Notes under the pieces: generated by a model
The model's database searches: none
What the model saw: the letters and a program-made list of their open reading frames with translations, nothing else
What the model was told of the DNA's origin: nothing
Part shown: positions 1 to 64,000 of the stretch, in pieces
Position numbering within the stretch: position 1 is the first letter of the stretch
Layout of the letters: each line of letters begins with the position of its first letter
DNA from: Lentimicrobiaceae bacterium
Lineage (GTDB): Bacteria > Bacteroidota > Bacteroidia > Bacteroidales > JAGONC01
Length of the DNA stretch: 64,000 bases
Assembly: GCA_017993235.1 (NCBI GenBank)
Contig: JAGONC010000014.1
Location: 7,149 to 71,148, forward strand
Direction: 5' to 3'
Position numbers and translations under genes: made by a program

Positions 1-1281
1 AAACCGTTCAAAGGTGCGCGGATCAGTGGTTCGCTGCATATGACCATCCAGACCGCAGTGTTGATCGAAACGCTGATCGAGCTGGGCGCGGACGTGCGAT
101 GGGCCAGCTGCAACATCTTCTCCACGCAGGATCATGCTGCGGCAGCCATTGCTGCAAGGGGCATACCGGTGTTTGCCTGGAAGGGTGAGACGCTGGATGA
201 ATACTGGTGGTGCACTGCGCAGGCGCTGACATTCCCGGGAAACAAGGGTCCTCACCTGGTCGTTGACGATGGTGGCGATGCCACCCTGATGATTCACCAG
301 GGATATGCGGCCGAAAACGATCCCGAATTGCTGAAACGGACCCCTGCAAATGAAGAGGAAGCAGCGATCCTGAAGCAGTTGAAGGAGTGGTTCATTGAAG
401 ATAAGACCAAATGGCACCGGACGGTGGCCGAATGGAAAGGGGTTTCGGAAGAGACCACCACCGGGGTGCACAGGCTCTACCAGATGATGGAGGCCGGCAC
501 ACTGCTGGCACCGGCCATCAATGTAAACGATTCGGTGACCAAGTCCAAATTTGACAACCTTTACGGATGCCGTGAATCACTGGCGGATGGACTGAAACGT
601 GCCACCGACGTGATGATTGCAGGCAAGGTGGTGGTTGTGCTCGGATACGGTGACGTGGGTAAAGGCTGCTCCAAATCCATGCGGTCATACGGAGCCAGGA
701 TCGTCATTACCGAAATTGATCCGATCTGCGCATTGCAGGCTGCCATGGAAGGTTTCCAGGTATCCACCATTGAAGATATCCTGCCGGAAGGCAACATCTT
801 TGTGACTGCCACCGGCAACCGGGACGTGATCACCCTCGAACATATGAAACGGATGAAAGACGAATCCATCGTCTGCAACATTGGCCACTTCGATAATGAG
901 ATCCAGGTGGACAAACTGAAAGCATACCCTGGCATTAAACGCACCAACATCAAACCTCAGGTGGATAAGTATACCTTCCCTGACGGACATTCCATTTACC
1001 TGCTGGCTGAAGGCCGGCTGGTAAATCTCGGTTGTGCCACCGGGCATCCTTCTTTTGTGATGAGCAACTCATTTACCAACCAGGTGCTGGCCCAGATGGA
1101 CCTCTGGAATAATCCCTATGAGATCGGGGTTTACCGTCTGCCTAAAAAACTGGATGAAGAAGTCGCCCGTCTGCACCTGGAACAACTGGGAGTGAAACTC
1201 ACCAAAATGACGCAGGAACAGGCTGATTACATCGGCGTGCCAAAAGATGGCCCCTACAAACCAGACCACTACAGGTACTGA
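1..1281 (+). CDS. ahcY: Adenosylhomocysteinase (S-adenosyl-L-homocysteine hydrolase), 5' end cut by the window edge
   Basis: Frame 1 is open from base 1 ([25 protein letters not shown]...), so the listed ATG at 40 is internal. NAD-binding [18 protein letters not shown] and a C-terminal ...PYKPDHYRY are typical of AhcY. TGA stop. Confidence 0.95.
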
Positions 1282-1288
1282 ATTCTAT

Positions 1289-1747
1289 CTAGTTAAATAT
1301 CCTCAGATACGTCCCATCATAGTATGTCAGGTACTGATAGAGCGGACAGGGGGAGGGACCTTCAAAGGGGGATCCGTCAACCATCAGATATCTTGACATG
1401 CAGCAGGAGTCGATGATGGTGATGCCGGAAGCCTCCACCACAAGTGCAGCACATCGGGTGATATCTCCACCCAGGCAACAGTCGTATGGATCATAGGGGC
1501 ACGTACGTTCAAAGGCGATGAATTCTTCGGTAAACGGTCGGTACACGATCAATCCCCTGCTTGGCTGGCTAGCCGACACATAAACATATCCTCCTATGGG
1601 AATATTATCCAGGGTGTTGGGTAACAATGTAATGTTAATATAGGTATCCGGGAAGTCCTGGCAGGGCTTCTCCTTATCGCAGGATAGCCCCTGAGCAAAC
1701 AGGATCAGTAAAAACAGGGCGATGATGGCTTCTGGTTTTCTGTACAT
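1289..1747 (-). CDS. Cys-rich lipoprotein with a degenerate Rieske-like C-terminal domain (hypothetical)
   Basis: Signal peptide with lipobox (LFAQGLSC). The C-terminal segment AFERTCPYD...DSCCMSRYLMVDGSPFEGPSPCPLYQY resembles the Rieske pattern CxH...CxxH...DG...GPa..pL..Y, but both His ligands are replaced. Confidence 0.5.
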   Translation of the reverse strand: MYRKPEAIIALFLLILFAQGLSCDKEKPCQDFPDTYINITLLPNTLDNIPIGGYVYVSASQPSRGLIVYRPFTEEFIAFERTCPYDPYDCCLGGDITRCAALVVEASGITIIDSCCMSRYLMVDGSPFEGPSPCPLYQYLTYYDGTYLRIFN

Positions 1748-1855
1748 TGGGATGATTAGCTTACCAAAGTCGAAACATCAATAATAAAGTTAAAACCACC
1801 GGTTTAATTTCTTTAATCCGTCAAAAATACTAATTTCGTCTGGTAAATTGGAAAA

Positions 1856-2203
1856 ATGTTACTGAACATAAACCTGAAGATAACGGTTGGCAGGATTATA
1901 CCCTGGGTATTGTTCCTCCTGTTGTTTTCAGGCTGTCAGGTAATGCAATCCTGGAGAATTGAGCGAATCAACCGGATACCGGAGAAGAATGCCATCAGGG
2001 AAGAAAAGCTCGCTGAAAAAGAGATCATCATGCAGCAAAAACAATTCGATAAAGATTATCAGTATGCCCTGAAATCGCACAAAAAAAAACAATCCGATGC
2101 AACCCTGGCACATATGAAATACCTGAAAAAACGCTCAGCCTATGTCAACCGGCATAGAAAAAGATCATTTTGCGACCGCCTGTTCAATCCATCATGCAGA
2201 TGA
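1856..2203 (+). CDS. Small basic lipoprotein (hypothetical)
   Basis: ATG start, hydrophobic N-terminus ending in lipobox LFSGC, Lys/Arg-rich remainder. No recognisable domain. Confidence 0.4.
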   Translation: MLLNINLKITVGRIIPWVLFLLLFSGCQVMQSWRIERINRIPEKNAIREEKLAEKEIIMQQKQFDKDYQYALKSHKKKQSDATLAHMKYLKKRSAYVNRHRKRSFCDRLFNPSCR

Positions 2204-2320
2204 TTGGACCGATAGGGCATTTTTAACATAAAGCGGGCTGTTTACTGTTTTTTCATTTCCGTTTCGGTAAAAACTACTATATTTACCCAATTGAATTTTC
2301 GAACCATCAAAACAACCGTC

Positions 2321-2785
2321 ATGGAAGATTGGATCTATATTTTGCTGGGCATCGTCTGGATTGTCTATGCAGCATACAGAAGCAACCAGAAACAGAAAAA
2401 AAAGGTAACGGCTCCCCCACAGCATGCGTCTCCGCCACAACCCGCTGCTGATCATCAACCTTCGACCCTGGAGACTGTTTTTCAGGAGATCCTGGGAGAG
2501 AGTGCTTCGCTGGAAACAACATACCCGGTTGAGGCTGAATCCTATGATGAAAGAACCATTCAGGAATTGGAACTGGAGAAGAGGCTTTACAACAAACAGG
2601 AGATCCCGCTGGAAACCATTCCCACAGAGGAGGGGATTAGTGCCTTCAGGTATGACGGGGACAAAACGACGGTCTTTCTTTCCGGCGGAGATGAAGAAGA
2701 CACCGCTGTTTCTAAGGAATTTCTTCCCTTTGACCTAAGGAAAGCCATCCTGTATTCGGAGATCATGAACAGGCCCTATCGCTAA
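2321..2785 (+). CDS. Membrane-anchored acidic protein (hypothetical)
   Basis: The track ORF starts at TTG 2291. An in-frame ATG at 2321 gives MEDWIYILLGIVWIVYAAY (one TM helix), then KQKKK and a Pro/Glu-rich tail. No recognisable domain. Confidence 0.4.
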   Translation: MEDWIYILLGIVWIVYAAYRSNQKQKKKVTAPPQHASPPQPAADHQPSTLETVFQEILGESASLETTYPVEAESYDERTIQELELEKRLYNKQEIPLETIPTEEGISAFRYDGDKTTVFLSGGDEEDTAVSKEFLPFDLRKAILYSEIMNRPYR

Positions 2786-2887
2786 ATTTGAGGGTAGTCG
2801 GATAAAAAATTTGGATGGAAAAATTTTTTATTACTAACTTTACCAACTTTTTGAATCGTTTGATTAGCTATAATAAAACTGTAAGGT

Positions 2888-5800
2888 ATGATGAGAAATT
2901 TACTGTTAAGTGTGGGGTTTTTCCTTGCTGCCAGCCTGGTGGTGTATTCCCAGTCGGGAACATTGAAAGGTCGGATCATTGATAAAGATTCGAAAGAACC
3001 AATACCGTTCTGCAACATTATCGTTGAAGTGACAGGGGCTCAGAAAGGAGGTGCCACATCGGACTTTGACGGGAATTATACGATCAAACCCATCAATCCG
3101 GGAACGTATGATGTAAAGGCTACATACGTTGGCTACAAACCCAAGATGGTTATCGGGGTGATCATCAGGGCCGATAAGATCACCTTCCTCGATATTGAAA
3201 TGGAAGCGACAACGGTAACCCTGGAAACATTTGAGGTTATTGACTATAAAGTTCCTCTTATCAGCAAGGACCAGACCTCATCGGGGGGTACGGTGACGGC
3301 CGAAGAAATCTCCAAAATGCCGAACAAATCAGCTGCTGCAGTAGCGACCACCGTGGGAGGCGTTTACTCGGCAGATGGTGAAGTGGGAAGTATCCGGGGA
3401 CAGCGCTCCGAAAATACCATTTACTATATTGATGGTATTCGTGTCACAGGGTCCACTGCCCTTCCTGAATCAGCCATCGACCAGGTTTCGGTCGTATTGG
3501 GTGGAATTCCCGCACAGTACGGAGATGCCACGGGGGGTATCATCAACGTCACCACAAAAGGACCTTCCCGTAAATTCGGAATGGGCATTGAAGCTCAGAC
3601 CTCACAGTACCTTGATCCCTATGGTTACAACCGGGTTGGGGTGAACCTTAACGGGCCCCTGATCAAAAGTAAGGACCCCAGCAAGAATGTTTCCCTTCTC
3701 GGCTACTTCATCGCCGGTGAATTCATTTATAACCAGGATGGAAGACCTTCAGCCACTGACCTGTACAAGGTGAAGGATGATGTGCTGGCCTCGCTGGAGG
3801 AAACACCCCTCCGCCCGACTGGAACAGGCTCGGGAACCTATTACAACTCATACTTTCTGCGCATGAGCGACATGGAAAAAATCAATTCCTCCCTGAATTC
3901 CTCAAACTATCAGATCAATGTTTCCGGTAAGATCGACGTCCGTACTTCACCCACCGTCGACCTCTCCTTCGGAGGCAATTATTCAATGTATGATTCCGAT
4001 AATTACAACTTTTTCCACTCGCTGACCAATTACAACAACAACAGCCATTCCTATGGGAATACCTGGAGGGTGTTTGGTAAGTTCACCCAGCGGTTCCCGG
4101 CAGATAAAGACAGCAAATCGCTGATCAAAAATGTATTCTATACCATCCAGGCAGACTACACGAAGACGATGGATGTCGATGAAGATGCAAGACACCGCGA
4201 TGATCTGTTCAGCTATGGATATATCGGTAAGTTCACCACCTACAAAACCCGTAATTATACGTCAACGCAGGAATATGATCCTGTGGCAGGGCTCTATGGT
4301 TATCTGATGGATAACTGGCAGGATACACTGTATACCTATGAGCCGGGAACGGCAAACCCAATCCTGGCCAATTATACCAGCCAGTACTATGATATGCATC
4401 CCTATATTCCAAACCGGAACAGTGTCATCCTGAGCGAAGGAGGTATTTTGAACGGAAGAGGGCCCGAGGACATTTACAGCCTGTGGGCTAATCCCGGTGC
4501 ACTCCAGAGTGGGTATGGTAAGAGCGATTCGGAACAAATCGGTATCGACCTGATGGCATCGGCAGATATCGGCAACCATGCCATACAGTTCGGACTTCAA
4601 TACCAGCAAAGGGCATACAACGGGTATAATGTCGATCCTACCCAGTTCTGGTCAAAGATGGTTCAGACCACTAACTGGCACATCCGCGAACTTGACCTGT
4701 TGAATCCCCAGCCGGTGTTCATTGACGGCATCTTTCAGGATACCATCAATTACTACAGGAAATATGATGCGAATTCCCAGTTCTATTTCGACAAGCAACT
4801 CCGGCAGGCGATGGGACTTGCGATGGATGGACTGGACTGGATCGATGTCGAATCTTATGATGTTAATACCCATACGCTCTATTATTTTGACAAGGATGGC
4901 GTGCAACGCCAGGCCGTTCTCGAAGACGGACTGAATATCAACATGTTCAGTCCTGATGAACTGCTCAATGAAGGAGACCAGATCGTGGGATATTACGGCT
5001 ATGATGCTTATGGTAATAAATTGAAGGACAAACCCACTTTTGAGGATTTTTTCACCCAGAAAGATGAAAACGGTAATTATACCCGTGCGATCGCTGCCTA
5101 TGAACCCATCTATATGGCCGGATATATTCAGGATGTTTTCGCTTTCAGGGATCTGATCTTCAACGTTGGATTGCGCGTCGACCGGTTTGATGCCAACCAG
5201 AAAGTTTTAAAGGACAAGTATGTGCTTTATCCTGCCAAAACCGTCAAGGAAGTGAGTGACTTTGGCAGTCATCCTTCCAACATGGGACCGGATTATGTAG
5301 TGTATGTGGACAATGTCACCAACCCCACCAAAATCATGGGATACCGTGACGAAGGAGTATGGTACAATGCAAAAGGAGTTGAAGTGGTTGACCCTGAAGC
5401 TGAACTGAATGCAGGCAATGGGGTTTCACCTTACCTTGTAGATCCCAATAATCGTACGATACAGGCTGAAGCCTTTGAGGATTATGAACCTGCCCTGAAT
5501 TTTATGCCCAGGATCGCCTTCTCCTTCCCCATATCCGATGAGGCCTTATTCTATGCCCATTACGACATTTTAACACAGCGGCCCACCAGTAACTTCTTCT
5601 CATCGCCTACGGATTACTATTTCTGGGAGGTGAGGGGGAATCCTACCATTAACAATCCCGACCTGCGTCCGGAAAAGACGATCGATTACGAACTTGGTTT
5701 CCAGCAAAAACTGGGACCTACCTCCTCCCTGAACCTATCAGCCTTTTACAGGGAAGTCAGGGATAAGATCCAGAGCTACCGTTTTACAGGAGCCTATCCG

Positions 5801-6580
5801 ACAACCTATTATTCGTATAACAACATTGACTTTGGAACCATCAAGGGTTTGACGGTAACCTATGACCTGCGGCGTACGAATAACGCGAGAGTCCGTGCCA
5901 GTTATACCCTGCAGTTTGCCGACGGAACCGGCAGCAATCCCGAGACTGCCCAGGCTTTCATCCGTTCGGGGCAGCCAAACCTGCGTACGCTGAATCCCCT
6001 GGATATTGACCAGCGACACCGTATCAACCTTTCCTTCGACTACCGCTGGGGTGAAGGTGCGGAATATAATGGTCCGGTAACGCGCAAACAGGCAAAAGAC
6101 TCCGACAATGTAAGAAACATCAAATGGCTGGAAAACACGGGGATCAACATTACCCTGTTTGGTGGATCCGGAACACCGTATACCCGTTCTTCCGAGATCT
6201 ATCCCGCTCTTATCCAGAATAACCTGGTTATCCAGGGTTCGCTTAACGGATCCCGCCTGCCGTGGTCGTTCAGAATGGATGCCAGGGTTGACCGCGATAT
6301 CCGTATCGGTGTCGGAAAGGGGGAAAACCACAGGAATACCTATATGAACGTGTATTTGCAGGTACTGAATGTTCTCAATGCCAATAATATCCTTAACGTT
6401 TATCCTGCCACCGGTAATCCGGATGACGATGGCTACCTTGCTGCCGATGAATGGCAAACTCAGATCAATCAACAACTTAACCCGGAATCCTACCGCGAAC
6501 TGTATGAACTGGCACTCGACCGTCCAGGAAATTACAGTTCACCGAGAAAAATCCGGATTGGATTGATTTATAATTTCTAA
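2888..6580 (+). CDS. TonB-dependent-receptor-like outer-membrane barrel with N-terminal CarboxypepD_reg-like domain (1230 aa)
   Basis: Signal peptide. A CarboxypepD_reg-like beta-sandwich (GTLKGRIIDKDSKEPIPFCNIIV...GNYTIKPINPGTYDVKATYVGYK). Plug-like segment (IRGQRSENTIYYIDGIRV...IPAQYGDATGGIINVTTK). Long barrel ending in the OMP signature ...RIGLIYNF. No SusD-like gene follows. Confidence 0.85.
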   Translation: MMRNLLLSVGFFLAASLVVYSQSGTLKGRIIDKDSKEPIPFCNIIVEVTGAQKGGATSDFDGNYTIKPINPGTYDVKATYVGYKPKMVIGVIIRADKITFLDIEMEATTVTLETFEVIDYKVPLISKDQTSSGGTVTAEEISKMPNKSAAAVATTVGGVYSADGEVGSIRGQRSENTIYYIDGIRVTGSTALPESAIDQVSVVLGGIPAQYGDATGGIINVTTKGPSRKFGMGIEAQTSQYLDPYGYNRVGVNLNGPLIKSKDPSKNVSLLGYFIAGEFIYNQDGRPSATDLYKVKDDVLASLEETPLRPTGTGSGTYYNSYFLRMSDMEKINSSLNSSNYQINVSGKIDVRTSPTVDLSFGGNYSMYDSDNYNFFHSLTNYNNNSHSYGNTWRVFGKFTQRFPADKDSKSLIKNVFYTIQADYTKTMDVDEDARHRDDLFSYGYIGKFTTYKTRNYTSTQEYDPVAGLYGYLMDNWQDTLYTYEPGTANPILANYTSQYYDMHPYIPNRNSVILSEGGILNGRGPEDIYSLWANPGALQSGYGKSDSEQIGIDLMASADIGNHAIQFGLQYQQRAYNGYNVDPTQFWSKMVQTTNWHIRELDLLNPQPVFIDGIFQDTINYYRKYDANSQFYFDKQLRQAMGLAMDGLDWIDVESYDVNTHTLYYFDKDGVQRQAVLEDGLNINMFSPDELLNEGDQIVGYYGYDAYGNKLKDKPTFEDFFTQKDENGNYTRAIAAYEPIYMAGYIQDVFAFRDLIFNVGLRVDRFDANQKVLKDKYVLYPAKTVKEVSDFGSHPSNMGPDYVVYVDNVTNPTKIMGYRDEGVWYNAKGVEVVDPEAELNAGNGVSPYLVDPNNRTIQAEAFEDYEPALNFMPRIAFSFPISDEALFYAHYDILTQRPTSNFFSSPTDYYFWEVRGNPTINNPDLRPEKTIDYELGFQQKLGPTSSLNLSAFYREVRDKIQSYRFTGAYPTTYYSYNNIDFGTIKGLTVTYDLRRTNNARVRASYTLQFADGTGSNPETAQAFIRSGQPNLRTLNPLDIDQRHRINLSFDYRWGEGAEYNGPVTRKQAKDSDNVRNIKWLENTGINITLFGGSGTPYTRSSEIYPALIQNNLVIQGSLNGSRLPWSFRMDARVDRDIRIGVGKGENHRNTYMNVYLQVLNVLNANNILNVYPATGNPDDDGYLAADEWQTQINQQLNPESYRELYELALDRPGNYSSPRKIRIGLIYNF

Positions 6581-6617
6581 TGCTTACACTTTACGAAAAT
6601 CAATAATTCGCAGTAAT

Positions 6618-9600
6618 ATGAAAAATAGATTCCGATATGGTTTGATTGCGCTGATTGGTCTTTTCCTTCTTACCGAATACAGTTATGCAGATAAAGTACC
6701 GGTTCCGGAAGGCTCAAAAAAAGCAGCCCAGTTAAAATCGACGGCAGCAGGGTGCTTACCGGGAGCTGGATTTAAATATTTGGATATCAATAATGTCCGG
6801 ACCAGGATCAATACAGGGGGGGATATGTGGTGGAACTTTGAGGATGCCGATTATGAGATCCCCAAAAAATCAGGGAAAATGTCGATGTTCTCTGCTTCGT
6901 TATGGATCGGTGGCATTGACGTGAACGACCAGCTCAAGCTGGCTGCCATCCGGTACCGGCAGGGGCCTGATTTCGGTGGAGGAAACGATTACTGGCCTGG
7001 TCCCCTCACGGTGGATGGCACGGCTTCCATTACCGAAGATATCTGCTCACAATGGGACAAGCTGTTTCCCATTACCCGGGCTGAGGTCGACCAGTACCTT
7101 GCGTGGTGGGACGCGAAAAGCGATTTTCCTGAATATACGATCCCCACATCGATCATCGACTGGCCCGCTCATGGTGATGTATCCAAAAACCAGAGTTATT
7201 ACCTGGCTCCCTTCTATGATCGCGATGGCGACGGGAACTATGATCCCTATCAGGGCGACTATCCCTACTACGATGTCTCCAATGTACTCTGCAAGAGCGA
7301 TTTACCTCCTATGGAAGGGATTGGTATCCTGGCCGACCAGGTCATCAAGGGCGACCAAACTCTCTGGTGGGTCTTTAACGACAAGGGAAATATCCACACG
7401 GAAACCGAGGGAGATCCTATCGGAATGGAAATACGGGGCCAGGCATTTGGTTTCACGACAAACGATGAAATCAATAACATGACCTTTTACAGTTATGAAA
7501 TCATCAACCGGTCTACTTTCGTTCTGCGTGACACCTATTTCAGTCAGTGGGTTGATACGGACCTGGGCTATGCACAGGACGATTACGTAGGGTGCGATGT
7601 GGACAGGGGTCTTGGATATTGCTATAATGGTACTGCAGTGGACGGCTCAGGGCAGGCATGGGCGTATGGAAGCCAACCACCTGCCATCGGAGTCGACTTT
7701 TTCCAGGGTCCGTATATGGATCCTGACGGTAAGGACAATCCAGCCTTTGAAGGGAATTGCTCACTGGTGACCAGCCCTGATACCCTCGACCAGATGGCCA
7801 TCAATGGAGTGAACTTCGGTGACGGTATCGTGGATAACGAACGGTTCGGGATGCGCCGGTTTGTCTATCATAATAACTCGGGTGTTGCGGAATATATGAC
7901 CGACCCGGATTATGCCCCGGAATACTATAACTTCCTCCGGGGTATATGGAAAGATGGAACGAAAATGATGTATGGTGGAAATGCGCATATATCATCAGGG
8001 GCGTATGGTCCCGAGTGTGACTTCATGTTCCCGGGAGATTCCGATCCCTGCTTCTGGGGTACAAAAGGCAATCCGCCCAATGGAGATATTTACTGGACCG
8101 AAGTCACGGCCGGGAATAATCCCCACGACCGGAGGTTCATGCAATCGGCCGGACCGTTCCTTCTGGAACCGGGTGCCGTTAACTATATCACCGTGGGAAT
8201 TCCTTGGGCCAAAGCCTCTTCAGGCGGCGCCTGGGCCTCTGTGGAATTGTTGCGCGTGACCGATGACAAATGCCAGGCATTGTTTGATAACTGCTTCCAG
8301 GTAGTCAACGGACCCAATGCACCGGATCTGACCATCCGGGAACTTGACCAGACCTTGATCTTCTATATCACCAACCGTAAAACCAACGATGCCGGGAACA
8401 ATTTCAATGAAAGCTATGAGGAGATCGATCCGAACATCAAGAGCCCGGATGAACTTACAGGAAACAACCGCTTTGACTCCACCTACAACTTCGAGGGTTA
8501 CCAGGTATACCAGCTGGCAAACTCCAGTGTGTCGGTAGCCGACATCAAAAATCCCGACCTCGCACGGCAGGTATTCCAGTGCGACGTTAAAAACGGTGTG
8601 GGGCAACTCGTTAATTATTATTTTGATCAGGCACTGGGAGGAAATGTCCCTGTTGAAGAGGTCAATGGATCAGATGCAGGAATCAACCATACCTTCGTCC
8701 TTACAATTGATGCATTCTCCCAAGAACGCTTTGTGAACCATAAACAGTACTATTTCCTTGCACTGGCCTATGGATTCAACCAATTCATGATCTACAGCCA
8801 GGATCCGGGCGCCCAGGAGCAATACATTATGGGATTGGATGGACAGAAAGAACCGTACCTGGCAGGCCGTAAGAATATCAAAGTGTACACGGGCATCCCC
8901 CATAAAACCGTGGGGACGATATCAGCACAGGCAGATTTCGGAGCCATCCCGAGTATTACCCGTCTTTCCGGCCAGGGTAACGGAGCAAACAACCTGGAAC
9001 TGACCCAGGAAAGCATTGATAAAATTCTGGCCCAACCGCCGGTAAACTGGGCAGACTCAACCGGTGGCAATATTTATGGAACCCCTACGTATCCGATCAA
9101 TTACCAACCGGAATACAAGGCCAATGCAGGACCGATCCAGGTCAGGATCATCGATCCGCTGAATGTCAAAACAGGAACATACCGGGTGGAATTTGATTCA
9201 CTTTACCGGATGAAGATCCAAAATGTTACCAAGGATCCTAACACCATCGGGGATACAGCCTCCAAAATGGTTGCAAAATGGCGCCTGATCGATGAGGTGA
9301 CCCTCAAAACCTATGTAGCAGATACCAACATATCCTATAATAACGAACAACTCTTCCTTGACCTTGGATTTTCCATCCTTGTCTACCAGTCCTATTTACC
9401 CGGAACCTTCAAAGTAGGGATCGACGGAGACCAAAATGATGTTTATGCCGTACTACAGACAAACAGTGGACTTCTGGGAGGCACCATGGTGTTTGCCGAC
9501 AGCACCAGGAGATGGCTCAGCGGACTGCCCGATGATGATAATCCCTGGGCACAGAACTGGATCCGTTCCGGCGAATTCACTGATCCGGACAATCCTGCCT

Positions 9601-10928
9601 ACAACGACTGGAATATGTACATTGGAACAGATGGCACACCCGAAGGAAGGTCCTTTGACCCGGATGCCAGCTATGAAACCGTTCTGGACGGCACATGGGC
9701 ACCTTACAGCCTGTGTGCATCCAGCGTACAAAATATTGCCGGACCCGCTTTTGGAGGCGGAAAAGTGGCCAATCAGTCGAAAATCACCATGAATCTATCC
9801 GACATAGCCAGCGTGGATATCGTCGTTACATCCGATAAATCGAAATGGACCCGTTGCCCGGTGATTGAAATGTGCCATGATCCCAAACTGGCCGAAGGAA
9901 GGGTGGCACAGTTCGATGTCCGAGCCGGTCGTTCAGTGGATAAGGATGGCAATCCCACCCCGGCGGGTGTGACGGAAGCCAGTGAAAATCCCGAGGATCC
10001 GAACTACATCAACGCCACCGGAATGGGATGGTTTCCGGGTTATGCCATCAATATAGAAACCGGTGAACGGTTGAACATGGCCTTCAGCGAAGATTCCTGG
10101 CTGGTGAATGAAAATGGCCGGGATATGCTGTGGAATCCCACCTCAACCATGTGGGATTTTACCGATCCCATGAATACCCGACCGATCTTCGGCGGAAAAC
10201 ATTATGTATACGTATTCAGCCATCTTTACAACCGCTACAATGAAAGTGGCACCTATTTACATATCTTCGATATGCCGGCCTATGATGCTGGGAAAAGGCT
10301 CAGGGAAGGCATCCAGGATGATTATCTGCAGATCGGGAAAGCCATCTTTTACTCCTGCTGCATGTGGGTGAACATTCCCCTGGCTGTCCCGGGAGAAGAA
10401 TGGTTATCCAATGATGTCCAGATTAAGCTGCGCATCACAAAACCCTACGGCAGGTATTACTCAACCCCGCTGACGGATACAGTCTATTATCCCGATTCAT
10501 CCTATTTTGTGCTGAGCGATGAGCTTAAATTCAATAATTTTTATCCGGCTTACCGCTTCAGTACCGAAGGACTTGAAACGCTGACCAATGATGTGGAAAA
10601 AGCCAAGACCGACCTGGATCTCATTAACATTGTGCCGAATCCGTACTATGGTTATTCCCCCTACGAAACCAATCAGCTTGACAATCGGGTGAAAATCACT
10701 AACCTGCCACAACGCTGCACGGTTTCTATTTACACCATGAGCGGCACCCTGATCCGGCAATTTACCAAGGATGACTCCAAGACATCCATCGACTGGAACC
10801 TGCAAAATTATGCGGGAATCCCGGTAGCCAGCGGAATCTACCTGATCCATGTCAAAGCCGATGGCATCGGTGAAAGAACGCTCAAATGGTTCGGATCCCT
10901 GCGGCCTGTTGACCTGAATGCATTCTGA
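6618..10928 (+). CDS. Very large secreted protein (1436 aa) with a T9SS type-A C-terminal sorting domain; function unknown
   Basis: Signal peptide (LIALIGLFLLTEYSYA). The last ~105 aa match the T9SS CTD pattern (IVPNPYY...VKITNLP..CTVSIYTMSGTLIRQF...ASGIYLIHVKADG..RTLKWFG). A Ca-binding-like DRDGDGNYDPYQGD is present. I see no HExxH, GDSGG or other catalytic motif. Confidence 0.8.
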   Translation: MKNRFRYGLIALIGLFLLTEYSYADKVPVPEGSKKAAQLKSTAAGCLPGAGFKYLDINNVRTRINTGGDMWWNFEDADYEIPKKSGKMSMFSASLWIGGIDVNDQLKLAAIRYRQGPDFGGGNDYWPGPLTVDGTASITEDICSQWDKLFPITRAEVDQYLAWWDAKSDFPEYTIPTSIIDWPAHGDVSKNQSYYLAPFYDRDGDGNYDPYQGDYPYYDVSNVLCKSDLPPMEGIGILADQVIKGDQTLWWVFNDKGNIHTETEGDPIGMEIRGQAFGFTTNDEINNMTFYSYEIINRSTFVLRDTYFSQWVDTDLGYAQDDYVGCDVDRGLGYCYNGTAVDGSGQAWAYGSQPPAIGVDFFQGPYMDPDGKDNPAFEGNCSLVTSPDTLDQMAINGVNFGDGIVDNERFGMRRFVYHNNSGVAEYMTDPDYAPEYYNFLRGIWKDGTKMMYGGNAHISSGAYGPECDFMFPGDSDPCFWGTKGNPPNGDIYWTEVTAGNNPHDRRFMQSAGPFLLEPGAVNYITVGIPWAKASSGGAWASVELLRVTDDKCQALFDNCFQVVNGPNAPDLTIRELDQTLIFYITNRKTNDAGNNFNESYEEIDPNIKSPDELTGNNRFDSTYNFEGYQVYQLANSSVSVADIKNPDLARQVFQCDVKNGVGQLVNYYFDQALGGNVPVEEVNGSDAGINHTFVLTIDAFSQERFVNHKQYYFLALAYGFNQFMIYSQDPGAQEQYIMGLDGQKEPYLAGRKNIKVYTGIPHKTVGTISAQADFGAIPSITRLSGQGNGANNLELTQESIDKILAQPPVNWADSTGGNIYGTPTYPINYQPEYKANAGPIQVRIIDPLNVKTGTYRVEFDSLYRMKIQNVTKDPNTIGDTASKMVAKWRLIDEVTLKTYVADTNISYNNEQLFLDLGFSILVYQSYLPGTFKVGIDGDQNDVYAVLQTNSGLLGGTMVFADSTRRWLSGLPDDDNPWAQNWIRSGEFTDPDNPAYNDWNMYIGTDGTPEGRSFDPDASYETVLDGTWAPYSLCASSVQNIAGPAFGGGKVANQSKITMNLSDIASVDIVVTSDKSKWTRCPVIEMCHDPKLAEGRVAQFDVRAGRSVDKDGNPTPAGVTEASENPEDPNYINATGMGWFPGYAINIETGERLNMAFSEDSWLVNENGRDMLWNPTSTMWDFTDPMNTRPIFGGKHYVYVFSHLYNRYNESGTYLHIFDMPAYDAGKRLREGIQDDYLQIGKAIFYSCCMWVNIPLAVPGEEWLSNDVQIKLRITKPYGRYYSTPLTDTVYYPDSSYFVLSDELKFNNFYPAYRFSTEGLETLTNDVEKAKTDLDLINIVPNPYYGYSPYETNQLDNRVKITNLPQRCTVSIYTMSGTLIRQFTKDDSKTSIDWNLQNYAGIPVASGIYLIHVKADGIGERTLKWFGSLRPVDLNAF

Positions 10929-10982
10929 TACTCTGTACCGATAAATGAAACATAAAGAATATAACCTGTAAATCAATCAAAT

Positions 10983-12041
10983 ATGAAACAGATGCTAAGA
11001 TATATCCCTGTGGTTTTATTCACATGGTTGATGATTGCACCTGCAATGACAACACTGGGCGGAAACAAAGACAGGTCGGGGGAAGCAGGAGCTTCTGAAT
11101 TGCTGATCAATCCATGGGCACGAAGTTCCGGATGGGGAGGCGTCAATACAGCAAACATCAAAGGAGTGGAAAGCATGTTCTCCAACATTGCCGGTACCGC
11201 CTTCATTAACCGGACCGACATTACCTTTGGCCATACTACATGGTTAAAGGGATCGGACATCAACATCTTCTCGTTTGGATTGGTTCAAAAAATAGGTCAG
11301 TCCGGTGCACTTGGAATCGGCGTCATGTCGATGTCCTTTGGAGATATTCCCATCACCACAGTCGATCTGCCTGAAGGTGGAATAGGTACCTTCTCCCCCA
11401 GCCTGCTGAATTTTGCACTGTCTTACTCCAGGATGTTCTCCAATAGCATTTACGGTGGTCTGCAGGTGAAACTGGTGTCGGAAAGCATTTCCGATATTTC
11501 AGCGGTGGGCTTTGCGATCGATGCGGGTATTCAATACGTTACAGGGGAAACAGATAATATTCATTTCGGCATCACCCTCAGAAACTGGGGTCCCACGATG
11601 CGTTTCTCCGGTGACGGCCTCGCAATCCGTACGCTTCTGCCCGGTCAGGAAAGCCAGTTTACTGTGGAACAACGAGCTGCTGCCTACCAGCTGCCATCCC
11701 AATTGAACATCGGAGCCGCCTACGATATCAACTTTAAAGGGGATTACCGCCTGACGTTCGCTGCAAATTTTGTGTCGAACGCCTTTGCCAAAGATCAGAT
11801 TACCGGCGGACTGGAATTCTCGCTGAAGGATTATCTGGTGTTACGCGGGGGATATACCTACGAAAACGGGATCACGGAGGATGCTGACCGTACAACGGTA
11901 TTCACAGGTCCCAGCGCAGGCTTTTCTGTACAGATCCCCCTCAAAAAGGAATCAAGCTCAAAATTCTACGTGGATTATTCATATACGGACACCGATCCAT
12001 TTGACGGGGTTCACAGGATTGGTGCTGGCATAAGCTTTTAA
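10983..12041 (+). CDS. PorV/PorQ-family outer-membrane beta-barrel protein
   Basis: Signal peptide. N-terminal GASELLINPWARSSGWGGVNTANIKGVESMFSNIAGTAF fits the PorV/PorQ signature (..fL.i...aRs.gmGg..va...d....f.NPAg.a). Alternating beta-strand pattern, terminal ...GAGISF. Confidence 0.6.
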   Translation: MKQMLRYIPVVLFTWLMIAPAMTTLGGNKDRSGEAGASELLINPWARSSGWGGVNTANIKGVESMFSNIAGTAFINRTDITFGHTTWLKGSDINIFSFGLVQKIGQSGALGIGVMSMSFGDIPITTVDLPEGGIGTFSPSLLNFALSYSRMFSNSIYGGLQVKLVSESISDISAVGFAIDAGIQYVTGETDNIHFGITLRNWGPTMRFSGDGLAIRTLLPGQESQFTVEQRAAAYQLPSQLNIGAAYDINFKGDYRLTFAANFVSNAFAKDQITGGLEFSLKDYLVLRGGYTYENGITEDADRTTVFTGPSAGFSVQIPLKKESSSKFYVDYSYTDTDPFDGVHRIGAGISF

Positions 12042-12223
12042 GGCTTGACGTTTTATCATCGTAGTTTCGGGACCGTATCACGTAAATCTTTTTAACTCCG
12101 GAGGCTATCAACCACAAAGCCCCAGACTGACCGTCGTGTGAGCTTTAGGATGAACATCCTTGCGAAGATCTTAAAATGAAACGGGTATACAGCCCCGATT
12201 TTTAATCTGTAAAAATCATAGTC

Positions 12224-12697
12224 ATGAAGTCGGTAAAATATTACACCCGGGAAGGGCTGGCAAAGCTGAAAGATGAGCTGGACCGGCTGACCTCGGTCGA
12301 GCGCCCTGCTATCTCCCGCCAGATTGCAGAAGCACGGGATAAGGGTGACCTTTCGGAAAATGCAGAATACGACGCTGCCAAAGATGCCCAGGGAATGCTT
12401 GAGATGAAAATATCCAAATTGCAGGAAGAGATCCAGAATGCCCGGATATTGGATGAATCAAAGCTTGACCACTCAAAGGTATTGCTTTTATCCACGGTGA
12501 AGATCAAAAACCTCAGGAACGATGCAGTCATGACCTATACGCTGGTTCCGGAAAAGGAGGCAAACCCGAAGACAGGTAAGATATCCGTGAGCTCACCCAT
12601 CGCAAAAGGTTTGCTGGGTAAATCCGTGGGCGAGATCGTTGAAATCGTTGTACCGGCTGGTACATTACCCTATCAGATCATTGAAATATCAAGATAA
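12224..12697 (+). CDS. greA: Transcription elongation factor GreA
   Basis: 157 aa. The coiled-coil N-terminal domain with DLSENAEYDAAKD and the C-terminal FKBP-like domain are typical of GreA. Confidence 0.92.
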   Translation: MKSVKYYTREGLAKLKDELDRLTSVERPAISRQIAEARDKGDLSENAEYDAAKDAQGMLEMKISKLQEEIQNARILDESKLDHSKVLLLSTVKIKNLRNDAVMTYTLVPEKEANPKTGKISVSSPIAKGLLGKSVGEIVEIVVPAGTLPYQIIEISR

Positions 12698-12726
12698 TTC
12701 ACTGCCTCATCCAAAAACCAATCACC

Positions 12727-13128
12727 ATGAGTTCCATCTTTGCACGCATAGCCAGCGGAGAGATTCCCAGCTATAAGATCGCCGCGGATGACCGTTTTTT
12801 CGCTTTCCTTGATATCAATCCCCTAACAAAAGGTCACACGCTCGTCGTTCCTAAAAAAGAGATAGACTATATCTTTGCCATGGACGATGCATGGTACAGG
12901 GATTTTTTCAGCTTTGCCCGGAAAGTGGCCATCGCCATTGAAAAGGTCGTTGATTGCAAACGAATCGGCATTGCCGTTGTCGGACTTGAAGTGCCTCATG
13001 CCCACATCCATCTGGTTCCCATGAACGATATGGATGACCTCGATTTCAAAAGACCCAAACTGGTCTTCACTCCAGAGGAATTCGCCGAAATCGCACGACA
13101 AATCTCAGATCAAATATCTTCAATCTGA
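12727..13128 (+). CDS. HIT-family (histidine triad) nucleotide hydrolase
   Basis: Histidine triad HAHIHLVP, GHTLVVPKK, 133 aa. Confidence 0.9.
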   Translation: MSSIFARIASGEIPSYKIAADDRFFAFLDINPLTKGHTLVVPKKEIDYIFAMDDAWYRDFFSFARKVAIAIEKVVDCKRIGIAVVGLEVPHAHIHLVPMNDMDDLDFKRPKLVFTPEEFAEIARQISDQISSI

Positions 13129-13140
13129 TATCAGATATCA
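13127..13140. repeat. Two tandem GATATCA heptamers between convergent HIT and purF
   Basis: ctGATATCAGATATCAg. The TGA stop of the + gene (13126-13128) and the TGA stop of the - gene (complement of 13138-13140) both lie in or against the repeat. Confidence 0.85.
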
Positions 13141-15039
13141 GTAGGGTCTTTCGCGGATTCCCTCGATATAATAGATGAACGCTTTATTGACGATTTTGTT
13201 CCCACCGGGAGTCGGATAATTGCCGGTGAAATACCAGTCACCCGTATGGTTGGGACAGGCCTGGTGCAAATCTTCGATGGTCTGGTAGATGATCCTGACT
13301 TCCGCCTGAAGAGCAGGTGTTATGAGAAGCTGAGATACTTTTTCTGAGATCTGTTCAGCGGTAAAGGGCCGGTAAATCTCTTTTACGACATTGACAACCT
13401 TTTCCTGGGGAAACTTCTCCTGCTCTTTTGCTTTTTTATAAACATGGTTGATCACACCGGACATGTTCTTATCCTTCAGCAGCTGGATTGCGGCCTGGAA
13501 TGCAATGAAATCATTGATCCTGGCCATGTCGATGCCGTAACAATCGGGATACCGTATCTGTGGGGCGGAGGAGGCTATAATGATCCTTTTGGGGCCCAGC
13601 CTGTCCAGTATGCGGATGATGCTCTGTCGCAGTGTGGTACCCCTGACGATGGAATCATCCACCACCACCAGGTTATCCAATCCCCTTCTTACCGTTCCAT
13701 ACGTGATATCATAGACATGGGTGACAAGGTCGTCGCGGTGGCTTTCCTGACTGATGAAGGTTCGTAGCTTGATATCCTTGACCGCTACTTTCTCAATCCG
13801 GGGTTTCAAAGTAAATAGCTTATCTAGCTTCTCACGGGTCAGGTTATTCCCCAGCTGCATGATCTGGTCTTTTATCTGGGAGTCGCAAAAAGCGTTTAAT
13901 TCCTCCATCAGACCCATGAACGCATCAATAGCTGTGTTGGGGATATAGGAAAAAACCGTGTTCTCAAGGTCATGGTCCACTGCTTTCAGGATCGCGGGAG
14001 CCAGCGCTTTGCCAAGTTTTTTCCTTTCCTGATAGATGTCAACGTCCGTACCCCTGGAAAAATAGATTCGCTCAAAGGAGCAGGCTTTTTTCGCCAGGGG
14101 TTCCATAAAGGGCACCTCATCTGCAGATCCATTGGCTTTAATGATCAGTGCATGTCCGGGTTGAAGCTCCCTGATCTGCTCCACCTGGACATTAAAGGCT
14201 GTTTGAATGACGGGTCTTTCCGAGGTGGCAACCACCACTTCATCGTCCCTGTAATAAAATGCCGGCCGTATCCCTGCAGGATCACGCACGACAAAGGCAT
14301 CTCCATGACCGAGCATTCCTCCGATCACATACCCGCCATCCCAGTGAGCGCAGGCATTGGCAAGGATCTTCTGCAAGTCGAGGTTTTCGGCTATTTTAAC
14401 GGTAATATCCTTTTTGAAATATCCCAGTTCCTTGAAATGCCGGTAGAGTTCCTCGTTGGCATCATCCAAAAAATGGCCGATATTTTCCAGGATCGTCACC
14501 GTATCGGATGTTTCAACGGGATATTGTCCATAGCCGACCAGTTTTTCAAAAAGGTCATCTACGTTGGTCAGGTTAAAATTTCCGGCGAGCACGAGATTGC
14601 GCGTCTTCCAGTTGTTATAGCGCTGCACGGGGTGAACATTGAGCAAGCCGTGCCTGCCAAAGGTTCCGTAGCGAAGATGACCGAGGTAAAGTTCCCCTGC
14701 AAAGTCAAAGTGATATTTCAGGAAATCGACATCCAGCAGTCGTTCCGGAGATCGTTCACTGAGTGCCTGGATTCTGTCGTACACCTCTGAGAATATGGTA
14801 TGCAGGGCTGTTTCCGAGTCGCTTCGGCTCCGGTCGATATAGTTATGCCCTGGTTCGAGGTTGAATTTCACGCAGGCGATGCCGGCTCCGTCCTGGCCTC
14901 GGTTATGTTGTTTTTCCATGAGCAGGTGCAGCTTGTTGAAGCCGTAGAACGCCGTACCGTAGTTGGCGATATAGTATTCGAGGGGTTTGAGCAGCCTGAT
15001 GAGTGCGATGCCGCATTCATGTTTGATGGATTCACTCAT
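13138..15039 (-). CDS. purF: Amidophosphoribosyltransferase (long Bacteroidota-type PurF)
   Basis: N-terminal ...KHECGIA (class-II Ntn amidotransferase Cys). PRTase motif VVVDDSIVRGTT. 633 aa. Confidence 0.9.
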   Translation of the reverse strand: MSESIKHECGIALIRLLKPLEYYIANYGTAFYGFNKLHLLMEKQHNRGQDGAGIACVKFNLEPGHNYIDRSRSDSETALHTIFSEVYDRIQALSERSPERLLDVDFLKYHFDFAGELYLGHLRYGTFGRHGLLNVHPVQRYNNWKTRNLVLAGNFNLTNVDDLFEKLVGYGQYPVETSDTVTILENIGHFLDDANEELYRHFKELGYFKKDITVKIAENLDLQKILANACAHWDGGYVIGGMLGHGDAFVVRDPAGIRPAFYYRDDEVVVATSERPVIQTAFNVQVEQIRELQPGHALIIKANGSADEVPFMEPLAKKACSFERIYFSRGTDVDIYQERKKLGKALAPAILKAVDHDLENTVFSYIPNTAIDAFMGLMEELNAFCDSQIKDQIMQLGNNLTREKLDKLFTLKPRIEKVAVKDIKLRTFISQESHRDDLVTHVYDITYGTVRRGLDNLVVVDDSIVRGTTLRQSIIRILDRLGPKRIIIASSAPQIRYPDCYGIDMARINDFIAFQAAIQLLKDKNMSGVINHVYKKAKEQEKFPQEKVVNVVKEIYRPFTAEQISEKVSQLLITPALQAEVRIIYQTIEDLHQACPNHTGDWYFTGNYPTPGGNKIVNKAFIYYIEGIRERPY

Positions 15040-15119
15040 GGGGGCGTGAAATAGCAGTGCAAATGTAATAATAATAGCGAGCGGGAGGGAGGGCTGCCGG
15101 TTAACTTAAACCTTTTTTT

Positions 15120-15127
15120 TACTTTTG
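15120..15127 (+). promoter_or_regulatory. Candidate Bacteroidota -7 promoter box TACTTTTG
   Basis: Matches the TAnnTTTG consensus, 28 nt upstream of the ATG at 15156. Confidence 0.35.
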
Positions 15128-15155
15128 CCCATATTTCAATGTAAGTTCCTCAACC

Positions 15156-16766
15156 ATGATCATCACCAGACTATTTTCATTGATATTCTTGTTTTTGGTA
15201 GCATCAGCCATCCATTTTTCAAGTGCCCAGACCGATCAACCCGACTGGGTCGCCGGGTACCCCGACGGGTGCACCTCCATCACCGTCGGGAAGCTTGCTT
15301 CCGCGGATGGCTCAGTCTATACGTCACACACCGACGACAGCCATCGCACACGCTCGGAGATCTGGATGACCCCTGCCAAAGACCACCCTGCCGGGGCAAC
15401 CACTCCGATGTTCAAACGGATCCCGTGCGACACCACCGCTATGCCTTCCTATGCCAATTTACGGATCGGCGAGATACCCCAGGTAGCGCATACGTTTGCC
15501 TTTATCAATTCAGCCTATCCCTGCATGAACGAACACCAGCTGGGCATCGGGGAATCCACCTTCGGAGGCCGCCCGGGTCTGCATTCCGACATCGGACTGA
15601 TCGACTGCCAGCGCCTCTGTCAGCTGATGGTGGAACGCTGTACTACGGCCCGCGACGCTATCCGGTTGGCAGGAGAACTGACGGCCGAATATGGCTGGAT
15701 CGACGAAGGGGAATGCCTCACCATCGCTGATAAGAATGAAGTATGGCACCTGGAGATCGTCGGCCCCGGAAAGGGGAAAAAAGGATCCATCTGGGTGGCG
15801 CAGCGCATTCCCGACGACCATGTGGGGATCAATGCCAATGCCAGCACCATCAAGGAGATCGATCTTAAAAAGCCGGATTACTTCATGGCATCGGAAAATA
15901 TTTTCCAGGTGGCCATCGACAGTGGCTGGTGGAATCCCGCCAGTGAAACCTTCCGTTTCTGCTATGCCTATGCACCGGAAAGCCGCACATCCTATGGATC
16001 CCGCCGCCGCGAATGGCGCGTGTTCGACCTGCTGGCCCCATCACTCAAACTGGACGCAAACGCTGAGAATTACCCCTTTTCCGTTAAACCGGACCATCCG
16101 GTGACCACACAGGATCTGGTGAACATCTTTAAAGACTACTACGAAGATACTCCCTATAATTTCATCAAGGACATCACGGTAACGGATGAAAATGGCAAAA
16201 CGGTCATCTCCCCTCTTGCCAATCCGTTTATGCCCTACGACATGAACAAGGTATTTAAAATTAACGGCGGCTGGGGATGGATGGGCGAACGAACCATCGC
16301 CCGCTGGTACACCATGTACGCCACCATCATCCAATGCCGCAGCTGGCTCCCCGATGAAATAGGAGGTGTGGCATGGCTGGCCATGGACAATGTGGCCACA
16401 TCCATCTACATTCCTGTCTATTGTTGTGTCACTGACCTGCCCCAGCCCTACAAAACTCCGGGGCGCACCAGAGGTTTCACACGCGAATCGGCATGGTGGG
16501 CCTTCAATTACCTGGGAACCCTGACAGCACAGCGCTGGGGTGATATGCGGCATGATGTGGATGCAGTCTGGAATCCCTGGCAGAAGGAACTCTTCGCAGG
16601 CCAGGCAGGTGTTGAGCAAAAAGCCCTGGAATTGTACAATCTCCGTAACCCACAGGCAACGATCGAGTTCCTGACCGGCTATACCCATGAATGGGGAAAC
16701 AGAGTGGTGAATAAGGCCTGGGAACTGGGCGATTACCTCTGGACAAAATATGATGAAAAATTCTAA
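15156..16766 (+). CDS. C69-family dipeptidase
   Basis: Signal peptide, then GCTSITVGKLASADGSVYTSHTDDS (the nucleophile Cys context of peptidase C69). 536 aa. Confidence 0.85.
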   Translation: MIITRLFSLIFLFLVASAIHFSSAQTDQPDWVAGYPDGCTSITVGKLASADGSVYTSHTDDSHRTRSEIWMTPAKDHPAGATTPMFKRIPCDTTAMPSYANLRIGEIPQVAHTFAFINSAYPCMNEHQLGIGESTFGGRPGLHSDIGLIDCQRLCQLMVERCTTARDAIRLAGELTAEYGWIDEGECLTIADKNEVWHLEIVGPGKGKKGSIWVAQRIPDDHVGINANASTIKEIDLKKPDYFMASENIFQVAIDSGWWNPASETFRFCYAYAPESRTSYGSRRREWRVFDLLAPSLKLDANAENYPFSVKPDHPVTTQDLVNIFKDYYEDTPYNFIKDITVTDENGKTVISPLANPFMPYDMNKVFKINGGWGWMGERTIARWYTMYATIIQCRSWLPDEIGGVAWLAMDNVATSIYIPVYCCVTDLPQPYKTPGRTRGFTRESAWWAFNYLGTLTAQRWGDMRHDVDAVWNPWQKELFAGQAGVEQKALELYNLRNPQATIEFLTGYTHEWGNRVVNKAWELGDYLWTKYDEKF

Positions 16767-16786
16767 CATCCTCTTATTGATCTGAA

Positions 16787-19432
16787 ATGAATATAAAAAG
16801 ATGGATCCCGGTTATTCTGACCGTCATAGGGTCATTCATAGTCATTCAGTTCGTGCGGGGGCAGAATGCGGTTTCCCCGGCTGTGGTATCACCGGCCGAC
16901 TTTTTCGGTTTTCAGCCAGGCTCCGATCGCGAGCTGTTCACCTATGAGAAACTCATCGATTATCTCAAAATGCTTGAATCCGACAGCGAACGGTTGAAAC
17001 TGGTGGAAATCGGACAATCCCCGATGGGTAAGCAGATGTATATCGCTTTTATTTCATCGGAGCAAAACATCAGGGATCTCGAACGGCTTCGTGAAATCAA
17101 CCGCAGGCTGGCTCTGGATCCGGATATTCCGGCCGGTGAGCTGGAATCCATGATCAGGACAGGAAAGGTATTTGTCATGACCACCCTTTCGATGCACTCG
17201 AATGAGGTCGCACCGTCGCAAACGGCTCCACTCATAGCATATGATCTTGTCACAACCGTAGATCCTCAGAAGCTTGACTGGCTAGGCCGGGTCGTATGGA
17301 TGATGGTTCCCAACCATAATCCGGATGGAATGGATATGGTGGTGGAGCATTACCTGAAATATAAAGGAACAAAATACGAGGGCAGTCCCATGCCCGGCGT
17401 GTATCATCAATATGCAGGACATGACAATAACCGGGATTTCATCAATCTCAGCCAGAAAGACACCAGGGCTGTCTCTTCCGTTTATTCGCATGACTGGTTC
17501 CCGCAGGTGATGGTGGATAAGCACCAGATGGGGCCGACCGGCATACGGTATTTCGTTCCACCGCCTCATGACCCCATCTCAGAGAACATTAATGCGGGCT
17601 TATGGAACTGGGTGAGTGTTTTTGGCACCCATATGCTGAACGATATGACCGCCGATGGGCTGAAAGGCATCGCACAGCGATTCATGTTCGATGACTACTG
17701 GCCGGGTTCGACCGAAACATGCAAATGGAAAAACGTCATCTCCTTCCTGACCGAAGGCGCCGGAGTACAGATCGCAAGCCCGGTCTATATTGAGCCTTCT
17801 GAGCTGAAGGTTTATGGAAAAGGGCTCTCTGAATACAAAAAAAGCATCAACATGCCCGAGCCGTGGCCCGGAGGATGGTGGCGGCTGAGCGACCTGGTCG
17901 ATTATGAAATCTCCTCATCGTATTCCATCCTGAAGACAGCTGCCACTTACGACAAGAGCATCCTTGCCTTCCGAAATGAATTGTGCAGGGCGGAGGTCCA
18001 AAAAGGCAAAACAGCGCCACCTTTTTATTATATCCTGCCCCTGCAGCAACATGACCAGGGGGAACTGGTCAGGCTGACAGCGCTCCTCAGGGAACATAAC
18101 ATAGCTTTATATCACTTATTGAGGGATATGAATATCAATGGCTCCCCCTGCAAAAAGGGAGATATCGTCATCCCGCTTTCGCAACCTTTCCGCCCTTTCA
18201 TCAAGGAGATCATGGAACGACAGCTCTTTCCCATCAGACACTATACCCCGGATGGTGAGATCATCAGACCTTACGATATCACCTCCTGGTCGTTGCCTCT
18301 GCACCGGGGAATCCATGCTATCGAGGTAAACGAGATCCAGCCGGGGCTGAATGAGATGATTGAACCCATTGCTGCGAATTTAACACTGAAAGAGAGCCCG
18401 CCTGCATCCTTCGATAAAATCATTTTTCCGGTCGAACGGAATGAAAGCTATGCCATGGCATTTTATGCCAGCTCCCTGGGATTGAAAACCGAAAGGCTGA
18501 CAGCACCGGTTGCAGTGAACGGAACAACCTGTTCTTCAGGTAGTTTCATCATTACCAGGGGAAATGATCTGGATAAACTGCTCGAAGAAAGCTTCGCAGA
18601 ACCCGTTTATGTATCTGACACAGTAAAACTTCCCGCTGAAGCTTTCCGCACTCCCCGTATTGCTTTGGTGGAATCCTGGTTTCATGATGCCGATGCAGGA
18701 TGGACCCGTTTTGTTTTTGACCAATACCATATACCTTTTACGGTTATCAGGCCGGGGGATTTTGAGAAGGCCGATTTTGCCGGTAATTATGATGTCGTTG
18801 TGTTTCCCAGTGAGGATAAATCGATCCTGATGATGGGAAAATACAAATCAGGTAATGAGTATATACCTGCCAGCTATCCTCCTGAGTTCACAAAAGGAAT
18901 GGGCGACAAAGGCATGGAAAAGCTGATGACCTTCCTTGACAGCGGTGGTATCATCGTTTCGTGGGGAGAGTCAACGGAGCTATTTGCTGGGTCTCTCTTC
19001 ATCAAAAGAAGTGAAACGGATAAGGAAGACTTCAAATTACCTTTCCGGGACATTTCATCTACGTTGAAAAAGCAGCAGGTTTTCTGTCCGGGCTCCCTGC
19101 TGAAAGTGGACCTGACAGGCAATCATCCCCTGACGGCTGGGATGCCGTTGAGTATAGGTGTGTTCTCAAGGGGAACTCCCGCATTTGAAACTCAGATACC
19201 GATTTTTGACATGGATCGCAGGGTGATTGCGAGTTATGCAGAAAAAGATATCCTGATGAGCGGATATTGCGAAAATGAGGAAAAACTGGCAAATCAGGCC
19301 GTGATGATCTGGCTGAGAAAGGGAAAAGGACAATTGGTGCTCTTTGGTTTTAACCCCCAGTTCAGGGCTTCGACGCAGGGAACGTACAAACTGCTGTTCA
19401 ATGCATTGCTGCTGAATCCGCTGGATCAGTGA
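16787..19432 (+). CDS. M14-family metallocarboxypeptidase-like protein (881 aa)
   Basis: Signal peptide. The zinc-binding context MHSNEVAPSQ (HxxE) and VPNHNPDG are typical of M14. Long C-terminal extension. Confidence 0.8.
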   Translation: MNIKRWIPVILTVIGSFIVIQFVRGQNAVSPAVVSPADFFGFQPGSDRELFTYEKLIDYLKMLESDSERLKLVEIGQSPMGKQMYIAFISSEQNIRDLERLREINRRLALDPDIPAGELESMIRTGKVFVMTTLSMHSNEVAPSQTAPLIAYDLVTTVDPQKLDWLGRVVWMMVPNHNPDGMDMVVEHYLKYKGTKYEGSPMPGVYHQYAGHDNNRDFINLSQKDTRAVSSVYSHDWFPQVMVDKHQMGPTGIRYFVPPPHDPISENINAGLWNWVSVFGTHMLNDMTADGLKGIAQRFMFDDYWPGSTETCKWKNVISFLTEGAGVQIASPVYIEPSELKVYGKGLSEYKKSINMPEPWPGGWWRLSDLVDYEISSSYSILKTAATYDKSILAFRNELCRAEVQKGKTAPPFYYILPLQQHDQGELVRLTALLREHNIALYHLLRDMNINGSPCKKGDIVIPLSQPFRPFIKEIMERQLFPIRHYTPDGEIIRPYDITSWSLPLHRGIHAIEVNEIQPGLNEMIEPIAANLTLKESPPASFDKIIFPVERNESYAMAFYASSLGLKTERLTAPVAVNGTTCSSGSFIITRGNDLDKLLEESFAEPVYVSDTVKLPAEAFRTPRIALVESWFHDADAGWTRFVFDQYHIPFTVIRPGDFEKADFAGNYDVVVFPSEDKSILMMGKYKSGNEYIPASYPPEFTKGMGDKGMEKLMTFLDSGGIIVSWGESTELFAGSLFIKRSETDKEDFKLPFRDISSTLKKQQVFCPGSLLKVDLTGNHPLTAGMPLSIGVFSRGTPAFETQIPIFDMDRRVIASYAEKDILMSGYCENEEKLANQAVMIWLRKGKGQLVLFGFNPQFRASTQGTYKLLFNALLLNPLDQ

Positions 19433-19454
19433 GAACATCCCTTTATCACCACTT

Positions 19455-19471
19455 CCCCTGTCATGCAGGGG
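19455..19471. terminator. GC-rich hairpin between convergent genes (candidate bidirectional terminator)
   Basis: CCCCTG-tcatg-CAGGGG, a perfect 6-bp stem, between the M14 stop (19432) and the kinase stop (19492). Confidence 0.45.
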
Positions 19472-19491
19472 CATTACCATTAAGATAATTC

Positions 19492-20559
19492 TTACATCGC
19501 CAGACAATGGCGGATCTGCTGCTGATGACAAAGCAGCTCCCTTACAAAGGCAAACTGTACCCTGGCCCTGTCGCGGTTGTGACCTGCCCTGTGAATGCGG
19601 AAGTAGGTGTCGCCAAGGATATGATCAGTGAGAAACCGAAGTCCGATGATAAAGGTCATATAGGCAGGAGCCAGCGGGAGCCATTCTTTTTCTTCCCGGG
19701 TAATGAACCCGGAAGCTGCCTGCAGGTAACCACGGGAGAATTCTTCAAAAATACGAGTGTCAAAATGGATCCGTGTCAGATCCTGCTCATCCTCGTCTGC
19801 AGTATTCCCTAAAGTCCGCACTGCATCCCCGAAGTCATAATGGATATACCCTGGCATGACGGTATCCAGGTCAATCAGGCATATGGCATTGCGATGTGTG
19901 TCAAACAATATGTTGTTCAGCTTGGTATCGTTGTGTGTCACGCGTAGGGGAAGTAGACCAGTAGCCATAGCCTGCTGAAGGGGAGCCAGCATCGGAAGGA
20001 TTTCCTCCACTGTTTCCCTTTCCGGTTCGACAGCAGCACAGCGGCTGGCAGGATCCTGAAGAATGGCATTCCGGTATTCCATCATCCTGAAATCCAGGTT
20101 GTGGAAACCGGGAATGGTTTCATGGAGATGGAAGTCCAAATCGGATAACAGGTATTGAAAATTCCCAATGGCCTTACCTGCTTCAAAAGCCATTCTGATA
20201 TCCGCGGGGTGATCATATGTCACGCTCTCAGGAATATATACGAACATCCGCCAGCAGTTTCCTTCATGATCTATGTAATGAGTCTGGTGCCTGGTCGTGA
20301 GGATCAGCTCGGGCGCGCGGTAGTTTTTTTCTGCCAGATGGACAGTCACCCACCGGATGTTCTCCATGAGCGCTGGTATATCCCTGAACACCTCGCTGCT
20401 GATCTTTTGCAGGATATAATCCGAAGCTTCCGGCTCAGTGGTTCTCACCAGCCAGGTTGTATGGATGTGACCGGATCCGTGGGGACGGTGGCTGCAGTAT
20501 GTACCTTTACAGGTGAACTGCTTAAAAATGAATGGGATATCTTTCCCGGTCATGCCCAT
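19492..20559 (-). CDS. APH-fold sugar anomeric kinase, N-acetylhexosamine 1-kinase (NahK)-like
   Basis: 355 aa. Catalytic loop HNDTKLNNILFD (HxDxxxxN) and metal-binding IDLD. Size and motifs resemble NahK more than aminoglycoside kinases. Start overlaps the stop of the upstream gene (ATGGGCATGA). Confidence 0.65.
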   Translation of the reverse strand: MGMTGKDIPFIFKQFTCKGTYCSHRPHGSGHIHTTWLVRTTEPEASDYILQKISSEVFRDIPALMENIRWVTVHLAEKNYRAPELILTTRHQTHYIDHEGNCWRMFVYIPESVTYDHPADIRMAFEAGKAIGNFQYLLSDLDFHLHETIPGFHNLDFRMMEYRNAILQDPASRCAAVEPERETVEEILPMLAPLQQAMATGLLPLRVTHNDTKLNNILFDTHRNAICLIDLDTVMPGYIHYDFGDAVRTLGNTADEDEQDLTRIHFDTRIFEEFSRGYLQAASGFITREEKEWLPLAPAYMTFIIGLRFLTDHILGDTYFRIHRAGHNRDRARVQFAFVRELLCHQQQIRHCLAM

Positions 20560-21449
20560 AATGATGCCGGATAAACTCCATGGTCGACCAGGTTTCGTAT
20601 ATTTTCAACGACTTTCTGCCGGTCCTCATGATAGGTCAGACCAAACCATCTTGCATGGGTTCTTATCACTTTCGCCTTGATCAGGTCACGCTGAAGCAGA
20701 TCGTTGATGACCGAAGGCAAGAGATACTCGGCTTTTGGGAGCGAGGAATTTTCTTTCAGGAATTCCCTGAATCCCTGGTCAAGGAAGTCAAACAGTCCGG
20801 TGGTAAATCCCCACATGTTCATCGAAACAATCGTATCCTCTTCGAGAGGATGATCCTGCTCATTCTCCCTGTAGACGATCCCATTTTCTGTTTTCAGGAT
20901 ATGGAAGCGTTCCTCGATCCCTTTCAGATAACCGTTGTTGTCAACCTGACATACTCCCCGGGTGACAGATCCGTGCTCAGAGAGTGTGTTTCGGACCAGG
21001 TATCCCATCAGGCAATAATCTTCCTTATTTTCCTGCTTTTCGAAAAACATGACCGCTTTCTGAAAAGATTCCAGACCATAGAAGTCATCGGCATTGATGG
21101 CGCAGAAGGGCGAATGGATATGATGCCGTGCTGTCCAGATGGCATGGCCGGTACCCCAGGGTTTCACCCTGTCGTCAGGACAGGTGAATCCGGCAGGAAG
21201 ATCATCCATCTCCTGAAAAATATAGCTTACAGGGATCTTCTTATCGAGCCGGTTAAAGATGACCTCCCTGAAATCCTTTTCTATATCCTTCCGGATAATG
21301 AATACGACACGTTCAAAACCGGATCTGAGGGCATCAAAGACAGAGTAGTCGAGGATGGTCTCCCCGGATGGTCCGATCCGGTCGATCTGTTTCAGGGTAC
21401 CATAACGGCTGCCAATCCCGGCTGCCATGATCAAAAGGATTGGTTTCAT
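20550..21449 (-). CDS. Sugar-1-phosphate nucleotidyltransferase
   Basis: N-terminal LIMAAGIGSRYG (GxGxR nucleotide-binding loop), 299 aa. Translationally coupled to the kinase. Confidence 0.75.
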   Translation of the reverse strand: MKPILLIMAAGIGSRYGTLKQIDRIGPSGETILDYSVFDALRSGFERVVFIIRKDIEKDFREVIFNRLDKKIPVSYIFQEMDDLPAGFTCPDDRVKPWGTGHAIWTARHHIHSPFCAINADDFYGLESFQKAVMFFEKQENKEDYCLMGYLVRNTLSEHGSVTRGVCQVDNNGYLKGIEERFHILKTENGIVYRENEQDHPLEEDTIVSMNMWGFTTGLFDFLDQGFREFLKENSSLPKAEYLLPSVINDLLQRDLIKAKVIRTHARWFGLTYHEDRQKVVENIRNLVDHGVYPASLWA

Positions 21450-21545
21450 GCAATGGTTTTTGTCAGGGTGGTAAAATTATTAAATAAATGGGATTTGATT
21501 GACGATTATGCGGTTTTAGCATTGATTTGCGTAACCGAAATCACC

Positions 21546-21767
21546 AACAATATGGCATCCCTTCGGGATTCTGTTGGATTGGATGATCATTTTGGACTAA
21601 CAATATGCCATCCCTTCGGGATTCTGTTGGATTGGATGATCATTTTGGCTAACAATATGCCATCCCTTCGGGATTCCATTTGGTTGCATTTCCTCATTAG
21701 ATCATGCTGGTTGGGAGTTCCGAAGGAACGACATATGGTTCCAACAGGATGCCATCCCTGGGATGAT
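21546..21767. repeat. REP-like palindromic element cluster
   Basis: Three tandem units (period 53 then 52 nt) start at 21546, 21599 and 21651 (AACAATATGSCATCCCTTCGGGATTC...). Each carries the hairpin ATCCC-ttc-GGGAT. Two further small hairpins follow: GTTCC-gaa-GGAAC at 21717-21729 and CATCCC-t-GGGATG near 21751. Confidence 0.7.
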
Positions 21768-21956
21768 AAATTTCAGTGGCAGGAAGGTTATGGTGCATTT
21801 TCTTATGCAAAATCACAAAAACAAAACGTGATCAACTATATTAAAAATCAGGAAGAGCACCATCGTAAGCGATCATTCCGGGATGAGTATATTGAACTAC
21901 TTGAGCGATATGAGATTCCTTACGACGAGAGATATATCTTTGATTTTAAAGAATGA
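21768..21956 (+). pseudogene. 3' remnant of a REP-associated tyrosine transposase (RAYT, IS200/IS605 Y1-like)
   Basis: KFQWQEGYGAFSYAKSQKQNVINYIKNQEEHHRKRSFRDEYIELLERYEIPYDERYIFDFKE matches only the last ~60 aa of Bacteroidota RAYT-like proteins. The catalytic N-terminal ~100 aa (HUH, Tyr) are absent and replaced by REP-like repeats. Confidence 0.7.
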
Positions 21957-21983
21957 ATCTGACCTGAGAAAGAATCCACCTGA

Positions 21984-23774
21984 TTATTCAATCCTTCTCC
22001 ACCATAAACGGAATAATACAAATCCTGATATCATAGAGATGCAGGTCAGAATCACGGCCATCAGGTAATTGGAATAGATCCAGTTTCCGGTGGCGAACAA
22101 CAGACTGTAAATAAAAATGCATCCCAGGACCATGGCCAGGATTCCTGCCGGGACATTCCATCTTGCGGGATCCGCCGGTTCGATGGAATCATTCTCCGCT
22201 GATGCATCCCGTACCACTTTCGCCCAACCTGGCCCTCCCGGCCTGACAAGCCGGTAAAAACTCCGTAAAGTATGACCATCGACCTGAGGTGTAAGATAGG
22301 TCACTCCAAGCCAGGCCAGTGTGGTGATAACAACACCCAGTACCAATTGAACAGAGGAGCTCAGTTGAGGTAATCCGGTCAGGGGATGCAGAAACTGAAA
22401 ATAAAGGGCTACGACAAACGAAACGATCATGGCCGTGATCTCACTGTACGCATTGATCCTCCACCAGAACCATCGCAGGATAAAGATGAGCCCGGTCCCC
22501 GCACCGATCTGTAACACAATATTGAATGCCTGCAGTGCATTGCTCAGTAATAGGGCAAACAGGAGAGCAGCAGCCGTCAGAACAAGCGTCGAAATCCTGC
22601 CAAGGAGCACCAGTTTTTTTTCACTTGCATCAGGATTGATGAAGCGCTGGTAGAAATCATGAACAATATAGGAAGAACCCCAGTTCAAATGGGTGGAAAT
22701 GGTCGACATATAGGCGGCAATGAGGGAGGCGACCACCAGTCCCAGGAAGCCGGCCGGCAGAAAACTAAGCATGGCAGGGTAGGCAAAATCATGTTTGACA
22801 AACTGGGGATCGGCCTTAGGAAAATAGGCCTGCAATGAGGCAAGATCCGGAAAAACGATAAGCGAGGCAAGGGCCACCAGGATCCAGGGCCATGGGCGTA
22901 GGGCATAATGCATCACATTGAAAAGTAGCGTAGCCCTGACAGCACCCGACTCAGACCTCGCAGCCAGCATCCGCTGGGCAATGTATCCCCCACCGCCCGG
23001 CTCAGCACCGGGATACCAGACGCTCCACCATTGCACGGCAAGGGGCAGGATCAGCAGGGTGATCAGGGCATCCCTGTCCGTGAAGTCAGGTAGCAAACTC
23101 AACCTGGGCACCACGGCAGGATGATGGATCATTTCGTTCAACCCGCCAACCTGCGGTAGATGGATGACATAGATCGCTGCGCCGATTGCACCGATCATGG
23201 CAACGCCAAACTGAAAGAAATCGGTTAGCAAAACACCCCGGAATCCCCCGAGCGTGCTGTAGACGGCCGTCAGGGACATGATGATGACCAGTGTTTTTAC
23301 CGGCGACCAGTTGAGCATCACCGCCCCGATCTTGATCATGGCCAGCGACACCAGTGCCATGATCAGTATATTGAACAAAACACCCAGATACAGTGCCCTG
23401 AAACCCCTGACAAAAGCAGCCATCTTTCCACTGTACCGGATCTCATAAAACTCCAGATCCGTAAGAATCCTGGATCGCCGCCACAGCTTTGCATAGATGA
23501 AAACGGTCAGCATCCCTGTCAGCAGGAACGCCCACCAGGCCCAGTTACCGGCCACACCTCTCTGCCGCACCAGATCGGTGACCAGATTAGGTGTGTCGCA
23601 TGAAAAGGTAGTGGCTACCATGGAAACACCCAGAAGCCACCAGGGCATGCTCCTTCCGCTCAGAAAAAACTCCGCATAGCTTTTTCCCGAGGTTCTGGAA
23701 GCAAACAATCCAATGATCAGTGAAAGAATAAAAAAACCAATAATGATGATCCAGTCGGACAACGATAAAATCAT
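21984..23774 (-). CDS. Sodium:solute symporter (SSS family) transporter
   Basis: About 13 predicted TM segments and an SSF-like pattern. The track start (TTG 23792) overlaps the upstream stop. An ATG at 23774 (MILSLSDWIIIIGFF...) is more plausible. Confidence 0.85.
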   Translation of the reverse strand: MILSLSDWIIIIGFFILSLIIGLFASRTSGKSYAEFFLSGRSMPWWLLGVSMVATTFSCDTPNLVTDLVRQRGVAGNWAWWAFLLTGMLTVFIYAKLWRRSRILTDLEFYEIRYSGKMAAFVRGFRALYLGVLFNILIMALVSLAMIKIGAVMLNWSPVKTLVIIMSLTAVYSTLGGFRGVLLTDFFQFGVAMIGAIGAAIYVIHLPQVGGLNEMIHHPAVVPRLSLLPDFTDRDALITLLILPLAVQWWSVWYPGAEPGGGGYIAQRMLAARSESGAVRATLLFNVMHYALRPWPWILVALASLIVFPDLASLQAYFPKADPQFVKHDFAYPAMLSFLPAGFLGLVVASLIAAYMSTISTHLNWGSSYIVHDFYQRFINPDASEKKLVLLGRISTLVLTAAALLFALLLSNALQAFNIVLQIGAGTGLIFILRWFWWRINAYSEITAMIVSFVVALYFQFLHPLTGLPQLSSSVQLVLGVVITTLAWLGVTYLTPQVDGHTLRSFYRLVRPGGPGWAKVVRDASAENDSIEPADPARWNVPAGILAMVLGCIFIYSLLFATGNWIYSNYLMAVILTCISMISGFVLFRLWWRRIE

Positions 23775-23784
23775 ACCAGGGAAC

Positions 23785-26472
23785 TTATTCAATAATCACT
23801 TCGTCACTGAAGATCCAGGCAGGTTTTCCGCTGCCCTTATGCCAGGGAGGGCACAAGCCCGGACTTCTAGCCTTTATCCTGATAAATTGCGCCTGGATCC
23901 CATCAAAGGAGGCCGTGTAATCCATGACCAGCCTGGAACCCTGACTGGCCGCACTCTTATTGCTGATCGTGGTAGACTTGACCTCATCCGAACCGTCGAG
24001 CGACAGGCTGAAGGTGACCTCAAGCGGAAGGAAGATCCAGACTCCCTGATCCTGAAGAAATCCTGCTGTGACTTTATTCACTGGCATGATGCTGCCCAGG
24101 TTGATGGTCACTTCCATATCTTTCTTCAGAAATCCCTGCCAGCTGCCGTCCTTGTAATGAGTGGTCCCACGTTTGCCATCCAGCAGCGCCAGTTCACCTC
24201 CCCCGGTGTAGAGACTGGAATAACTGTTTGTATACTCCAGGGACATGCCGGTGCCTTTATGCACCAGCATTTCCGATTCGGTGTAACCATCCTGCTTTCC
24301 GTCAATGAAAACAGCTGCTTTCAATATGCAGGATTCCCCGATCATGAATGGCCCTGTATAAATGCCTGACAGGGTATCGGGAACCGTTTCGTCCAGGGTA
24401 TACCTGATCTCATCAACCTCACGGGGAGACGATAGTTCCACCTGCAGTCCCTTCTCACCCGGGATCGTTCTGGATTGAATGATGATGTCAGGAATCACCT
24501 CCAACAGGTCAAACCAGGCGGTTCCTCTCGAAATCAACTCAATAGCAGGATTCAGATGGATCAGTTTCCATTCACTGACTGCCGGGACAACAAAGGAATA
24601 GTGCCTCCATTCACCATCCAGATCGAACACCTTTGAAGCATCACCCAGTGACATCCTGAATTGCATCAGGTTGGCCGGCTGTTTCTTCTTAAAAGACAGC
24701 TTCCGGAAGAAACTTTTCTTTTCTTCGATACGGATCTCCTTACCCGCTTTGGCCCAAACAGAACAGGAATATGTCTGGCCAGTCCGTAACTGCACCGGGT
24801 AGAACGAAAGCTGGACACCCTGGTCGTTCTCAGGGGTCACAAGCTTCAGGGATCTGTAACCCTGGTAGGAGGTTCGCGAATCGGTAAAATAGGTGGCTCC
24901 GCGGTCACCTTCCCGTCCTGCATAACATGCCGAGGGAATACCGGGTTCCTGATTTTCTTCAAAGCCGGGATCGACCGTCAGGTTGAACGGATGGATGTTA
25001 TCCGCAGGATCCGACAGGGCGTCCGTGGTTATTTTATAGACCCTTGTTCCATAGCCATCAATGATATCCTTAAGAACACCCTTGTTCAGAACGATTTTTC
25101 TGTTCTCATACAGGACATCCGCTTCGCCTGAAGCAGGGATTTGATCCAGTTTGATCTCATAGGTCAGGGGAGCTGGATTCGTATTGACCGCAATGACCAG
25201 GGTTTCTCCTTCCTGTACCCAGGCACCGGCTTGAATGTCTTTAGTCGAAGCGATCAGGCTGAGGTAGTTATTTGCATAATAAAAGTAAGGAGTCAGATCA
25301 GCCACCTCCAGAGCGATGGAGCCGCATTCCGCCCACATGGCCTGTGACTTGGGGAACCTGTTGAGCCCATGCCGGATAAAATACTGGATACCTGAAGCAT
25401 GGTTGACAATGGCAAGGTAGGTCATCACCCTGATTTCACGCTGTGTCGGTTCTCTTTTCCACCATTCGGCTCCTCCGAAGGCCTGGGGAACGATCCAGAC
25501 AGGTTTTTCCGGATAAAAAGCGTCATACAGCATACCGGCCCATTCCGCAACTTCGGTGACAGGGGAGTTGGGGACAGGATACGGATCGGCCATCACAATG
25601 TCACAAACATCCTTGTACTCCATAGCTTTGGATGGAGTCATCAACACAATGGTTATCGGATGGTAGGGGTCAAGCTCCCTGATCGTCCGGTATGTATCTG
25701 CAAGGTTTTCAGGGGGTACGTCCTGTCCGTCGGGTTCGTCTGCAATATACCAGGCCAGCAGTGCAGGATGATCCCTGAAAGCCAGGACTTCATCCGTGAG
25801 CATCTGCTTCCTTTCCTCCATAGAAGTTTCGTTATCCCTGGCATCCTTCACCCCTCCTCCTCCGGCGACAGATAAAAGCTGGTAATGAACTTTCATTCCC
25901 AGCACCGCACACCGGTCCATGTAAGCTTTCCGCTCACCAATGGTCTTTTCTCCTATGCGCTGATAGGGGGAGATCATATTGAATCCCTTTACGACCTCCT
26001 CTTCGGGAAGAGTGGCCGAAACCGGGGTCCGGCAATAAAATCCGAAAGGGAAGAAAGGCATTCCATCCACCTGAAGTCCACCGCTGAAATGATCGATCTT
26101 TACCTCATTCGACTTCCAGGGTAATCTTCGGATCTCAACAGTAGCTGAATCCAACGGTTTTTCCTTTAAATTAAAAATACACAGAAGGGTATCCTCACCC
26201 TCACGGAAGTTCTGTAACCTGAAAGGCACCAGTTCCGCCGTTATATCTTTCTGAACCAAATATCCTTTGACCAGTGATCTTCCGTGATGCATAAGGTCGA
26301 TCGATACATTCTCAGAGCGAAACACATCCGGTACCACGACCAGGACATGCCCTGATGTCTCCATGGTATAGTAGCTGAGCCGGCTGATGGCTTTAAACCC
26401 ATCATTTCCGGCATTAAGCTGCATGGAAAGGATGAAAAGTGAAATGATTGAAAATGGGAAATGAGGTTTCAT
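23785..26472 (-). CDS. Secreted glycoside hydrolase (TIM-barrel-like catalytic region, family not assignable by eye) with Chb/Hex C-terminal and F5/8-type-C-like modules
   Basis: ATG at 26472 gives the signal peptide MKPHFPFSIISLFILSMQLNAG. The central FRDHPALLAWYIADEPDG motif is typical of clan GH-A-like enzymes. The C-terminal ~250 aa are paralogous to the GH20 C-terminus. Confidence 0.7.
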   Translation of the reverse strand: MKPHFPFSIISLFILSMQLNAGNDGFKAISRLSYYTMETSGHVLVVVPDVFRSENVSIDLMHHGRSLVKGYLVQKDITAELVPFRLQNFREGEDTLLCIFNLKEKPLDSATVEIRRLPWKSNEVKIDHFSGGLQVDGMPFFPFGFYCRTPVSATLPEEEVVKGFNMISPYQRIGEKTIGERKAYMDRCAVLGMKVHYQLLSVAGGGGVKDARDNETSMEERKQMLTDEVLAFRDHPALLAWYIADEPDGQDVPPENLADTYRTIRELDPYHPITIVLMTPSKAMEYKDVCDIVMADPYPVPNSPVTEVAEWAGMLYDAFYPEKPVWIVPQAFGGAEWWKREPTQREIRVMTYLAIVNHASGIQYFIRHGLNRFPKSQAMWAECGSIALEVADLTPYFYYANNYLSLIASTKDIQAGAWVQEGETLVIAVNTNPAPLTYEIKLDQIPASGEADVLYENRKIVLNKGVLKDIIDGYGTRVYKITTDALSDPADNIHPFNLTVDPGFEENQEPGIPSACYAGREGDRGATYFTDSRTSYQGYRSLKLVTPENDQGVQLSFYPVQLRTGQTYSCSVWAKAGKEIRIEEKKSFFRKLSFKKKQPANLMQFRMSLGDASKVFDLDGEWRHYSFVVPAVSEWKLIHLNPAIELISRGTAWFDLLEVIPDIIIQSRTIPGEKGLQVELSSPREVDEIRYTLDETVPDTLSGIYTGPFMIGESCILKAAVFIDGKQDGYTESEMLVHKGTGMSLEYTNSYSSLYTGGGELALLDGKRGTTHYKDGSWQGFLKKDMEVTINLGSIMPVNKVTAGFLQDQGVWIFLPLEVTFSLSLDGSDEVKSTTISNKSAASQGSRLVMDYTASFDGIQAQFIRIKARSPGLCPPWHKGSGKPAWIFSDEVIIE

Positions 26473-26477
26473 GATAT

Positions 26478-28880
26478 TCAATTGATGATGATCTCATCGG
26501 CAAAGATCCAGGCCTTTTCTCCGGCGCCCGGATGCCCTGGCGGGCAAACACCCCTGTTTTCAGCAATGATCTTTATATACCTTGCGGGTATTTTACCGGT
26601 ATCCACTGAAAAATCCCTGATGATAACTCCTTCATCTTCAGGAGAAACCGGATTATGAACGGTAAATCGTTTCCAGGATTGATTATCCGAAGAAACATCG
26701 ACCTGAACACTTACCGGTAAAAATATCCAGCTCCAGGTATGCTGCAGAAATCCTGTGGACACCGTCTGAACGGTATCCAGTCTGCCCAGGTCGATCATCA
26801 CTTCCAGGTTGTCACCATAAAATCCCTGCCAGTAACCATCACCGAACCTTTCCGATCCCCTGATTCCATCCGCCAGGGTAATAGAAGCCATGCCCGGATA
26901 CCGGTTATTCCAAGTGGTTTCATAACGGACCTGTTTACCCGTCGCCTTGTGAATGATGATCTTCTTTTCCGTGGGTCGTTCCCTCATGGAATCTCCTTCA
27001 AACACCACAGCCCGAACCTGGGCTGAAGAATCCAGCGTGATGGGTGTGGTGTAAAGAGATGAATTTTTTGAAGGAAGAGACCCATCCAGTGTATACCGGA
27101 TCTCCGGTTTGAACTGTTCACTGCTTAGTTCCACCTGTATTCCTCCTGAAGTAGAGTCAGTTGCAGTAAAAATATTCACAGCAAATGATCCCCTGCTGTA
27201 GTTGACCTTCAGCTGTTTGAACCGTTGAAACTGTTTTTGAAGGCGTTCATTGAACCCATCCCAGTTTCTGTTTTCCTTTGATGACCAGAGCACTTCCGAG
27301 AGGGCTGTCATCCGTGGCAGTGCCATATAGGTTACATGTTCGGTGCTTTGGATGAATTCTGCCCATACATTCCCCTGGCCCCCCAGTACAAATCCCGCTT
27401 GTTCAGGCGTCAGCTCGGGAGGGGTAGGTTCAAAGGAGTAGACCCGTTTCAGCGTGACGAATCCTCCGATTGACATAGGTTGAAAATCCGGATCGGCCTG
27501 ATAATAATCCAAATAGCAGTAAGAGGTAGGGCACATGATCACATGGTGCCCCTGCGAAGCAGCTGCGATACCCCCTTCAAAGCCCCTCCATGACATCACG
27601 GTTGCCTCGGGGGCCAGGCCTCCCTCCAGGATCTCATCCCACCCAATCAGCTTACGGCCATTTCCGCTCAGGAACTTCTCAACCCGCTTTACGAAATAGC
27701 TCTGAAGTTCCTTTACATCCTTCAGACCTTCATCCTGGATCCGTTTCTGGCATTTTGGGCATTTCTCCCACTGGGTCCTGTCGGCTTCATCGCCGCCAAT
27801 ATGAATGCAGGGTGAGGGGAATAGGGCCATCACTTCGGTGAGGACATCCTCAATAAAGGTAAATACAGAATCATTCCCGGCACAGTATATATCGTTGTTG
27901 GGCCAGTAAGAGCCCGGCTGGACAAACAGACGCTCGCCTCTGCAGGAAAGCTGAGGATAGGCTGCGAAAACCTCGCAGGAATGACCCGGCATTTCAATCT
28001 CAGGAAGGACAGTGATGTGCCGCTGACGGGCATATTCAACGACTTCCCTGATCTGGTCCTGGGTATAATACCCTCCGTAGGTGGCCTGTTCCCCTGGTGC
28101 CGGCGGCGTCCGGTCATTCCAGGGTTGATTTTCACGGTCAACACGCCAGGCCGAAATATCGGTAAGCAGAGGATATTTTTTGATCTCGATTCTCCAGCCA
28201 TTATCATCGGTCAGATGCCAGTGAAACACGTTCATCTTATGCATAGCGATCAGGTCAATGTATCTTTTCACAAACTCGACCGGAAAGAAATGCCGCGACA
28301 CATCCAGGTGCATACCCCGCCAGGAATACCGTGGACTATCCATGATGTGGACGGCTGGAACAGCCCATTGTTTATCAGCAATAACCTGGTCCCCAAAGAT
28401 TTCTGCCGGTAAAAGCTGCAACAGTGTCTGGATGCCGTAAAAGATTCCGGTATTCGTAAGTGCCTTGATCCGGATCCCCTTTTCTTCTACCCGAAGATCG
28501 TATCCCTCATTACCCAGTGACTGCACGGATTCATCCAGCATAAGCAGAATAGCATTCTTCCCTGTGACGCGGTCATCCTGCCTCTCCCCTTCTGTTTCCT
28601 GTAACTTATAACTTGCGACCTGCAACCTGTAACCTGTAACATTTGCAATGAAATCCGTCAGGTACTCCGCATCCTGCATAAGGAGGGGATTCTCACCACA
28701 GACCAGGATCCTGGTTCCGGATCTGAGCTGGAAACACCCTTCCCCGGGCTCGGTCAACGTCGGTTGAGGAATGACGGAAACGGATTCCGGAATGCATTCC
28801 TGATCATGACAGGATAGAAAAAGAAAAGATCCACACAGTGTGAAAAAGATCCCAAAAGCAAGTCCCGAAAATTTTTTCAT
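26478..28880 (-). CDS. GH20 beta-N-acetylhexosaminidase
   Basis: FHWHLTDDNGWRIEIKKYP and HIGGDEA (catalytic D-E pair). Lipoprotein-type signal peptide (FLFLSC). C-terminal carbohydrate-binding-like modules. Confidence 0.92.
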   Translation of the reverse strand: MKKFSGLAFGIFFTLCGSFLFLSCHDQECIPESVSVIPQPTLTEPGEGCFQLRSGTRILVCGENPLLMQDAEYLTDFIANVTGYRLQVASYKLQETEGERQDDRVTGKNAILLMLDESVQSLGNEGYDLRVEEKGIRIKALTNTGIFYGIQTLLQLLPAEIFGDQVIADKQWAVPAVHIMDSPRYSWRGMHLDVSRHFFPVEFVKRYIDLIAMHKMNVFHWHLTDDNGWRIEIKKYPLLTDISAWRVDRENQPWNDRTPPAPGEQATYGGYYTQDQIREVVEYARQRHITVLPEIEMPGHSCEVFAAYPQLSCRGERLFVQPGSYWPNNDIYCAGNDSVFTFIEDVLTEVMALFPSPCIHIGGDEADRTQWEKCPKCQKRIQDEGLKDVKELQSYFVKRVEKFLSGNGRKLIGWDEILEGGLAPEATVMSWRGFEGGIAAASQGHHVIMCPTSYCYLDYYQADPDFQPMSIGGFVTLKRVYSFEPTPPELTPEQAGFVLGGQGNVWAEFIQSTEHVTYMALPRMTALSEVLWSSKENRNWDGFNERLQKQFQRFKQLKVNYSRGSFAVNIFTATDSTSGGIQVELSSEQFKPEIRYTLDGSLPSKNSSLYTTPITLDSSAQVRAVVFEGDSMRERPTEKKIIIHKATGKQVRYETTWNNRYPGMASITLADGIRGSERFGDGYWQGFYGDNLEVMIDLGRLDTVQTVSTGFLQHTWSWIFLPVSVQVDVSSDNQSWKRFTVHNPVSPEDEGVIIRDFSVDTGKIPARYIKIIAENRGVCPPGHPGAGEKAWIFADEIIIN
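28599..28640. repeat. In-frame 6 x 7-nt tandem array inside GH20
   Basis: CTGTAAC TTATAAC TTGCGAC CTGCAAC CTGTAAC CTGTAAC. The 42 nt encode VTGYRLQVASYKLQ on the minus strand. Confidence 0.85.
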
Positions 28881-28911
28881 ACGCTGATTTTAACGATGAA
28901 TAAAAGATGAT

Positions 28912-28939
28912 GTTCCGGGAATCATTTTCTTTCCGGAAC
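28912..28939 (-). terminator. Candidate terminator hairpin after the acyl-CoA ligase gene
   Basis: GTTCCGG-(14 nt)-CCGGAAC, a 7-bp stem, between the ligase stop (28980) and the GH20 start (28880). Confidence 0.35.
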
Positions 28940-28979
28940 CTGTTGGGCAAAATAACAAATTTTTCGGGAACTTTCCGGA

Positions 28980-30623
28980 TCAGCTGTAAAGAAACCGTTT
29001 GATCTTCTGGGTGGCTGTTTTCTGGAAAGGTTGGGGATAGGATATGACCGACTGCAACCGGGAAAATTTATTGACCCGTGCATTGACATAGGCACGAAGC
29101 TCTTTGCTGAGTTCCTCTTTTTGCTTTTCGACGTAATTTTTAACCCCTTCTTTCAGATTCTGATACTTTTTCTCCAGCTCTTCCTGGTTGAAATGAACCA
29201 GGGCGACAAGTTTTCCTTTTTTCTCAACGACCAGGGATTCAACAACAAAATGAAAGTTATTGATCACCGATTCGATCTCCTCCGGATAAATATTTTCCCC
29301 TCCCGGCATGACGATCACATTTTTTGTCCGGCCTTTTATGTAAAGATAACGGTTTTTATCGAAAACACCCAGATCTCCGGTTCTGAACCAGCCGTCAGGA
29401 GTGATTACCTGCCGGGTCATCTCGGGCTCTTTATAGTATCCTTTCATGACATTGGGCCCTTTTGCCCAGATCTCACCTTCTCCCGTAACCGGATGGGGAT
29501 CATGGATCTTCAGTTCCACTCCTTCAATCGCAGGTCCTGTTGACTCCAGACGGATATTCCTGGGATTAGCCCCTGCCAGAAGGGGTGATGTTTCCGTAAG
29601 ACCATACCCGATCGCATAGGGAAACCTGGCTTCAATCAGGAACTTCTCCACTGTTGGATCCAGCTTGGCGCCGCCGATACCATAAAATTTCATATGCCCG
29701 CCGAAGGTCTTTTTAAGCTTTTTCCCAGCGATCCGGTGCAGTCTTTTACGGAAGAATGGAATACCGTAAATATACCTGATCAGCTTTTTTGAAGTAAAGG
29801 AGGGAACGATACTGTTACGGTAGATCTTTTCGATGATCAGCGGGACGGTAAGCATCATGGTGGGTTTTACCTTTTGCAGGGCAGGAAGAAGCACCGGGGG
29901 GGAAGGAGGCTTATCAAGATAGTAGATGCATGCCCCACAGATCATCGGCAGGATGAAACCAATCGTATTTTCATAGGTATGGGAGAGGGGCAGCACGGAA
30001 AGAAACCGGTCTTTTTCATCAACATACTGAACTTTCTTGCCCTTCTCGGCTGTAAAACAAATGTTCCCGTGGGTTAGCATCACACCCTTTGATTTTCCTG
30101 TTGTCCCTGATGTGTAGATCAGTGCAGCCAGGTCATTCTCCTCGACGGTAAAGGTTCCTGTGGGCCTTGCCGAAGGATCAAATTGAACAGGAGTGCCATT
30201 CTCACGACATACCCTGAAATCTTCCAGGCAGCATTGAAATTCGAGCTGTGCGGTTCTGATCTCTTTCAACTTAGCCATCAGGCCTTTTGAAACAAAAATG
30301 GCTCTGGAACCTGAATGGTTCACAATGTTCTCGATCTCATCGGCATGAAAATCCGGAAGCAGGGGCACAGCAACCGCCCCCATGAAGGTAATGGCAAGGT
30401 AGACGGCACCCCAGTTGGGCATGTTGGAGCCCAGGATTGCAACCTTATCGCCGGGATGGATCCCGAGCTTCTCCAGAAAGGCAATCAGTGCCAGGATCTG
30501 ATCGTTGAGTTCAGCATACGTGATGGGGGTCTGTCCTGCAAATGCAAGTGCATTTTCATCAGGATGGCGTCTGACCGTTTCCGCAAAGAGGGAGGGAAGG
30601 GTTAAGGGTTGCTTTATTTCCAT
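28980..30623 (-). CDS. Long-chain fatty acid-CoA ligase (AMP-forming)
   Basis: AMP-binding motif YTSGTTGKSKGVMLTH, GYGLTETS, FRTGDLG. 547 aa. Confidence 0.85.
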   Translation of the reverse strand: MEIKQPLTLPSLFAETVRRHPDENALAFAGQTPITYAELNDQILALIAFLEKLGIHPGDKVAILGSNMPNWGAVYLAITFMGAVAVPLLPDFHADEIENIVNHSGSRAIFVSKGLMAKLKEIRTAQLEFQCCLEDFRVCRENGTPVQFDPSARPTGTFTVEENDLAALIYTSGTTGKSKGVMLTHGNICFTAEKGKKVQYVDEKDRFLSVLPLSHTYENTIGFILPMICGACIYYLDKPPSPPVLLPALQKVKPTMMLTVPLIIEKIYRNSIVPSFTSKKLIRYIYGIPFFRKRLHRIAGKKLKKTFGGHMKFYGIGGAKLDPTVEKFLIEARFPYAIGYGLTETSPLLAGANPRNIRLESTGPAIEGVELKIHDPHPVTGEGEIWAKGPNVMKGYYKEPEMTRQVITPDGWFRTGDLGVFDKNRYLYIKGRTKNVIVMPGGENIYPEEIESVINNFHFVVESLVVEKKGKLVALVHFNQEELEKKYQNLKEGVKNYVEKQKEELSKELRAYVNARVNKFSRLQSVISYPQPFQKTATQKIKRFLYS

Positions 30624-30707
30624 TCAGGGTGGTTACGGGCTGACAAAGATAAAAATAACACTCACCTGTTGGTCATGAAAGCGAAATATTTAATGAAAAA
30701 TATAGGA

Positions 30708-34562
<3,855 letters not shown>

Positions 34563-34579
<17 letters not shown>

Positions 34580-36842
34580 TGGATTTTTTGTTAATGGATG
34601 CTTCTTTTTTTCTGTTTACCAGGATCAGAATGACCGGTAAAAGGGTCATGGCGCCCTGGCTTGATCCTACCATACTGATGGCCATTAGCAAACCAAAATG
34701 CTGAAGCGGAACAAAATTGGAAAAGATTAAAACCAGGAATCCCGCGGCAACGGATAATACATTGATCACAATGGCTTTCCCGCTGATCATGATGGTGTCA
34801 AGCAAGGCCTGCCTGATATCCTTGTGCTGCTTTTTGGCATGATTGAAATAAGAGATCACGTGAATGGAGTAGCCAATCCCATCCCCGACCGCTACAGCCG
34901 CAACCAGGACGGTGGCAATGTTCAGGGAGATACCCGTAAATCCCATGATCCCAAACAACAGTAACGTGGCGGCAATGATGGGTATACTTGCAAAAAGCCC
35001 ATTCTGGAATGATTTCAATATCAGGCTCAGGATGAGAATAACAAACAAAACGACAACCGTTACGCTTTTAAACTGACCATTGATCAGGCTTCTGTCCAAT
35101 GTCACATCCACAAAAGGCATCCCTGTTATCTGAATATTGCATTCCGGTGTTGAATTAGCGCTGATGAATTGCCTCATTTTTTCACCGAACTCTTTCTTAT
35201 CCTTTATATCCGGGGATGTGAACCTTGATATGATGATCCCTTTATCCAGTTCGTCGGTCACAAATTGCCGAAGGAGCTCATTGCCCTCGAGCATAAACCA
35301 TAACTGCTCAATCTGGCCATGATCGTCAGGTATTGAACGGCCATTGCCCAGTGCGTAATTCAACTGGGCGATCAGATCGGCAATCGACTGCGTTGAATTC
35401 ACATAAGGGCTTTCTTTCATGAATTCTTCCGTCCGAATCATGGTCTTCAGGACTTCAGGACTCTGCATATCCCCCTCGAAATGTACAAAGATCGGTTTAG
35501 AGCCGCCGAAATGCTTTGCCATAATTTCCTCGGCCTGCCGAGTGGGATCGTTTTTCTTAAAATAGTCTTTGATATCAACGCTTCTTTCGATGAAAAAGAT
35601 TCCGACCAGGCTGATCAATAACAGAACGCCCCAGCTTGCCAGGGTGTATTTGGGATGTTTGAACAATAAGGCATGAAGAGGTGCCAGGTAATGATCCGAT
35701 AGATAAGATTTTCTGATTCTGTCATCTAGTGCATAGGTGGTTTTCACAGTGGAAGGCAACATGGAAATGATGGCGGGAACAAAGAAGATCGTAAGTAAAA
35801 AGGCGAAGAAAGTACCCAGTGCAGTGAAAATACCAAAATCCCGGATCATGTTGAGGTATGTGCCGAAAACGAATGACAGGAATCCGATCGCAGTGGTCAG
35901 GGCCACAAGAAACACAGGCTGGATGATGTATTGCAGGCCTTTGAGCGTGGCTTTTTTCCAGTTTTTTTCCCTTTCCTGATTGATCTTATTCATCACATGG
36001 ATCGTGTATGCAGTACACACTGCCAGTAATATAATGGGAATATCGCTGGATATCATCGACATCTCGAATCCGGTCAGTGCCATCAGGCCAATGGTCCAGA
36101 CAATCGCGATGATGGTAGTCAGCAGGGGAAAGATGACTCCTCTGGCTGAACGGAAACCCAGAAAGAGAACCAGAACGATGAGCACAAAGGCAATCGGGAT
36201 CAATCGCTTCAGATCGGCGATCATTACATCGGAAATGTGGGTTGCTATTATGGGTGATCCGCTGAAATACACCTTTTCAGGCAGATTCATTGCTTTCGTC
36301 TTTTGTATGATCTCCCGGGCAACTGTTTTAACATCCGATCCTTCGGCCAGTGTAAAGATGATCACGGTGGAGGTCCCATCTTCCGAGATCATCGTCCCCG
36401 TGTACGTTCCCTTTTCATAAACCCTGTTTCGTAAATCTTCAAGTTCTGAAGGTGTGTCAGGCAGATCATAGGGATCCACCAGCTTACCGATCTGGAGGCC
36501 TTCCTCTCCCCCACTGATTTCTGTCACGTTGGTCAGGCTCATTGCGGAGGCAACACCCGGTGTCATGGTCAGGGTGTCGGTGATCATCCTGACATGCTCC
36601 AGAACATCCATGGTGAAGACATCCTCCGTTTCGATAATGACCATCCCCATGTTATTCACCGTAAATTCCTCGCTGATCTGTTTTAACAGAACAGCATCCG
36701 GATCGGTATCCGGTAAGGAACTGATCACATCCGGATTAAGGCGGAGGTCTTTGATCTGCAAACCAAGAAAAAGAGTAAGTACGACAACGGTGATGATGGT
36801 CACCCATCTGTACTTGATAATATTTCGGGCTAGTCTGTCCAT
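34563..36842 (-). CDS. MMPL/RND-superfamily exporter
   Basis: Two 6-TM bundles separated by large periplasmic loops, which is the MMPL architecture. The track start TTG 36881 lies inside the promoter box. An ATG at 36842 (MDRLARNIIKYRWVTII...) is preferred. Confidence 0.8.
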
Positions 36843-36878
36843 TAAATCATGCAATTCAGTTACAATTAAAAAGGTTGG

Positions 36879-36886
36879 CAAAATTA
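36879..36886 (-). promoter_or_regulatory. Candidate -7 promoter box TAATTTTG (minus strand)
   Basis: The plus strand reads CAAAATTA. It lies 36 nt upstream of the ATG at 36842. Confidence 0.4.
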
Positions 36887-37086
36887 CACTATCTTTTTAT
36901 CTTTTTGGTTTTAAATTTTATAAATCTGCATGAAATTCCCAGCACTGCTTTAAGAAGGCGAGGGCTCTCGCTAATTTGATGCCATTCTTTCAATCGGGAA
37001 GTAAAAAATCCAATGGTTGTATACCTGAGCGGGTGACTCAGGCAATTACAAAAGAGAAATCAAGTGTCATGGATATTGAAACTAAA

Positions 37087-37488
37087 TCAGTATCTGGGTA
37101 TTGCACCCCAGAAATTCTGATAGGTGTCCGCATCTTCTCCAAACGTCTCGACCGATCCTCCGGAAATTTTATACGTACACTGCTCTCCATAAATTTCAGA
37201 GAAGTAGATGGAGCACTCCACACCATCTTCATCGATCATCAGTATCCTGACCAGTGAGTCACTGATGGTATGATCGGTCAGGTTGGCATGGCAGAGAGGG
37301 CAAAGAATGTCAAGGTGCTCTCCTCTGGTCAGGTAAAATGTCCGGTGTTTGATAATGTCGTAGGCTCCCAGTTTGGGATTGAATAAGATCACTCCCCGTG
37401 TGCCATCCTTTTTCCTTGCGGACAGGATGATCTTGGTGTTGGGTTTGAGGTATCCCTTGCAATAGGGACAGATAAATTCAGGTTTCAT
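37087..37488 (-). CDS. Small zinc-ribbon protein (hypothetical)
   Basis: Two CxxC pairs (CPYCKG ... CPLCHA) 55 aa apart. 133 aa. No recognisable family. Confidence 0.5.
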   Translation of the reverse strand: MKPEFICPYCKGYLKPNTKIILSARKKDGTRGVILFNPKLGAYDIIKHRTFYLTRGEHLDILCPLCHANLTDHTISDSLVRILMIDEDGVECSIYFSEIYGEQCTYKISGGSVETFGEDADTYQNFWGAIPRY

Positions 37489-37552
37489 ACGAAATGGATA
37501 ATTTCAGCAAAGATAAGGATAAAAATGGTGTATGAGTGATCCCAGCGAGTGA

Positions 37553-38311
37553 TTATGAGAGAAGAGGCATATCCGGTAGACTGGACATGATCTTCTTCAT
37601 AAGGCTAATCCTTCCGGGTGATGCCATGTCGTAGGTATGAATGGAGTGTCCGGGATCACCCATAAAGATCCCTTCCCGCTGAAACAGCATATCGCTTTTT
37701 CTTCGTGTCCTGAGCGAGGCATGATACTCCCTGGCTCGCGTGAGCCTGCAGAGTTCAAGGATATTGTTTTCATTGATACCCGAACCAGGCATTATGATGA
37801 TCCGGTTGCCGGCCAGTTTCACAAGCGTCGCCAGGATTGCAGCTCCTTGGGGTGCCGATGGGGCCAGGCCCGATGTAAGGATACGGTCAATCCCTGTGTC
37901 GATGACCTCTTCAAGGGCCGCAAAGGGATCAACGGTCAGGTCGAAAGCCCGGTGAAAAGTAACCTGCATCGGGCGGCTGATAGCGACCAATTCGGAAGTG
38001 CGCTCGCGATCAATGGTTCCGTCGAGATTCAACATACCCAGCACAACCCCATCCACGCCCAGCTCCCTGACCGACAGGATATCCTTTTTCATGATTTCGA
38101 ATTCCATTTCTGAATAATGGAAATCCCCTCCCCTGGGCCGGATCATCACAAAAAGGTCAACCTGCAGACATTCTCTGGCTTTTGCAATGCTACCCATACC
38201 GGGTGTGGTTCCCCCCTCATGGAAATTCTCACATAACTCGATCCTGTCTGCACCTCCTTCCTGTGCCAGAAGGGCAGATGTTACTGAATTGACAGTGATT
38301 TCAAGCTTCAT
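37553..38311 (-). CDS. cutC: Copper homeostasis protein CutC
   Basis: MKLEITVNSVTSALLAQEGGADRIELC... and a TIM-barrel CutC pattern over its full length (252 aa). Confidence 0.88.
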   Translation of the reverse strand: MKLEITVNSVTSALLAQEGGADRIELCENFHEGGTTPGMGSIAKARECLQVDLFVMIRPRGGDFHYSEMEFEIMKKDILSVRELGVDGVVLGMLNLDGTIDRERTSELVAISRPMQVTFHRAFDLTVDPFAALEEVIDTGIDRILTSGLAPSAPQGAAILATLVKLAGNRIIIMPGSGINENNILELCRLTRAREYHASLRTRRKSDMLFQREGIFMGDPGHSIHTYDMASPGRISLMKKIMSSLPDMPLLS

Positions 38312-38506
38312 TCCTTTATTCTATTGGAAATCATTCCAAAAATACACAAAATGCCAGGAAATCCACGCCAAATCCTTTCATAGCCAAATAATCCGGCTAT
38401 TCCGGCGTTATTAGGTAAACCAGAAGCTCTCACGGCCTCCTCATATCGCATACATAAAACCTTCCATCTGCAATTATTCCTGATCTTCATCAGGATTTTC
38501 GGTGGG

Positions 38507-39958
38507 ATGACGGCCCTTTCCGCTCAGGAGATGCTGGGTATCGTCAACAGCAATTATGCTGGTGTGCTTGGTTCCCAGATCAATCCCAGCTCCCCTGTCA
38601 ACGCAAAGCTGTTCCATGATTTCCATATCCTGTCGCTGGATATCTTTCTTCAGAACAACTATCTCTTCATCCCAAAGGAGGACTATCGTTTCCTGAAGTA
38701 CATCACTCCCGGCTCTGATCTCCCCACCTACGGGCAGGATGATTTGTTGTTTGCCCGCCGTCCCGACTCGGATCATAAACGCAAACAGATCGATCAGTCA
38801 TTCCGCATCAACGGACCCTCCTTCATGCTGGCGCAAGACGAGCATGCCTTCTCCTTCTTTACCTCGATCCGGTCGACGACGATGGCCTGGAGATTGCCCT
38901 GGCATATGGCCAATTTCATTTACGAGGACCTCTGGTACGCACCCCAGCATGATGTTGAGTATGACGGGGAAGGCTTTAGCTCGGTTCATCTGACCTGGGC
39001 AGAGGTTGGTATCGGCTATGCACGTATTCTTAATAGAGACTCGAGAGACCGATGGACAGTCGGGATCACCCTTAGCCGGACTTTAGGATATGCCGGAGCT
39101 TACCTCTACGGGCACCGTATAGCCTATCTTGTCAGGGATGAAAGCGACACTGCTGATGTCAATTTAACGGCCAACATCCACAATTTCGATGGTCACATTG
39201 GATTCTCATTGCCAATGGATTATGACAACAATGACTTTTCAAGCCCGGGTGGATTGTTCAGGGGAGGAGGCTATTCTGTAAGCCTGGGCGTCACTTACCT
39301 GAAATTAAGGAAAAATCCTTCAAAATCAAAATATAAGTACCGGTGCGAGCAGCCGTATGAAGATTACCATTACCGTCTGGGCATCTCGGTGATCGACATC
39401 GGATGGGTCACCTTCCGGGAAAATGCACAGAAGCATCTTTTCGACGACGTACATCATTACTGGGAATATATCAACAATGCCGAATTCAATAACCTCAATT
39501 CCTTCATGCGTGACCTCAGCAGAAGATTTTATGCCGGTGATTCGACCCGCTCACTGGTCGGCGATCAGATAACCGTCTATCTGCCCACAGCCATCAGCGC
39601 ACAGCTGGATTATCATTTTAAAAAGAAATGGTACGTTAATTCTACGATCATCATACCGGTCATGTACAGCATCGCTCAGGTATACCGCCCGCCACAGGTG
39701 GTTGTGACTGGCCGGTACGAAACAAATGCACTGGAGGTCTCTCTCCCCGTATCACTCTATTATTTCACCACACCCAGGGTAGGATTATCCGCCCGGTTCA
39801 GAAGTTTTACCCTTGGGACAGACCATCTTGGAGGATTTTTTCATTTCTCGGATTTCACAGGAATAAACTTCTACGCGGCCATCAAGATCAATTTCAGCAG
39901 GGAGCTATGCCTGCGTTTGAATAAAAAAAATCCCTGCGGATCGTTAGGATTTGATTGA
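38507..39958 (+). CDS. Hypothetical secreted or outer-membrane protein; annotated start probably not the native one
   Basis: 483-aa ORF with a beta-rich, aromatic-rich composition. The frame stays open upstream and encodes a signal-peptide-like HKTFHLQLFLIFIRIFGGMTALSAQ with no ATG/GTG/TTG at its head (ATA at 38450). Confidence 0.55.
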   Translation: MTALSAQEMLGIVNSNYAGVLGSQINPSSPVNAKLFHDFHILSLDIFLQNNYLFIPKEDYRFLKYITPGSDLPTYGQDDLLFARRPDSDHKRKQIDQSFRINGPSFMLAQDEHAFSFFTSIRSTTMAWRLPWHMANFIYEDLWYAPQHDVEYDGEGFSSVHLTWAEVGIGYARILNRDSRDRWTVGITLSRTLGYAGAYLYGHRIAYLVRDESDTADVNLTANIHNFDGHIGFSLPMDYDNNDFSSPGGLFRGGGYSVSLGVTYLKLRKNPSKSKYKYRCEQPYEDYHYRLGISVIDIGWVTFRENAQKHLFDDVHHYWEYINNAEFNNLNSFMRDLSRRFYAGDSTRSLVGDQITVYLPTAISAQLDYHFKKKWYVNSTIIIPVMYSIAQVYRPPQVVVTGRYETNALEVSLPVSLYYFTTPRVGLSARFRSFTLGTDHLGGFFHFSDFTGINFYAAIKINFSRELCLRLNKKNPCGSLGFD

Positions 39959-39976
39959 AACCAGAGGCGACCTCTG

Positions 39977-41785
39977 TCATGGCGCTATTTTCCTGCTGCG
40001 TTTTCGTTCGGTCTCATCCAGGATGATCTTGCGTAACCGGATGGATTTGGGCGTTACTTCAACATATTCATCTTCGTTAATATATTCCATAGCCTCTTCC
40101 AGGGTGAATTTCGTTGCCGGGATGATGATGGCTTTATCATCAGCGCCTGAAGCCCGCATATTGGTAAGCTTCTTCGTTTTGACAACATTGACAACAATAT
40201 CTTCATATCGGGTATTTTCACCAATCACCTGCCCGGCATAGACTTCGTCATTGTGCTCAATGAAAAACCGGCCCCTGTCCTGGAGCTTATCGATGGAATA
40301 GGCCACAGCCGTTCCGGTTTCCATGGCGATCAGTGATCCGTTGCGACGGGTCAGCAGTTCTCCCTTCCAGGGCTCAAAGGCCTTGAACCGGTGAGCGATC
40401 ACAGCTTCACCTTCGGTGGCGGTAAGGATGGGATTGGTCAGTCCGATCAGTCCCCGTGCGGGAATGGAGAATTCAAGCACAACGCGGTCCTTCCTCATAT
40501 CGATATGATCGATCTCTCCTTTTCTCCGTGTGACGATGTCGATCACTTTTCCTGAAAAGGGTTCGGGTACCAGAACGGTCAGGGCTTCGATGGGTTCATA
40601 CCTCTGTCCGTTGATCTCCCGGACGACCACATGGGGCTGACCCAGCTGAAACTCATATCCCTCCCGCCGCATGGTCTCCACCAATATCGACAGATGAAGG
40701 ATCCCTCTCCCGTAAACGATCAGTTTTTCGGGAGAATCCGTCTCCTGGACCCTTAAGGCCAGATTCTTCTCAGTCTCCAGGAAGAGGCGCTCGCGCAGAT
40801 GTCGGGAGGTCACATAGATACCTTCCCGCCCGAAAAAAGGAGAAGTATTGATCGTAAAGAGCATACTCATGGTCGGCTCATCCACGTTGATCCTTACGAG
40901 CGCTTCCGGATTTTCAGGATCAGCGATGGTATCACCTATATCAAAATTGTCGAGGCCAAAGACCGCACAGATCTCACCTGCCCCGACTTCATACTTGACC
41001 TTCTCCTTGCCCAGTCCCTCAAAAAGATAGAGCTCTTTAATGACTGATTTATAGACCTTTCCATCATTTTTAACCAGCGAAACGGTCATTCCGGCCTTCA
41101 TCACACCACGGGATATACGGCCAACCGCAATGCGTCCCTGGTAAGAGGAATAATCGAGCGAACTGATCTGCATCTGCAATGTACCCTCTACCGGGGAAGG
41201 CGGGGGGATGTGCTCAAGAATGATATCCAGCAAATAACTTACATCCTGGGTTGGTTTCAGCCAGTCATCCGACATCCAGCCCTGTTTGGAGGAGCCATAT
41301 ACCGTCGGGAAGCTCAACTGTTCTTCGGTTGCATCCAAATTGTACATCAGCTCAAAAACGGCTTCATGCACTTCATCAGGCGAACAGTTGGGTTTGTCCA
41401 CCTTATTGATGACCACAACCGGTTTCAGTCCCAGCTGCAGGGCTTTCTGCAAAACAAACCGGGTCTGGGGCATGGGGCCTTCAAACGCATCCACTACCAG
41501 TAAAACCCCGTCTGCCATATTCAGCACCCGTTCCACTTCCCCCCCGAAATCAGCATGTCCAGGTGTGTCTATAATATTGATCTTCACCCCCTTATACCTT
41601 ACGGACACATTTTTTGACAGGATGGTGATTCCCCGTTCCCGCTCCAGTTCATTCGAATCCAGGATCAGATCCCTGACCTCCTGATTATCCCTGAAAAGCT
41701 TCACCTGGTGCAGGATCCTATCCACCAGCGTGGTCTTTCCATGATCCACATGTGCAATGATCGCAATATTCCTAATGTTGAGCAT
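39977..41785 (-). CDS. typA: Translational GTPase TypA/BipA
   Basis: MLNIRNIAIIAHVDHGKTTLVD..., DTPGHADFGGEV, NKVD. The ATG at 41785 removes the 23-nt overlap produced by the longer track ORF (41815). Confidence 0.93.
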   Translation of the reverse strand: MLNIRNIAIIAHVDHGKTTLVDRILHQVKLFRDNQEVRDLILDSNELERERGITILSKNVSVRYKGVKINIIDTPGHADFGGEVERVLNMADGVLLVVDAFEGPMPQTRFVLQKALQLGLKPVVVINKVDKPNCSPDEVHEAVFELMYNLDATEEQLSFPTVYGSSKQGWMSDDWLKPTQDVSYLLDIILEHIPPPSPVEGTLQMQISSLDYSSYQGRIAVGRISRGVMKAGMTVSLVKNDGKVYKSVIKELYLFEGLGKEKVKYEVGAGEICAVFGLDNFDIGDTIADPENPEALVRINVDEPTMSMLFTINTSPFFGREGIYVTSRHLRERLFLETEKNLALRVQETDSPEKLIVYGRGILHLSILVETMRREGYEFQLGQPHVVVREINGQRYEPIEALTVLVPEPFSGKVIDIVTRRKGEIDHIDMRKDRVVLEFSIPARGLIGLTNPILTATEGEAVIAHRFKAFEPWKGELLTRRNGSLIAMETGTAVAYSIDKLQDRGRFFIEHNDEVYAGQVIGENTRYEDIVVNVVKTKKLTNMRASGADDKAIIIPATKFTLEEAMEYINEDEYVEVTPKSIRLRKIILDETERKRSRKIAP

Positions 41786-41792
41786 ACTCCTT

Positions 41793-43121
41793 TTATTTCT
41801 CCTCTCTCCTCTCAATCTCCACGTCCATCCATTTCTCCAGAAGTGTAAAAGCTTTTTCCTGCAGATCCGCAGGAAGGGTTCCGATCCTTGATGAATGCGC
41901 TCCCTGGGGTTTGTAGATCACCACGACCTCGTTTTTCCCCGAAGGTTGCACAGCAGGCGCTGCCCATGGGTCATACTGTCCATAGATGAAAAGCATGCGT
42001 TGGGCATCATGACGTATAAAATGATCCACTTTTTCCATGGGGACAGGGTCATATCTTACCTCAGTGCCTTCCGGTGCCGTAAAAGAGAACGTAATATCCT
42101 CCGTCGAACTGACCAATCCCCTGAACGGATCCACATCGTAGCCATAGAAACCAATCTCGGTCATTGCCTGATAATAGAACGGAAGGTATTGATTTATCCC
42201 TTCATCTGAAAGCCAGTCGATGCCTGCCACGACATCCAGGTGTTTCACCATCTCATCAGGGGATTTGGCAGGAACCGGGATGGAGTCGCACGACCACCGT
42301 CCCCACTGCCAGAAAGCAAAGGCATACTCCATGATGGTCATCTCATACGACTTTTCCATACCCACCTTTTGGTAGGTAAATTTTTTTTCTTCGGCCTTTT
42401 TTTGATAGACAGGATAATATATGGCCTTATTTTTCAGCATTTCCACCTGATACTGGTAAATCCGGTCGCGGCACTCCTGGCTGCCCACCTTTTGCATAAA
42501 GTCGTAGATACGGGCATCCTGGATGGAGAAGTTCAGCGGGCATACATAGCCTACCGAAGCGTCCACGTCATCGGGATAAAAGTACCGGTGATACATGGTC
42601 GTCTGCCCTCCCTTGCTGATACCGGTGTTCAGCCATCGGGCGGAGTAGAGTCCCTTGAACAGCTCCACCACGCGGTGGTGATCGGCTGCAGCCTGCTCAA
42701 TGTCAAGGTACTGCCAGTCAAGCGGATCAGGTACCGATTCTCCGAAATAACGGTGTTCTACCACGATCTGGTTGGCATCCAGGTACCCGGTCAGCTCATT
42801 GATCGACCGGGGGTAAATGGAATACCCGGCCCCGTATCCTTCGGTTACAAAAACCATCGGTCGCGAGAAATCCCTGTGGAAAAGGAATACACGCTGTGAG
42901 AATGTGGCTCCGTCGGGATGGTGATGATCCACCGGCTGGGTAATCTTCAGGACATAGGCTTTGCTGAAGTGCGGATGATGGGCGATGGTGTCGAAACTGA
43001 CATCAGGCCGGTTCTTTAAAAATGACTCGAGCAGGGCGATCTGGGGATCGGTGGATTGGGAATAGGCTCCAGTCCACGATAACATAACACAGATCAATAG
43101 AAATGATTTCTTCATAAGCAC
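41793..43121 (-). CDS. Secreted alpha/beta-hydrolase serine peptidase, S28/S37-like
   Basis: Signal peptide. QPVDHHHPDGATFSQRVF is the typical N-terminal motif of S28/S37 peptidases. Nucleophile elbow GISKGG. Confidence 0.65.
   Translation of the reverse strand: MLMKKSFLLICVMLSWTGAYSQSTDPQIALLESFLKNRPDVSFDTIAHHPHFSKAYVLKITQPVDHHHPDGATFSQRVFLFHRDFSRPMVFVTEGYGAGYSIYPRSINELTGYLDANQIVVEHRYFGESVPDPLDWQYLDIEQAAADHHRVVELFKGLYSARWLNTGISKGGQTTMYHRYFYPDDVDASVGYVCPLNFSIQDARIYDFMQKVGSQECRDRIYQYQVEMLKNKAIYYPVYQKKAEEKKFTYQKVGMEKSYEMTIMEYAFAFWQWGRWSCDSIPVPAKSPDEMVKHLDVVAGIDWLSDEGINQYLPFYYQAMTEIGFYGYDVDPFRGLVSSTEDITFSFTAPEGTEVRYDPVPMEKVDHFIRHDAQRMLFIYGQYDPWAAPAVQPSGKNEVVVIYKPQGAHSSRIGTLPADLQEKAFTLLEKWMDVEIERREEK
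41796..41816. repeat. CT-rich heptamer array (TTTCTCC TCTCTCC TCTCAAT) at the 3' end of the peptidase ORF
   Basis: Encodes the tail ...EIERREEK* on the minus strand. Same word family as 54449-54476. Confidence 0.6.
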
Positions 43122-43153
43122 TTAATTTATTGAATATTCAACAGAGGAGTGTT

Positions 43154-43192
43154 GATTTTTGATTTCTGAATTCAAGTCAGAAATCAAAAATC
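43154..43192 (-). terminator. Perfect 16-bp inverted repeat, candidate terminator of the GRE operon
   Basis: GATTTTTGATTTCTGA-attcaag-TCAGAAATCAAAAATC, 24 nt downstream of the stop at 43216. Confidence 0.55.
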
Positions 43193-43215
43193 CTTGTTCC
43201 TCTGTTCGTCAATCT

Positions 43216-44256
43216 TCACCTGAATATAAATCCTCTCCCCAGCGGATCCTCCGGATCGAACCAGAACGAATGCCGGCCCGTAAAATGTGCTGTTCCGCTC
43301 ACCTCGGGAACTACGGCCCGGTGAGGCCCGAAAGTGGTCACTTCTGTGATGCTGACATCCATGGTGGTCCCCAGGATACTTTCAATCGTAATCACCTCGC
43401 CAGTCCTCAATCCATCTTTTTCGAAGTGCAATGCTGCCCTGGCACTTACTCCGGAACCCGTCGCCGAGCGATCCACCTCCCCGTCGGCAAAGATACAGAC
43501 ATTCCGGCTGTAATGGGATGCATCCTCTGGAGTGCCCGTGATGATCGTACCGTACAAAAAGCTCAGATCTTCCTCGAAAGGATGTATAATCGGGTAATGT
43601 TCCATGACAGCCAGTTTAATGCGCCGGCCAAAATCGATCAGCCGGTTGAACTCACCGGGGACCATTTTCACTCCAAGGTCTGCAGCCCCAACGAATGCAT
43701 AGAATGCGCCTCCAAATGCCACGTCAAACCGTACTTTCCCTATCCCACTCACATCCACCGTCTCATCCCTCAACAAAAGAAACGACGGAACATTCCGGAA
43801 CGAGGTCTTTTTCACGATCCCATCTTCCCTGTATCCTTTCGAAAAGATCTTGCCCGGAGGAGCATTGATGATGAGCTCCGGTTCATTTCCTTCTTTCTCG
43901 ATCATGCCTGTGTCGAGCACCAGCTTGGTCAGTGCGATGATGGCATGTCCGCACATGGTACTGTAACCCTCATTGTGGATAAAAAAAACACCAAAATCAG
44001 CATCTTCGGTAGTGGGCTCCGTCAGGATCGCCCCGTACATATCAGCGTGGCCGCGGGGTTCCCACATCAATCCTGTACGGAGATGATCAAAATGATCGCG
44101 GAAGTACCGGCGCTTCTCCAGGATCGATTTTCCCTTGATATCCGGCAGTCCGCCGGTTATGACCCGCAGCGGCTCACCGCCGGTGTGCATGTCGATGGTC
44201 GTGATCACCGGCCAGGAAGGCGGCGGTGCATAGGCAGGGATTAGTTTCATATTCAT
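43216..44256 (-). CDS. Proline racemase-family protein of the Cys/Thr type (trans-3-hydroxy-L-proline dehydratase-like)
   Basis: DMHTGGEPLRVI. The first catalytic position is Cys (STMCGHA). The second catalytic position is Thr (DRSATGSGVSARAA), as in characterised trans-3-hydroxy-L-proline dehydratases, not the DRSPCGTG of racemases and epimerases. Confidence 0.8.
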   Translation of the reverse strand: MNMKLIPAYAPPPSWPVITTIDMHTGGEPLRVITGGLPDIKGKSILEKRRYFRDHFDHLRTGLMWEPRGHADMYGAILTEPTTEDADFGVFFIHNEGYSTMCGHAIIALTKLVLDTGMIEKEGNEPELIINAPPGKIFSKGYREDGIVKKTSFRNVPSFLLLRDETVDVSGIGKVRFDVAFGGAFYAFVGAADLGVKMVPGEFNRLIDFGRRIKLAVMEHYPIIHPFEEDLSFLYGTIITGTPEDASHYSRNVCIFADGEVDRSATGSGVSARAALHFEKDGLRTGEVITIESILGTTMDVSITEVTTFGPHRAVVPEVSGTAHFTGRHSFWFDPEDPLGRGFIFR

Positions 44257-44260
44257 TTAG

Positions 44261-44327
44261 AGATGTAAAGATGTAAAATTACTTCGAATATCATTACATC
44301 GCTCCATCGCTACTTCGCTACATCTTT
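44261..44327. repeat. Octamer arrays in inverted orientation at the EamA / proline-racemase-like junction
   Basis: AGATGTAA x2 (44261-44276) faces ACATCGCT CCATCGCT ACTTCGCT ACATCTTT (44296-44327). TTACATC and TACATCT are complements of the left units. The right array spans the EamA stop codon (44310-44312). Confidence 0.7.
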
Positions 44328-45206
44328 AATCCTAATCTGCGCCAGCACCATTCCTGCCAGCATCAGCGCGCAGCCCAGCAGCGCGCGCGACGACAGCACC
44401 TCATGCAGGATCAGCCATCCGCCGAACGTCGCAAAGACAGCCTCAGAGCTTAAAATGATCGCTGCATGGGCCGGCGGTGCCTTTTTCTGCCCCACGATCT
44501 GCAGGGTATAGGCAATACCCACGGAGAATACCCCGCCATAAAGAAGGGGAACCGTTGCATCCACGATGGCCTGCCATACGATCTTTTCAATAAGGACAGC
44601 GATCACCAGACTGAGTAATGACGTGATGATATATTGCATCAGGGCCAGCTTCAGCGCATCCACACGGGGAGAGACGTGCCCGATGTACAACACGTGAAAC
44701 GCCCATACAAAAGCACATCCCAGAACATAAAGGTCACCCTTCGAGTTGTGAAAGTTGCCGGTGACACTCAGGAAGTACATTCCGGTAGCGGCCAGAAGTG
44801 CACCTATCCATACATAGATGGACGGCCGGTGACGGATGAACAGTCCCAGGATCGGAACAAAGACGACATACAATCCTGTGATGAAGCCTCCATTCCCGGC
44901 GGTGGTATAGATCATGCCCGTCTGCTGAAGTGTTGCTCCTGCAAATACCAGGAGTCCTGCAATGATCCCGCCCCTGACCAGGGTTTTTCGATGATCCTGA
45001 AGAAATTCCGGACGGATATCGATTTCCCTGTTTTTCCGGATGAAGATGAAAGCACCCAGCACCAGCGCTCCCAGCCCGAAACGTATACCATTGAAAAGGA
45101 ATGGACCCATGTACTCCATCCCCACCCGCTGTGCCGTAAAGGCAAAGCCCCAGATCAGGGCTGCCAGCAGCAGCAGGAGTTCGGATTTAACGATCGTCGT
45201 TTTCAT
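44310..45206 (-). CDS. EamA/DMT-family transporter
   Basis: Ten TM segments and two EamA repeats. The ATG at 45206 (MKTTIVKSELLLLLAALIWGFAF) avoids overlap with the GRE gene. Confidence 0.8.
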   Translation of the reverse strand: MKTTIVKSELLLLLAALIWGFAFTAQRVGMEYMGPFLFNGIRFGLGALVLGAFIFIRKNREIDIRPEFLQDHRKTLVRGGIIAGLLVFAGATLQQTGMIYTTAGNGGFITGLYVVFVPILGLFIRHRPSIYVWIGALLAATGMYFLSVTGNFHNSKGDLYVLGCAFVWAFHVLYIGHVSPRVDALKLALMQYIITSLLSLVIAVLIEKIVWQAIVDATVPLLYGGVFSVGIAYTLQIVGQKKAPPAHAAIILSSEAVFATFGGWLILHEVLSSRALLGCALMLAGMVLAQIRIKDVAK

Positions 45207-45246
45207 GGAGATTCTGTGGGGAAGGAACTCAGGTACCTCTCCCGAT

Positions 45247-47610
45247 TTAAAACGCTGTATGCTCTGTCCGGCGGATGATCTCATCCTGCAGATCTTTCCC
45301 CAGGTCGTTGAAGTAATCGCTGTAACCCGCCACCCTCACGATCAGGTCCTGGTACTTCTCGGGATATTTCTGCGCATCCCTCAGGGTGTCGGCATTCACC
45401 ACGTTGAACTGGATATGATGCCCATCCATGCGGAAATAGCTCCGGATCAGCTGTACCAGGCTTTCGATTCCCCGTTCCCCTTCAAAGAGCTGTGGTGTGA
45501 ACTTCTGGTTGAGCAGCGTTCCTCCGGTCTTTAAGTGATCGATCCGGGCAGCGGATTTCAACACGGCCGTGGGTCCTTTTTTATCGGAGCCCTGGAAGGG
45601 AGAGATCCCCTCCGACAGGGGCAGGCCGGCTTTTCGGCCGTCGGGTGTGGCACCAATGACACTGCCAAAATAAACATGGCTGGTGGTGGGCAGCATGTTG
45701 ATCCGGAATTTTCCGCCTCTTGCCGTGGGCCGGTCATTCACAGCCTGGTAGAACATGTTGAATACGCTGACTGCATGCTGATCGGCATAATCATCATCGT
45801 TGCCATACTTGGGAGTGTTATAGACCAAATCGAATCTCAGCTCATCATTTCCTTCAAAGTTCGACCTCAGGGCATCCAGCATTTCAGCCATTGTCAGCTT
45901 TTTTGTATCGAAAACGTTGTACCTGAGGGAAGTCAGGATATCCGTGATACTTCCCAGTCCGACTCCCTGAATGTAACTGGTATTGTAACGGGTTCCCCCA
46001 CGGTTGTAATCCTGTGCATTATCAATGCAGTCATCCACCAGCAGCGAAAGGAAAGGCACCGGAATATAATCTCCGAATAGTTTTTCTATAATGTTGTTGC
46101 CTTTGATTTTGATATCAATGAAATGACGGAGCTGTTTGTTAAAAGCTTCCATGATCTGGTCAAATGACGTAAAAGACGTGACATCTCCTGTCAGCAATCC
46201 GATTTGTTTACCAGTCCGCGGATCGGTGCCGTTGTTCAGGGCGATCTCCAGCACTTTGGTCAGGTTGAAGTACCCGGTCAGCCAGTAGGCTTCGGTACCG
46301 AAGGCGCCGCTCTCCACGCATCCGCTGGCACCGCCGTTACGCGCGTCTTCAATGGATTTGCCCTGACGCATCAGCTCCTGAATGATGGAATCGGTATTGA
46401 AGATGGATGGCTGGCCAAAACCGGTTTTCAGGATCCTGGCTGCTCTCTTCAGCAGGTTATCCGGATTCTGCTTGCTTATCTGCACCATCGAACTGGGCTG
46501 CAACAGGCGCATCTCCTCGATCACGTCAAGGATCAGGTAGCTCATCTCATTGACGGCATCCTTTCCGTCAGCTGTGAGACCGCCCACGTTGATCAGCGCA
46601 AAATCCGTGTAGGTGTTGCTTTCCAGTGCTGTCACCCCTACCTTGGGGGGGGCCGGGTGGTTGTTGAACTTCACCCAGAAGGATTGCAGGATCTCTGTTG
46701 CTCTTTCTTTAGTGAGCGTACCCGCCTCTGTCTCCCTTTTATAGAACGGATACAGGTGCTGGTCGAGCCGTCCCGGATTGAAGGAGTCCCAGGGGTTGGT
46801 CTCGGTGATGACACCCAGGTGCACAAACCAGTAGTATTGAAGGGCTTCATGGAAGGTGCGGGGAGCATGGGCAGGAACACGGCGGCAGATGGTTGCCATA
46901 TCGTTCAGCTCCGCTTTCCGGGCGGGATCCGGTTCACCGTCGGCAAGCTTCTCCAGCTCCAGTGCATGACGTTCGGCATAAAGGATCAGCGCATCAGCGG
47001 CAATCTCCATGGCACGCAGCTCCTCCCGCTTGTCCATAGCCTGCGGATCGTTATAAAAATCAAGCTTTTCCATATTCTGCCGGATCTGTGCCTTCAGATC
47101 CAGAAAACCCATCCTGTAGATTTTCCCTCCCAGCACGGTATGTCCGGGGGCACGCTGTTCCTGGAATTCAGTAAAGACGCCTGCCTGGTAGCTGTCGATC
47201 CAGGCCTGGTCCATTTCACGGAACAGCCGTTCACGATTACTTTTTCCCCTCCAGAACGGGATGATGATGTCTTCGTATGCTTTTCGCGTTTCGTCATCCA
47301 CTTTGAACGACACCTTCGGTCGGCTGTTCAGGATATCCAGGTCCTGCAGGGAGTGCAGACAGACTTCCGGATAGGAAGGAGTTGCCTTGGGAGCAGGTCC
47401 TCTTTCACCGACGATTAGTTCGCCTTCGTTGATACAGATCCTTTTGTGCTCAAGGATGTACTTGAACGTCAGGGCCCTTTTTACAGGTACAGAAACCTGC
47501 TGAGCCAGGTCGCTTTGATAAAAGTCTGTCACCAGGAGCGCACGTTCCGCAGAAATGCGGTTGACGGCTTTAAGACTCTGTTCACGAAGTTTGGTTATGC
47601 GTGGGTTCAT
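45247..47610 (-). CDS. Glycyl radical enzyme of the 1,2-eliminase class, candidate trans-4-hydroxy-L-proline dehydratase (HypD-like)
   Basis: 787 aa. C-terminal glycyl-radical motif RVAGYSDYF. Cys loop GGASGCVESG has a single Cys with Glu at +2 (eliminase type, not the CC of PFL). Adjacent activase. Confidence 0.85.
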   Translation of the reverse strand: MNPRITKLREQSLKAVNRISAERALLVTDFYQSDLAQQVSVPVKRALTFKYILEHKRICINEGELIVGERGPAPKATPSYPEVCLHSLQDLDILNSRPKVSFKVDDETRKAYEDIIIPFWRGKSNRERLFREMDQAWIDSYQAGVFTEFQEQRAPGHTVLGGKIYRMGFLDLKAQIRQNMEKLDFYNDPQAMDKREELRAMEIAADALILYAERHALELEKLADGEPDPARKAELNDMATICRRVPAHAPRTFHEALQYYWFVHLGVITETNPWDSFNPGRLDQHLYPFYKRETEAGTLTKERATEILQSFWVKFNNHPAPPKVGVTALESNTYTDFALINVGGLTADGKDAVNEMSYLILDVIEEMRLLQPSSMVQISKQNPDNLLKRAARILKTGFGQPSIFNTDSIIQELMRQGKSIEDARNGGASGCVESGAFGTEAYWLTGYFNLTKVLEIALNNGTDPRTGKQIGLLTGDVTSFTSFDQIMEAFNKQLRHFIDIKIKGNNIIEKLFGDYIPVPFLSLLVDDCIDNAQDYNRGGTRYNTSYIQGVGLGSITDILTSLRYNVFDTKKLTMAEMLDALRSNFEGNDELRFDLVYNTPKYGNDDDYADQHAVSVFNMFYQAVNDRPTARGGKFRINMLPTTSHVYFGSVIGATPDGRKAGLPLSEGISPFQGSDKKGPTAVLKSAARIDHLKTGGTLLNQKFTPQLFEGERGIESLVQLIRSYFRMDGHHIQFNVVNADTLRDAQKYPEKYQDLIVRVAGYSDYFNDLGKDLQDEIIRRTEHTAF

Positions 47611-47618
47611 GGGGATTT

Positions 47619-47664
47619 GTGGTTATTCGTGGTTATTACCTTTGACTGCTGACTGCTGACTGCT
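47619..47664. repeat. Junction arrays between activase and GRE: decamer x2 and heptamer x3
   Basis: GTGGTTATTC GTGGTTATTA (47619-47638), then GACTGCT x3 (47644-47664). CAACCGC CAACCGT continues into the activase 3' end. Confidence 0.85.
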
Positions 47665-47669
47665 GACCG

Positions 47670-48464
47670 TCAACCGCCAACCGTCACCTTCATCCCGATC
47701 CGCTCAAAGACTTCCTTTAGCTCATTGAGCCTCTCCAGCGATGGTTCCTGCAGTTCTTCCAGTCTGTAATTCATTTTTAATCTTTGATATTTGCTTTTTG
47801 CTATCCGGTGATAGGGTAACAGATCGACTTGCTCCAGTCCATTCAATTCCAGGAAAAGATCCCTTAGGGCCTGGATATTGACTGGGGTATCCGTTATTCC
47901 CGGGATGACAGGGATGCGTATGATGATGTTTTTTTTCTTTGCTGATAGCTCCATCAGGTTTTCCAGCACCCGATCATTGGGTACTCCCGTATACTTAAGA
48001 TGAGATGCTGAGTCAATGAGTTTCAGATCGTACAGAAAAAGATCCACGTCATCCATAACCTGCTCCAGGATTGGGAAGGAGACATGCCCGCAAGTGTCAA
48101 GAGCGGTATGGTATCCTTTCTCTTTTGACATCCTTAGCAGTTCCAGGAGGAATTCCGGCTGCATCAACGGCTCGCCCCCCGAAAAGGTGATCCCTCCGCC
48201 CGACTGATCATAATAAATACCATCCTTTTCGATTTCTTTCATCACCTCCACGGCATCCACCCATCTGCCAGATATCTCTTCGACACGGAATGACCTCCCA
48301 TCCAGCGATCGTTCCTTGATCACCACATCCTCATGTTTTGACTGGCTTTCCGGATTATGGCACCACCAACACCGCAGCGGACATCCCTTGAAAAACACGG
48401 TTGTCCGGATGCCCGGTCCATCGTTGATGGAATAATGTTTTATATCGAAGATGATTCCTTTCAC
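47670..48464 (-). CDS. Glycyl-radical-enzyme activating enzyme (radical SAM), minimal PflA-like form
   Basis: GTG start. DGPGIRTTVFFKGCPLRCWWCHNPES (CX3CX2C) and GGEPLMQ. Only 4 Cys in 264 aa, so there is no ferredoxin-like auxiliary-cluster insert. Confidence 0.9.
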   Translation of the reverse strand: MKGIIFDIKHYSINDGPGIRTTVFFKGCPLRCWWCHNPESQSKHEDVVIKERSLDGRSFRVEEISGRWVDAVEVMKEIEKDGIYYDQSGGGITFSGGEPLMQPEFLLELLRMSKEKGYHTALDTCGHVSFPILEQVMDDVDLFLYDLKLIDSASHLKYTGVPNDRVLENLMELSAKKKNIIIRIPVIPGITDTPVNIQALRDLFLELNGLEQVDLLPYHRIAKSKYQRLKMNYRLEELQEPSLERLNELKEVFERIGMKVTVGG

Positions 48465-48620
48465 GGTGAAAATGTTTCGCGTAAAAAAAATGGAAAAAGG
48501 ATCCCGCAGGGAACGGACCAGCGTTAACCTAGCACATCCAGCAGGCGTAAAGGCCCTTGCCGTTGTTGTGGTAAAGTGTGCTATGATGGCAGTGGAAAGA
48601 CATGACTATAAAGTGGACTG

Positions 48621-48628
48621 CAAAATTA
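48621..48628 (-). promoter_or_regulatory. Candidate -7 promoter box TAATTTTG for the GRE operon
   Basis: The plus strand reads CAAAATTA, 156 nt upstream of the GTG start at 48464. This implies a long leader. Confidence 0.3.
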
Positions 48629-48732
48629 CAACGGTTTTGCGTGATTCTTAGGGGGAAATTTAATTTAGACTCAGTCCAGATTAGCTTCAGGTTGTACTTC
48701 TTCGTCAAGAATACTTTTGCTCTTTGCTCTTA

Positions 48733-49164
48733 TTAAAGGTACTCCCTGTTCAGTTTTTCTCTGAGGTCGGCTTCGATTGCCATGGCCTTACCCTCATCAT
48801 CAATCTTCACAAAGGTGATGAAGGTTGAGCAGACGGTTTCTTCCAGATGGCTCGGAAAATCGCAGCGTCGTGCTTCCACCAGCAGCGTGATGGAGGAAGT
48901 TCCGACACGTGTCACCTCCCCGTAAATCCGGATGTGCTGACCCATTTTGACAGGTTTCTTGAAGATTACCTCATCCATTTTAAGGGTAATCATATTTGGT
49001 GTTGAGCAGATATAACTTGCCAATGAAGCGCCCGCTTCGTCAAGCCACGACAGCATCGTCCCGCCGAACAGGTTGCCTTTTACCCCGATATCGCTGGTCT
49101 TGCAAACCTTGGTCGAAATATATACCATTTTATTCATACATGAATTTTTGACCACTACTACCAT
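48733..49164 (-). CDS. Acyl-CoA thioesterase (hotdog fold)
   Basis: GNLFGGTMLSWLDEAGA is typical of YciA/acyl-CoA thioester hydrolases. The true start may be the ATG at 49137 or 49128. Confidence 0.8.
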   Translation of the reverse strand: MVVVVKNSCMNKMVYISTKVCKTSDIGVKGNLFGGTMLSWLDEAGASLASYICSTPNMITLKMDEVIFKKPVKMGQHIRIYGEVTRVGTSSITLLVEARRCDFPSHLEETVCSTFITFVKIDDEGKAMAIEADLREKLNREYL

Positions 49165-49166
49165 AC

Positions 49167-49185
49167 TGGCATCCCTACGGGATTT
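49167..49185. repeat. Solitary REP-like hairpin
   Basis: TGGCATCCCtacGGGATTT is identical at 17 of 18 positions to the REP unit at 21553-21570 (TGGCATCCCttcGGGATT). Confidence 0.5.
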
Positions 49186-49241
49186 CAGTGGAGGATTCTA
49201 ATATTCTATGACAATGAATAACAATTAATTACAACGAAAAT

Positions 49242-49271
49242 CCATGAATGACCACGAATGACCATGAATGA
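49242..49271. repeat. Decamer array x3 abutting the EF-G stop codon
   Basis: CCATGAATGA CCACGAATGA CCATGAATGA. In another phase this reads GAATGACCAC, one mismatch from the complement (GAATAACCAC) of the decamer at 47619-47638. Confidence 0.85.
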
Positions 49272-51335
49272 CTATCTTTTTTCCCCCAGCTTTTTAATGA
49301 TCTCATCCTGCTGAGTCCTCGAAACGGGCATATAGCGGTAGAAATCCATGGAATAGTTGGCCCGGCCGCTGGTCAGGTTCCTGAGCTGATTGGCATAGCC
49401 AAACATTTCATTCAAAGGGACAATGCTCACCAGTTTCTGTGATCCTTTCCTGAATCTTCGCATCGACTCCACTTTCCCTCTCCGGCGGTTAAGATTACCC
49501 ACGATCTCGCCAATGTACTCATCCGGGGTATTGATCTCAACTTTCATGACCGGTTCCATTACGATGGGATTGGCCTTCATGAAGCCCCTCTTGAAACAGA
49601 TGGATGCGCAGGTTTGAAAGGCCAGGTCAGATGAGTCGACAGGATGATATTTCCCATCCAGCAGCACAATTTTGACATCAACGATGGGAAATCCTGTCAG
49701 GATACCATCTGCCATGGTTTTCCGGATCCCTTTATCTACGGATGGGATGAATTCCAGCGGGATGGCGCCTCCCTTGATCTTGTCGATAAATTCGTACCCT
49801 TTGCCCTCATTGGGCTCCATGCGGAAAAGCACCTGTGCGAACTGTCCCTTTCCGCCGGTCTGTTTGACATGGCGATATTCAGCCTCAACCTCCGCTGCAA
49901 TGGTTTCCCGGTAGGCCACGGAGGGTTCACCCACTTTCACCTCCACTTTATGTTCATGCAGCAGCCGGTCCACAATGATCTCCAGATGCAGCTCGCCCAT
50001 TCCTGCGATGATGGTTTCTTCCGTTTCCTCATCGAACCTGACATGAAAGGAAGGATCCTCGCTGGTTAGTTTGTTCAGGGCTTCACCCAGTTTTCCCTGG
50101 TCGGTACGGCTGGCAGGTGTGATCTTAAGCTCCACCACCGAGGGCGGTACCTGAATGGATTCCAGGTGAAGCGGATGCTCCGTGTCGCAAAGGGTATCAC
50201 CCGTTTTGGTGAATTTCATTCCGATCAGCGCTACGATCTCTCCGGGACCCGCCTCACTGATCTCCTCCCTGTCCTTGGCATGAATGCGCAGGATCCGACT
50301 GATGCGTTCCTGTTTATCCCGGGTGGAATTCAGAACAGTCATCCCGCTTTTTAACTGCCCTGAGTAAATGCGTATAAAGGTCTGCTGCCCCACGAACGGA
50401 TCATGGATCAGTTTGAACGCCAGTGCGGTAAAAGGTGATTTTACCGAAGGATACCGCGTATGCGATTTTTCAGGATCATCGGTATCAAGTCCGACAACTG
50501 CCCCGACATCCAGGGGTGATGGCAGGTAGTCAACCACTGCATCGAGCAACTGCTGAATACCTTTATTCTTATAGGCGGCTCCGCAGAATACGGGGGTTAT
50601 CATCATTTTCAGGGTGGCCTGGCGGGTGACCGCTTTGATCTGATCAACCGGAACCTCCTTGTCCTCAAGAAACAACTCCATGACTGAGTCATCAAACTCG
50701 GCAATTTTTTCGATCAGGTGCAATCTGGCTTCTGCTGCTCTCTCACGGTATTCAGGAGGAATGTTGGTTATCGTACAATCCTTTCCATTGAACAGGATCG
50801 CTTTTTGTTCGACGACATCAAGGATACCCATAAAATCTTCTTCAGTACCCATGGGCAGATGAAAGGCTACGGCGTTGGCATCGAGATGCCGGTTCATCAT
50901 GGTTACTGCCTCATGAAAATCTGCTCCGTTCCGGTCCATTTTATTGATGAAGGCAATGCGGGGTACCTTGTAACGGTCAGCCTGATGCCAAACGGTCTCG
51001 CTCTGGGATTCCACACCGCTAACCGCACAAAACACAGCAACCAGTCCGTCGATGACGCGCAGGGAGCGCTCCACCTCGATCGTAAAATCCACATGGCCGG
51101 GAGTGTCGATCAGATTGATCTGCGATCCTTTCCAAGAGCAGGTAATGGCTGCCGATGCAATGGTGATGCCCCGTTCCTGCTCCTGCTTCATGAAATCCAT
51201 GGTTGCCTGCCCATCATGAACTTCTCCCATCTTACGTGTGGTTCCCGTATAAAACAGGATCCGTTCTGTGACGGTAGTCTTCCCTGCATCAATGTGTGCC
51301 GCAATACCTATATTTCTGAGGTTATGTAAATGCAT
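49272..51335 (-). CDS. fusA: Elongation factor G family GTPase
   Basis: [36 protein letters not shown]. 687 aa with EF-G domains II-V. It may be an EF-G paralogue. Confidence 0.88.
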
Positions 51336-51368
51336 GATCTGTTTTTGCTGTAAATAGCTGGTAATCCG

Positions 51369-51737
51369 TTATTTTTTGAATACAAAATACACAGCCAGTA
51401 TGATAAAGACAAATCCTATGAGATGATTGATGCGGAACGTTTCGTTCCGGAATACCATTAGCGTAAAGAGCATAAATACGAGAAGGGTGATCACCTCCTG
51501 GATGACCTTCAGTTCGACGAGGGAAAAAGATCCTCCGTTTCCTTTGTATCCGAAGCGGTTGGCAGGAACCTGGAAAAAATATTCAAACAGGGCTATTCCC
51601 CAGCTGATGAGGATCACTGCCAGCAAAGGAAGTGTGCTGAATCCTTTCATATCCCTGAACTTCAGATGACCGTACCAGGCAAGGGTCATGAAGACGTTTG
51701 ACAAGATAAGAAGCCCAATCGTATAAGCCGGTTTCAT
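51369..51737 (-). CDS. DMT-superfamily small membrane protein (DUF486-like)
   Basis: 122 aa, 4 TM segments, NVFMTLAWYGHLKF signature. Confidence 0.7.
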   Translation of the reverse strand: MKPAYTIGLLILSNVFMTLAWYGHLKFRDMKGFSTLPLLAVILISWGIALFEYFFQVPANRFGYKGNGGSFSLVELKVIQEVITLLVFMLFTLMVFRNETFRINHLIGFVFIILAVYFVFKK

Positions 51738-51759
51738 AAGTGTCTGTAAAAAGAGGGCG

Positions 51760-51767
51760 CAAAATTA
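51760..51767 (-). promoter_or_regulatory. Candidate -7 promoter box TAATTTTG
   Basis: The plus strand reads CAAAATTA, 22 nt upstream of the ATG at 51737. Confidence 0.4.
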
Positions 51768-51796
51768 GTGTTTTTTCTGATTCAGAGCCTTCCCTC

Positions 51797-52726
51797 TCAG
51801 GCTGCTTTCTTCTCTTGCGGGAGGATATTGACCTCGGCGATGGATCCTTGCCGTATGACCTTTACTGTGACCTGCTTTAAAATCCGGTCGCTGGTAAGAA
51901 GCCTGAACAGGGAGGAGGTGGTGGTGATAGGATTACCATCCAGTTCAATAAGAATATCCCCTTTCTGAAGGTTGGCCATGGCTGCCGGGGAGGGAGAATC
52001 CACACCTGTAATGAGGAGTCCTTTGGTGGAAACCAGTTTATGGAAACTGATCGTGCGGGGGTGTAACTCTATCTCCTGGATCAGTATCCCAAGATAGGCC
52101 TTTCTGACCTTTCCCTCCCGGATCAGATGCTCGGCTACTTCTTTTGCCGTGTTGATGGCAATGGCAAAGCTCAGTCCCTGGGAACCCTGTATGATGGCGG
52201 TATTGATGCCGATCACCAAACCATCGGTGTTGATCAGGGGTCCCCCCGAACTGCCAGGATTCAGGGGTGCGTCGGTCTGAAGAACATTGTCAATGGGCCT
52301 TCCGCTGGCCGTCCGCAGCGTTCGTCCCACAGCGCTGAGCACACCCGTCGATACCGAATGCTGGTACCCCAGCGGATTACCGATGGCAACCAGGAACTGC
52401 CCGATCTGAAGTTCATCCGAATCACCAAGCTCGGCGACCGAAAAACCCCCGTTCAACAGTTTGATGATGGCAATATCGGAGTCCGGATCCTTGCCGGTGA
52501 GCTCTGCATTCACTACTGTCCCGTCAAGGAGGGTGACCCGCAGGTTTTCGCCGACCGATAGGACATGGCTGTTGGTAAAGGTCAGACCATCGCTGGAAAA
52601 CACAAAGCCGGATCCCGTTCCGGCATGCTCAGTGCGGTTTCCTCTCTTCCTGTACACATCGATTTTGACAACTGAATTCTTTACTTTTTGTATGGATCCG
52701 ATAATGATCCTTGAAAATTCATCCAT
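51797..52726 (-). CDS. S1C (HtrA/DegP-like) serine protease with PDZ domain
   Basis: TNSHV (His), DIAIIK (Asp) and GSSGGPL (Ser). C-terminal PDZ-like GDILIELDG. Confidence 0.85.
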   Translation of the reverse strand: MDEFSRIIIGSIQKVKNSVVKIDVYRKRGNRTEHAGTGSGFVFSSDGLTFTNSHVLSVGENLRVTLLDGTVVNAELTGKDPDSDIAIIKLLNGGFSVAELGDSDELQIGQFLVAIGNPLGYQHSVSTGVLSAVGRTLRTASGRPIDNVLQTDAPLNPGSSGGPLINTDGLVIGINTAIIQGSQGLSFAIAINTAKEVAEHLIREGKVRKAYLGILIQEIELHPRTISFHKLVSTKGLLITGVDSPSPAAMANLQKGDILIELDGNPITTTSSLFRLLTSDRILKQVTVKVIRQGSIAEVNILPQEKKAA

Positions 52727-52753
52727 AAGATGATTTAATAGGGATTTGATGAG

Positions 52754-52772
52754 GGATTGAAGGGATCAATCC
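52754..52772 (-). terminator. Candidate terminator hairpin after the PD40-repeat gene
   Basis: GGATTGA-aggga-TCAATCC, a 7-bp stem, within a run of AGGGATT words. Confidence 0.35.
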
Positions 52773-52823
52773 ATAGGCCAAATCATCAGGAATGACAAAA
52801 AGGCAGGAACCGTTAAACCGTGT

Positions 52824-53855
52824 TTACTTTTTCAGCTTCTTGATAAGGGTGTGGGTTTCGATCCAGTAGATATCGCAGCTGCCGTTGAGCGGAATGCCTC
52901 TTCCCTGCAATGAACCGGCGGAAGTAGCATATGGCCTGATGCCGGTATCGATCAGTTCCGAGGGATCCGTGAACTGCCGGGGATTGCCGTTGGTGCAAAA
53001 GAAGAAATACTTGCCACCAGGGGTTATGTGCGGCGAATATTCATCACCGGAAGTGTTTATCCCCGGCCCCAGATTGACAGGTTTACTCCAGCTATCATCC
53101 TCATCGCGGAAACTGATGTAATAATCACTCCTGCCATAGGATGAATCGCTACGGTATGCGCAAAAGATCAGGTAACTCTCGTCAGGAGCGATGCAGGCAT
53201 TGAAGGGATTTTCGGGTCCGTTGATGATATCGGGCAATTTCTCGGGTTCGCTGAACTTTCCCTCAATTCTCCTGCTCCTGAAAATGTCAGACCGGTCGTT
53301 CAGTTCATCACTTCTTCCGAAATACAGGGTGCCATCCCGGGTAACAGAAGGGAAAAATTCCATTTGATCCGTATTGACAGGAGCTCCAATGGGTTGTGGC
53401 TCCATCCAGCCTTCCATTGTACTATACGTGTACCAGATATTAAAATCTCTCTTATTAAAGGATTTTCCTTCGGACGGCCGATTGGAGATAAAATACAATC
53501 CATGCCCATAGGTGGAGAAAATGGGCTCAGCATCATCATATCTGCCTGAAAAAGAAGCCACTTTAGGTTCGGTCCACCTGCCATCGTACTCTTCCGAGTG
53601 AAAGATAGTATATACAGAATCAATGATCCGGGTGAAAAAGAATTCTTTTCCATCATTTACAAAGGCGGCATCCCGTTCTTCCATCCCGGTGCTGATGATG
53701 CCTGGTGCAAACATCCTGACCGTATCCCCCGGCAGTTTCTGGCCCAGGTAGATGCCCTGAAGGTCAGGGAAGGCATTTGACTCTTTTTCGCGATGGGGAT
53801 TTGAGCAAGCGGACAGAATCAACAGAGCGATGGGAAGGATAATTTTGTAATTCAT
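52824..53855 (-). CDS. PD40/WD40-like beta-propeller repeat lipoprotein (TolB-like fold)
   Basis: Lipobox LILSAC. Repeated ...YFISNRP.., LYFGRSD.., LIFCAYRSD...DYYISF, SPHITPGGKYFFF motifs are typical of PD40 repeats. Confidence 0.7.
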   Translation of the reverse strand: MNYKIILPIALLILSACSNPHREKESNAFPDLQGIYLGQKLPGDTVRMFAPGIISTGMEERDAAFVNDGKEFFFTRIIDSVYTIFHSEEYDGRWTEPKVASFSGRYDDAEPIFSTYGHGLYFISNRPSEGKSFNKRDFNIWYTYSTMEGWMEPQPIGAPVNTDQMEFFPSVTRDGTLYFGRSDELNDRSDIFRSRRIEGKFSEPEKLPDIINGPENPFNACIAPDESYLIFCAYRSDSSYGRSDYYISFRDEDDSWSKPVNLGPGINTSGDEYSPHITPGGKYFFFCTNGNPRQFTDPSELIDTGIRPYATSAGSLQGRGIPLNGSCDIYWIETHTLIKKLKK

Positions 53856-53959
53856 AGTTATTTGTGGTTATTTGCTTTCATTCGTGAACCTTTATTATGA
53901 TGTAGCTGGAAGAACGAAAATAAACAACTTTGCAGAATATTCAAAATATAGAAATGTTT

Positions 53960-53967
53960 TAATTTTG
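53960..53967 (+). promoter_or_regulatory. Candidate -7 promoter box TAATTTTG
   Basis: 30 nt upstream of the ATG at 53998. It lies inside the longer TTG-initiated track ORF. Confidence 0.4.
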
Positions 53968-53997
53968 GATGTATTGCAGCAATCATTTTTGTGCAGC

Positions 53998-54444
53998 ATG
54001 GCTTCTTTTAAGCAGCACTGCGCTTTTACCATATGGCTTGCTTCACAGATGCAGGATCCGCACGGTATACTCACCACAGGCACCGATCGTCCGGCCATGG
54101 GTAATCTTGGGAAGATAACCTGCCTGGAGGATTTGCCCTCTGACCCTATCCTGATCGGGTACCTCAGGGACGCGGTGGAATTGATCGAAAAGGGGACTAA
54201 ACTGGTAAAAAAGGAAACGGCAAGTAAGTCTAAAGAGCTGGTGATCCCTGATTATCTTCAGCATGAACTTGCTCTTCATCCAAAAGCTTTGCAGACATTC
54301 AATCAGTTCTCCTATTCCAATAAGAAGGAATATGTGGAATGGATCAAAGATGCCAAAACAGAAGAAACCCGCAGGAGACGACTGGCCACTGCCATTGACT
54401 GGCTGACCGAAGGTAAACCCCACAACTGGAAATATCTTAAATAA
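53998..54444 (+). CDS. DUF1801/YdeI (OmpD-associated)-family protein
   Basis: C-terminal FNQFSYSNKKEYVEWIKDAKTEETRRRRLATAIDWLTEGK is the YdeI signature. N-terminal MASFKQHCAF... is DUF1801-like. The ATG at 53998 is preferred over TTG 53872 because of the promoter box. The N-terminus looks shorter than I expect for the family. Confidence 0.65.
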   Translation: MASFKQHCAFTIWLASQMQDPHGILTTGTDRPAMGNLGKITCLEDLPSDPILIGYLRDAVELIEKGTKLVKKETASKSKELVIPDYLQHELALHPKALQTFNQFSYSNKKEYVEWIKDAKTEETRRRRLATAIDWLTEGKPHNWKYLK

Positions 54445-54448
54445 ATAT

Positions 54449-54476
54449 CTCTCCTCTCTCCTTTCTCCTCTCTCCT
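54449..54476. repeat. CT-rich heptamer array x4 between convergent genes
   Basis: CTCTCCT CTCTCCT TTCTCCT CTCTCCT, between the YdeI-like stop (54444) and the trkH stop (54482). Confidence 0.85.
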
Positions 54477-54481
54477 CTCAG

Positions 54482-56290
54482 CTACCCGACCATCATCTTG
54501 ATTTCGGGGTACAGGTAATGAGTGGAAATGATGGGGCGGCTGAGGAACAATGCCATGGTAAGCGGCCCGATCCTTCCGATGAACATACTGAATATAATGA
54601 TGGTCTTTCCTGCATCAGAAAGCAGCGGGGTGATGCCTGTCGAAAGTCCGACGGTGCCAAAGGCCGACACTTCTTCAAAGGCCAGGTGTAGGAACCGCAT
54701 ATCGGGTTCAGTGAAAGATAACAGAAATACAGAAGTGAAAATAAGAAACAGGGCAAACAAGGCTATCGCATACGCTTTATCAATCAATGAAAAGGCAATG
54801 GTGTGATGATGGGTTTCCACATTCCTCTTGCCCCGTATGGTCGCATAGGCCGTTTTCAGAATAATGGCGAATGTAGTAGTCTTGATACCACCTCCGGTTC
54901 CTCCGGGAGATGCTCCAACATACATCAAAAAGATGAAAAATATCAGGACGGGTTGGGTGATGGATGCAAAATCCACCGTATTAAATCCGGCTGTTCTGGC
55001 AGTCACCGACTGAAATAGGCTGGTCACAATGAATCCTTTTGTACTCATCCCAGATAAGGTATTACTATGCTCTGCATAAATGAAGACCGCCATACCGGCC
55101 AGAATCAGCAAGAGTGAAACTTTTAGAACCAGCCGGGAAGGAATGGAAAGGTATTTCCAGGGTTTGAGAAGTTTTTTCCAGCTGGTGAACAGGGCCAGCA
55201 ATTCTTCCAATGTGGCAAAACCAATGCCTCCAAGAAAGATTAACATGGCAATCCAGATATGCAGGTTATACGACTGTGCTACCCATTGCTGCATTAAATT
55301 ATAGGAAAAAAGGGAAAATCCTGCATTATTGAAAGCCGAAATACTGTGGAATAGGGAGAAGAAAACCCGTTGGGCGGGGGTTGCAAAGACGATCTGGTCA
55401 TGCCAGCTGAAGAAGATCAGCACCGTTCCGAGCAATTCAATGATGATGCTGAAATACACAATCCTCCTCAACAGGTCGCGCGTATCGGAAAGCCGTCCGG
55501 TACTGAGAAAATCTTTCAGAATGGATTGATATTTAACACTTTCTGAACGATAGAACGTTGAAAAGAAGGTGGCAAAAGATACGATATTGATCCCTCCCAG
55601 CTGAATGAGGATCATGATGATGATCTGGCCTTTTAACGTAAAATGGGTGGCCGTATCAACGGTCGACAATCCTGTAACGCAACTCGCACTGGTTGAAGTG
55701 AATAATGCATCCACAAAGCGGATCCCGGAGTGGGTCATCTCCGGCAGCAGCAATAACAGTGTGCCGGCCGAGATCAATATTACGAATGAAAGAGTCATCA
55801 AAGCGGATGGACCCAGCTCGAACAGCCTTAGCTTATGACTTGCCTTCCCCGTCTCCATTCCAACAATGATAAAAAAGTACAGCTGGACAAACAGCAGGGC
55901 GTAGGGTCTGATATCGAATCCCAGTGTATTACTTACAAAATTGATGATCGGAAGATTAAAGATCTGGTATAATAATGCAATCAGAAGTATGAAAAGCAAG
56001 ATCAGCGCTTCGGTCAGATTCTCCCGGATATAGCGGCCCGGATGGAAATCATAGAAAATATGCGTGAGAAATTTAAAAATATAAAAGCCAATGCTCAGGG
56101 TGATAATGATACTGACAATGGAAGTGGCTTCACTGGTTTTCGGATAACCGTAATAGTAAAGGATACTGGCGATCGTTACAAGCGAAACCAGGAGGGAGGC
56201 GATCCGTAGACAACGCAGAACCAGATTTTTATGGGTAAATAAACGAACATTGATCCGTTCCCTGATCCTGTTAATGAAGGCGTTGTTCAT
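54482..56290 (-). CDS. trkH: TrkH/KtrB-family potassium transporter
   Basis: 602 aa. Repeated M1-P-M2 units with selectivity-filter-like GFN/GGI segments. Adjacent to trkA. Confidence 0.88.
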   Translation of the reverse strand: MNNAFINRIRERINVRLFTHKNLVLRCLRIASLLVSLVTIASILYYYGYPKTSEATSIVSIIITLSIGFYIFKFLTHIFYDFHPGRYIRENLTEALILLFILLIALLYQIFNLPIINFVSNTLGFDIRPYALLFVQLYFFIIVGMETGKASHKLRLFELGPSALMTLSFVILISAGTLLLLLPEMTHSGIRFVDALFTSTSASCVTGLSTVDTATHFTLKGQIIIMILIQLGGINIVSFATFFSTFYRSESVKYQSILKDFLSTGRLSDTRDLLRRIVYFSIIIELLGTVLIFFSWHDQIVFATPAQRVFFSLFHSISAFNNAGFSLFSYNLMQQWVAQSYNLHIWIAMLIFLGGIGFATLEELLALFTSWKKLLKPWKYLSIPSRLVLKVSLLLILAGMAVFIYAEHSNTLSGMSTKGFIVTSLFQSVTARTAGFNTVDFASITQPVLIFFIFLMYVGASPGGTGGGIKTTTFAIILKTAYATIRGKRNVETHHHTIAFSLIDKAYAIALFALFLIFTSVFLLSFTEPDMRFLHLAFEEVSAFGTVGLSTGITPLLSDAGKTIIIFSMFIGRIGPLTMALFLSRPIISTHYLYPEIKMMVG

Positions 56291-56316
56291 GGGAAAAATG
56301 GATAGAAAAGGCGATA

Positions 56317-57012
56317 TCAGTCGTTGATCTCGATGAATCGGTCGATATCCTTATTTTTACCAAATACCACCAGAAAGTCTTTTTCATCGATAACCGTTTT
56401 GGAATCCGGCACTCCGGCGATATGCTGTTCAACCACCGGCTCGTCATCCACCTTTACGATCATTTCTTTTTTTATCGTTACCAGGCTCAATCGGTAGCGG
56501 TCACGCAGGTCAATGTCATCGAGAGTACGGCCCACACAACGCTTGGGAGCAATGAGTTCCGCGATCCGGTAATCATCCGGTAACTGAAGGTACGATACCA
56601 GGTTGGGATTTAAAAGCCGTTCTGCCACGATAATCCCTACTTCATCTTCCGGTGAAAATATCTCCTTGATTCCCAATTGCATAAGAATCCGATTCTGTGC
56701 GGCTCCTCTGGCCCGGGCAATGATCCTCTTGATTCCAAGATCCATCAGGGTAACAATGCATAAAAGCTCCTGTTCAAAATTACCTCCGATAGCGACAACA
56801 ACGGTATGGTAATCCTTGATATCCTGCGAAAGAAGCGCTTTTTTATCGGTTGCATCCAGTGCAACGGCATAGGCAACTTCATCGGAAATGGATTCCACCA
56901 GATCTCCCTGAATATCGATCGCCATCACCTCTGCACCGCTTTTGGACAACGACCGGGCAATCGCCCCGCCAAACTGACCAATCCCAATAACCGCGTATTT
57001 CTGCCTGTTCAT
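56317..57012 (-). CDS. trkA: TrkA/KtrA potassium uptake regulatory protein
   Basis: Rossmann motif VIGIGQFGGAIARSL plus a C-terminal TrkA-C domain. 231 aa. Confidence 0.88.
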   Translation of the reverse strand: MNRQKYAVIGIGQFGGAIARSLSKSGAEVMAIDIQGDLVESISDEVAYAVALDATDKKALLSQDIKDYHTVVVAIGGNFEQELLCIVTLMDLGIKRIIARARGAAQNRILMQLGIKEIFSPEDEVGIIVAERLLNPNLVSYLQLPDDYRIAELIAPKRCVGRTLDDIDLRDRYRLSLVTIKKEMIVKVDDEPVVEQHIAGVPDSKTVIDEKDFLVVFGKNKDIDRFIEIND

Positions 57013-57213
57013 GGGCTTTATAAAAAATGACAGGCAAAAGTAATACTAAAATACCCGGATTATTCGCCTTATGATGAAAAAATTATTTATGCAATTTCTT
57101 CAGCAACAGGATATTTAAGCTTATCCTGGGTGTGGTAGATGGCTGCAAAAGAAACACTTACCCAGAGGGGTGAAAATGGAACGGATCAATATCATCAGGA
57201 GTTTAAAAAAATG

Positions 57214-57221
57214 TAATTTTG
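57214..57221 (+). promoter_or_regulatory. Candidate -7 promoter box TAATTTTG
   Basis: 37 nt upstream of the ATG at 57259. This argues against the TTG start at 57226. Confidence 0.4.
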
Positions 57222-57258
57222 AAGATTGATTACCATTATAAATCCAAATTTTTTTATT

Positions 57259-59532
57259 ATGAAAATGATCTGGAAACCTCTATTTATCATTAGCGTTACT
57301 ATATGCATTTGCCTGTATTCTTCTGCACCCGCAACTGCTCAGGAAAAGCAGGAAGATCCTTCGCTCCTGTCCATCGATCGGATTTTCAACTCCATGGACT
57401 TCATGATGGACCGCGTGATGCCTATCCGCTGGATTGAAGGAGGAAATGCCTATACGACCTTCGAAAGGTCGGAAACAGTGAAATTCGGACGGAATGTCAT
57501 TCGCTATGAAAGTTCGACCGGAGAAAAAAGCATACTGGTGGAAGCAGAAAAATTCATTCCACAAGGTGAGGAAAATCCATTATCCTTTGACGACCTGGCC
57601 TGGTCGGAGGATCGCTCAAAACTCCTGTTGTTTACCAATACAAAGCGCGTCTGGCGTTCCAATACCAGGGGTGACTACTGGTTGCTGGACAGGGAAAGCG
57701 GGAGTCTTTCCCAACTGGGTCAGGGGCTTCCGGAATCGTCGCTGATGTTTGCCAAATTCTCTCCTGATGGAACAAAAGTAGCTTATGTCTCCAAAAACAA
57801 TATCTATACAGAAGACCTCTCCAACCACCGTATCACTCAGCTGACCTTCGACGGGACAGAGACAATGATCAATGGAACGTTCGACTGGGTCTATGAAGAG
57901 GAGTTCCACTGCAGGGATGGATTTTCCTGGAGCCCCGACGGAACACGCATTGCCTTCTGGCAGCTGGATGCCTCAGGGATCAGGACATTTTATATGATCA
58001 ACAATACCGATTCACTGTATCCGTTCACTATCCCGGTTCAGTATCCCAAGGTTGGCGAACCGCCTTCCTCATGCCGCATAGGTGTCATTCCTTCAGAGGG
58101 CGGAAAAGTGACCTGGCTGGAAATCCCGGGTGATACGCAGGACCACTACCTGCCCAGGATGATGTGGACACAGGAAACCGGGCAGATCCTTGTCCAGCAG
58201 CTGAACAGAAAACAGAATACCAACCGGTTGTGGCTCTGCAACAGCAGCAACGGAAGGGCCGACAACATCTTTACCGACGAGGATGATGCCTGGCTGGATG
58301 TGGTTGATGACTGGCGCTGGATCGATAAAGGGAAAGCATTCCTGTGGATCAGTGAGCGTGACGGCTGGCGCCATGCATACCGGATTGAGGTCAGGGACGG
58401 AAAATCATCGCTGATCACAAAAGGTGATTATGATGTCATCTCCGTCAAAGGTATCGATCCTGAAGAGGAGTACCTTTACTTCATTGCGTCACCCGAAAAT
58501 GCCACCCAGCGTTATTTGTACCGTACACTGATGGACGGGACGAGAAAACCTGAGCTTCTGTCACCGGAAAACATGTCGGGAACGCACAGCTACAATATGT
58601 CACCCAACACGCATTTCGCTTACCATACTTTTTCCAATGCAAACACGCCCCCTGTCACCTCGATGATATCCCTTCCGAATCATAAAGTTCTTCGAATAAT
58701 AGCTGATAATCAACATTTTAAAGAAGTAATTTCAAAAATTAAAAACCAGCCAAGGGAATTTTTTAAGGTAAAAACATCCGAGGGGGTTGAAATGGACGGA
58801 TGGATGATGAAACCCCCGGATTTTAATCCGAAACGTAAATATCCTGTTCTGTTCAGTGTTTACGGCGAACCCTGGGGCCAGACAGCAACTGATTCCTGGG
58901 ACTATGACCTCCTCTGGAATATGCTTATCGCCCAGAAAGGCTATATCGTAATGACCATGGATAACCGGGGCACTCCCTGTCCAAAGGGGCGCGAATGGCG
59001 AAAATCCATTTACCGGAAAATCGGTGTCATCAATGCCAGGGATCAGGCACTGGCAACGAGGGAAATTACCCGGTGGAAGTTCGTTGATCCGGATCGGATC
59101 GCAGTATGGGGCTGGAGTGGCGGAGGATCCATGACCCTTAACCTGATGTTCCGTTACCCTGAAATATACCAGACTGGCATGGCCGTGGCGCCGGTTACCA
59201 ATGAGCTCCTGTACGACAACATCTACCAGGAGCGCTACATGGGTCTGATACCCGAAAACCTGGCCGACTTCATTGAAGGATCACCCATCACCTACGCGAA
59301 AAACCTGGAAGGGAACCTCCTGATCGTTCATGGCACCGGAGATGATAATGTCCATTATCAAAACACCGAACAGCTCGTCAATGAACTGGTGAAGAACAAT
59401 AAGCAGTTCCAGGTCATGCCCTACCCCAACCGGTCACACGGGATCTATGAAGGGGAGAATACCTCACGGCACCTCTATACCCTGTTGCTGGATTATCTCC
59501 TGGAACATACTGAGCCGGGGGGGAGGAAATAG
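57259..59532 (+). CDS. S9B dipeptidyl-peptidase IV
   Basis: Signal peptide MKMIWKPLFIISVTICI. DPPIV N-terminal propeller (TFDWVYEEEF). Catalytic WGWSGGGSM, GTGDDNVH and NRSHG. Confidence 0.9.
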   Translation: MKMIWKPLFIISVTICICLYSSAPATAQEKQEDPSLLSIDRIFNSMDFMMDRVMPIRWIEGGNAYTTFERSETVKFGRNVIRYESSTGEKSILVEAEKFIPQGEENPLSFDDLAWSEDRSKLLLFTNTKRVWRSNTRGDYWLLDRESGSLSQLGQGLPESSLMFAKFSPDGTKVAYVSKNNIYTEDLSNHRITQLTFDGTETMINGTFDWVYEEEFHCRDGFSWSPDGTRIAFWQLDASGIRTFYMINNTDSLYPFTIPVQYPKVGEPPSSCRIGVIPSEGGKVTWLEIPGDTQDHYLPRMMWTQETGQILVQQLNRKQNTNRLWLCNSSNGRADNIFTDEDDAWLDVVDDWRWIDKGKAFLWISERDGWRHAYRIEVRDGKSSLITKGDYDVISVKGIDPEEEYLYFIASPENATQRYLYRTLMDGTRKPELLSPENMSGTHSYNMSPNTHFAYHTFSNANTPPVTSMISLPNHKVLRIIADNQHFKEVISKIKNQPREFFKVKTSEGVEMDGWMMKPPDFNPKRKYPVLFSVYGEPWGQTATDSWDYDLLWNMLIAQKGYIVMTMDNRGTPCPKGREWRKSIYRKIGVINARDQALATREITRWKFVDPDRIAVWGWSGGGSMTLNLMFRYPEIYQTGMAVAPVTNELLYDNIYQERYMGLIPENLADFIEGSPITYAKNLEGNLLIVHGTGDDNVHYQNTEQLVNELVKNNKQFQVMPYPNRSHGIYEGENTSRHLYTLLLDYLLEHTEPGGRK

Positions 59533-59572
59533 ATATCAGATATCAGATATCAGATATCAGATATCAGATATC
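59531..59572. repeat. Six perfect tandem AGATATC heptamers between convergent genes
   Basis: (AGATATC)x6. It starts 1 nt inside the TAG stop of DPP-IV and supplies the last codons and TGA stop (...TDI*) of the minus-strand gene. Confidence 0.95.
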
Positions 59573-61909
59573 TGTACCGGGCCTGTAGGTTGCAGCTTGC
59601 AGCTTGGATAGATTTCTTGCCTGATTCAGGAATTCCGGCAGGTTCATCTCCCTGAAATAGATCAGTCCGTGAGCTGCACGTATCCTGGGATGGGGATTTT
59701 CGTAAAAGAAGTTCTTCCCAAGCAAAAGCTGAATCTCTTTCAGCTGCTCCACCCAGATCCTCTGTGCCAGTTCAGAAAAAGGTCCGTCATATTCATAACT
59801 GGGAAACGAAGCGTTGACCTGGCTGACGTAACAATCCCGGAAAGCCTCACGGGTCATGGCAAGGGAGTTCAGTGAGACAGGAACAATGACACTGGCTTCG
59901 GCAGGATGAAAACGATACCAGACGTTTCGGTATCCCCAGATCCGAAGGCGGCTGAGATCAGCCTGACCGCTCCATTCCCTGAGTGCTTCCGCCAGGGTCT
60001 GAAGAACCTTATAATGCGTATCAGGACCGCTTCCCTCCGGATCGAGAGCCACGCTGATCACCGTTGGCTGAACGTGGAGGATCAGATCCAGCAGGGGTTT
60101 CACGTCCCTCTCCCTGTCCGGTTGTTCAGTAAAAATATCCCCCGTATAGAATCCCAGTCGCAGATGATGTATGTTTTTCACCTGTACCCCGAAATGAGCC
60201 CAAACCAGTTCCTCTTCAAACTCCCGGATCATCCCTTTCAATACCTGGATTTCCGGAGGATTCTTTTCCCCGTCATAACTTGACTGCAGACAGGAAAGAA
60301 TGGTCCGGATCTGCTGCGACAATGCATTCGTATCCGTTATACCATAGATCCGGACGATGGCCCTGATGACCCGGTGTGCCAGACCGCGGCGTCGTTCAAA
60401 AGGATCCATGGATGCTACATTATCCAGAAAATGATAAACATCCTTATCCCATTTGTAAAGATAGCCCTGAGAAAAAAAATCAGGATACAGCAGCATCTGG
60501 ACCAGCCCTTTTTCAATGAACATCAGCGTATCGGCAAGCACATCGCGGATAATGGAATTGGTGATGGCGGTAAAACCAGAGGTGAGAATGGCAAAATGAA
60601 ATTGATTGGTGGCCGATCGTAGCTGATGAGCAATATGAGGAAGCAGACCCAGCATGATATCGTCATGGTGTGGGCCTGTGTGCAGGAAGGTTTGATCCAG
60701 CTCCTGCTCCACCCCTTTCCATAATTTCCCAGTGATCGCCTGGCTCACCAACTGAACGGTTTGAAGGCCCAGGTCCGGGATCTGACTGCAGGCCGGATCA
60801 TTCTCCAGATCTTCCCGCTGCAGGTGGTGGCCATATTTGTCAATTCTTTTGCACAGATCGATCACAGCCCTTTCGGTTTTTTCCTGGTTCCACGATCCCT
60901 GGGCATAATATCCCCTGACGCTGTCGGATAAACGTGAGGCAGCACCCTGGGTGAGATAGAAGCGGCTGCCTGGAAGCTTTTGAAGTACGGTAGCCGGATA
61001 GACATTGGTGGGTTCGTTCTCCAGTGATGCTTTAATGATCCCTGCTTTGGCCTCCCCTGCTGCAAAAATGATCGCGGTCGCTTCAGGATTGTAGGTTATC
61101 GTTTCCAGACCGATGGTGATCACCATGCGGTACCTCGAGATTTCAATCCCGCCCAGGTCACTGGCAGCCACTGCCTGTGTTTCAAAATTGGTAGCCGTCA
61201 ACCTGGTGGTGGAATGATGATCGGATCCTCTTATATTGAAGGCAATATGCCCATCGGGACCGATCCCTCCCAGAAAAAATCCAATTCCTCCCAGCTCACG
61301 AATCCTTTTCTCATAACGGGTACACCAGTCATCGATCATAAAGATGGAATCGCGCTGAATCTGGTCAGCCCGTGTTGAGCACTCCCTGTACCGCAATGTA
61401 TTGTCAATGATATGACCGGGGAAGACCTGGCTGTAATGCATCCCCGAAACCAGGGGTATCTCGTCAGCATTGATCAGCAAAGCTCTGTTTCGGTCAAGAT
61501 TGAATCTCTCAATGTAAAATTTATTGACATAGTAATAAAAACTGTTGTGCTGGCCTGGAGATATGGGATAAAATTCATCGATCTGAACAAAATGGAGCCT
61601 GCTCAGGTCAGGTTTCCTTGAGACCGTAAGGCCATATTTCTCCCGGATATCCCTTGTTTTAGGGTCATTCCATCGGTTAAGGAAAAACTCGGTCCAGGAG
61701 ATGAAGTATTCCGGGGTTTTGCCGGTTGGAAGGCTGATCACCCCATCGGGATTCATTGAGACCCATTCCAGGAACCGGAGCGCGGTCAGCATACCCAGTG
61801 TAGGGAAACTGTCCACGATAACATAGGGAACAGATGTTGTCGGCTCTGTCTGGCCTGACAGACGGATAAAAGCAGCCTCAACCGGCGAATATCCACAGGT
61901 CTCCATCAC
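59564..61909 (-). CDS. nagB: Glucosamine-6-phosphate deaminase (NagB-like) fused to a LmbE/PIG-L-like deacetylase domain
   Basis: N-terminal half has ISLPTGKTPEYF and GGIGPDGHIAFN (NagB). The C-terminal half has HTGPHHDDIMLG (the PIG-L/LmbE PHxDD motif). 781 aa. Confidence 0.85.
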   Translation of the reverse strand: MMETCGYSPVEAAFIRLSGQTEPTTSVPYVIVDSFPTLGMLTALRFLEWVSMNPDGVISLPTGKTPEYFISWTEFFLNRWNDPKTRDIREKYGLTVSRKPDLSRLHFVQIDEFYPISPGQHNSFYYYVNKFYIERFNLDRNRALLINADEIPLVSGMHYSQVFPGHIIDNTLRYRECSTRADQIQRDSIFMIDDWCTRYEKRIRELGGIGFFLGGIGPDGHIAFNIRGSDHHSTTRLTATNFETQAVAASDLGGIEISRYRMVITIGLETITYNPEATAIIFAAGEAKAGIIKASLENEPTNVYPATVLQKLPGSRFYLTQGAASRLSDSVRGYYAQGSWNQEKTERAVIDLCKRIDKYGHHLQREDLENDPACSQIPDLGLQTVQLVSQAITGKLWKGVEQELDQTFLHTGPHHDDIMLGLLPHIAHQLRSATNQFHFAILTSGFTAITNSIIRDVLADTLMFIEKGLVQMLLYPDFFSQGYLYKWDKDVYHFLDNVASMDPFERRRGLAHRVIRAIVRIYGITDTNALSQQIRTILSCLQSSYDGEKNPPEIQVLKGMIREFEEELVWAHFGVQVKNIHHLRLGFYTGDIFTEQPDRERDVKPLLDLILHVQPTVISVALDPEGSGPDTHYKVLQTLAEALREWSGQADLSRLRIWGYRNVWYRFHPAEASVIVPVSLNSLAMTREAFRDCYVSQVNASFPSYEYDGPFSELAQRIWVEQLKEIQLLLGKNFFYENPHPRIRAAHGLIYFREMNLPEFLNQARNLSKLQAATYRPGTDI

Positions 61910-61928
61910 GTAGCTTTTATATATGACT

Positions 61929-61936
61929 CAAATGTA
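61929..61936 (-). promoter_or_regulatory. Candidate -7 promoter box TACATTTG
   Basis: The plus strand reads CAAATGTA, 19 nt upstream of the ATG at 61909. Confidence 0.35.
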
Positions 61937-61971
61937 AGAAATATAATTTCATACTATCTGTGTTCTTCCAC

Positions 61972-63897
61972 CTAGTCGTGTACGGAAGTCAACACCACCG
62001 CCACACCACCACCCGGTGACATATGCACCGTTAGTTGGTCATGGGAGGAGATCCGGCCCGAGACTTTTGAAAAATCGCCTGCAAAACGGTCGCTGTTCCA
62101 TCCATCCTGGTAAAGTTCATATTCATAGGTATCACCGGAAAGGAACGACAGGTCGATGGTAAACTCACGGGATGACCAGTCGGTCATGCCACCCAGAAAC
62201 CAGCGGCTCCCGCTTCTGCGTGCTACGATCACATAATCACCCACTTTTGCATCCAGCACTACCGTTTCATCCCAGACGGAGGGCACTTCCGATAGAAATT
62301 CCATGCATTCGTTTTCTTTCAGGTAATTCGACGGGCTGTCGGCCAGCATCTGCAAGGGGCTTTCGTAAACGATATACATGGCCAGCTGGTGGCATCGGGT
62401 TCCCTGACTCATGGGACGATCAAAGACGGGATGGAATTGCTCCTGCTGTGCATTGAGCATGGCACCGGGAGTGTAATCCATCGGCCCGGCTGCCATCCGG
62501 ATAAAAGGCAGGGTGACATCATGTTCGGGAGTGATCACATCACTCCATTTGTTCCATTCCAGCCCCCTGACGCCTTCACCGGTCAGTACGTTCGGCCAGG
62601 TGCGATTCAGTCCGGAGGGTTTGTACGCACCGTGAAAATCCACCAGCAGCTTCCGGCTGGCTGCCTTGCGGGCAATCTTCCAGTAATACTCCACCATCGG
62701 CTGATCGTCGCGCTGCATGAAATCCACCTTGATCCCTTTTACACCCCATGCGGCAAACTGGTCCAGCGCTTCCTGAAGCTGGTCATCAAGGGTTTTCCAT
62801 ATCACCCACAGGATGATCCCTACATTTTTTTCATTCCCGTACCTGACAATTTCCTGAATATTGATTTCAGGGATAATCTCCAACAGGTTTCCCAGTTTGT
62901 ACCAGCCCTCATCCAGGATCACATATTCGATCCCGTGATCAGAGGCAAAATCAATGTAATATTTGTATGTCTCCGTGTTAACACCGCTTTTAAAGTCGAC
63001 ACCATAAATATTGTTTGCATTCCACCAGTCCCAGGCCACCTTGCCGGGTTTGATCCATGACGGATCCTTTATCCGGCAGGGGGATGACAGAAGCCAGGGC
63101 AGCTGGTTGCTGATCAGTTGCCCGTCGTTTCCCGCAATCACCATGATCCGCCAGGGGAAATCGCGCGTGCCGGCTGTTTTGGCAATATAATCGTACCGGT
63201 TCACCACCCTGACATCCCTGTCCCTGGTCTGTTCCACCGTTCTGGGATAGGCTGGGAAGAGGGGCACGAGTGTGTGGTCTCCCTTTCCGGTGAGCCACAT
63301 GCCCGGATAATCCTCCAGTGAGGATTCCGTCAGCAGTATCTTGGTGCCCCCGGGCGACTCCACCAGCGCAGGAAGGCTGCAAAAGCGCCCAGGAGTAATG
63401 CTGTCGACAGGCAGATACAGGTAGGCCCGTTCATTGTGCGAAAAAAAACTTTGCTCCTCAGGAAAATAGATATGGGTTTGACCGGGAAAACCCAGCAGGC
63501 ACTTCTCATCCTCTACGATGATATCCCCATCGAAACGCGTATGGAAACGATAGGCAAATCCATCGTCATATACCCTGAAGACCAGTGAATAGTCCCCTTT
63601 GAACCTTATCTCCAGCTCATTGCACTGGTCGGAGATCCGTTCACTCTTTTGTTTGACCACCGGAATCAAGACCGTATCCATGCTGGTCAACCGATGCGAC
63701 CTGACAGCTGCACCCTGGCCAATGGTCCCTTTATCCCGGATAATCATTGCGATATCCGATAATTTCATCACCTGTTCACCCTGGTAAAACACAGTTGCGG
63801 TGATGCTTTCCCTGGTGTCGATCACTGCCTGAATCGTATTGTCAGGCGATCCAACGCGGAAAGGCTGTCCGATCAGTACACCGGGCTTAAAAAACAC
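61972..63897 (-). CDS. GH97 glycoside hydrolase (alpha-glucosidase/alpha-galactosidase family); N-terminal signal peptide disrupted
   Basis: GIEYVILDEGW and GVKGIKVDFMQRDDQ are typical of GH97. GTG start in the track. The upstream in-frame sequence reads ATG TAA then SYLISFCIALF. Confidence 0.85.
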   Translation of the reverse strand: MFFKPGVLIGQPFRVGSPDNTIQAVIDTRESITATVFYQGEQVMKLSDIAMIIRDKGTIGQGAAVRSHRLTSMDTVLIPVVKQKSERISDQCNELEIRFKGDYSLVFRVYDDGFAYRFHTRFDGDIIVEDEKCLLGFPGQTHIYFPEEQSFFSHNERAYLYLPVDSITPGRFCSLPALVESPGGTKILLTESSLEDYPGMWLTGKGDHTLVPLFPAYPRTVEQTRDRDVRVVNRYDYIAKTAGTRDFPWRIMVIAGNDGQLISNQLPWLLSSPCRIKDPSWIKPGKVAWDWWNANNIYGVDFKSGVNTETYKYYIDFASDHGIEYVILDEGWYKLGNLLEIIPEINIQEIVRYGNEKNVGIILWVIWKTLDDQLQEALDQFAAWGVKGIKVDFMQRDDQPMVEYYWKIARKAASRKLLVDFHGAYKPSGLNRTWPNVLTGEGVRGLEWNKWSDVITPEHDVTLPFIRMAAGPMDYTPGAMLNAQQEQFHPVFDRPMSQGTRCHQLAMYIVYESPLQMLADSPSNYLKENECMEFLSEVPSVWDETVVLDAKVGDYVIVARRSGSRWFLGGMTDWSSREFTIDLSFLSGDTYEYELYQDGWNSDRFAGDFSKVSGRISSHDQLTVHMSPGGGVAVVLTSVHD

Positions 63898-63978
63898 GAA
63901 CAGCGCAATGCAGAAGCTGATAAGATAGGATTACATGAAGAACGGTTTTGCCCTGCAAGTTCGGGAAAAATCAAATCG

Positions 63979-63992
63979 GATATCAGATATAG
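63979..63992. repeat. Two GATATCA-type heptamers (GATATCA GATATAG) near the window end
   Basis: Same word as at 13127-13140 and 59531-59572. Confidence 0.6.
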
Positions 63993-64000
63993 GTTAATCT

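Follow-up and report, generated by a model that had tools for sequence, protein, structure and literature searches.

We found that three co-directional genes in a 64,000-nucleotide stretch of DNA from a Lentimicrobiaceae bacterium (the window, hereafter) form a real, tightly packed outer-membrane operon that recurs in hundreds of Bacteroidota, most of them uncultured. The genes encode a TonB-type plug-and-barrel protein (g1), a large protein with the C-terminal domain (CTD) of a type IX secretion system (T9SS) substrate (g2) and a predicted barrel of the PorV/PorQ family (g3). Our leading reading, to which we would give slightly less than an even chance, is that the triad is a self-contained outer-membrane capture-and-import unit in which T9SS would export g2, g3 would anchor it and g1 would import the ligand that g2 has captured. 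The features to which we refer are these:

2321..2785, + strand: g0, candidate fourth gene, recognised with an orthologue HMM and encoding a predicted 154-aa bitopic membrane protein
2783..2790, + strand: Bacteroidota -7-like box TAAATTTG, about 100 nt 5' of the g1 start codon (weak evidence)
2888-6580, + strand: g1, open reading frame of 1230 aa
3221..3262, + strand: TonB-box-like strand LETFEVIDYKVPLI, g1 residues 112-125, between NTE and plug
6618-10928, + strand: g2, open reading frame of 1436 aa
7338..8312, + strand: most conserved core of g2, residues 241-565, from 77 orthologues
10608..10925, + strand: T9SS sorting domain of g2, residues 1331-1436, PorZ/PorU type, from TIGR04183 and the PorZ model
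10983-12041, + strand: g3, open reading frame of 352 aa
12224-12697, + strand: greA, downstream of g3
12727-13128, + strand: HIT-family gene, downstream of greA

A conserved operon and its neighbours

The preliminary description of this DNA had read the three genes as one operon from gaps of 37 nt (g1-g2) and 54 nt (g2-g3). The coordinates were confirmed, and comparably short gaps recur across loci, with medians of 26 nt and 34 nt, respectively, in 77 loci. We fetched 83 loci, from Bacteroidales, Lentimicrobiaceae, Flavobacteriales and one Chitinophaga-labelled MAG; g1 lies upstream of g2 in 79 of them and g3 downstream in 80, and loci with as little as 40% g2 identity still have the order g1-g2-g3-greA-HIT. 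Because the triad is repeated with the same order and equally short gaps in 76-80 of these 83 independent loci, its arrangement is not a matter of chance. The three genes also diverge in parallel (Spearman 0.83-0.95, with a rho of 0.95 for g1 and g2), and the locus is single-copy, vertically inherited and situated beside housekeeping genes; marine Flavobacteriales retain it on contigs of 1.3-1.8 Mb. The g2 family as a whole comprises 2223 clusters at 50% identity (E<=1e-30) from at least 586 species genomes, with sources in rumen, gut, sediment and marine lineages. Synteny, which the preliminary description had proposed to look for across Bacteroidota and the wider FCB group, held across Bacteroidota, to which all the loci seen belong. 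Lone g2 paralogues that lack g1 or g3 occur in a few genomes (three loci), and they yield no functional clue because the genes around one are unrelated to those around the others.

That description's module of three genes stood, but it had missed the surroundings, namely a small conserved upstream gene, g0, and the invariant greA-HIT neighbours. Downstream of the triad, greA is found in 75 of the 83 loci and the HIT gene in 73, with a median g3-greA gap of 103 nt; both are probably invariant neighbours rather than functional members of the triad. Upstream, when 84 sources were scanned, the g0 orthologue HMM gave in 44 a match whose end lies some 100 nt 5' of g1. The list of open reading frames starts g0 at a TTG (2291), and we preferred the ATG at 2321, which agrees with the N-termini of the orthologues. 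The protein has no match in Pfam or NCBIfam. Its predicted topology is N-out, C-in, with an acidic N-tip, one transmembrane helix and a Lys-rich stop-transfer segment; an acidic/Pro-rich linker comes next, and FDLRKAILYSEIMNRPY is the conserved motif of the C-terminal part. Genes for GH20, GH2 and alpha-galactosidase proteins are likewise present in the window.

Which signals might drive transcription of the operon? Scans for sigma-70 promoters and for terminators gave results at chance level, and the terminator scan placed no terminator-like site on the + strand inside the triad. The TAAATTTG box is the sole + strand match to the -7-like motif in the intergenic DNA around the operon; the motif has no match in the g1-g2, g2-g3 or g3-greA gaps, and its count across the whole window is not above chance. 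An Rfam search of the window and of four loci was negative for riboswitches, and neither a regulator nor a riboswitch that would hint at a substrate was found.

Anatomy of the three proteins

The g1 protein begins with a signal peptide (residues 1-22) and a CarboxypepD_reg N-terminal extension (NTE, 25-115), continues with a plug (128-218) and a barrel, and ends in Phe. Pfam matched CarboxypepD_reg at residues 25-105 (E 1e-13), Plug at residues 128-218 (E 1.3e-7) and TonB_dep_Rec_b-barrel at residues 586-1069 (E 5.9e-11), and the NTE resembles that of a solved TBDT (6ytc_A, E 7e-6). The plug motifs IRG, YIDG and GGIINV are kept among the 77 orthologues, as is the TonB-box-like pattern x-V-E-V-V-D-Y-K-V-P-L-I in orthologues at 35 to 88% identity. 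With a plug and barrel above the Pfam cut-offs and a TonB-box-like strand N-terminal to the plug, g1 has the features of a TonB-dependent transporter, and its NTE, TonB-box-like strand and canonical plug motifs indicate a protein built to be energised. No SusC/RagA model was among its NCBIfam matches at E<=0.01; the signature model of that group we take to be TIGR04056. The SusD Pfam domain is absent from g2 and from the neighbouring proteins in the window and in three further loci. About 150-200 residues of g1 are extra.

In g2, a Sec signal peptide (residues 1-24) precedes a body rich in beta-sandwiches, with the T9SS CTD at the end. Its matches in Pfam and NCBIfam are confined to the C-terminus, with no other domain found: TIGR04183 scored 25.9 bits (cut-off 23), and PF18962 scored 17.9 against 27 in the window copy, with E 2e-12 reached by members of the family. 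A CTD above the TIGR04183 cut-off together with an N-terminal Sec signal gives g2 both features of a type A CTD cargo. The alignment of the CTD is gapless, with a conserved RPxDLNxF extension and the motifs PNPY, IY..G.L.R and G.Y.IHV, and its identity is 64% versus 52% for the whole protein. When the PDB was searched with g2 family profiles, only the CTDs of PorZ (5m11) and PorU (6za2) were matched, at marginal E-values of 0.003-0.02; single g2 and g3 sequences found nothing useful there, and the links to PorZ, PorU and PorV come from the family profiles only. PorZ and PorU are the two T9SS proteins whose CTD is known to be retained, with PorQ and PorV as the respective binding partners (PMC10947112, PMC10202324). 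As a candidate PorZ, g2 was rejected (NF052228, 36.2 bits versus 260, with the CTD alone aligned).

Conservation in g2 is highest in the core of residues 241-565, which has 69-78% mean identity to the window copy in the 77 orthologues, across orders, and in which many D, N, G, W and Y residues are invariant; just upstream, at residues 203-210, is a Ca-binding-like loop, DGDGNYDP. Among 20 diverse family members no catalytic domain was found by Pfam or NCBIfam, and searches for a characterised homologue seeded from marine Flavobacteriales and rumen orthologues yielded nothing but MAG proteins annotated as hypothetical or as T9SS-sorting-domain. A first AlphaFold model, from 63 close homologues, was poor (pLDDT 70) and uninformative in Foldseek. 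The second, from a 51-sequence, three-clade alignment (pLDDT 80), is almost wholly beta-sandwich, and its helices are too few for an (alpha/alpha)6 barrel. HMMs and the two AlphaFold/Foldseek rounds revealed no known catalytic fold or enzyme domain. The best Foldseek likeness is to the non-catalytic N-terminal beta-super-sandwich domain of the GH94/GH116/GH15/heparinase II group, at an E of about 6e-4 and a TM of 0.13-0.2; in a viral library the best match was an FN3-rich phage protein, a generic FN3 likeness only. The g2 body model leaves out the CTD, and the Foldseek matches listed for it do not include PorZ (5m11). The modelled likeness of the body fits binding, not catalysis, and because it is weak we treat glycan binding as a hint.

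The g3 protein scored 148.5 bits against a cut-off of 90 with the PorV/PorQ family model NF033709, over residues 37-352, which places it in that family. Its family profile found F. johnsoniae PorV (6h3i_F) in the PDB at E 3e-16, versus 0.28 for TodX, and g3 has no Toluene_X/FadL match in Pfam; it was rejected as FadL/OmpP1. It was likewise rejected as PorV proper (NF033710, 64.3 bits versus 250), as PorQ proper (NF033711, 73.5 versus 220, with the alignment limited to residues 42-205) and as PorV2 (NF052325, 48.6 versus 325), and its PorP_SprF match is weak (26.7 bits in Pfam; TIGR03519, 20.4 versus a cut-off of 90.55). The gene 5' of it is g2, which lacks a peptidase domain and is not of PorU type. 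By these model scores g3 is a predicted PorV/PorQ-family (FadL-like) outer-membrane barrel that is an orthologue of neither PorV, PorQ nor PorV2. The picture of the proteins drawn in the preliminary description, namely a CarboxypepD_reg, plug and barrel protein without a SusD partner, a T9SS CTD protein without a recognisable catalytic motif and a barrel like PorV/PorQ, agrees with these results, and none of the three outcomes named there as refuting it was seen.

A possible surface machine and its rivals

How might the three proteins work together? That they may act as one surface machine we infer from synteny and by analogy to PorQ-PorZ. After its Sec signal peptide had been used, g2 would cross the outer membrane via the type IX translocon by means of its CTD; g3 would collect it there and hold it on the cell surface via the uncleaved CTD, much as in PorQ-PorZ and PorV-PorU. 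Anchored, non-catalytic and probably glycan-binding, g2 would sit next to or over g1 and pass its ligand on, and g1 would import that ligand with TonB energy, such that g2 and g3 would in effect stand in for the SusD-type lipoprotein lid. Candidate ligands are a nutrient and a glycan required for the surface of the cell itself, the latter in line with a proposal made for PorF. Support for this reading comes from the operon structure, the synteny with parallel divergence, the energisable build of g1, the family of g3, the conserved PorZ/PorU-like CTD of g2 and its body without an enzyme domain. Against it stand the weak structural likeness of g2, the marginal CTD matches, the negative results for a riboswitch or regulator, the lone g2 paralogues, and the vertical single-copy position by housekeeping genes with retention in marine Flavobacteriales, which looks more like envelope maintenance than a typical nutrient locus. 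The broader claim, that the triad represents an unrecognised class of Bacteroidota surface machine in which a TonB-energised transporter has a non-lipoprotein extracellular partner, is one we put forward as possible and rather less likely to hold than to fail.

We found no description of the triad in the literature. In this respect the earlier statement that it maps to no described system stood, but close precedents had been missed, namely the PorQ-PorZ anchor pair and PorF. The PorQ-PorZ and PorV-PorU pairs of the P. gingivalis T9SS attachment complex also join a PorV-family barrel to one CTD-anchored substrate (PMC10947112, PMC10202324), and the g2 CTD profile matches the PorZ and PorU CTDs just as g3 passes the PorV/PorQ family model. 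However, g3 is no PorQ or PorV orthologue, g2 matches PorZ by its CTD alone and lacks the peptidase domain of PorU, and the g2 and g3 genes are adjacent and joined to that of a TonB-type transporter. With the SusC/SusD and BtuB-BtuG types the triad shares the NTE, TonB box, plug and barrel of g1 and a surface-partner gene directly downstream. Unlike in SusC/SusD, g1 has no SusC/RagA model match, the partner is a putative T9SS substrate of 1436 aa with its own barrel anchor rather than a SusD-fold lipoprotein, and the locus is single-copy and vertical, not a variable PUL. PorF (PG0534/PGN_1437) resembles g1 in general plug-and-barrel architecture and in its T9SS link, and glycan import has been proposed for it; at 92.3 kDa, however, it is far smaller than g1, and no report places its gene next to those of a CTD protein and a PorQ-like protein. 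In BamG-BamH a FadL/PorV-like 14-strand barrel grips a large surface protein by its extracellular loops (PMC12578637), although BamH is a lipoprotein rather than a T9SS substrate and the docking partner of the pair is BamA instead of a TonB-dependent transporter. In SprB-SprF and PG1035-PorP (type B CTD) a cognate barrel gene also adjoins that of a CTD-anchored cargo, whereas the CTD of g2 passes the type A model TIGR04183 and g3 is a strong match to the PorV/PorQ family and a weak one to PorP_SprF.

Could the triad instead be a late-stage T9SS/surface-attachment module, like PorF, PorZ and PorQ, that serves envelope biogenesis and not nutrition? P. gingivalis does have a TonB-receptor-like T9SS outer-membrane protein, PorF/PG0534 (PMC5445135), whose mutant groups by phenotype with porQ and porZ mutants and for which import of A-LPS glycan has been proposed (PMC12704123); the CTD of g2 is PorZ-like, g3 scores higher with the PorQ model than with the PorV model, and conservation beside greA is vertical and housekeeping-like. 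We nevertheless regard such a module as unlikely; in it, g2 anchored on g3 would attach to a glycolipid or glycan on the surface of its own cell, and a PorF-like g1 would move glycan for cargo attachment. The PorQ score of g3 and the PorZ score of g2 (36 versus 260, CTD only) are far under the orthologue cut-offs, PorZ is not among the matches listed for the g2 body, g1 with its 1230 aa is far above the size of PorF, and model T9SS organisms function without any described triad of this kind. Tannerella has large surface-layer proteins with a T9SS CTD, and g2 might similarly be a g3-held surface coat, adhesin or S-layer-like protein, with g1 an independent transporter that is merely co-transcribed. 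Such a role would suit the size of g2, its beta-sandwich/FN3-rich body with an FN3-rich phage protein as best viral-library match, and the lone paralogues that occur without g1. We consider it improbable, however, given the adjacency of g1 and g2 in essentially every locus, their short median gap and co-varying identities, and the N-terminal core of g2, which is 69-78% identical across orders when coat and adhesin proteins evolve fast.

Lastly, is the triad a utilisation locus of the ordinary kind, for polysaccharide or protein, with g2 as a degradative enzyme that T9SS secretes and whose catalytic domain has diverged beyond recognition? T9SS-secreted enzymes do occur in the utilisation loci of Bacteroidota, the weak Foldseek matches of g2 are all carbohydrate-active enzymes and glycoside hydrolases (GH20, GH2, alpha-galactosidase) are encoded elsewhere in the window. 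Yet the match is to their non-catalytic N-terminal sandwich, an (alpha/alpha)6 barrel would need more helices than the model has, and the 20 diverse family members are without a Pfam or NCBIfam catalytic domain. Moreover, the conserved block has no SusD gene, regulator or other CAZyme, and variability is the rule for utilisation loci, as opposed to a single copy with a fixed place by greA. We judge this explanation very improbable.

Meaning for outer-membrane biology

The outer-membrane biology of Bacteroidota features TonB-dependent transporters with lipoprotein lids on the one hand and T9SS with PorV-family shuttles on the other, and this operon would join both. If the capture-and-import reading is true, T9SS would be physically and functionally coupled to TonB-dependent transport, and T9SS export with a private PorQ-type anchor would be suggested as a third anchoring route for a transporter partner, widening the role of PorV-family paralogues past the secretion apparatus. 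Such a machine would be ancient and vertical in at least three orders of Bacteroidia, with a core function (an essential nutrient or an envelope glycan) in mostly uncultured lineages, and the unexplained role of PorF could be tested by comparison with the operon. The g2 family, with its thousands of sequence clusters, lacks both a characterised member and any Pfam domain besides the CTD. Since it spans rumen, gut, sediment and marine lineages, any function assigned to it would annotate many genomes.

Components of the triad and their setting

The three co-directional ORFs that the preliminary description had read as a self-contained surface machine lie exactly where it placed them, in one operon with gaps of 37 nt (g1-g2) and 54 nt (g2-g3).

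1289-1747, minus strand: Cys-rich lipoprotein (motif ERTCP..P..C), divergently transcribed, upstream of the block
1856-2203, plus strand: small Lys-rich lipoprotein, beside the preceding gene
2321-2785, plus strand: g0, candidate small bitopic membrane protein, directly upstream of g1
2888-6580, plus strand: g1, TonB-type transporter-like, 1230 aa
6618-10928, plus strand: g2, protein with a T9SS C-terminal sorting domain (CTD), 1436 aa
10983-12041, plus strand: g3, PorV/PorQ-family barrel, 352 aa
12224-13128, plus strand: greA and a HIT-family gene, downstream of the triad
13138-15039, minus strand: PurF-like amidotransferase, 633 aa (130.6 bits against a purF orthologue cut-off of 350)

All three domains that had been attributed to g1 scored above their Pfam cut-offs (CarboxypepD_reg, Plug and TonB_dep_Rec_b-barrel). 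Its signal peptide is followed by an N-terminal extension (NTE) matching 6ytc_A, the solved NTE of a Bacteroides TonB-dependent receptor (E 7e-6), and then by a TonB-box-like strand, LETFEVIDYKVPLI, whose pattern is kept in all orthologues; the plug motifs are canonical (IRG, YIDG, GGIINV), and the barrel has long conserved segments and ends in Phe. Since the SusC/RagA model was not among its NCBIfam matches at E<=0.01, these features suggest that g1 is a functional transporter, energised and from a subfamily other than SusC. The protein is indeed somewhat longer than a typical SusC, and no SusD-family gene was found among its neighbours in the window or in related loci (L001-L003), in agreement with the partnerless state first assigned to it.

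Models matched g2 solely in its last ~100 residues, where TIGR04183 (T9SS type A sorting domain) scored 25.9 bits (cut-off 23), bearing out the CTD recognized earlier, and where the PorZ model aligned through its CTD region with 36 bits. The assignment of g3 to the PorV/PorQ-like barrels, as opposed to FadL, also held: it passed the family model NF033709 (148.5 bits, cut-off 90), and no FadL/Toluene_X match was returned by Pfam. It fell far short of the orthologue cut-offs of PorQ (73.5 bits against 220), PorV (64.3 against 250) and PorV2 (48.6 against 325), however, and is thus an orthologue of none of these.

The g0 product combines a TM helix of predicted N-out orientation with a Lys-rich stop-transfer segment, an acidic/Pro-rich linker and, at the C-terminus, the conserved motif FDLRKA(I/V)IYSEI(L/M)NRPY. 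Of 84 sources scanned, 44 have it at this position, and neither Pfam nor NCBIfam gave a match for it; a TonB-like role is unlikely because its tail is predicted to be cytoplasmic. Neither upstream lipoprotein gave a family match, and 29 loci keep the Cys-rich one on the upstream side of the block, often adjoining adenosylhomocysteinase. In locus L003 an ORF as long as that of the amidotransferase stands at the corresponding position. The remainder of the window (15156-63897) encodes peptidases (C69 dipeptidase, M14-like), glycan-related proteins (GH20, GH2 beta-galactosidase, retaining alpha-galactosidase, a glucosamine-6-phosphate deaminase-like protein), pyruvate formate-lyase, an MMPL/RND-type transporter and translation GTPases, a content that suggests an anaerobic Bacteroidales host able to degrade glycans and peptides. 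Further T9SS components were not found among the 20 larger ORFs scanned (ten with Pfam, the other ten with NCBIfam).

Inheritance of the block

The g2 family is very large. More than 7000 matches came from a word-indexed search, the best 120 being all full length, 54-92% identical, from Bacteroidales/Lentimicrobiaceae MAGs and generically named; HMMER, run exhaustively with residues 1-1200 so as to leave out the CTD, gave 7386 representatives of 50%-identity clusters at E<=1e-3, of which 2223 remained at E<=1e-30. With each GTDB species represented by a single genome, at least 586 genomes were found to carry the family, and the 80 loci retained are all from Bacteroidota (Bacteroidales, Lentimicrobiaceae, Flavobacteriales and a Chitinophaga-labelled MAG). 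Searches seeded with one marine Flavobacteriales and one rumen orthologue brought up uncultured lineages alone, under the label "hypothetical protein", and some of these sequences sit on contigs of 1.3-2.8 Mb.

Synteny of the block is nearly perfect in these Bacteroidota. By tblastn over 83 loci, g2 is preceded by g1 in 79 and followed by g3 in 80, and further downstream come greA in 75 and the HIT-family gene in 73, across at least three orders, and the order g1-g2-g3-greA-HIT is kept down to 40% g2 identity. The exceptions are three g2 paralogues that stand alone among unrelated genes (M13 peptidase, hybrid sensor kinase, DUF5916/CBM9 protein) and locus L013, where greA and HIT flank the best g2 match; extra copies outside the triad occur there, in L049 and L050 (the same MAG), and in L066 and L067. 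Median gaps over 77 loci are 26 nt (g1-g2), 34 nt (g2-g3) and 103 nt (g3-greA), and relative to the window copy the median identity is 51% for g1, 49% for g2 and 53% for g3, compared with 68% for GreA. The parallel divergence of g1, g2 and g3 (Spearman 0.83-0.95), in step with greA (0.76), indicates vertical inheritance as one unit. So stable a tie to housekeeping genes is unusual in an outer-membrane operon, and because the 182-nt g3-greA gap of the window has no promoter-like -7 box on the plus strand, transcriptional read-through from g3 into greA is possible.

The body of g2 and its putative anchor

Behind a Sec signal peptide without a lipobox, conservation of g2 is uneven among 77 orthologues: 69-78% identity to the window copy in the N-terminal core (residues 241-565), 22-47% in the middle and pre-CTD region, and 64%, gap-free, in the CTD (residues 1331-1436), against a whole-protein mean of 52%. 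A nearly invariant motif at residues 199-219, FYDRDGDGNYDPYQGDYPYYD, resembles a DxDxDG calcium-binding loop. Twenty members (37-65% identity) have no Pfam domain except CTD-related ones. A first AlphaFold model from close homologues was mediocre (pLDDT 70); a second, from a three-clade alignment (pLDDT 80.3, pTM 0.62), is nearly all beta-strand and contains fewer helices than an (alpha/alpha)6 barrel would need. Its Foldseek matches in the PDB are weak (E 6e-4 to 1e-1, TM 0.13-0.2, about 330-350 aligned columns) and fall on GH94 phosphorylases, GH15-like dextran dextrinase, GH116, GH63 and heparinase II, which we take to have in common a non-catalytic N-terminal beta-super-sandwich; a viral library search gave FN3-type likeness only. 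Thus g2 has no recognisable enzyme domain, in keeping with the first reading, and the weak likeness is at most a hint that its sandwich is of a carbohydrate-binding kind.

Against solved structures, the whole-family g2 profile had one match, the PorZ CTD (5m11, residues 666-745, E 0.0034), and the CTD-alone profile matched PorZ (E 0.009) and PorU (6za2, E 0.024); its remaining hits were Ig-like domains of FlgD and two weak ones to unrelated structures, with no other T9SS CTD among them. These values are marginal; that of the g3 family profile to F. johnsoniae PorV (6h3i_F, E 3e-16, nothing else of note) is solid. The two T9SS substrates that retain an uncleaved CTD are PorZ and PorU, and the domain holds them on PorQ and PorV (PMC10947112); cognate PorV-like barrels have been proposed in a review to shield such CTDs against cleavage (PMC10202324). 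Together with the unusually high CTD conservation, the profile matches support g2-g3 as a putative cargo-anchor pair like PorZ-PorQ although not orthologous to it. In ten rumen/gut Bacteroidales loci (L048, L052, L054, L059, L063, L064, L068, L070, L073, L081) g2 is 100-200 residues longer (1540-1650 aa), and in some g3 is longer too, by about 40 residues (393-398 aa), which may represent cargo-anchor co-adaptation in animal-gut lineages.

A possible capture-and-import unit

What the triad does, each interaction among its products and the direction of transport are matters that we infer. We tentatively favor, at somewhat less than even confidence, a capture-and-import unit: g2 would be exported via Sec and then the T9SS, be collected by g3 and kept at the surface by its retained CTD, and there capture a ligand for TonB-driven import through g1, g2 and g3 filling the role that a SusD-type lipoprotein has for SusC. 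The outcomes named beforehand as fatal to the first interpretation of the triad (another family for g3, lost synteny, a known enzyme domain in g2) were all looked for and none was found, which supports that interpretation.

A late-stage T9SS or surface-glycan module resembling PorF/PorZ/PorQ is unlikely, if less so than the other alternatives. P. gingivalis PorF/PG0534 (92.3 kDa, partners unknown) is a precedent for a TonB-receptor-like protein tied to the T9SS (PMC5445135), its mutant groups with porQ and porZ mutants, with glycan import for A-LPS proposed (PMC12704123), and such a role fits the housekeeping-like conservation of the triad; the failed orthologue tests and different g2 body, however, argue against simple equivalence. 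That g2 is a surface coat or adhesin and g1 an unrelated co-transcribed transporter we consider improbable given the invariant 26-nt g1-g2 linkage and highly conserved g2 core. Least probable is that g2 is the cryptic enzyme of an ordinary utilisation locus, a reading disfavoured by the absent catalytic fold and by a conserved block without SusD, regulator or further CAZyme.

Each component of the triad is of a known kind. Their combination, which the preliminary description could not map to a described system, was not found in the literature searched, and the g2 family has no Pfam domain except the CTD and no characterised member. The triad may, doubtful as we hold this to be, represent a distinct class of machine that couples T9SS delivery to TonB-dependent transport.

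Follow-up and report, generated by a model that had tools for sequence, protein, structure and literature searches.

Investigating the window (that is, the whole 64-kb stretch of DNA analysed here), we conclude that it probably contains a cluster by which an uncultured Bacteroidota bacterium salvages hydroxyproline anaerobically, and in which two mechanistically unrelated dehydratases, the glycyl radical enzyme (GRE) HypD and a Cys/Thr enzyme of the proline racemase family, would act on different hydroxyproline (Hyp) isomers. The initial annotation had proposed that a HypD-type GRE, a Cys/Thr enzyme and an EamA transporter together handle more than one Hyp isomer, and the placement of the GRE, the alignment of the catalytic Thr and the recurrence of the linkage in relatives all speak for it. 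Each dehydratase is an unremarkable member of a known family, and the combination of the two is modestly new. The features are as follows:

48621-48628, minus strand: predicted Bacteroidota-type -7 promoter box TAATTTTG, located 17 nt before the ATG of the small ORF
48529-48603, minus strand: small ORF of 24 codons, MSFHCHHSTLYHNNGKGLYACWMC, first cistron of the operon and candidate leader peptide
48465-48528, minus strand: C-rich, G-poor spacer of 64 nt between small ORF and activase; a weak hairpin followed through the scan as terminator-like, with its T run, lies at 48503-48517
47670-48464, minus strand: radical-SAM glycyl-radical activating enzyme, short form (Pfam Radical_SAM and Fer4_12)
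45247-47610, minus strand: HypD-type GRE, 787 aa (Pfam PFL-like and Gly_radical)
44310-45284, minus strand: EamA/DMT-family transporter (Pfam EamA, twice)
43216-44256, minus strand: proline-racemase-family Cys/Thr protein (Pfam Pro_racemase PF05544, 337 bits)
43154-43192, no strand assigned: perfect inverted repeat of 16 bp (loop of 7 nt), separating the dehydratase and S37 peptidase genes
41793-43121, minus strand: S37/S28-family serine peptidase, its N-terminus resembling a signal peptide (Pfam Peptidase_S37, 254 bits)
15156-16766, strand not given: C69 peptidase of the same window
16787-19432, strand not given: M14 peptidase of the same window
57226-59532, strand not given: DPP-IV peptidase of the same window

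All four operon ORFs were borne out at their coordinates on the minus strand, in the order activase, GRE, EamA and racemase-family protein that had first been described, and the DPP-IV, S28/S37, C69 and M14 peptidases said to lie nearby are all present. The EamA ORF overlaps hypD, probably because its start is placed too far upstream; conserved sequence begins at Met27 (about 45206). The racemase-family gene has a shadow ORF of 361 aa on the plus strand (43159-44244). The window matches contig JAHZTK010000884.1 of NCBI assembly GCA_020047475.1 exactly.

Judged by its sequence, the GRE is HypD. It scores 1275.3 bits against the NCBIfam HypD equivalog NF043068 (cut-off 1100), the next-best family being TIGR01774 (656 bits), and its best PDB match is HypD of Clostridioides difficile (6VXC, 1037 bits; 55.5% identity), with any other GRE at 557 bits or less. 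Among genomes, the best hit to it, in Bacteroidales MAGs, reaches only 73% identity. The RVAGYS glycyl motif and the GCVE loop read from the DNA at the outset are both present, in the glycyl radical loop IVRVAGYSDYF (Gly762) and in the Cys loop SGCVESG (Cys431 and Glu433, CxE). On alignment to the C. difficile enzyme, all 15 active-site residues listed in PMC7077986 are kept (Phe152, Arg156, His160, Trp277, Asp278, Lys326, Ser334, Asp339, Phe340, Cys434, Val435, Glu436, Tyr450, Thr645 and Gly765, C. difficile numbering); the substrate and proton-relay residues His160, Asp278, Ser334, Asp339, Phe340, Tyr450 and Thr645 correspond to positions 157, 275, 331, 336, 337, 447 and 642 of the window GRE. 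The early assignment to HypD therefore holds, and the enzyme sides neither with CutC and the diol dehydratases nor with the other Hyp-acting GREs of altered specificity, which were drawn from PMC13450708 for comparison: HpyG (8ID1, 467 bits), HpzG (8IOF, 458 bits) and HplG (7VUA, 401 bits).

That such altered enzymes exist, and that some members of the racemase superfamily are promiscuous (PMC4113996), lends some plausibility to a second reading in the initial annotation, by which the Cys/Thr enzyme supplies the GRE with some other (hydroxy)proline isomer or imino acid as substrate. We consider this exceedingly improbable: the HypD contacts are intact and the equivalog threshold is passed, HplG, HpyG and HpzG score less than half of HypD, the Cys/Thr enzyme, lacking the second acid/base Cys, is incapable of racemisation or epimerisation, the pyrroline-2-carboxylate (Pyr2C) that it forms carries no hydroxyl group to eliminate, and the racemase-family gene is absent from 57 of the 61 HypD loci with enough flanking sequence. 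The first reading, in which 3-Hyp and 4-Hyp are funnelled in parallel, is the one favoured by these data.

The adjacent activase exceeds the cut-off of the glycyl-radical enzyme activase family TIGR02494 (295 bits, cut-off 174) and contains the CX3CX2C radical-SAM motif (Cys28, Cys32 and Cys35), its only further Cys being residue 125. It remains below the cut-off of the HypD-activase equivalog NF043069 (322 bits, cut-off 425), because profile positions about 45-96 are missing. No CX2CX2CX3C motif and no ferredoxin-type two-cluster insert was found in it, and the motif is likewise absent from 64 of 72 HypD-linked activases in related loci.

The catalytic residues of the racemase-family protein are Cys102 (in STMCGH) and Thr266 (in DRSATGSG), a Cys/Thr pair being the mark of the dehydratase type (PMC4141209; PMC4113996). 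They align with Cys104 and Thr268 of the biochemically characterised TlLhpH of Thermococcus litoralis (6R76; PMC4141209), Thr266 also matches the Thr of human L3HYPDH (7QPO), and a true proline racemase (7PB3) has Cys at this position, so that the protein is not a two-Cys epimerase and has Thr at the second catalytic position like L3HYPDH, as originally noted. It scores 438 bits against TlLhpH (56% ungapped identity) and 306 bits against human L3HYPDH, and the ligand contacts Met103, Tyr188 and Thr270 (Ser275 in human), taken from the residue list for trans-3-hydroxy-L-proline (T3LHyp) dehydratases in PMC9309405, correspond to Met101, Tyr186 and Ser268. Thr occupies the second catalytic position in all 80 closest homologues, and in 23 of these 80 an OCD/mu-crystallin gene (PF02423) lies directly upstream, which is the canonical lhpI-lhpH pair. 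HypD-linked and OCD-linked dehydratases are intermingled when ranked by identity; beyond its own species group, the window dehydratase has OCD-linked proteins (L084-L086, 71-72%) as its nearest relatives.

Another substrate for this enzyme, for example a different 3-substituted proline, with the missing reductase reflecting a different downstream route, has to be weighed here. The protein misses the cut-offs of two NCBIfam T3LHyp-dehydratase equivalogs, NF045511 (358 vs 540) and NF047722 (189 vs 550), and no OCD or MLD2 reductase accompanies it in the window or in L081-L083, L019, L021, L025 and L006. Both models are narrower-clade models, so that the miss weakens automatic naming and not the functional inference, and T3LHyp dehydratase still is the best-scoring family; considering also the identity to a characterised T3LHyp dehydratase, the kept Met, Tyr and Ser/Thr contacts, the membership in one orthologous group with OCD-linked copies and the joint occurrence of HypD, OCD and dehydratase in L089, we regard a different substrate as highly improbable and treat the enzyme as a T3LHyp dehydratase.

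HypD and the dehydratase were found as neighbours in nine other loci (L081, L082, L083, L019, L021, L006, L025, L121 and L089), and the linkage is thereby recurrent in relatives. The order activase-HypD-EamA-dehydratase-S37 is shared by the close relatives L081 and L082 (85-97%), L083 has HypD-EamA-dehydratase-S37 on a contig starting inside hypD, and L089, the sole one of the nine with a reductase, is arranged activase-HypD-OCD-dehydratase. The linkage is that of a minority: the dehydratase is linked in 4 of 61 HypD loci (about 7% of those with more than 2.2 kb downstream), HypD in 5 of 32 dehydratase loci (about 16% of those with more than 3.5 kb upstream). The cluster looks like an apparent fusion of a small ORF-activase-HypD-(EamA) module with an (OCD reductase)-dehydratase-(S37 peptidase) module, both of which are also found apart. 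A CutC-family gene was rejected as a conserved partner and read as synteny, since it is limited to L021 and the close relatives.

These figures bear on whether the window simply contains two independent adjacent units, small ORF-activase-HypD-EamA and dehydratase-S37, transcribed and regulated separately and with no pathway coupling. The dehydratase is absent from most HypD loci, dehydratase-S37 pairs exist without HypD (L090, L091, L098, L099, L112) and HypD-EamA without the dehydratase (L022, L048, L058, L059). Against such independence, the same-strand layout with gaps of 53 and 40 nt recurs where HypD is only 66-73% identical to that of the window, and it does so in varied orders (EamA may be present or lacking, OCD may be included, and DPP-IV and M24B may intervene); in L019 six genes follow one another head to tail, 0-20 nt apart, and the imino acids of collagen are substrates of both units. 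Independent units therefore seem unlikely to us, and a single, possibly co-transcribed and co-regulated salvage cluster is preferred, although the linkage is a minority one and both halves also occur separately.

The downstream end of the cluster differs from its first description. The perfect 16-bp palindrome at 43154-43192 is real (computed fold -22.2 kcal/mol), and its label as the operon terminator is to be abandoned: what follows the hairpin on the coding (minus) strand is AACACTCC and not a U run, the terminator scan finds it terminator-like on the plus strand only, L081 and L083, both close relatives, have it in degraded form, and the intergenic gap between dehydratase and S37 genes is just 6 to about 25 nt in L019, L098, L091 and L090. 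Terminator label and operon boundary are both unsupported because the S37 peptidase beyond the hairpin is itself part of the conserved cluster; in L006, L019, L025, L081-L083, L090, L091, L098, L099 and L112 its gene immediately follows that of the dehydratase. In this particular genome a strong hairpin nevertheless divides the two genes, a point against the pathway proposed below.

Collagen contains 3-Hyp in Gly-3Hyp-4Hyp, and both isomers would therefore be released together. In the proposed pathway, the secreted S37 peptidase at the cluster end, together with DPP-IV, C69 and M14, would free Hyp peptides and imino acids from collagen-type or Hyp-rich proteins, and the EamA carrier might move a substrate or product across the membrane. 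The radical-SAM activase would install the Gly762 radical on HypD, which would then convert trans-4-hydroxy-L-proline to (S)-pyrroline-5-carboxylate (P5C), while the Cys102/Thr266 enzyme would form Pyr2C from trans-3-hydroxy-L-proline by acid/base chemistry. Both imines would finally be reduced to L-proline by enzymes whose genes lie outside the window (ProC for P5C, an OCD- or MLD2-type enzyme for Pyr2C). Pfam searches of the ORF set and tblastn with an OCD neighbour revealed no P5C reductase (proC), OCD/mu-crystallin or Ldh_2 gene as Pyr2C reductase candidate, neither in the operon, as already noted initially, nor in the rest of the 64-kb window; the steps to proline are therefore assumed. 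Members of the EamA family more often are exporters than importers, which counts against the proposed pathway. EamA orthologues (45-55% identity) flank HypD in 8 of 80 HypD-seeded loci, and in L025 an amino-acid permease heads the operon in place of EamA. Genes for an M24B Xaa-Pro peptidase (16 loci), EamA (8), S37 (6), M64 (5), C69 (5) and DPP-IV (4) surround HypD.

Upstream of the activase, the window contains the small ORF, whose motif LYHNxGKGL[YF]xCW[MI], with the variant RLGRRLYHCLMFY, is present in 37 of 77 activase-upstream regions and, with L019, where it precedes the M24B gene opening that operon, in 38 loci; its length is 23-30 codons across the Bacteroidota loci, which include the cultured Saccharicrinis sp. 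FJH54. In a six-frame translation of 1.92 Mb, all 34 strict-motif matches lie within 400 nt upstream of an activase. TAnnTTTG is located 13-22 nt before the ATG in 18 of 23 box-bearing loci, in 10 at exactly 17 nt. What appeared as a conserved RNA motif in the leader proved to be protein-coding, with synonymous codon variation: entropies at the three codon positions are 0.89/0.67/1.40, the third being the most variable, and the invariant Gly and Leu are encoded by 4 and 5 different codons, which amounts to a clear coding signature. No match was obtained in Pfam, NCBIfam or Rfam. A riboswitch in the 268-nt leader was dismissed, as Rfam (E<=1) returned nothing relevant and the leader fold is not more stable than shuffles (z = 0.11). 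The spacers of 34 loci average 24.6% C and 12.8% G (C>G in 33 of 34), as compared with 16.8% C and 15.8% G in 109 further 5' intergenic regions taken from these loci (C>G in 58). A simple intrinsic terminator follows the small ORF in just 7 of 34 loci and was rejected as a general feature.

The small ORF may be a regulatory leader peptide. Tentatively, and with considerable doubt on our side, it could encode a metabolite-sensing nascent peptide: Hyp or a related imino acid would make the ribosome pause and mask the C-rich spacer, Rho-dependent or intrinsic termination would be prevented, and activase-HypD and the dehydratase would be switched on. If true, the operon would be the first of any GRE to be governed by a leader peptide, and the sensor would be a new class in Bacteroidota, placed on a dual-Hyp salvage operon; any regulatory role would offer a handle on how hypD is switched on. 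Metabolite-sensing leader peptides are known in TnaC, the 24-aa leader of the tryptophanase operon, and SpeFL of the ornithine decarboxylase operon. The small ORF resembles them in being a very short, sequence-conserved first cistron of a catabolic operon, of similar length (23-30 codons), and in having before the first enzyme gene a spacer whose C-rich, G-poor composition is like that of a Rho loading site. It differs in lacking sequence similarity to either, in a motif-to-stop distance varying from 1 to 6 residues and in belonging to a different phylum.

HypD is among the most abundant GREs in anaerobic communities, and its pathway context outside Clostridia is largely unknown (PMC6219649). 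In environmental Bacteroidota it appears among proline-specific peptidases and, in a recurrent minority, also beside an oxygen-independent trans-3-Hyp dehydratase, a pairing which offers a simple, testable oxygen-free route for both collagen hydroxyprolines and has a cultured carrier (L025, Prolixibacter denitrificans DSM 27267). It would also reinterpret the 'putative PFL' genes beside LhpI/LhpH clusters, read in 2014 as pyruvate-forming enzymes (PMC4141209), and the absent reductases raise the question of which enzyme reduces Pyr2C in these organisms. In a literature search covering a minority of subscription journals, we found no paper joining HypD or a glycyl radical with a trans-3-Hyp dehydratase, none on a leader peptide with a Hyp dehydratase, and none containing the peptide motifs of the small ORF.

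Two known systems can be compared with the cluster. The lhpH-lhpI pathway for trans-3-hydroxy-L-proline has been described in Azospirillum brasilense (PMC3958920), T. litoralis (PMC4141209) and, as L3HYPDH, in human (PMC9309405). The window shares its Cys/Thr dehydratase, down to the catalytic and ligand-contact residues, and the closest homologues lie beside an OCD-type Pyr2C reductase; the window differs in that activase-HypD-EamA take the place of the reductase partner and in its setting in an anaerobic Bacteroidota cluster. For C. difficile, Levin and colleagues reportedly showed in 2017 that a hypD-activase-proC cluster converts trans-4-Hyp anaerobically to proline. This cluster is also documented by Huang in 2018 (PMC6219649) and Backman in 2020 (PMC7077986). 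The GRE is the same and its active site identical; a radical-SAM activase lies next to it, and Hyp to P5C is the expected conversion. Unlike the C. difficile cluster, the window has no adjacent P5C reductase, no link to Stickland proline reductase and an activase without the ferredoxin-type insert, and it additionally encodes a T3LHyp dehydratase, an EamA carrier and an S37 peptidase, with a conserved small ORF upstream.

The four-gene minus-strand order that the initial annotation had assigned to 43216-48464 was recovered exactly, and the present analysis adds a conserved small ORF outside those coordinates, at the 5' side of the activase gene. The features of the hydroxyproline (Hyp) cluster and its flanks are as follows.

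Features of the Hyp cluster
48621-48628, -7 box of the small ORF
48529-48603, minus strand, small ORF of 24 codons, MSFHCHHSTLYHNNGKGLYACWMC
48465-48528, spacer from the small ORF to the activase gene
47670-48464, minus strand, activase, 264 aa (Pfam Radical_SAM and Fer4_12)
45247-47610, minus strand, glycyl radical enzyme (GRE), 787 aa (Pfam PFL-like and Gly_radical)
44310-45284, minus strand, EamA transporter, 324 aa, two EamA domains (Pfam)
43216-44256, minus strand, racemase-family dehydratase, 346 aa (Pfam Pro_racemase)
43154-43192, inverted repeat (perfect over 16 bp, loop of 7 nt) separating the dehydratase gene from the S37 gene
41793-43121, S37/S28 peptidase with a signal-peptide-like N-terminus, 3' of the dehydratase gene

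The ORFs at 43159-44244 (plus strand, 361 aa) and 20580-21956 (plus strand, 458 aa) each lie opposite a real gene and are shadow ORFs, not genes. Three large ORFs gave no Pfam match at E<=1e-5: 13138-15039 (minus strand, 633 aa), 59564-61909 (minus strand, 781 aa) and 6618-10928 (plus strand, 1436 aa), the last situated 3' of a SusC-like TonB-dependent receptor gene and 5' of a PorP/SprF-like gene.

The motifs claimed for both enzymes are present: RVAGYS (Gly762) and GCVE (Cys431, Glu433) in the GRE, DRSATGSG (Thr266) in the racemase-family protein, which also contains STMCGH (Cys102). Judged by its sequence, the GRE is HypD. In profile comparison all other GRE models remained far under their own cut-offs, and among solved structures the top match was Clostridioides difficile HypD (6VXC/6VXE, 1037 bits), followed at a distance by glycerol dehydratase (557 bits), CutC (about 460-480) and the other Hyp-acting GREs that a 2026 review names (PMC13450708), which are HpyG (8ID1, 467), HpzG (8IOF, 458) and HplG (7VUA, 401); no grouping with a non-Hyp clade was seen. 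Overall identity to C. difficile HypD is 55.5%, and all 15 residues named in the HypD structure paper as contacting the substrate or relaying protons (PMC7077986) are identical in the window enzyme: Phe152, Arg156, His160, Trp277, Asp278, Lys326, Ser334, Asp339, Phe340, Cys434, Val435, Glu436, Tyr450, Thr645 and Gly765. The intact HypD active site leads us to reject the second reading of the initial annotation, in which the GRE would act on the product of the Cys/Thr enzyme; furthermore, pyrroline-2-carboxylate (Pyr2C) has no leaving group, and most HypD loci lack a racemase-family gene. The adjacent activase is of a short form, with Cys residues only at positions 28, 32, 35 and 125, and falls below the NCBIfam HypD-activase cut-off because the ferredoxin-type CX2CX2CX3C insert is absent. 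The same short form occurs in 64 of 72 HypD-linked activases from related loci, mostly of Bacteroidota; among the activase genes of the HypD-seeded loci, the long form was seen in Aminicenantes-type loci.

For the racemase-family protein, the closest solved relative (6R76/6R77, 438 bits) is the trans-3-hydroxy-L-proline (T3LHyp) dehydratase of Thermococcus litoralis (PMC9309405), TlLhpH, which has been characterised biochemically (Km 0.29 mM; PMC4141209); human L3HYPDH (7QPO, 306 bits) comes second and true proline racemases score lower. The alignment to TlLhpH runs ungapped across 341 residues at 56% identity and places Cys104 and Thr268 on Cys102 and Thr266 of the window protein, and the ligand contacts Met103, Tyr188 and Thr270 on Met101, Tyr186 and Ser268, Ser being the human state. 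A proline racemase (7PB3) carries a Cys at the position of Thr266, and a Cys/Thr pair is generally taken to identify dehydratase-type enzymes (PMC4141209, PMC4113996). Thr at this position, as originally proposed, was also found in all 80 closest homologues obtained from a metagenome scan (61-97% identity), in the form DRS[APS]TG[ST]G. Two NCBIfam T3LHyp-dehydratase equivalogs are the top matches of the window protein, which stays below both cut-offs (358 against 540 and 189 against 550), these models having been made for narrower clades. Directly upstream of 23 of the 80 homologues, on the same strand, lies an ornithine cyclodeaminase/mu-crystallin (OCD) gene (PF02423); together the two genes are the canonical lhpI-lhpH pair of Pyr2C reductase and dehydratase. 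HypD-linked and OCD-linked copies interleave by sequence identity, and an OCD gene accompanies L084-L086 (71-72%), which are the nearest relatives beyond the window protein's species group; therefore, the window enzyme belongs to the orthologous group of the classical 3-Hyp-pathway copies.

The linkage of both genes is kept in relatives, as a minority arrangement. Seen from the HypD side (the 80 best genome loci, L001-L080, with 65-73% identity, mostly MAGs of Bacteroidales and other Bacteroidota), a dehydratase gene follows hypD in 4 loci, out of 61 whose downstream sequence exceeds 2.2 kb; seen from the dehydratase side, the activase and hypD genes precede it in 5 loci, out of 32 whose upstream sequence exceeds 3.5 kb.

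Gene orders in linked loci (AE, activase)
L019, M24B-AE-HypD-EamA-dehydratase-S37, gaps of 0-20 nt
L021, AE-HypD-EamA-dehydratase
L006, AE-HypD-DPP-IV-M24B-dehydratase-S37
L025, cultured Prolixibacter denitrificans DSM 27267, 6766-14858, amino-acid permease-AE-HypD-dehydratase-S37
L081-L083, 85-97% relatives, order as in the window; the L083 contig begins inside hypD, with the activase outside view
L121, AE-HypD-dehydratase-C69-SSF
L089, metagenomic, 1709-7336, AE-HypD-OCD/mu-crystallin-dehydratase

The most informative of these is L089, because HypD, Pyr2C reductase and dehydratase adjoin in one row: here the hypD unit is joined to a complete 3-Hyp pair. The window cluster resembles two modules fused together, each of which also exists separately.

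The main interpretation of the initial annotation, a HypD-type GRE and a Cys/Thr enzyme handling more than one Hyp isomer, is supported by these comparisons, and we consider it likely that the two collagen hydroxyprolines are handled in parallel by two dehydratases that are unrelated to each other. Proline-specific peptidases would supply the substrates and EamA (in L025 the amino-acid permease) would provide transport; HypD, activated by the adjacent radical-SAM enzyme, would convert trans-4-Hyp to pyrroline-5-carboxylate (P5C) by radical chemistry, the Cys/Thr enzyme would convert trans-3-Hyp to Pyr2C by acid/base syn-elimination, and reduction of P5C and Pyr2C to proline is assumed. Collagen 3-Hyp occurs in Gly-3Hyp-4Hyp, so that both isomers would be released together and co-location of the two dehydratases is sensible. 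Among the HypD-seeded loci, the other commonest neighbours of hypD encode proline-specific peptidases and carriers, with M24B Xaa-Pro peptidase (16 loci), EamA (8), S37 (6), M64 (5), C69 (5) and DPP-IV (4); the S37/S28 peptidase is syntenic in 11 related loci. Clostridial HypD has a proC cluster (PMC6219649), whereas none was found beside HypD in these 80 loci of environmental Bacteroidota and neighbouring phyla. Neither P5C reductase nor OCD/mu-crystallin nor Ldh_2 was detected among the window ORFs with Pfam, nor an OCD gene in the window by tblastn with an OCD neighbour as query; the reductases are therefore encoded elsewhere, if at all.

C69, SSF symporter and nucleotidyltransferase genes lie directly 3' of the dehydratase gene in L121 (6461-11004), and in the window C69, APH-type kinase, nucleotidyltransferase (20550-21449) and SSF genes occupy 19492-23792 and 15156-16766, 20-28 kb away, which suggests an ancestral neighbourhood that was later rearranged. 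The kinase and nucleotidyltransferase of the window resemble a sugar-recycling pair, not Hyp metabolism. A CutC-family gene (PF03932), 5 kb downstream in the window (37553-38311, minus strand) and directly 3' of the dehydratase gene in L021 (14635-15390), probably reflects synteny, since it is otherwise present only in the close relatives L081-L083.

Regarding the hairpin behind the dehydratase gene, the perfect 16-bp repeat claimed for it exists and folds as RNA at -22.2 kcal/mol; its proposed role as operon terminator is not accepted, because the coding strand has no U run (the terminator scan scored it on the plus strand only), the repeat is degraded in the close relatives L081 and L083, and the dehydratase-S37 gap is just 6 to about 25 nt in L019, L098, L091 and L090. 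The palindrome may serve in RNA processing, in RNA stability or as a site where a protein binds.

The least expected feature, and one deserving experimental follow-up, is the mini-gene upstream of the operon. Alignment of the 268 nt that precede the activase gene with L081 and L082 showed one block far better conserved than its flanks, and this block recurs in distant HypD loci; an RNA motif is ruled out, the block being a protein-coding ORF of 24 codons. Versions of 23-30 codons, of the form LYHNxGKGL[YF]xCW[MI] or RLGRRLYHCLMFY, were found in 37 of 77 activase-upstream regions (many of L001-L068, plus L081, L082, L089 and L121), or 38 loci with L019 added (around 620-700), where the ORF lies 5' of the M24B gene opening that operon; therefore it leads the operon and is not bound to the activase itself. 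The cultured Saccharicrinis sp. FJH54 (L053) carries the variant MIYLNLHIIQNNASGKGLFECRMYYNL before its activase, upstream of 9198; no small ORF was found in P. denitrificans DSM 27267. The strict motif G[KRVM][GRAC]L[YF].C[WL][MI] gave 34 matches in six frames of 1.92 Mb, every one less than 400 nt upstream of an activase gene on the same strand. The coding signature is clear: entropy is 0.89 at the first codon position, 0.67 at the second and 1.40 at the third, Gly15, Leu18 and Cys21 are invariant, with four codons used for the Gly and five, from both Leu codon families, for the Leu, and the Gly stands at an almost constant distance from Met1. Of the 23 loci that bear a Bacteroidota-type -7 box (TAnnTTTG), 18 have it 13-22 nt 5' of the ATG, 10 of them at exactly 17 nt. 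The spacer to the next gene (45-193 nt) contains 24.6% C and 12.8% G, with C exceeding G in 33 of 34 cases, against 16.8% C and 15.8% G, and C above G in 58, for 109 control 5' intergenic regions drawn from these loci; a simple intrinsic terminator follows the ORF in only 7 of 34, the window among them. The ORF has no match in Pfam, NCBIfam or Rfam, and no paper containing either motif was found in the literature search. We infer that its product may be a regulatory leader peptide, perhaps one resembling TnaC or SpeFL, where stalling of the ribosome would prevent Rho-dependent or intrinsic termination; alternatively, it could be a trans-acting micropeptide.

A literature search conducted without most subscription journals found no paper joining HypD or glycyl radical enzymes with a trans-3-Hyp dehydratase. 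HypD was discovered three years after the 2014 paper of Watanabe and colleagues. In that paper, 'putative pyruvate-formate lyase' genes were reported as frequent neighbours of LhpI clusters among thermophilic bacteria and archaea, and were taken as pyruvate-forming enzymes (Watanabe et al. 2014; PMC4141209); these genes probably encode HypD. Compared with known Hyp clusters, the enzymes of the window are ordinary new members of known families, and the cluster owes its modest novelty as an operon variant to the pairing of these enzymes combined with the lack of reductases.
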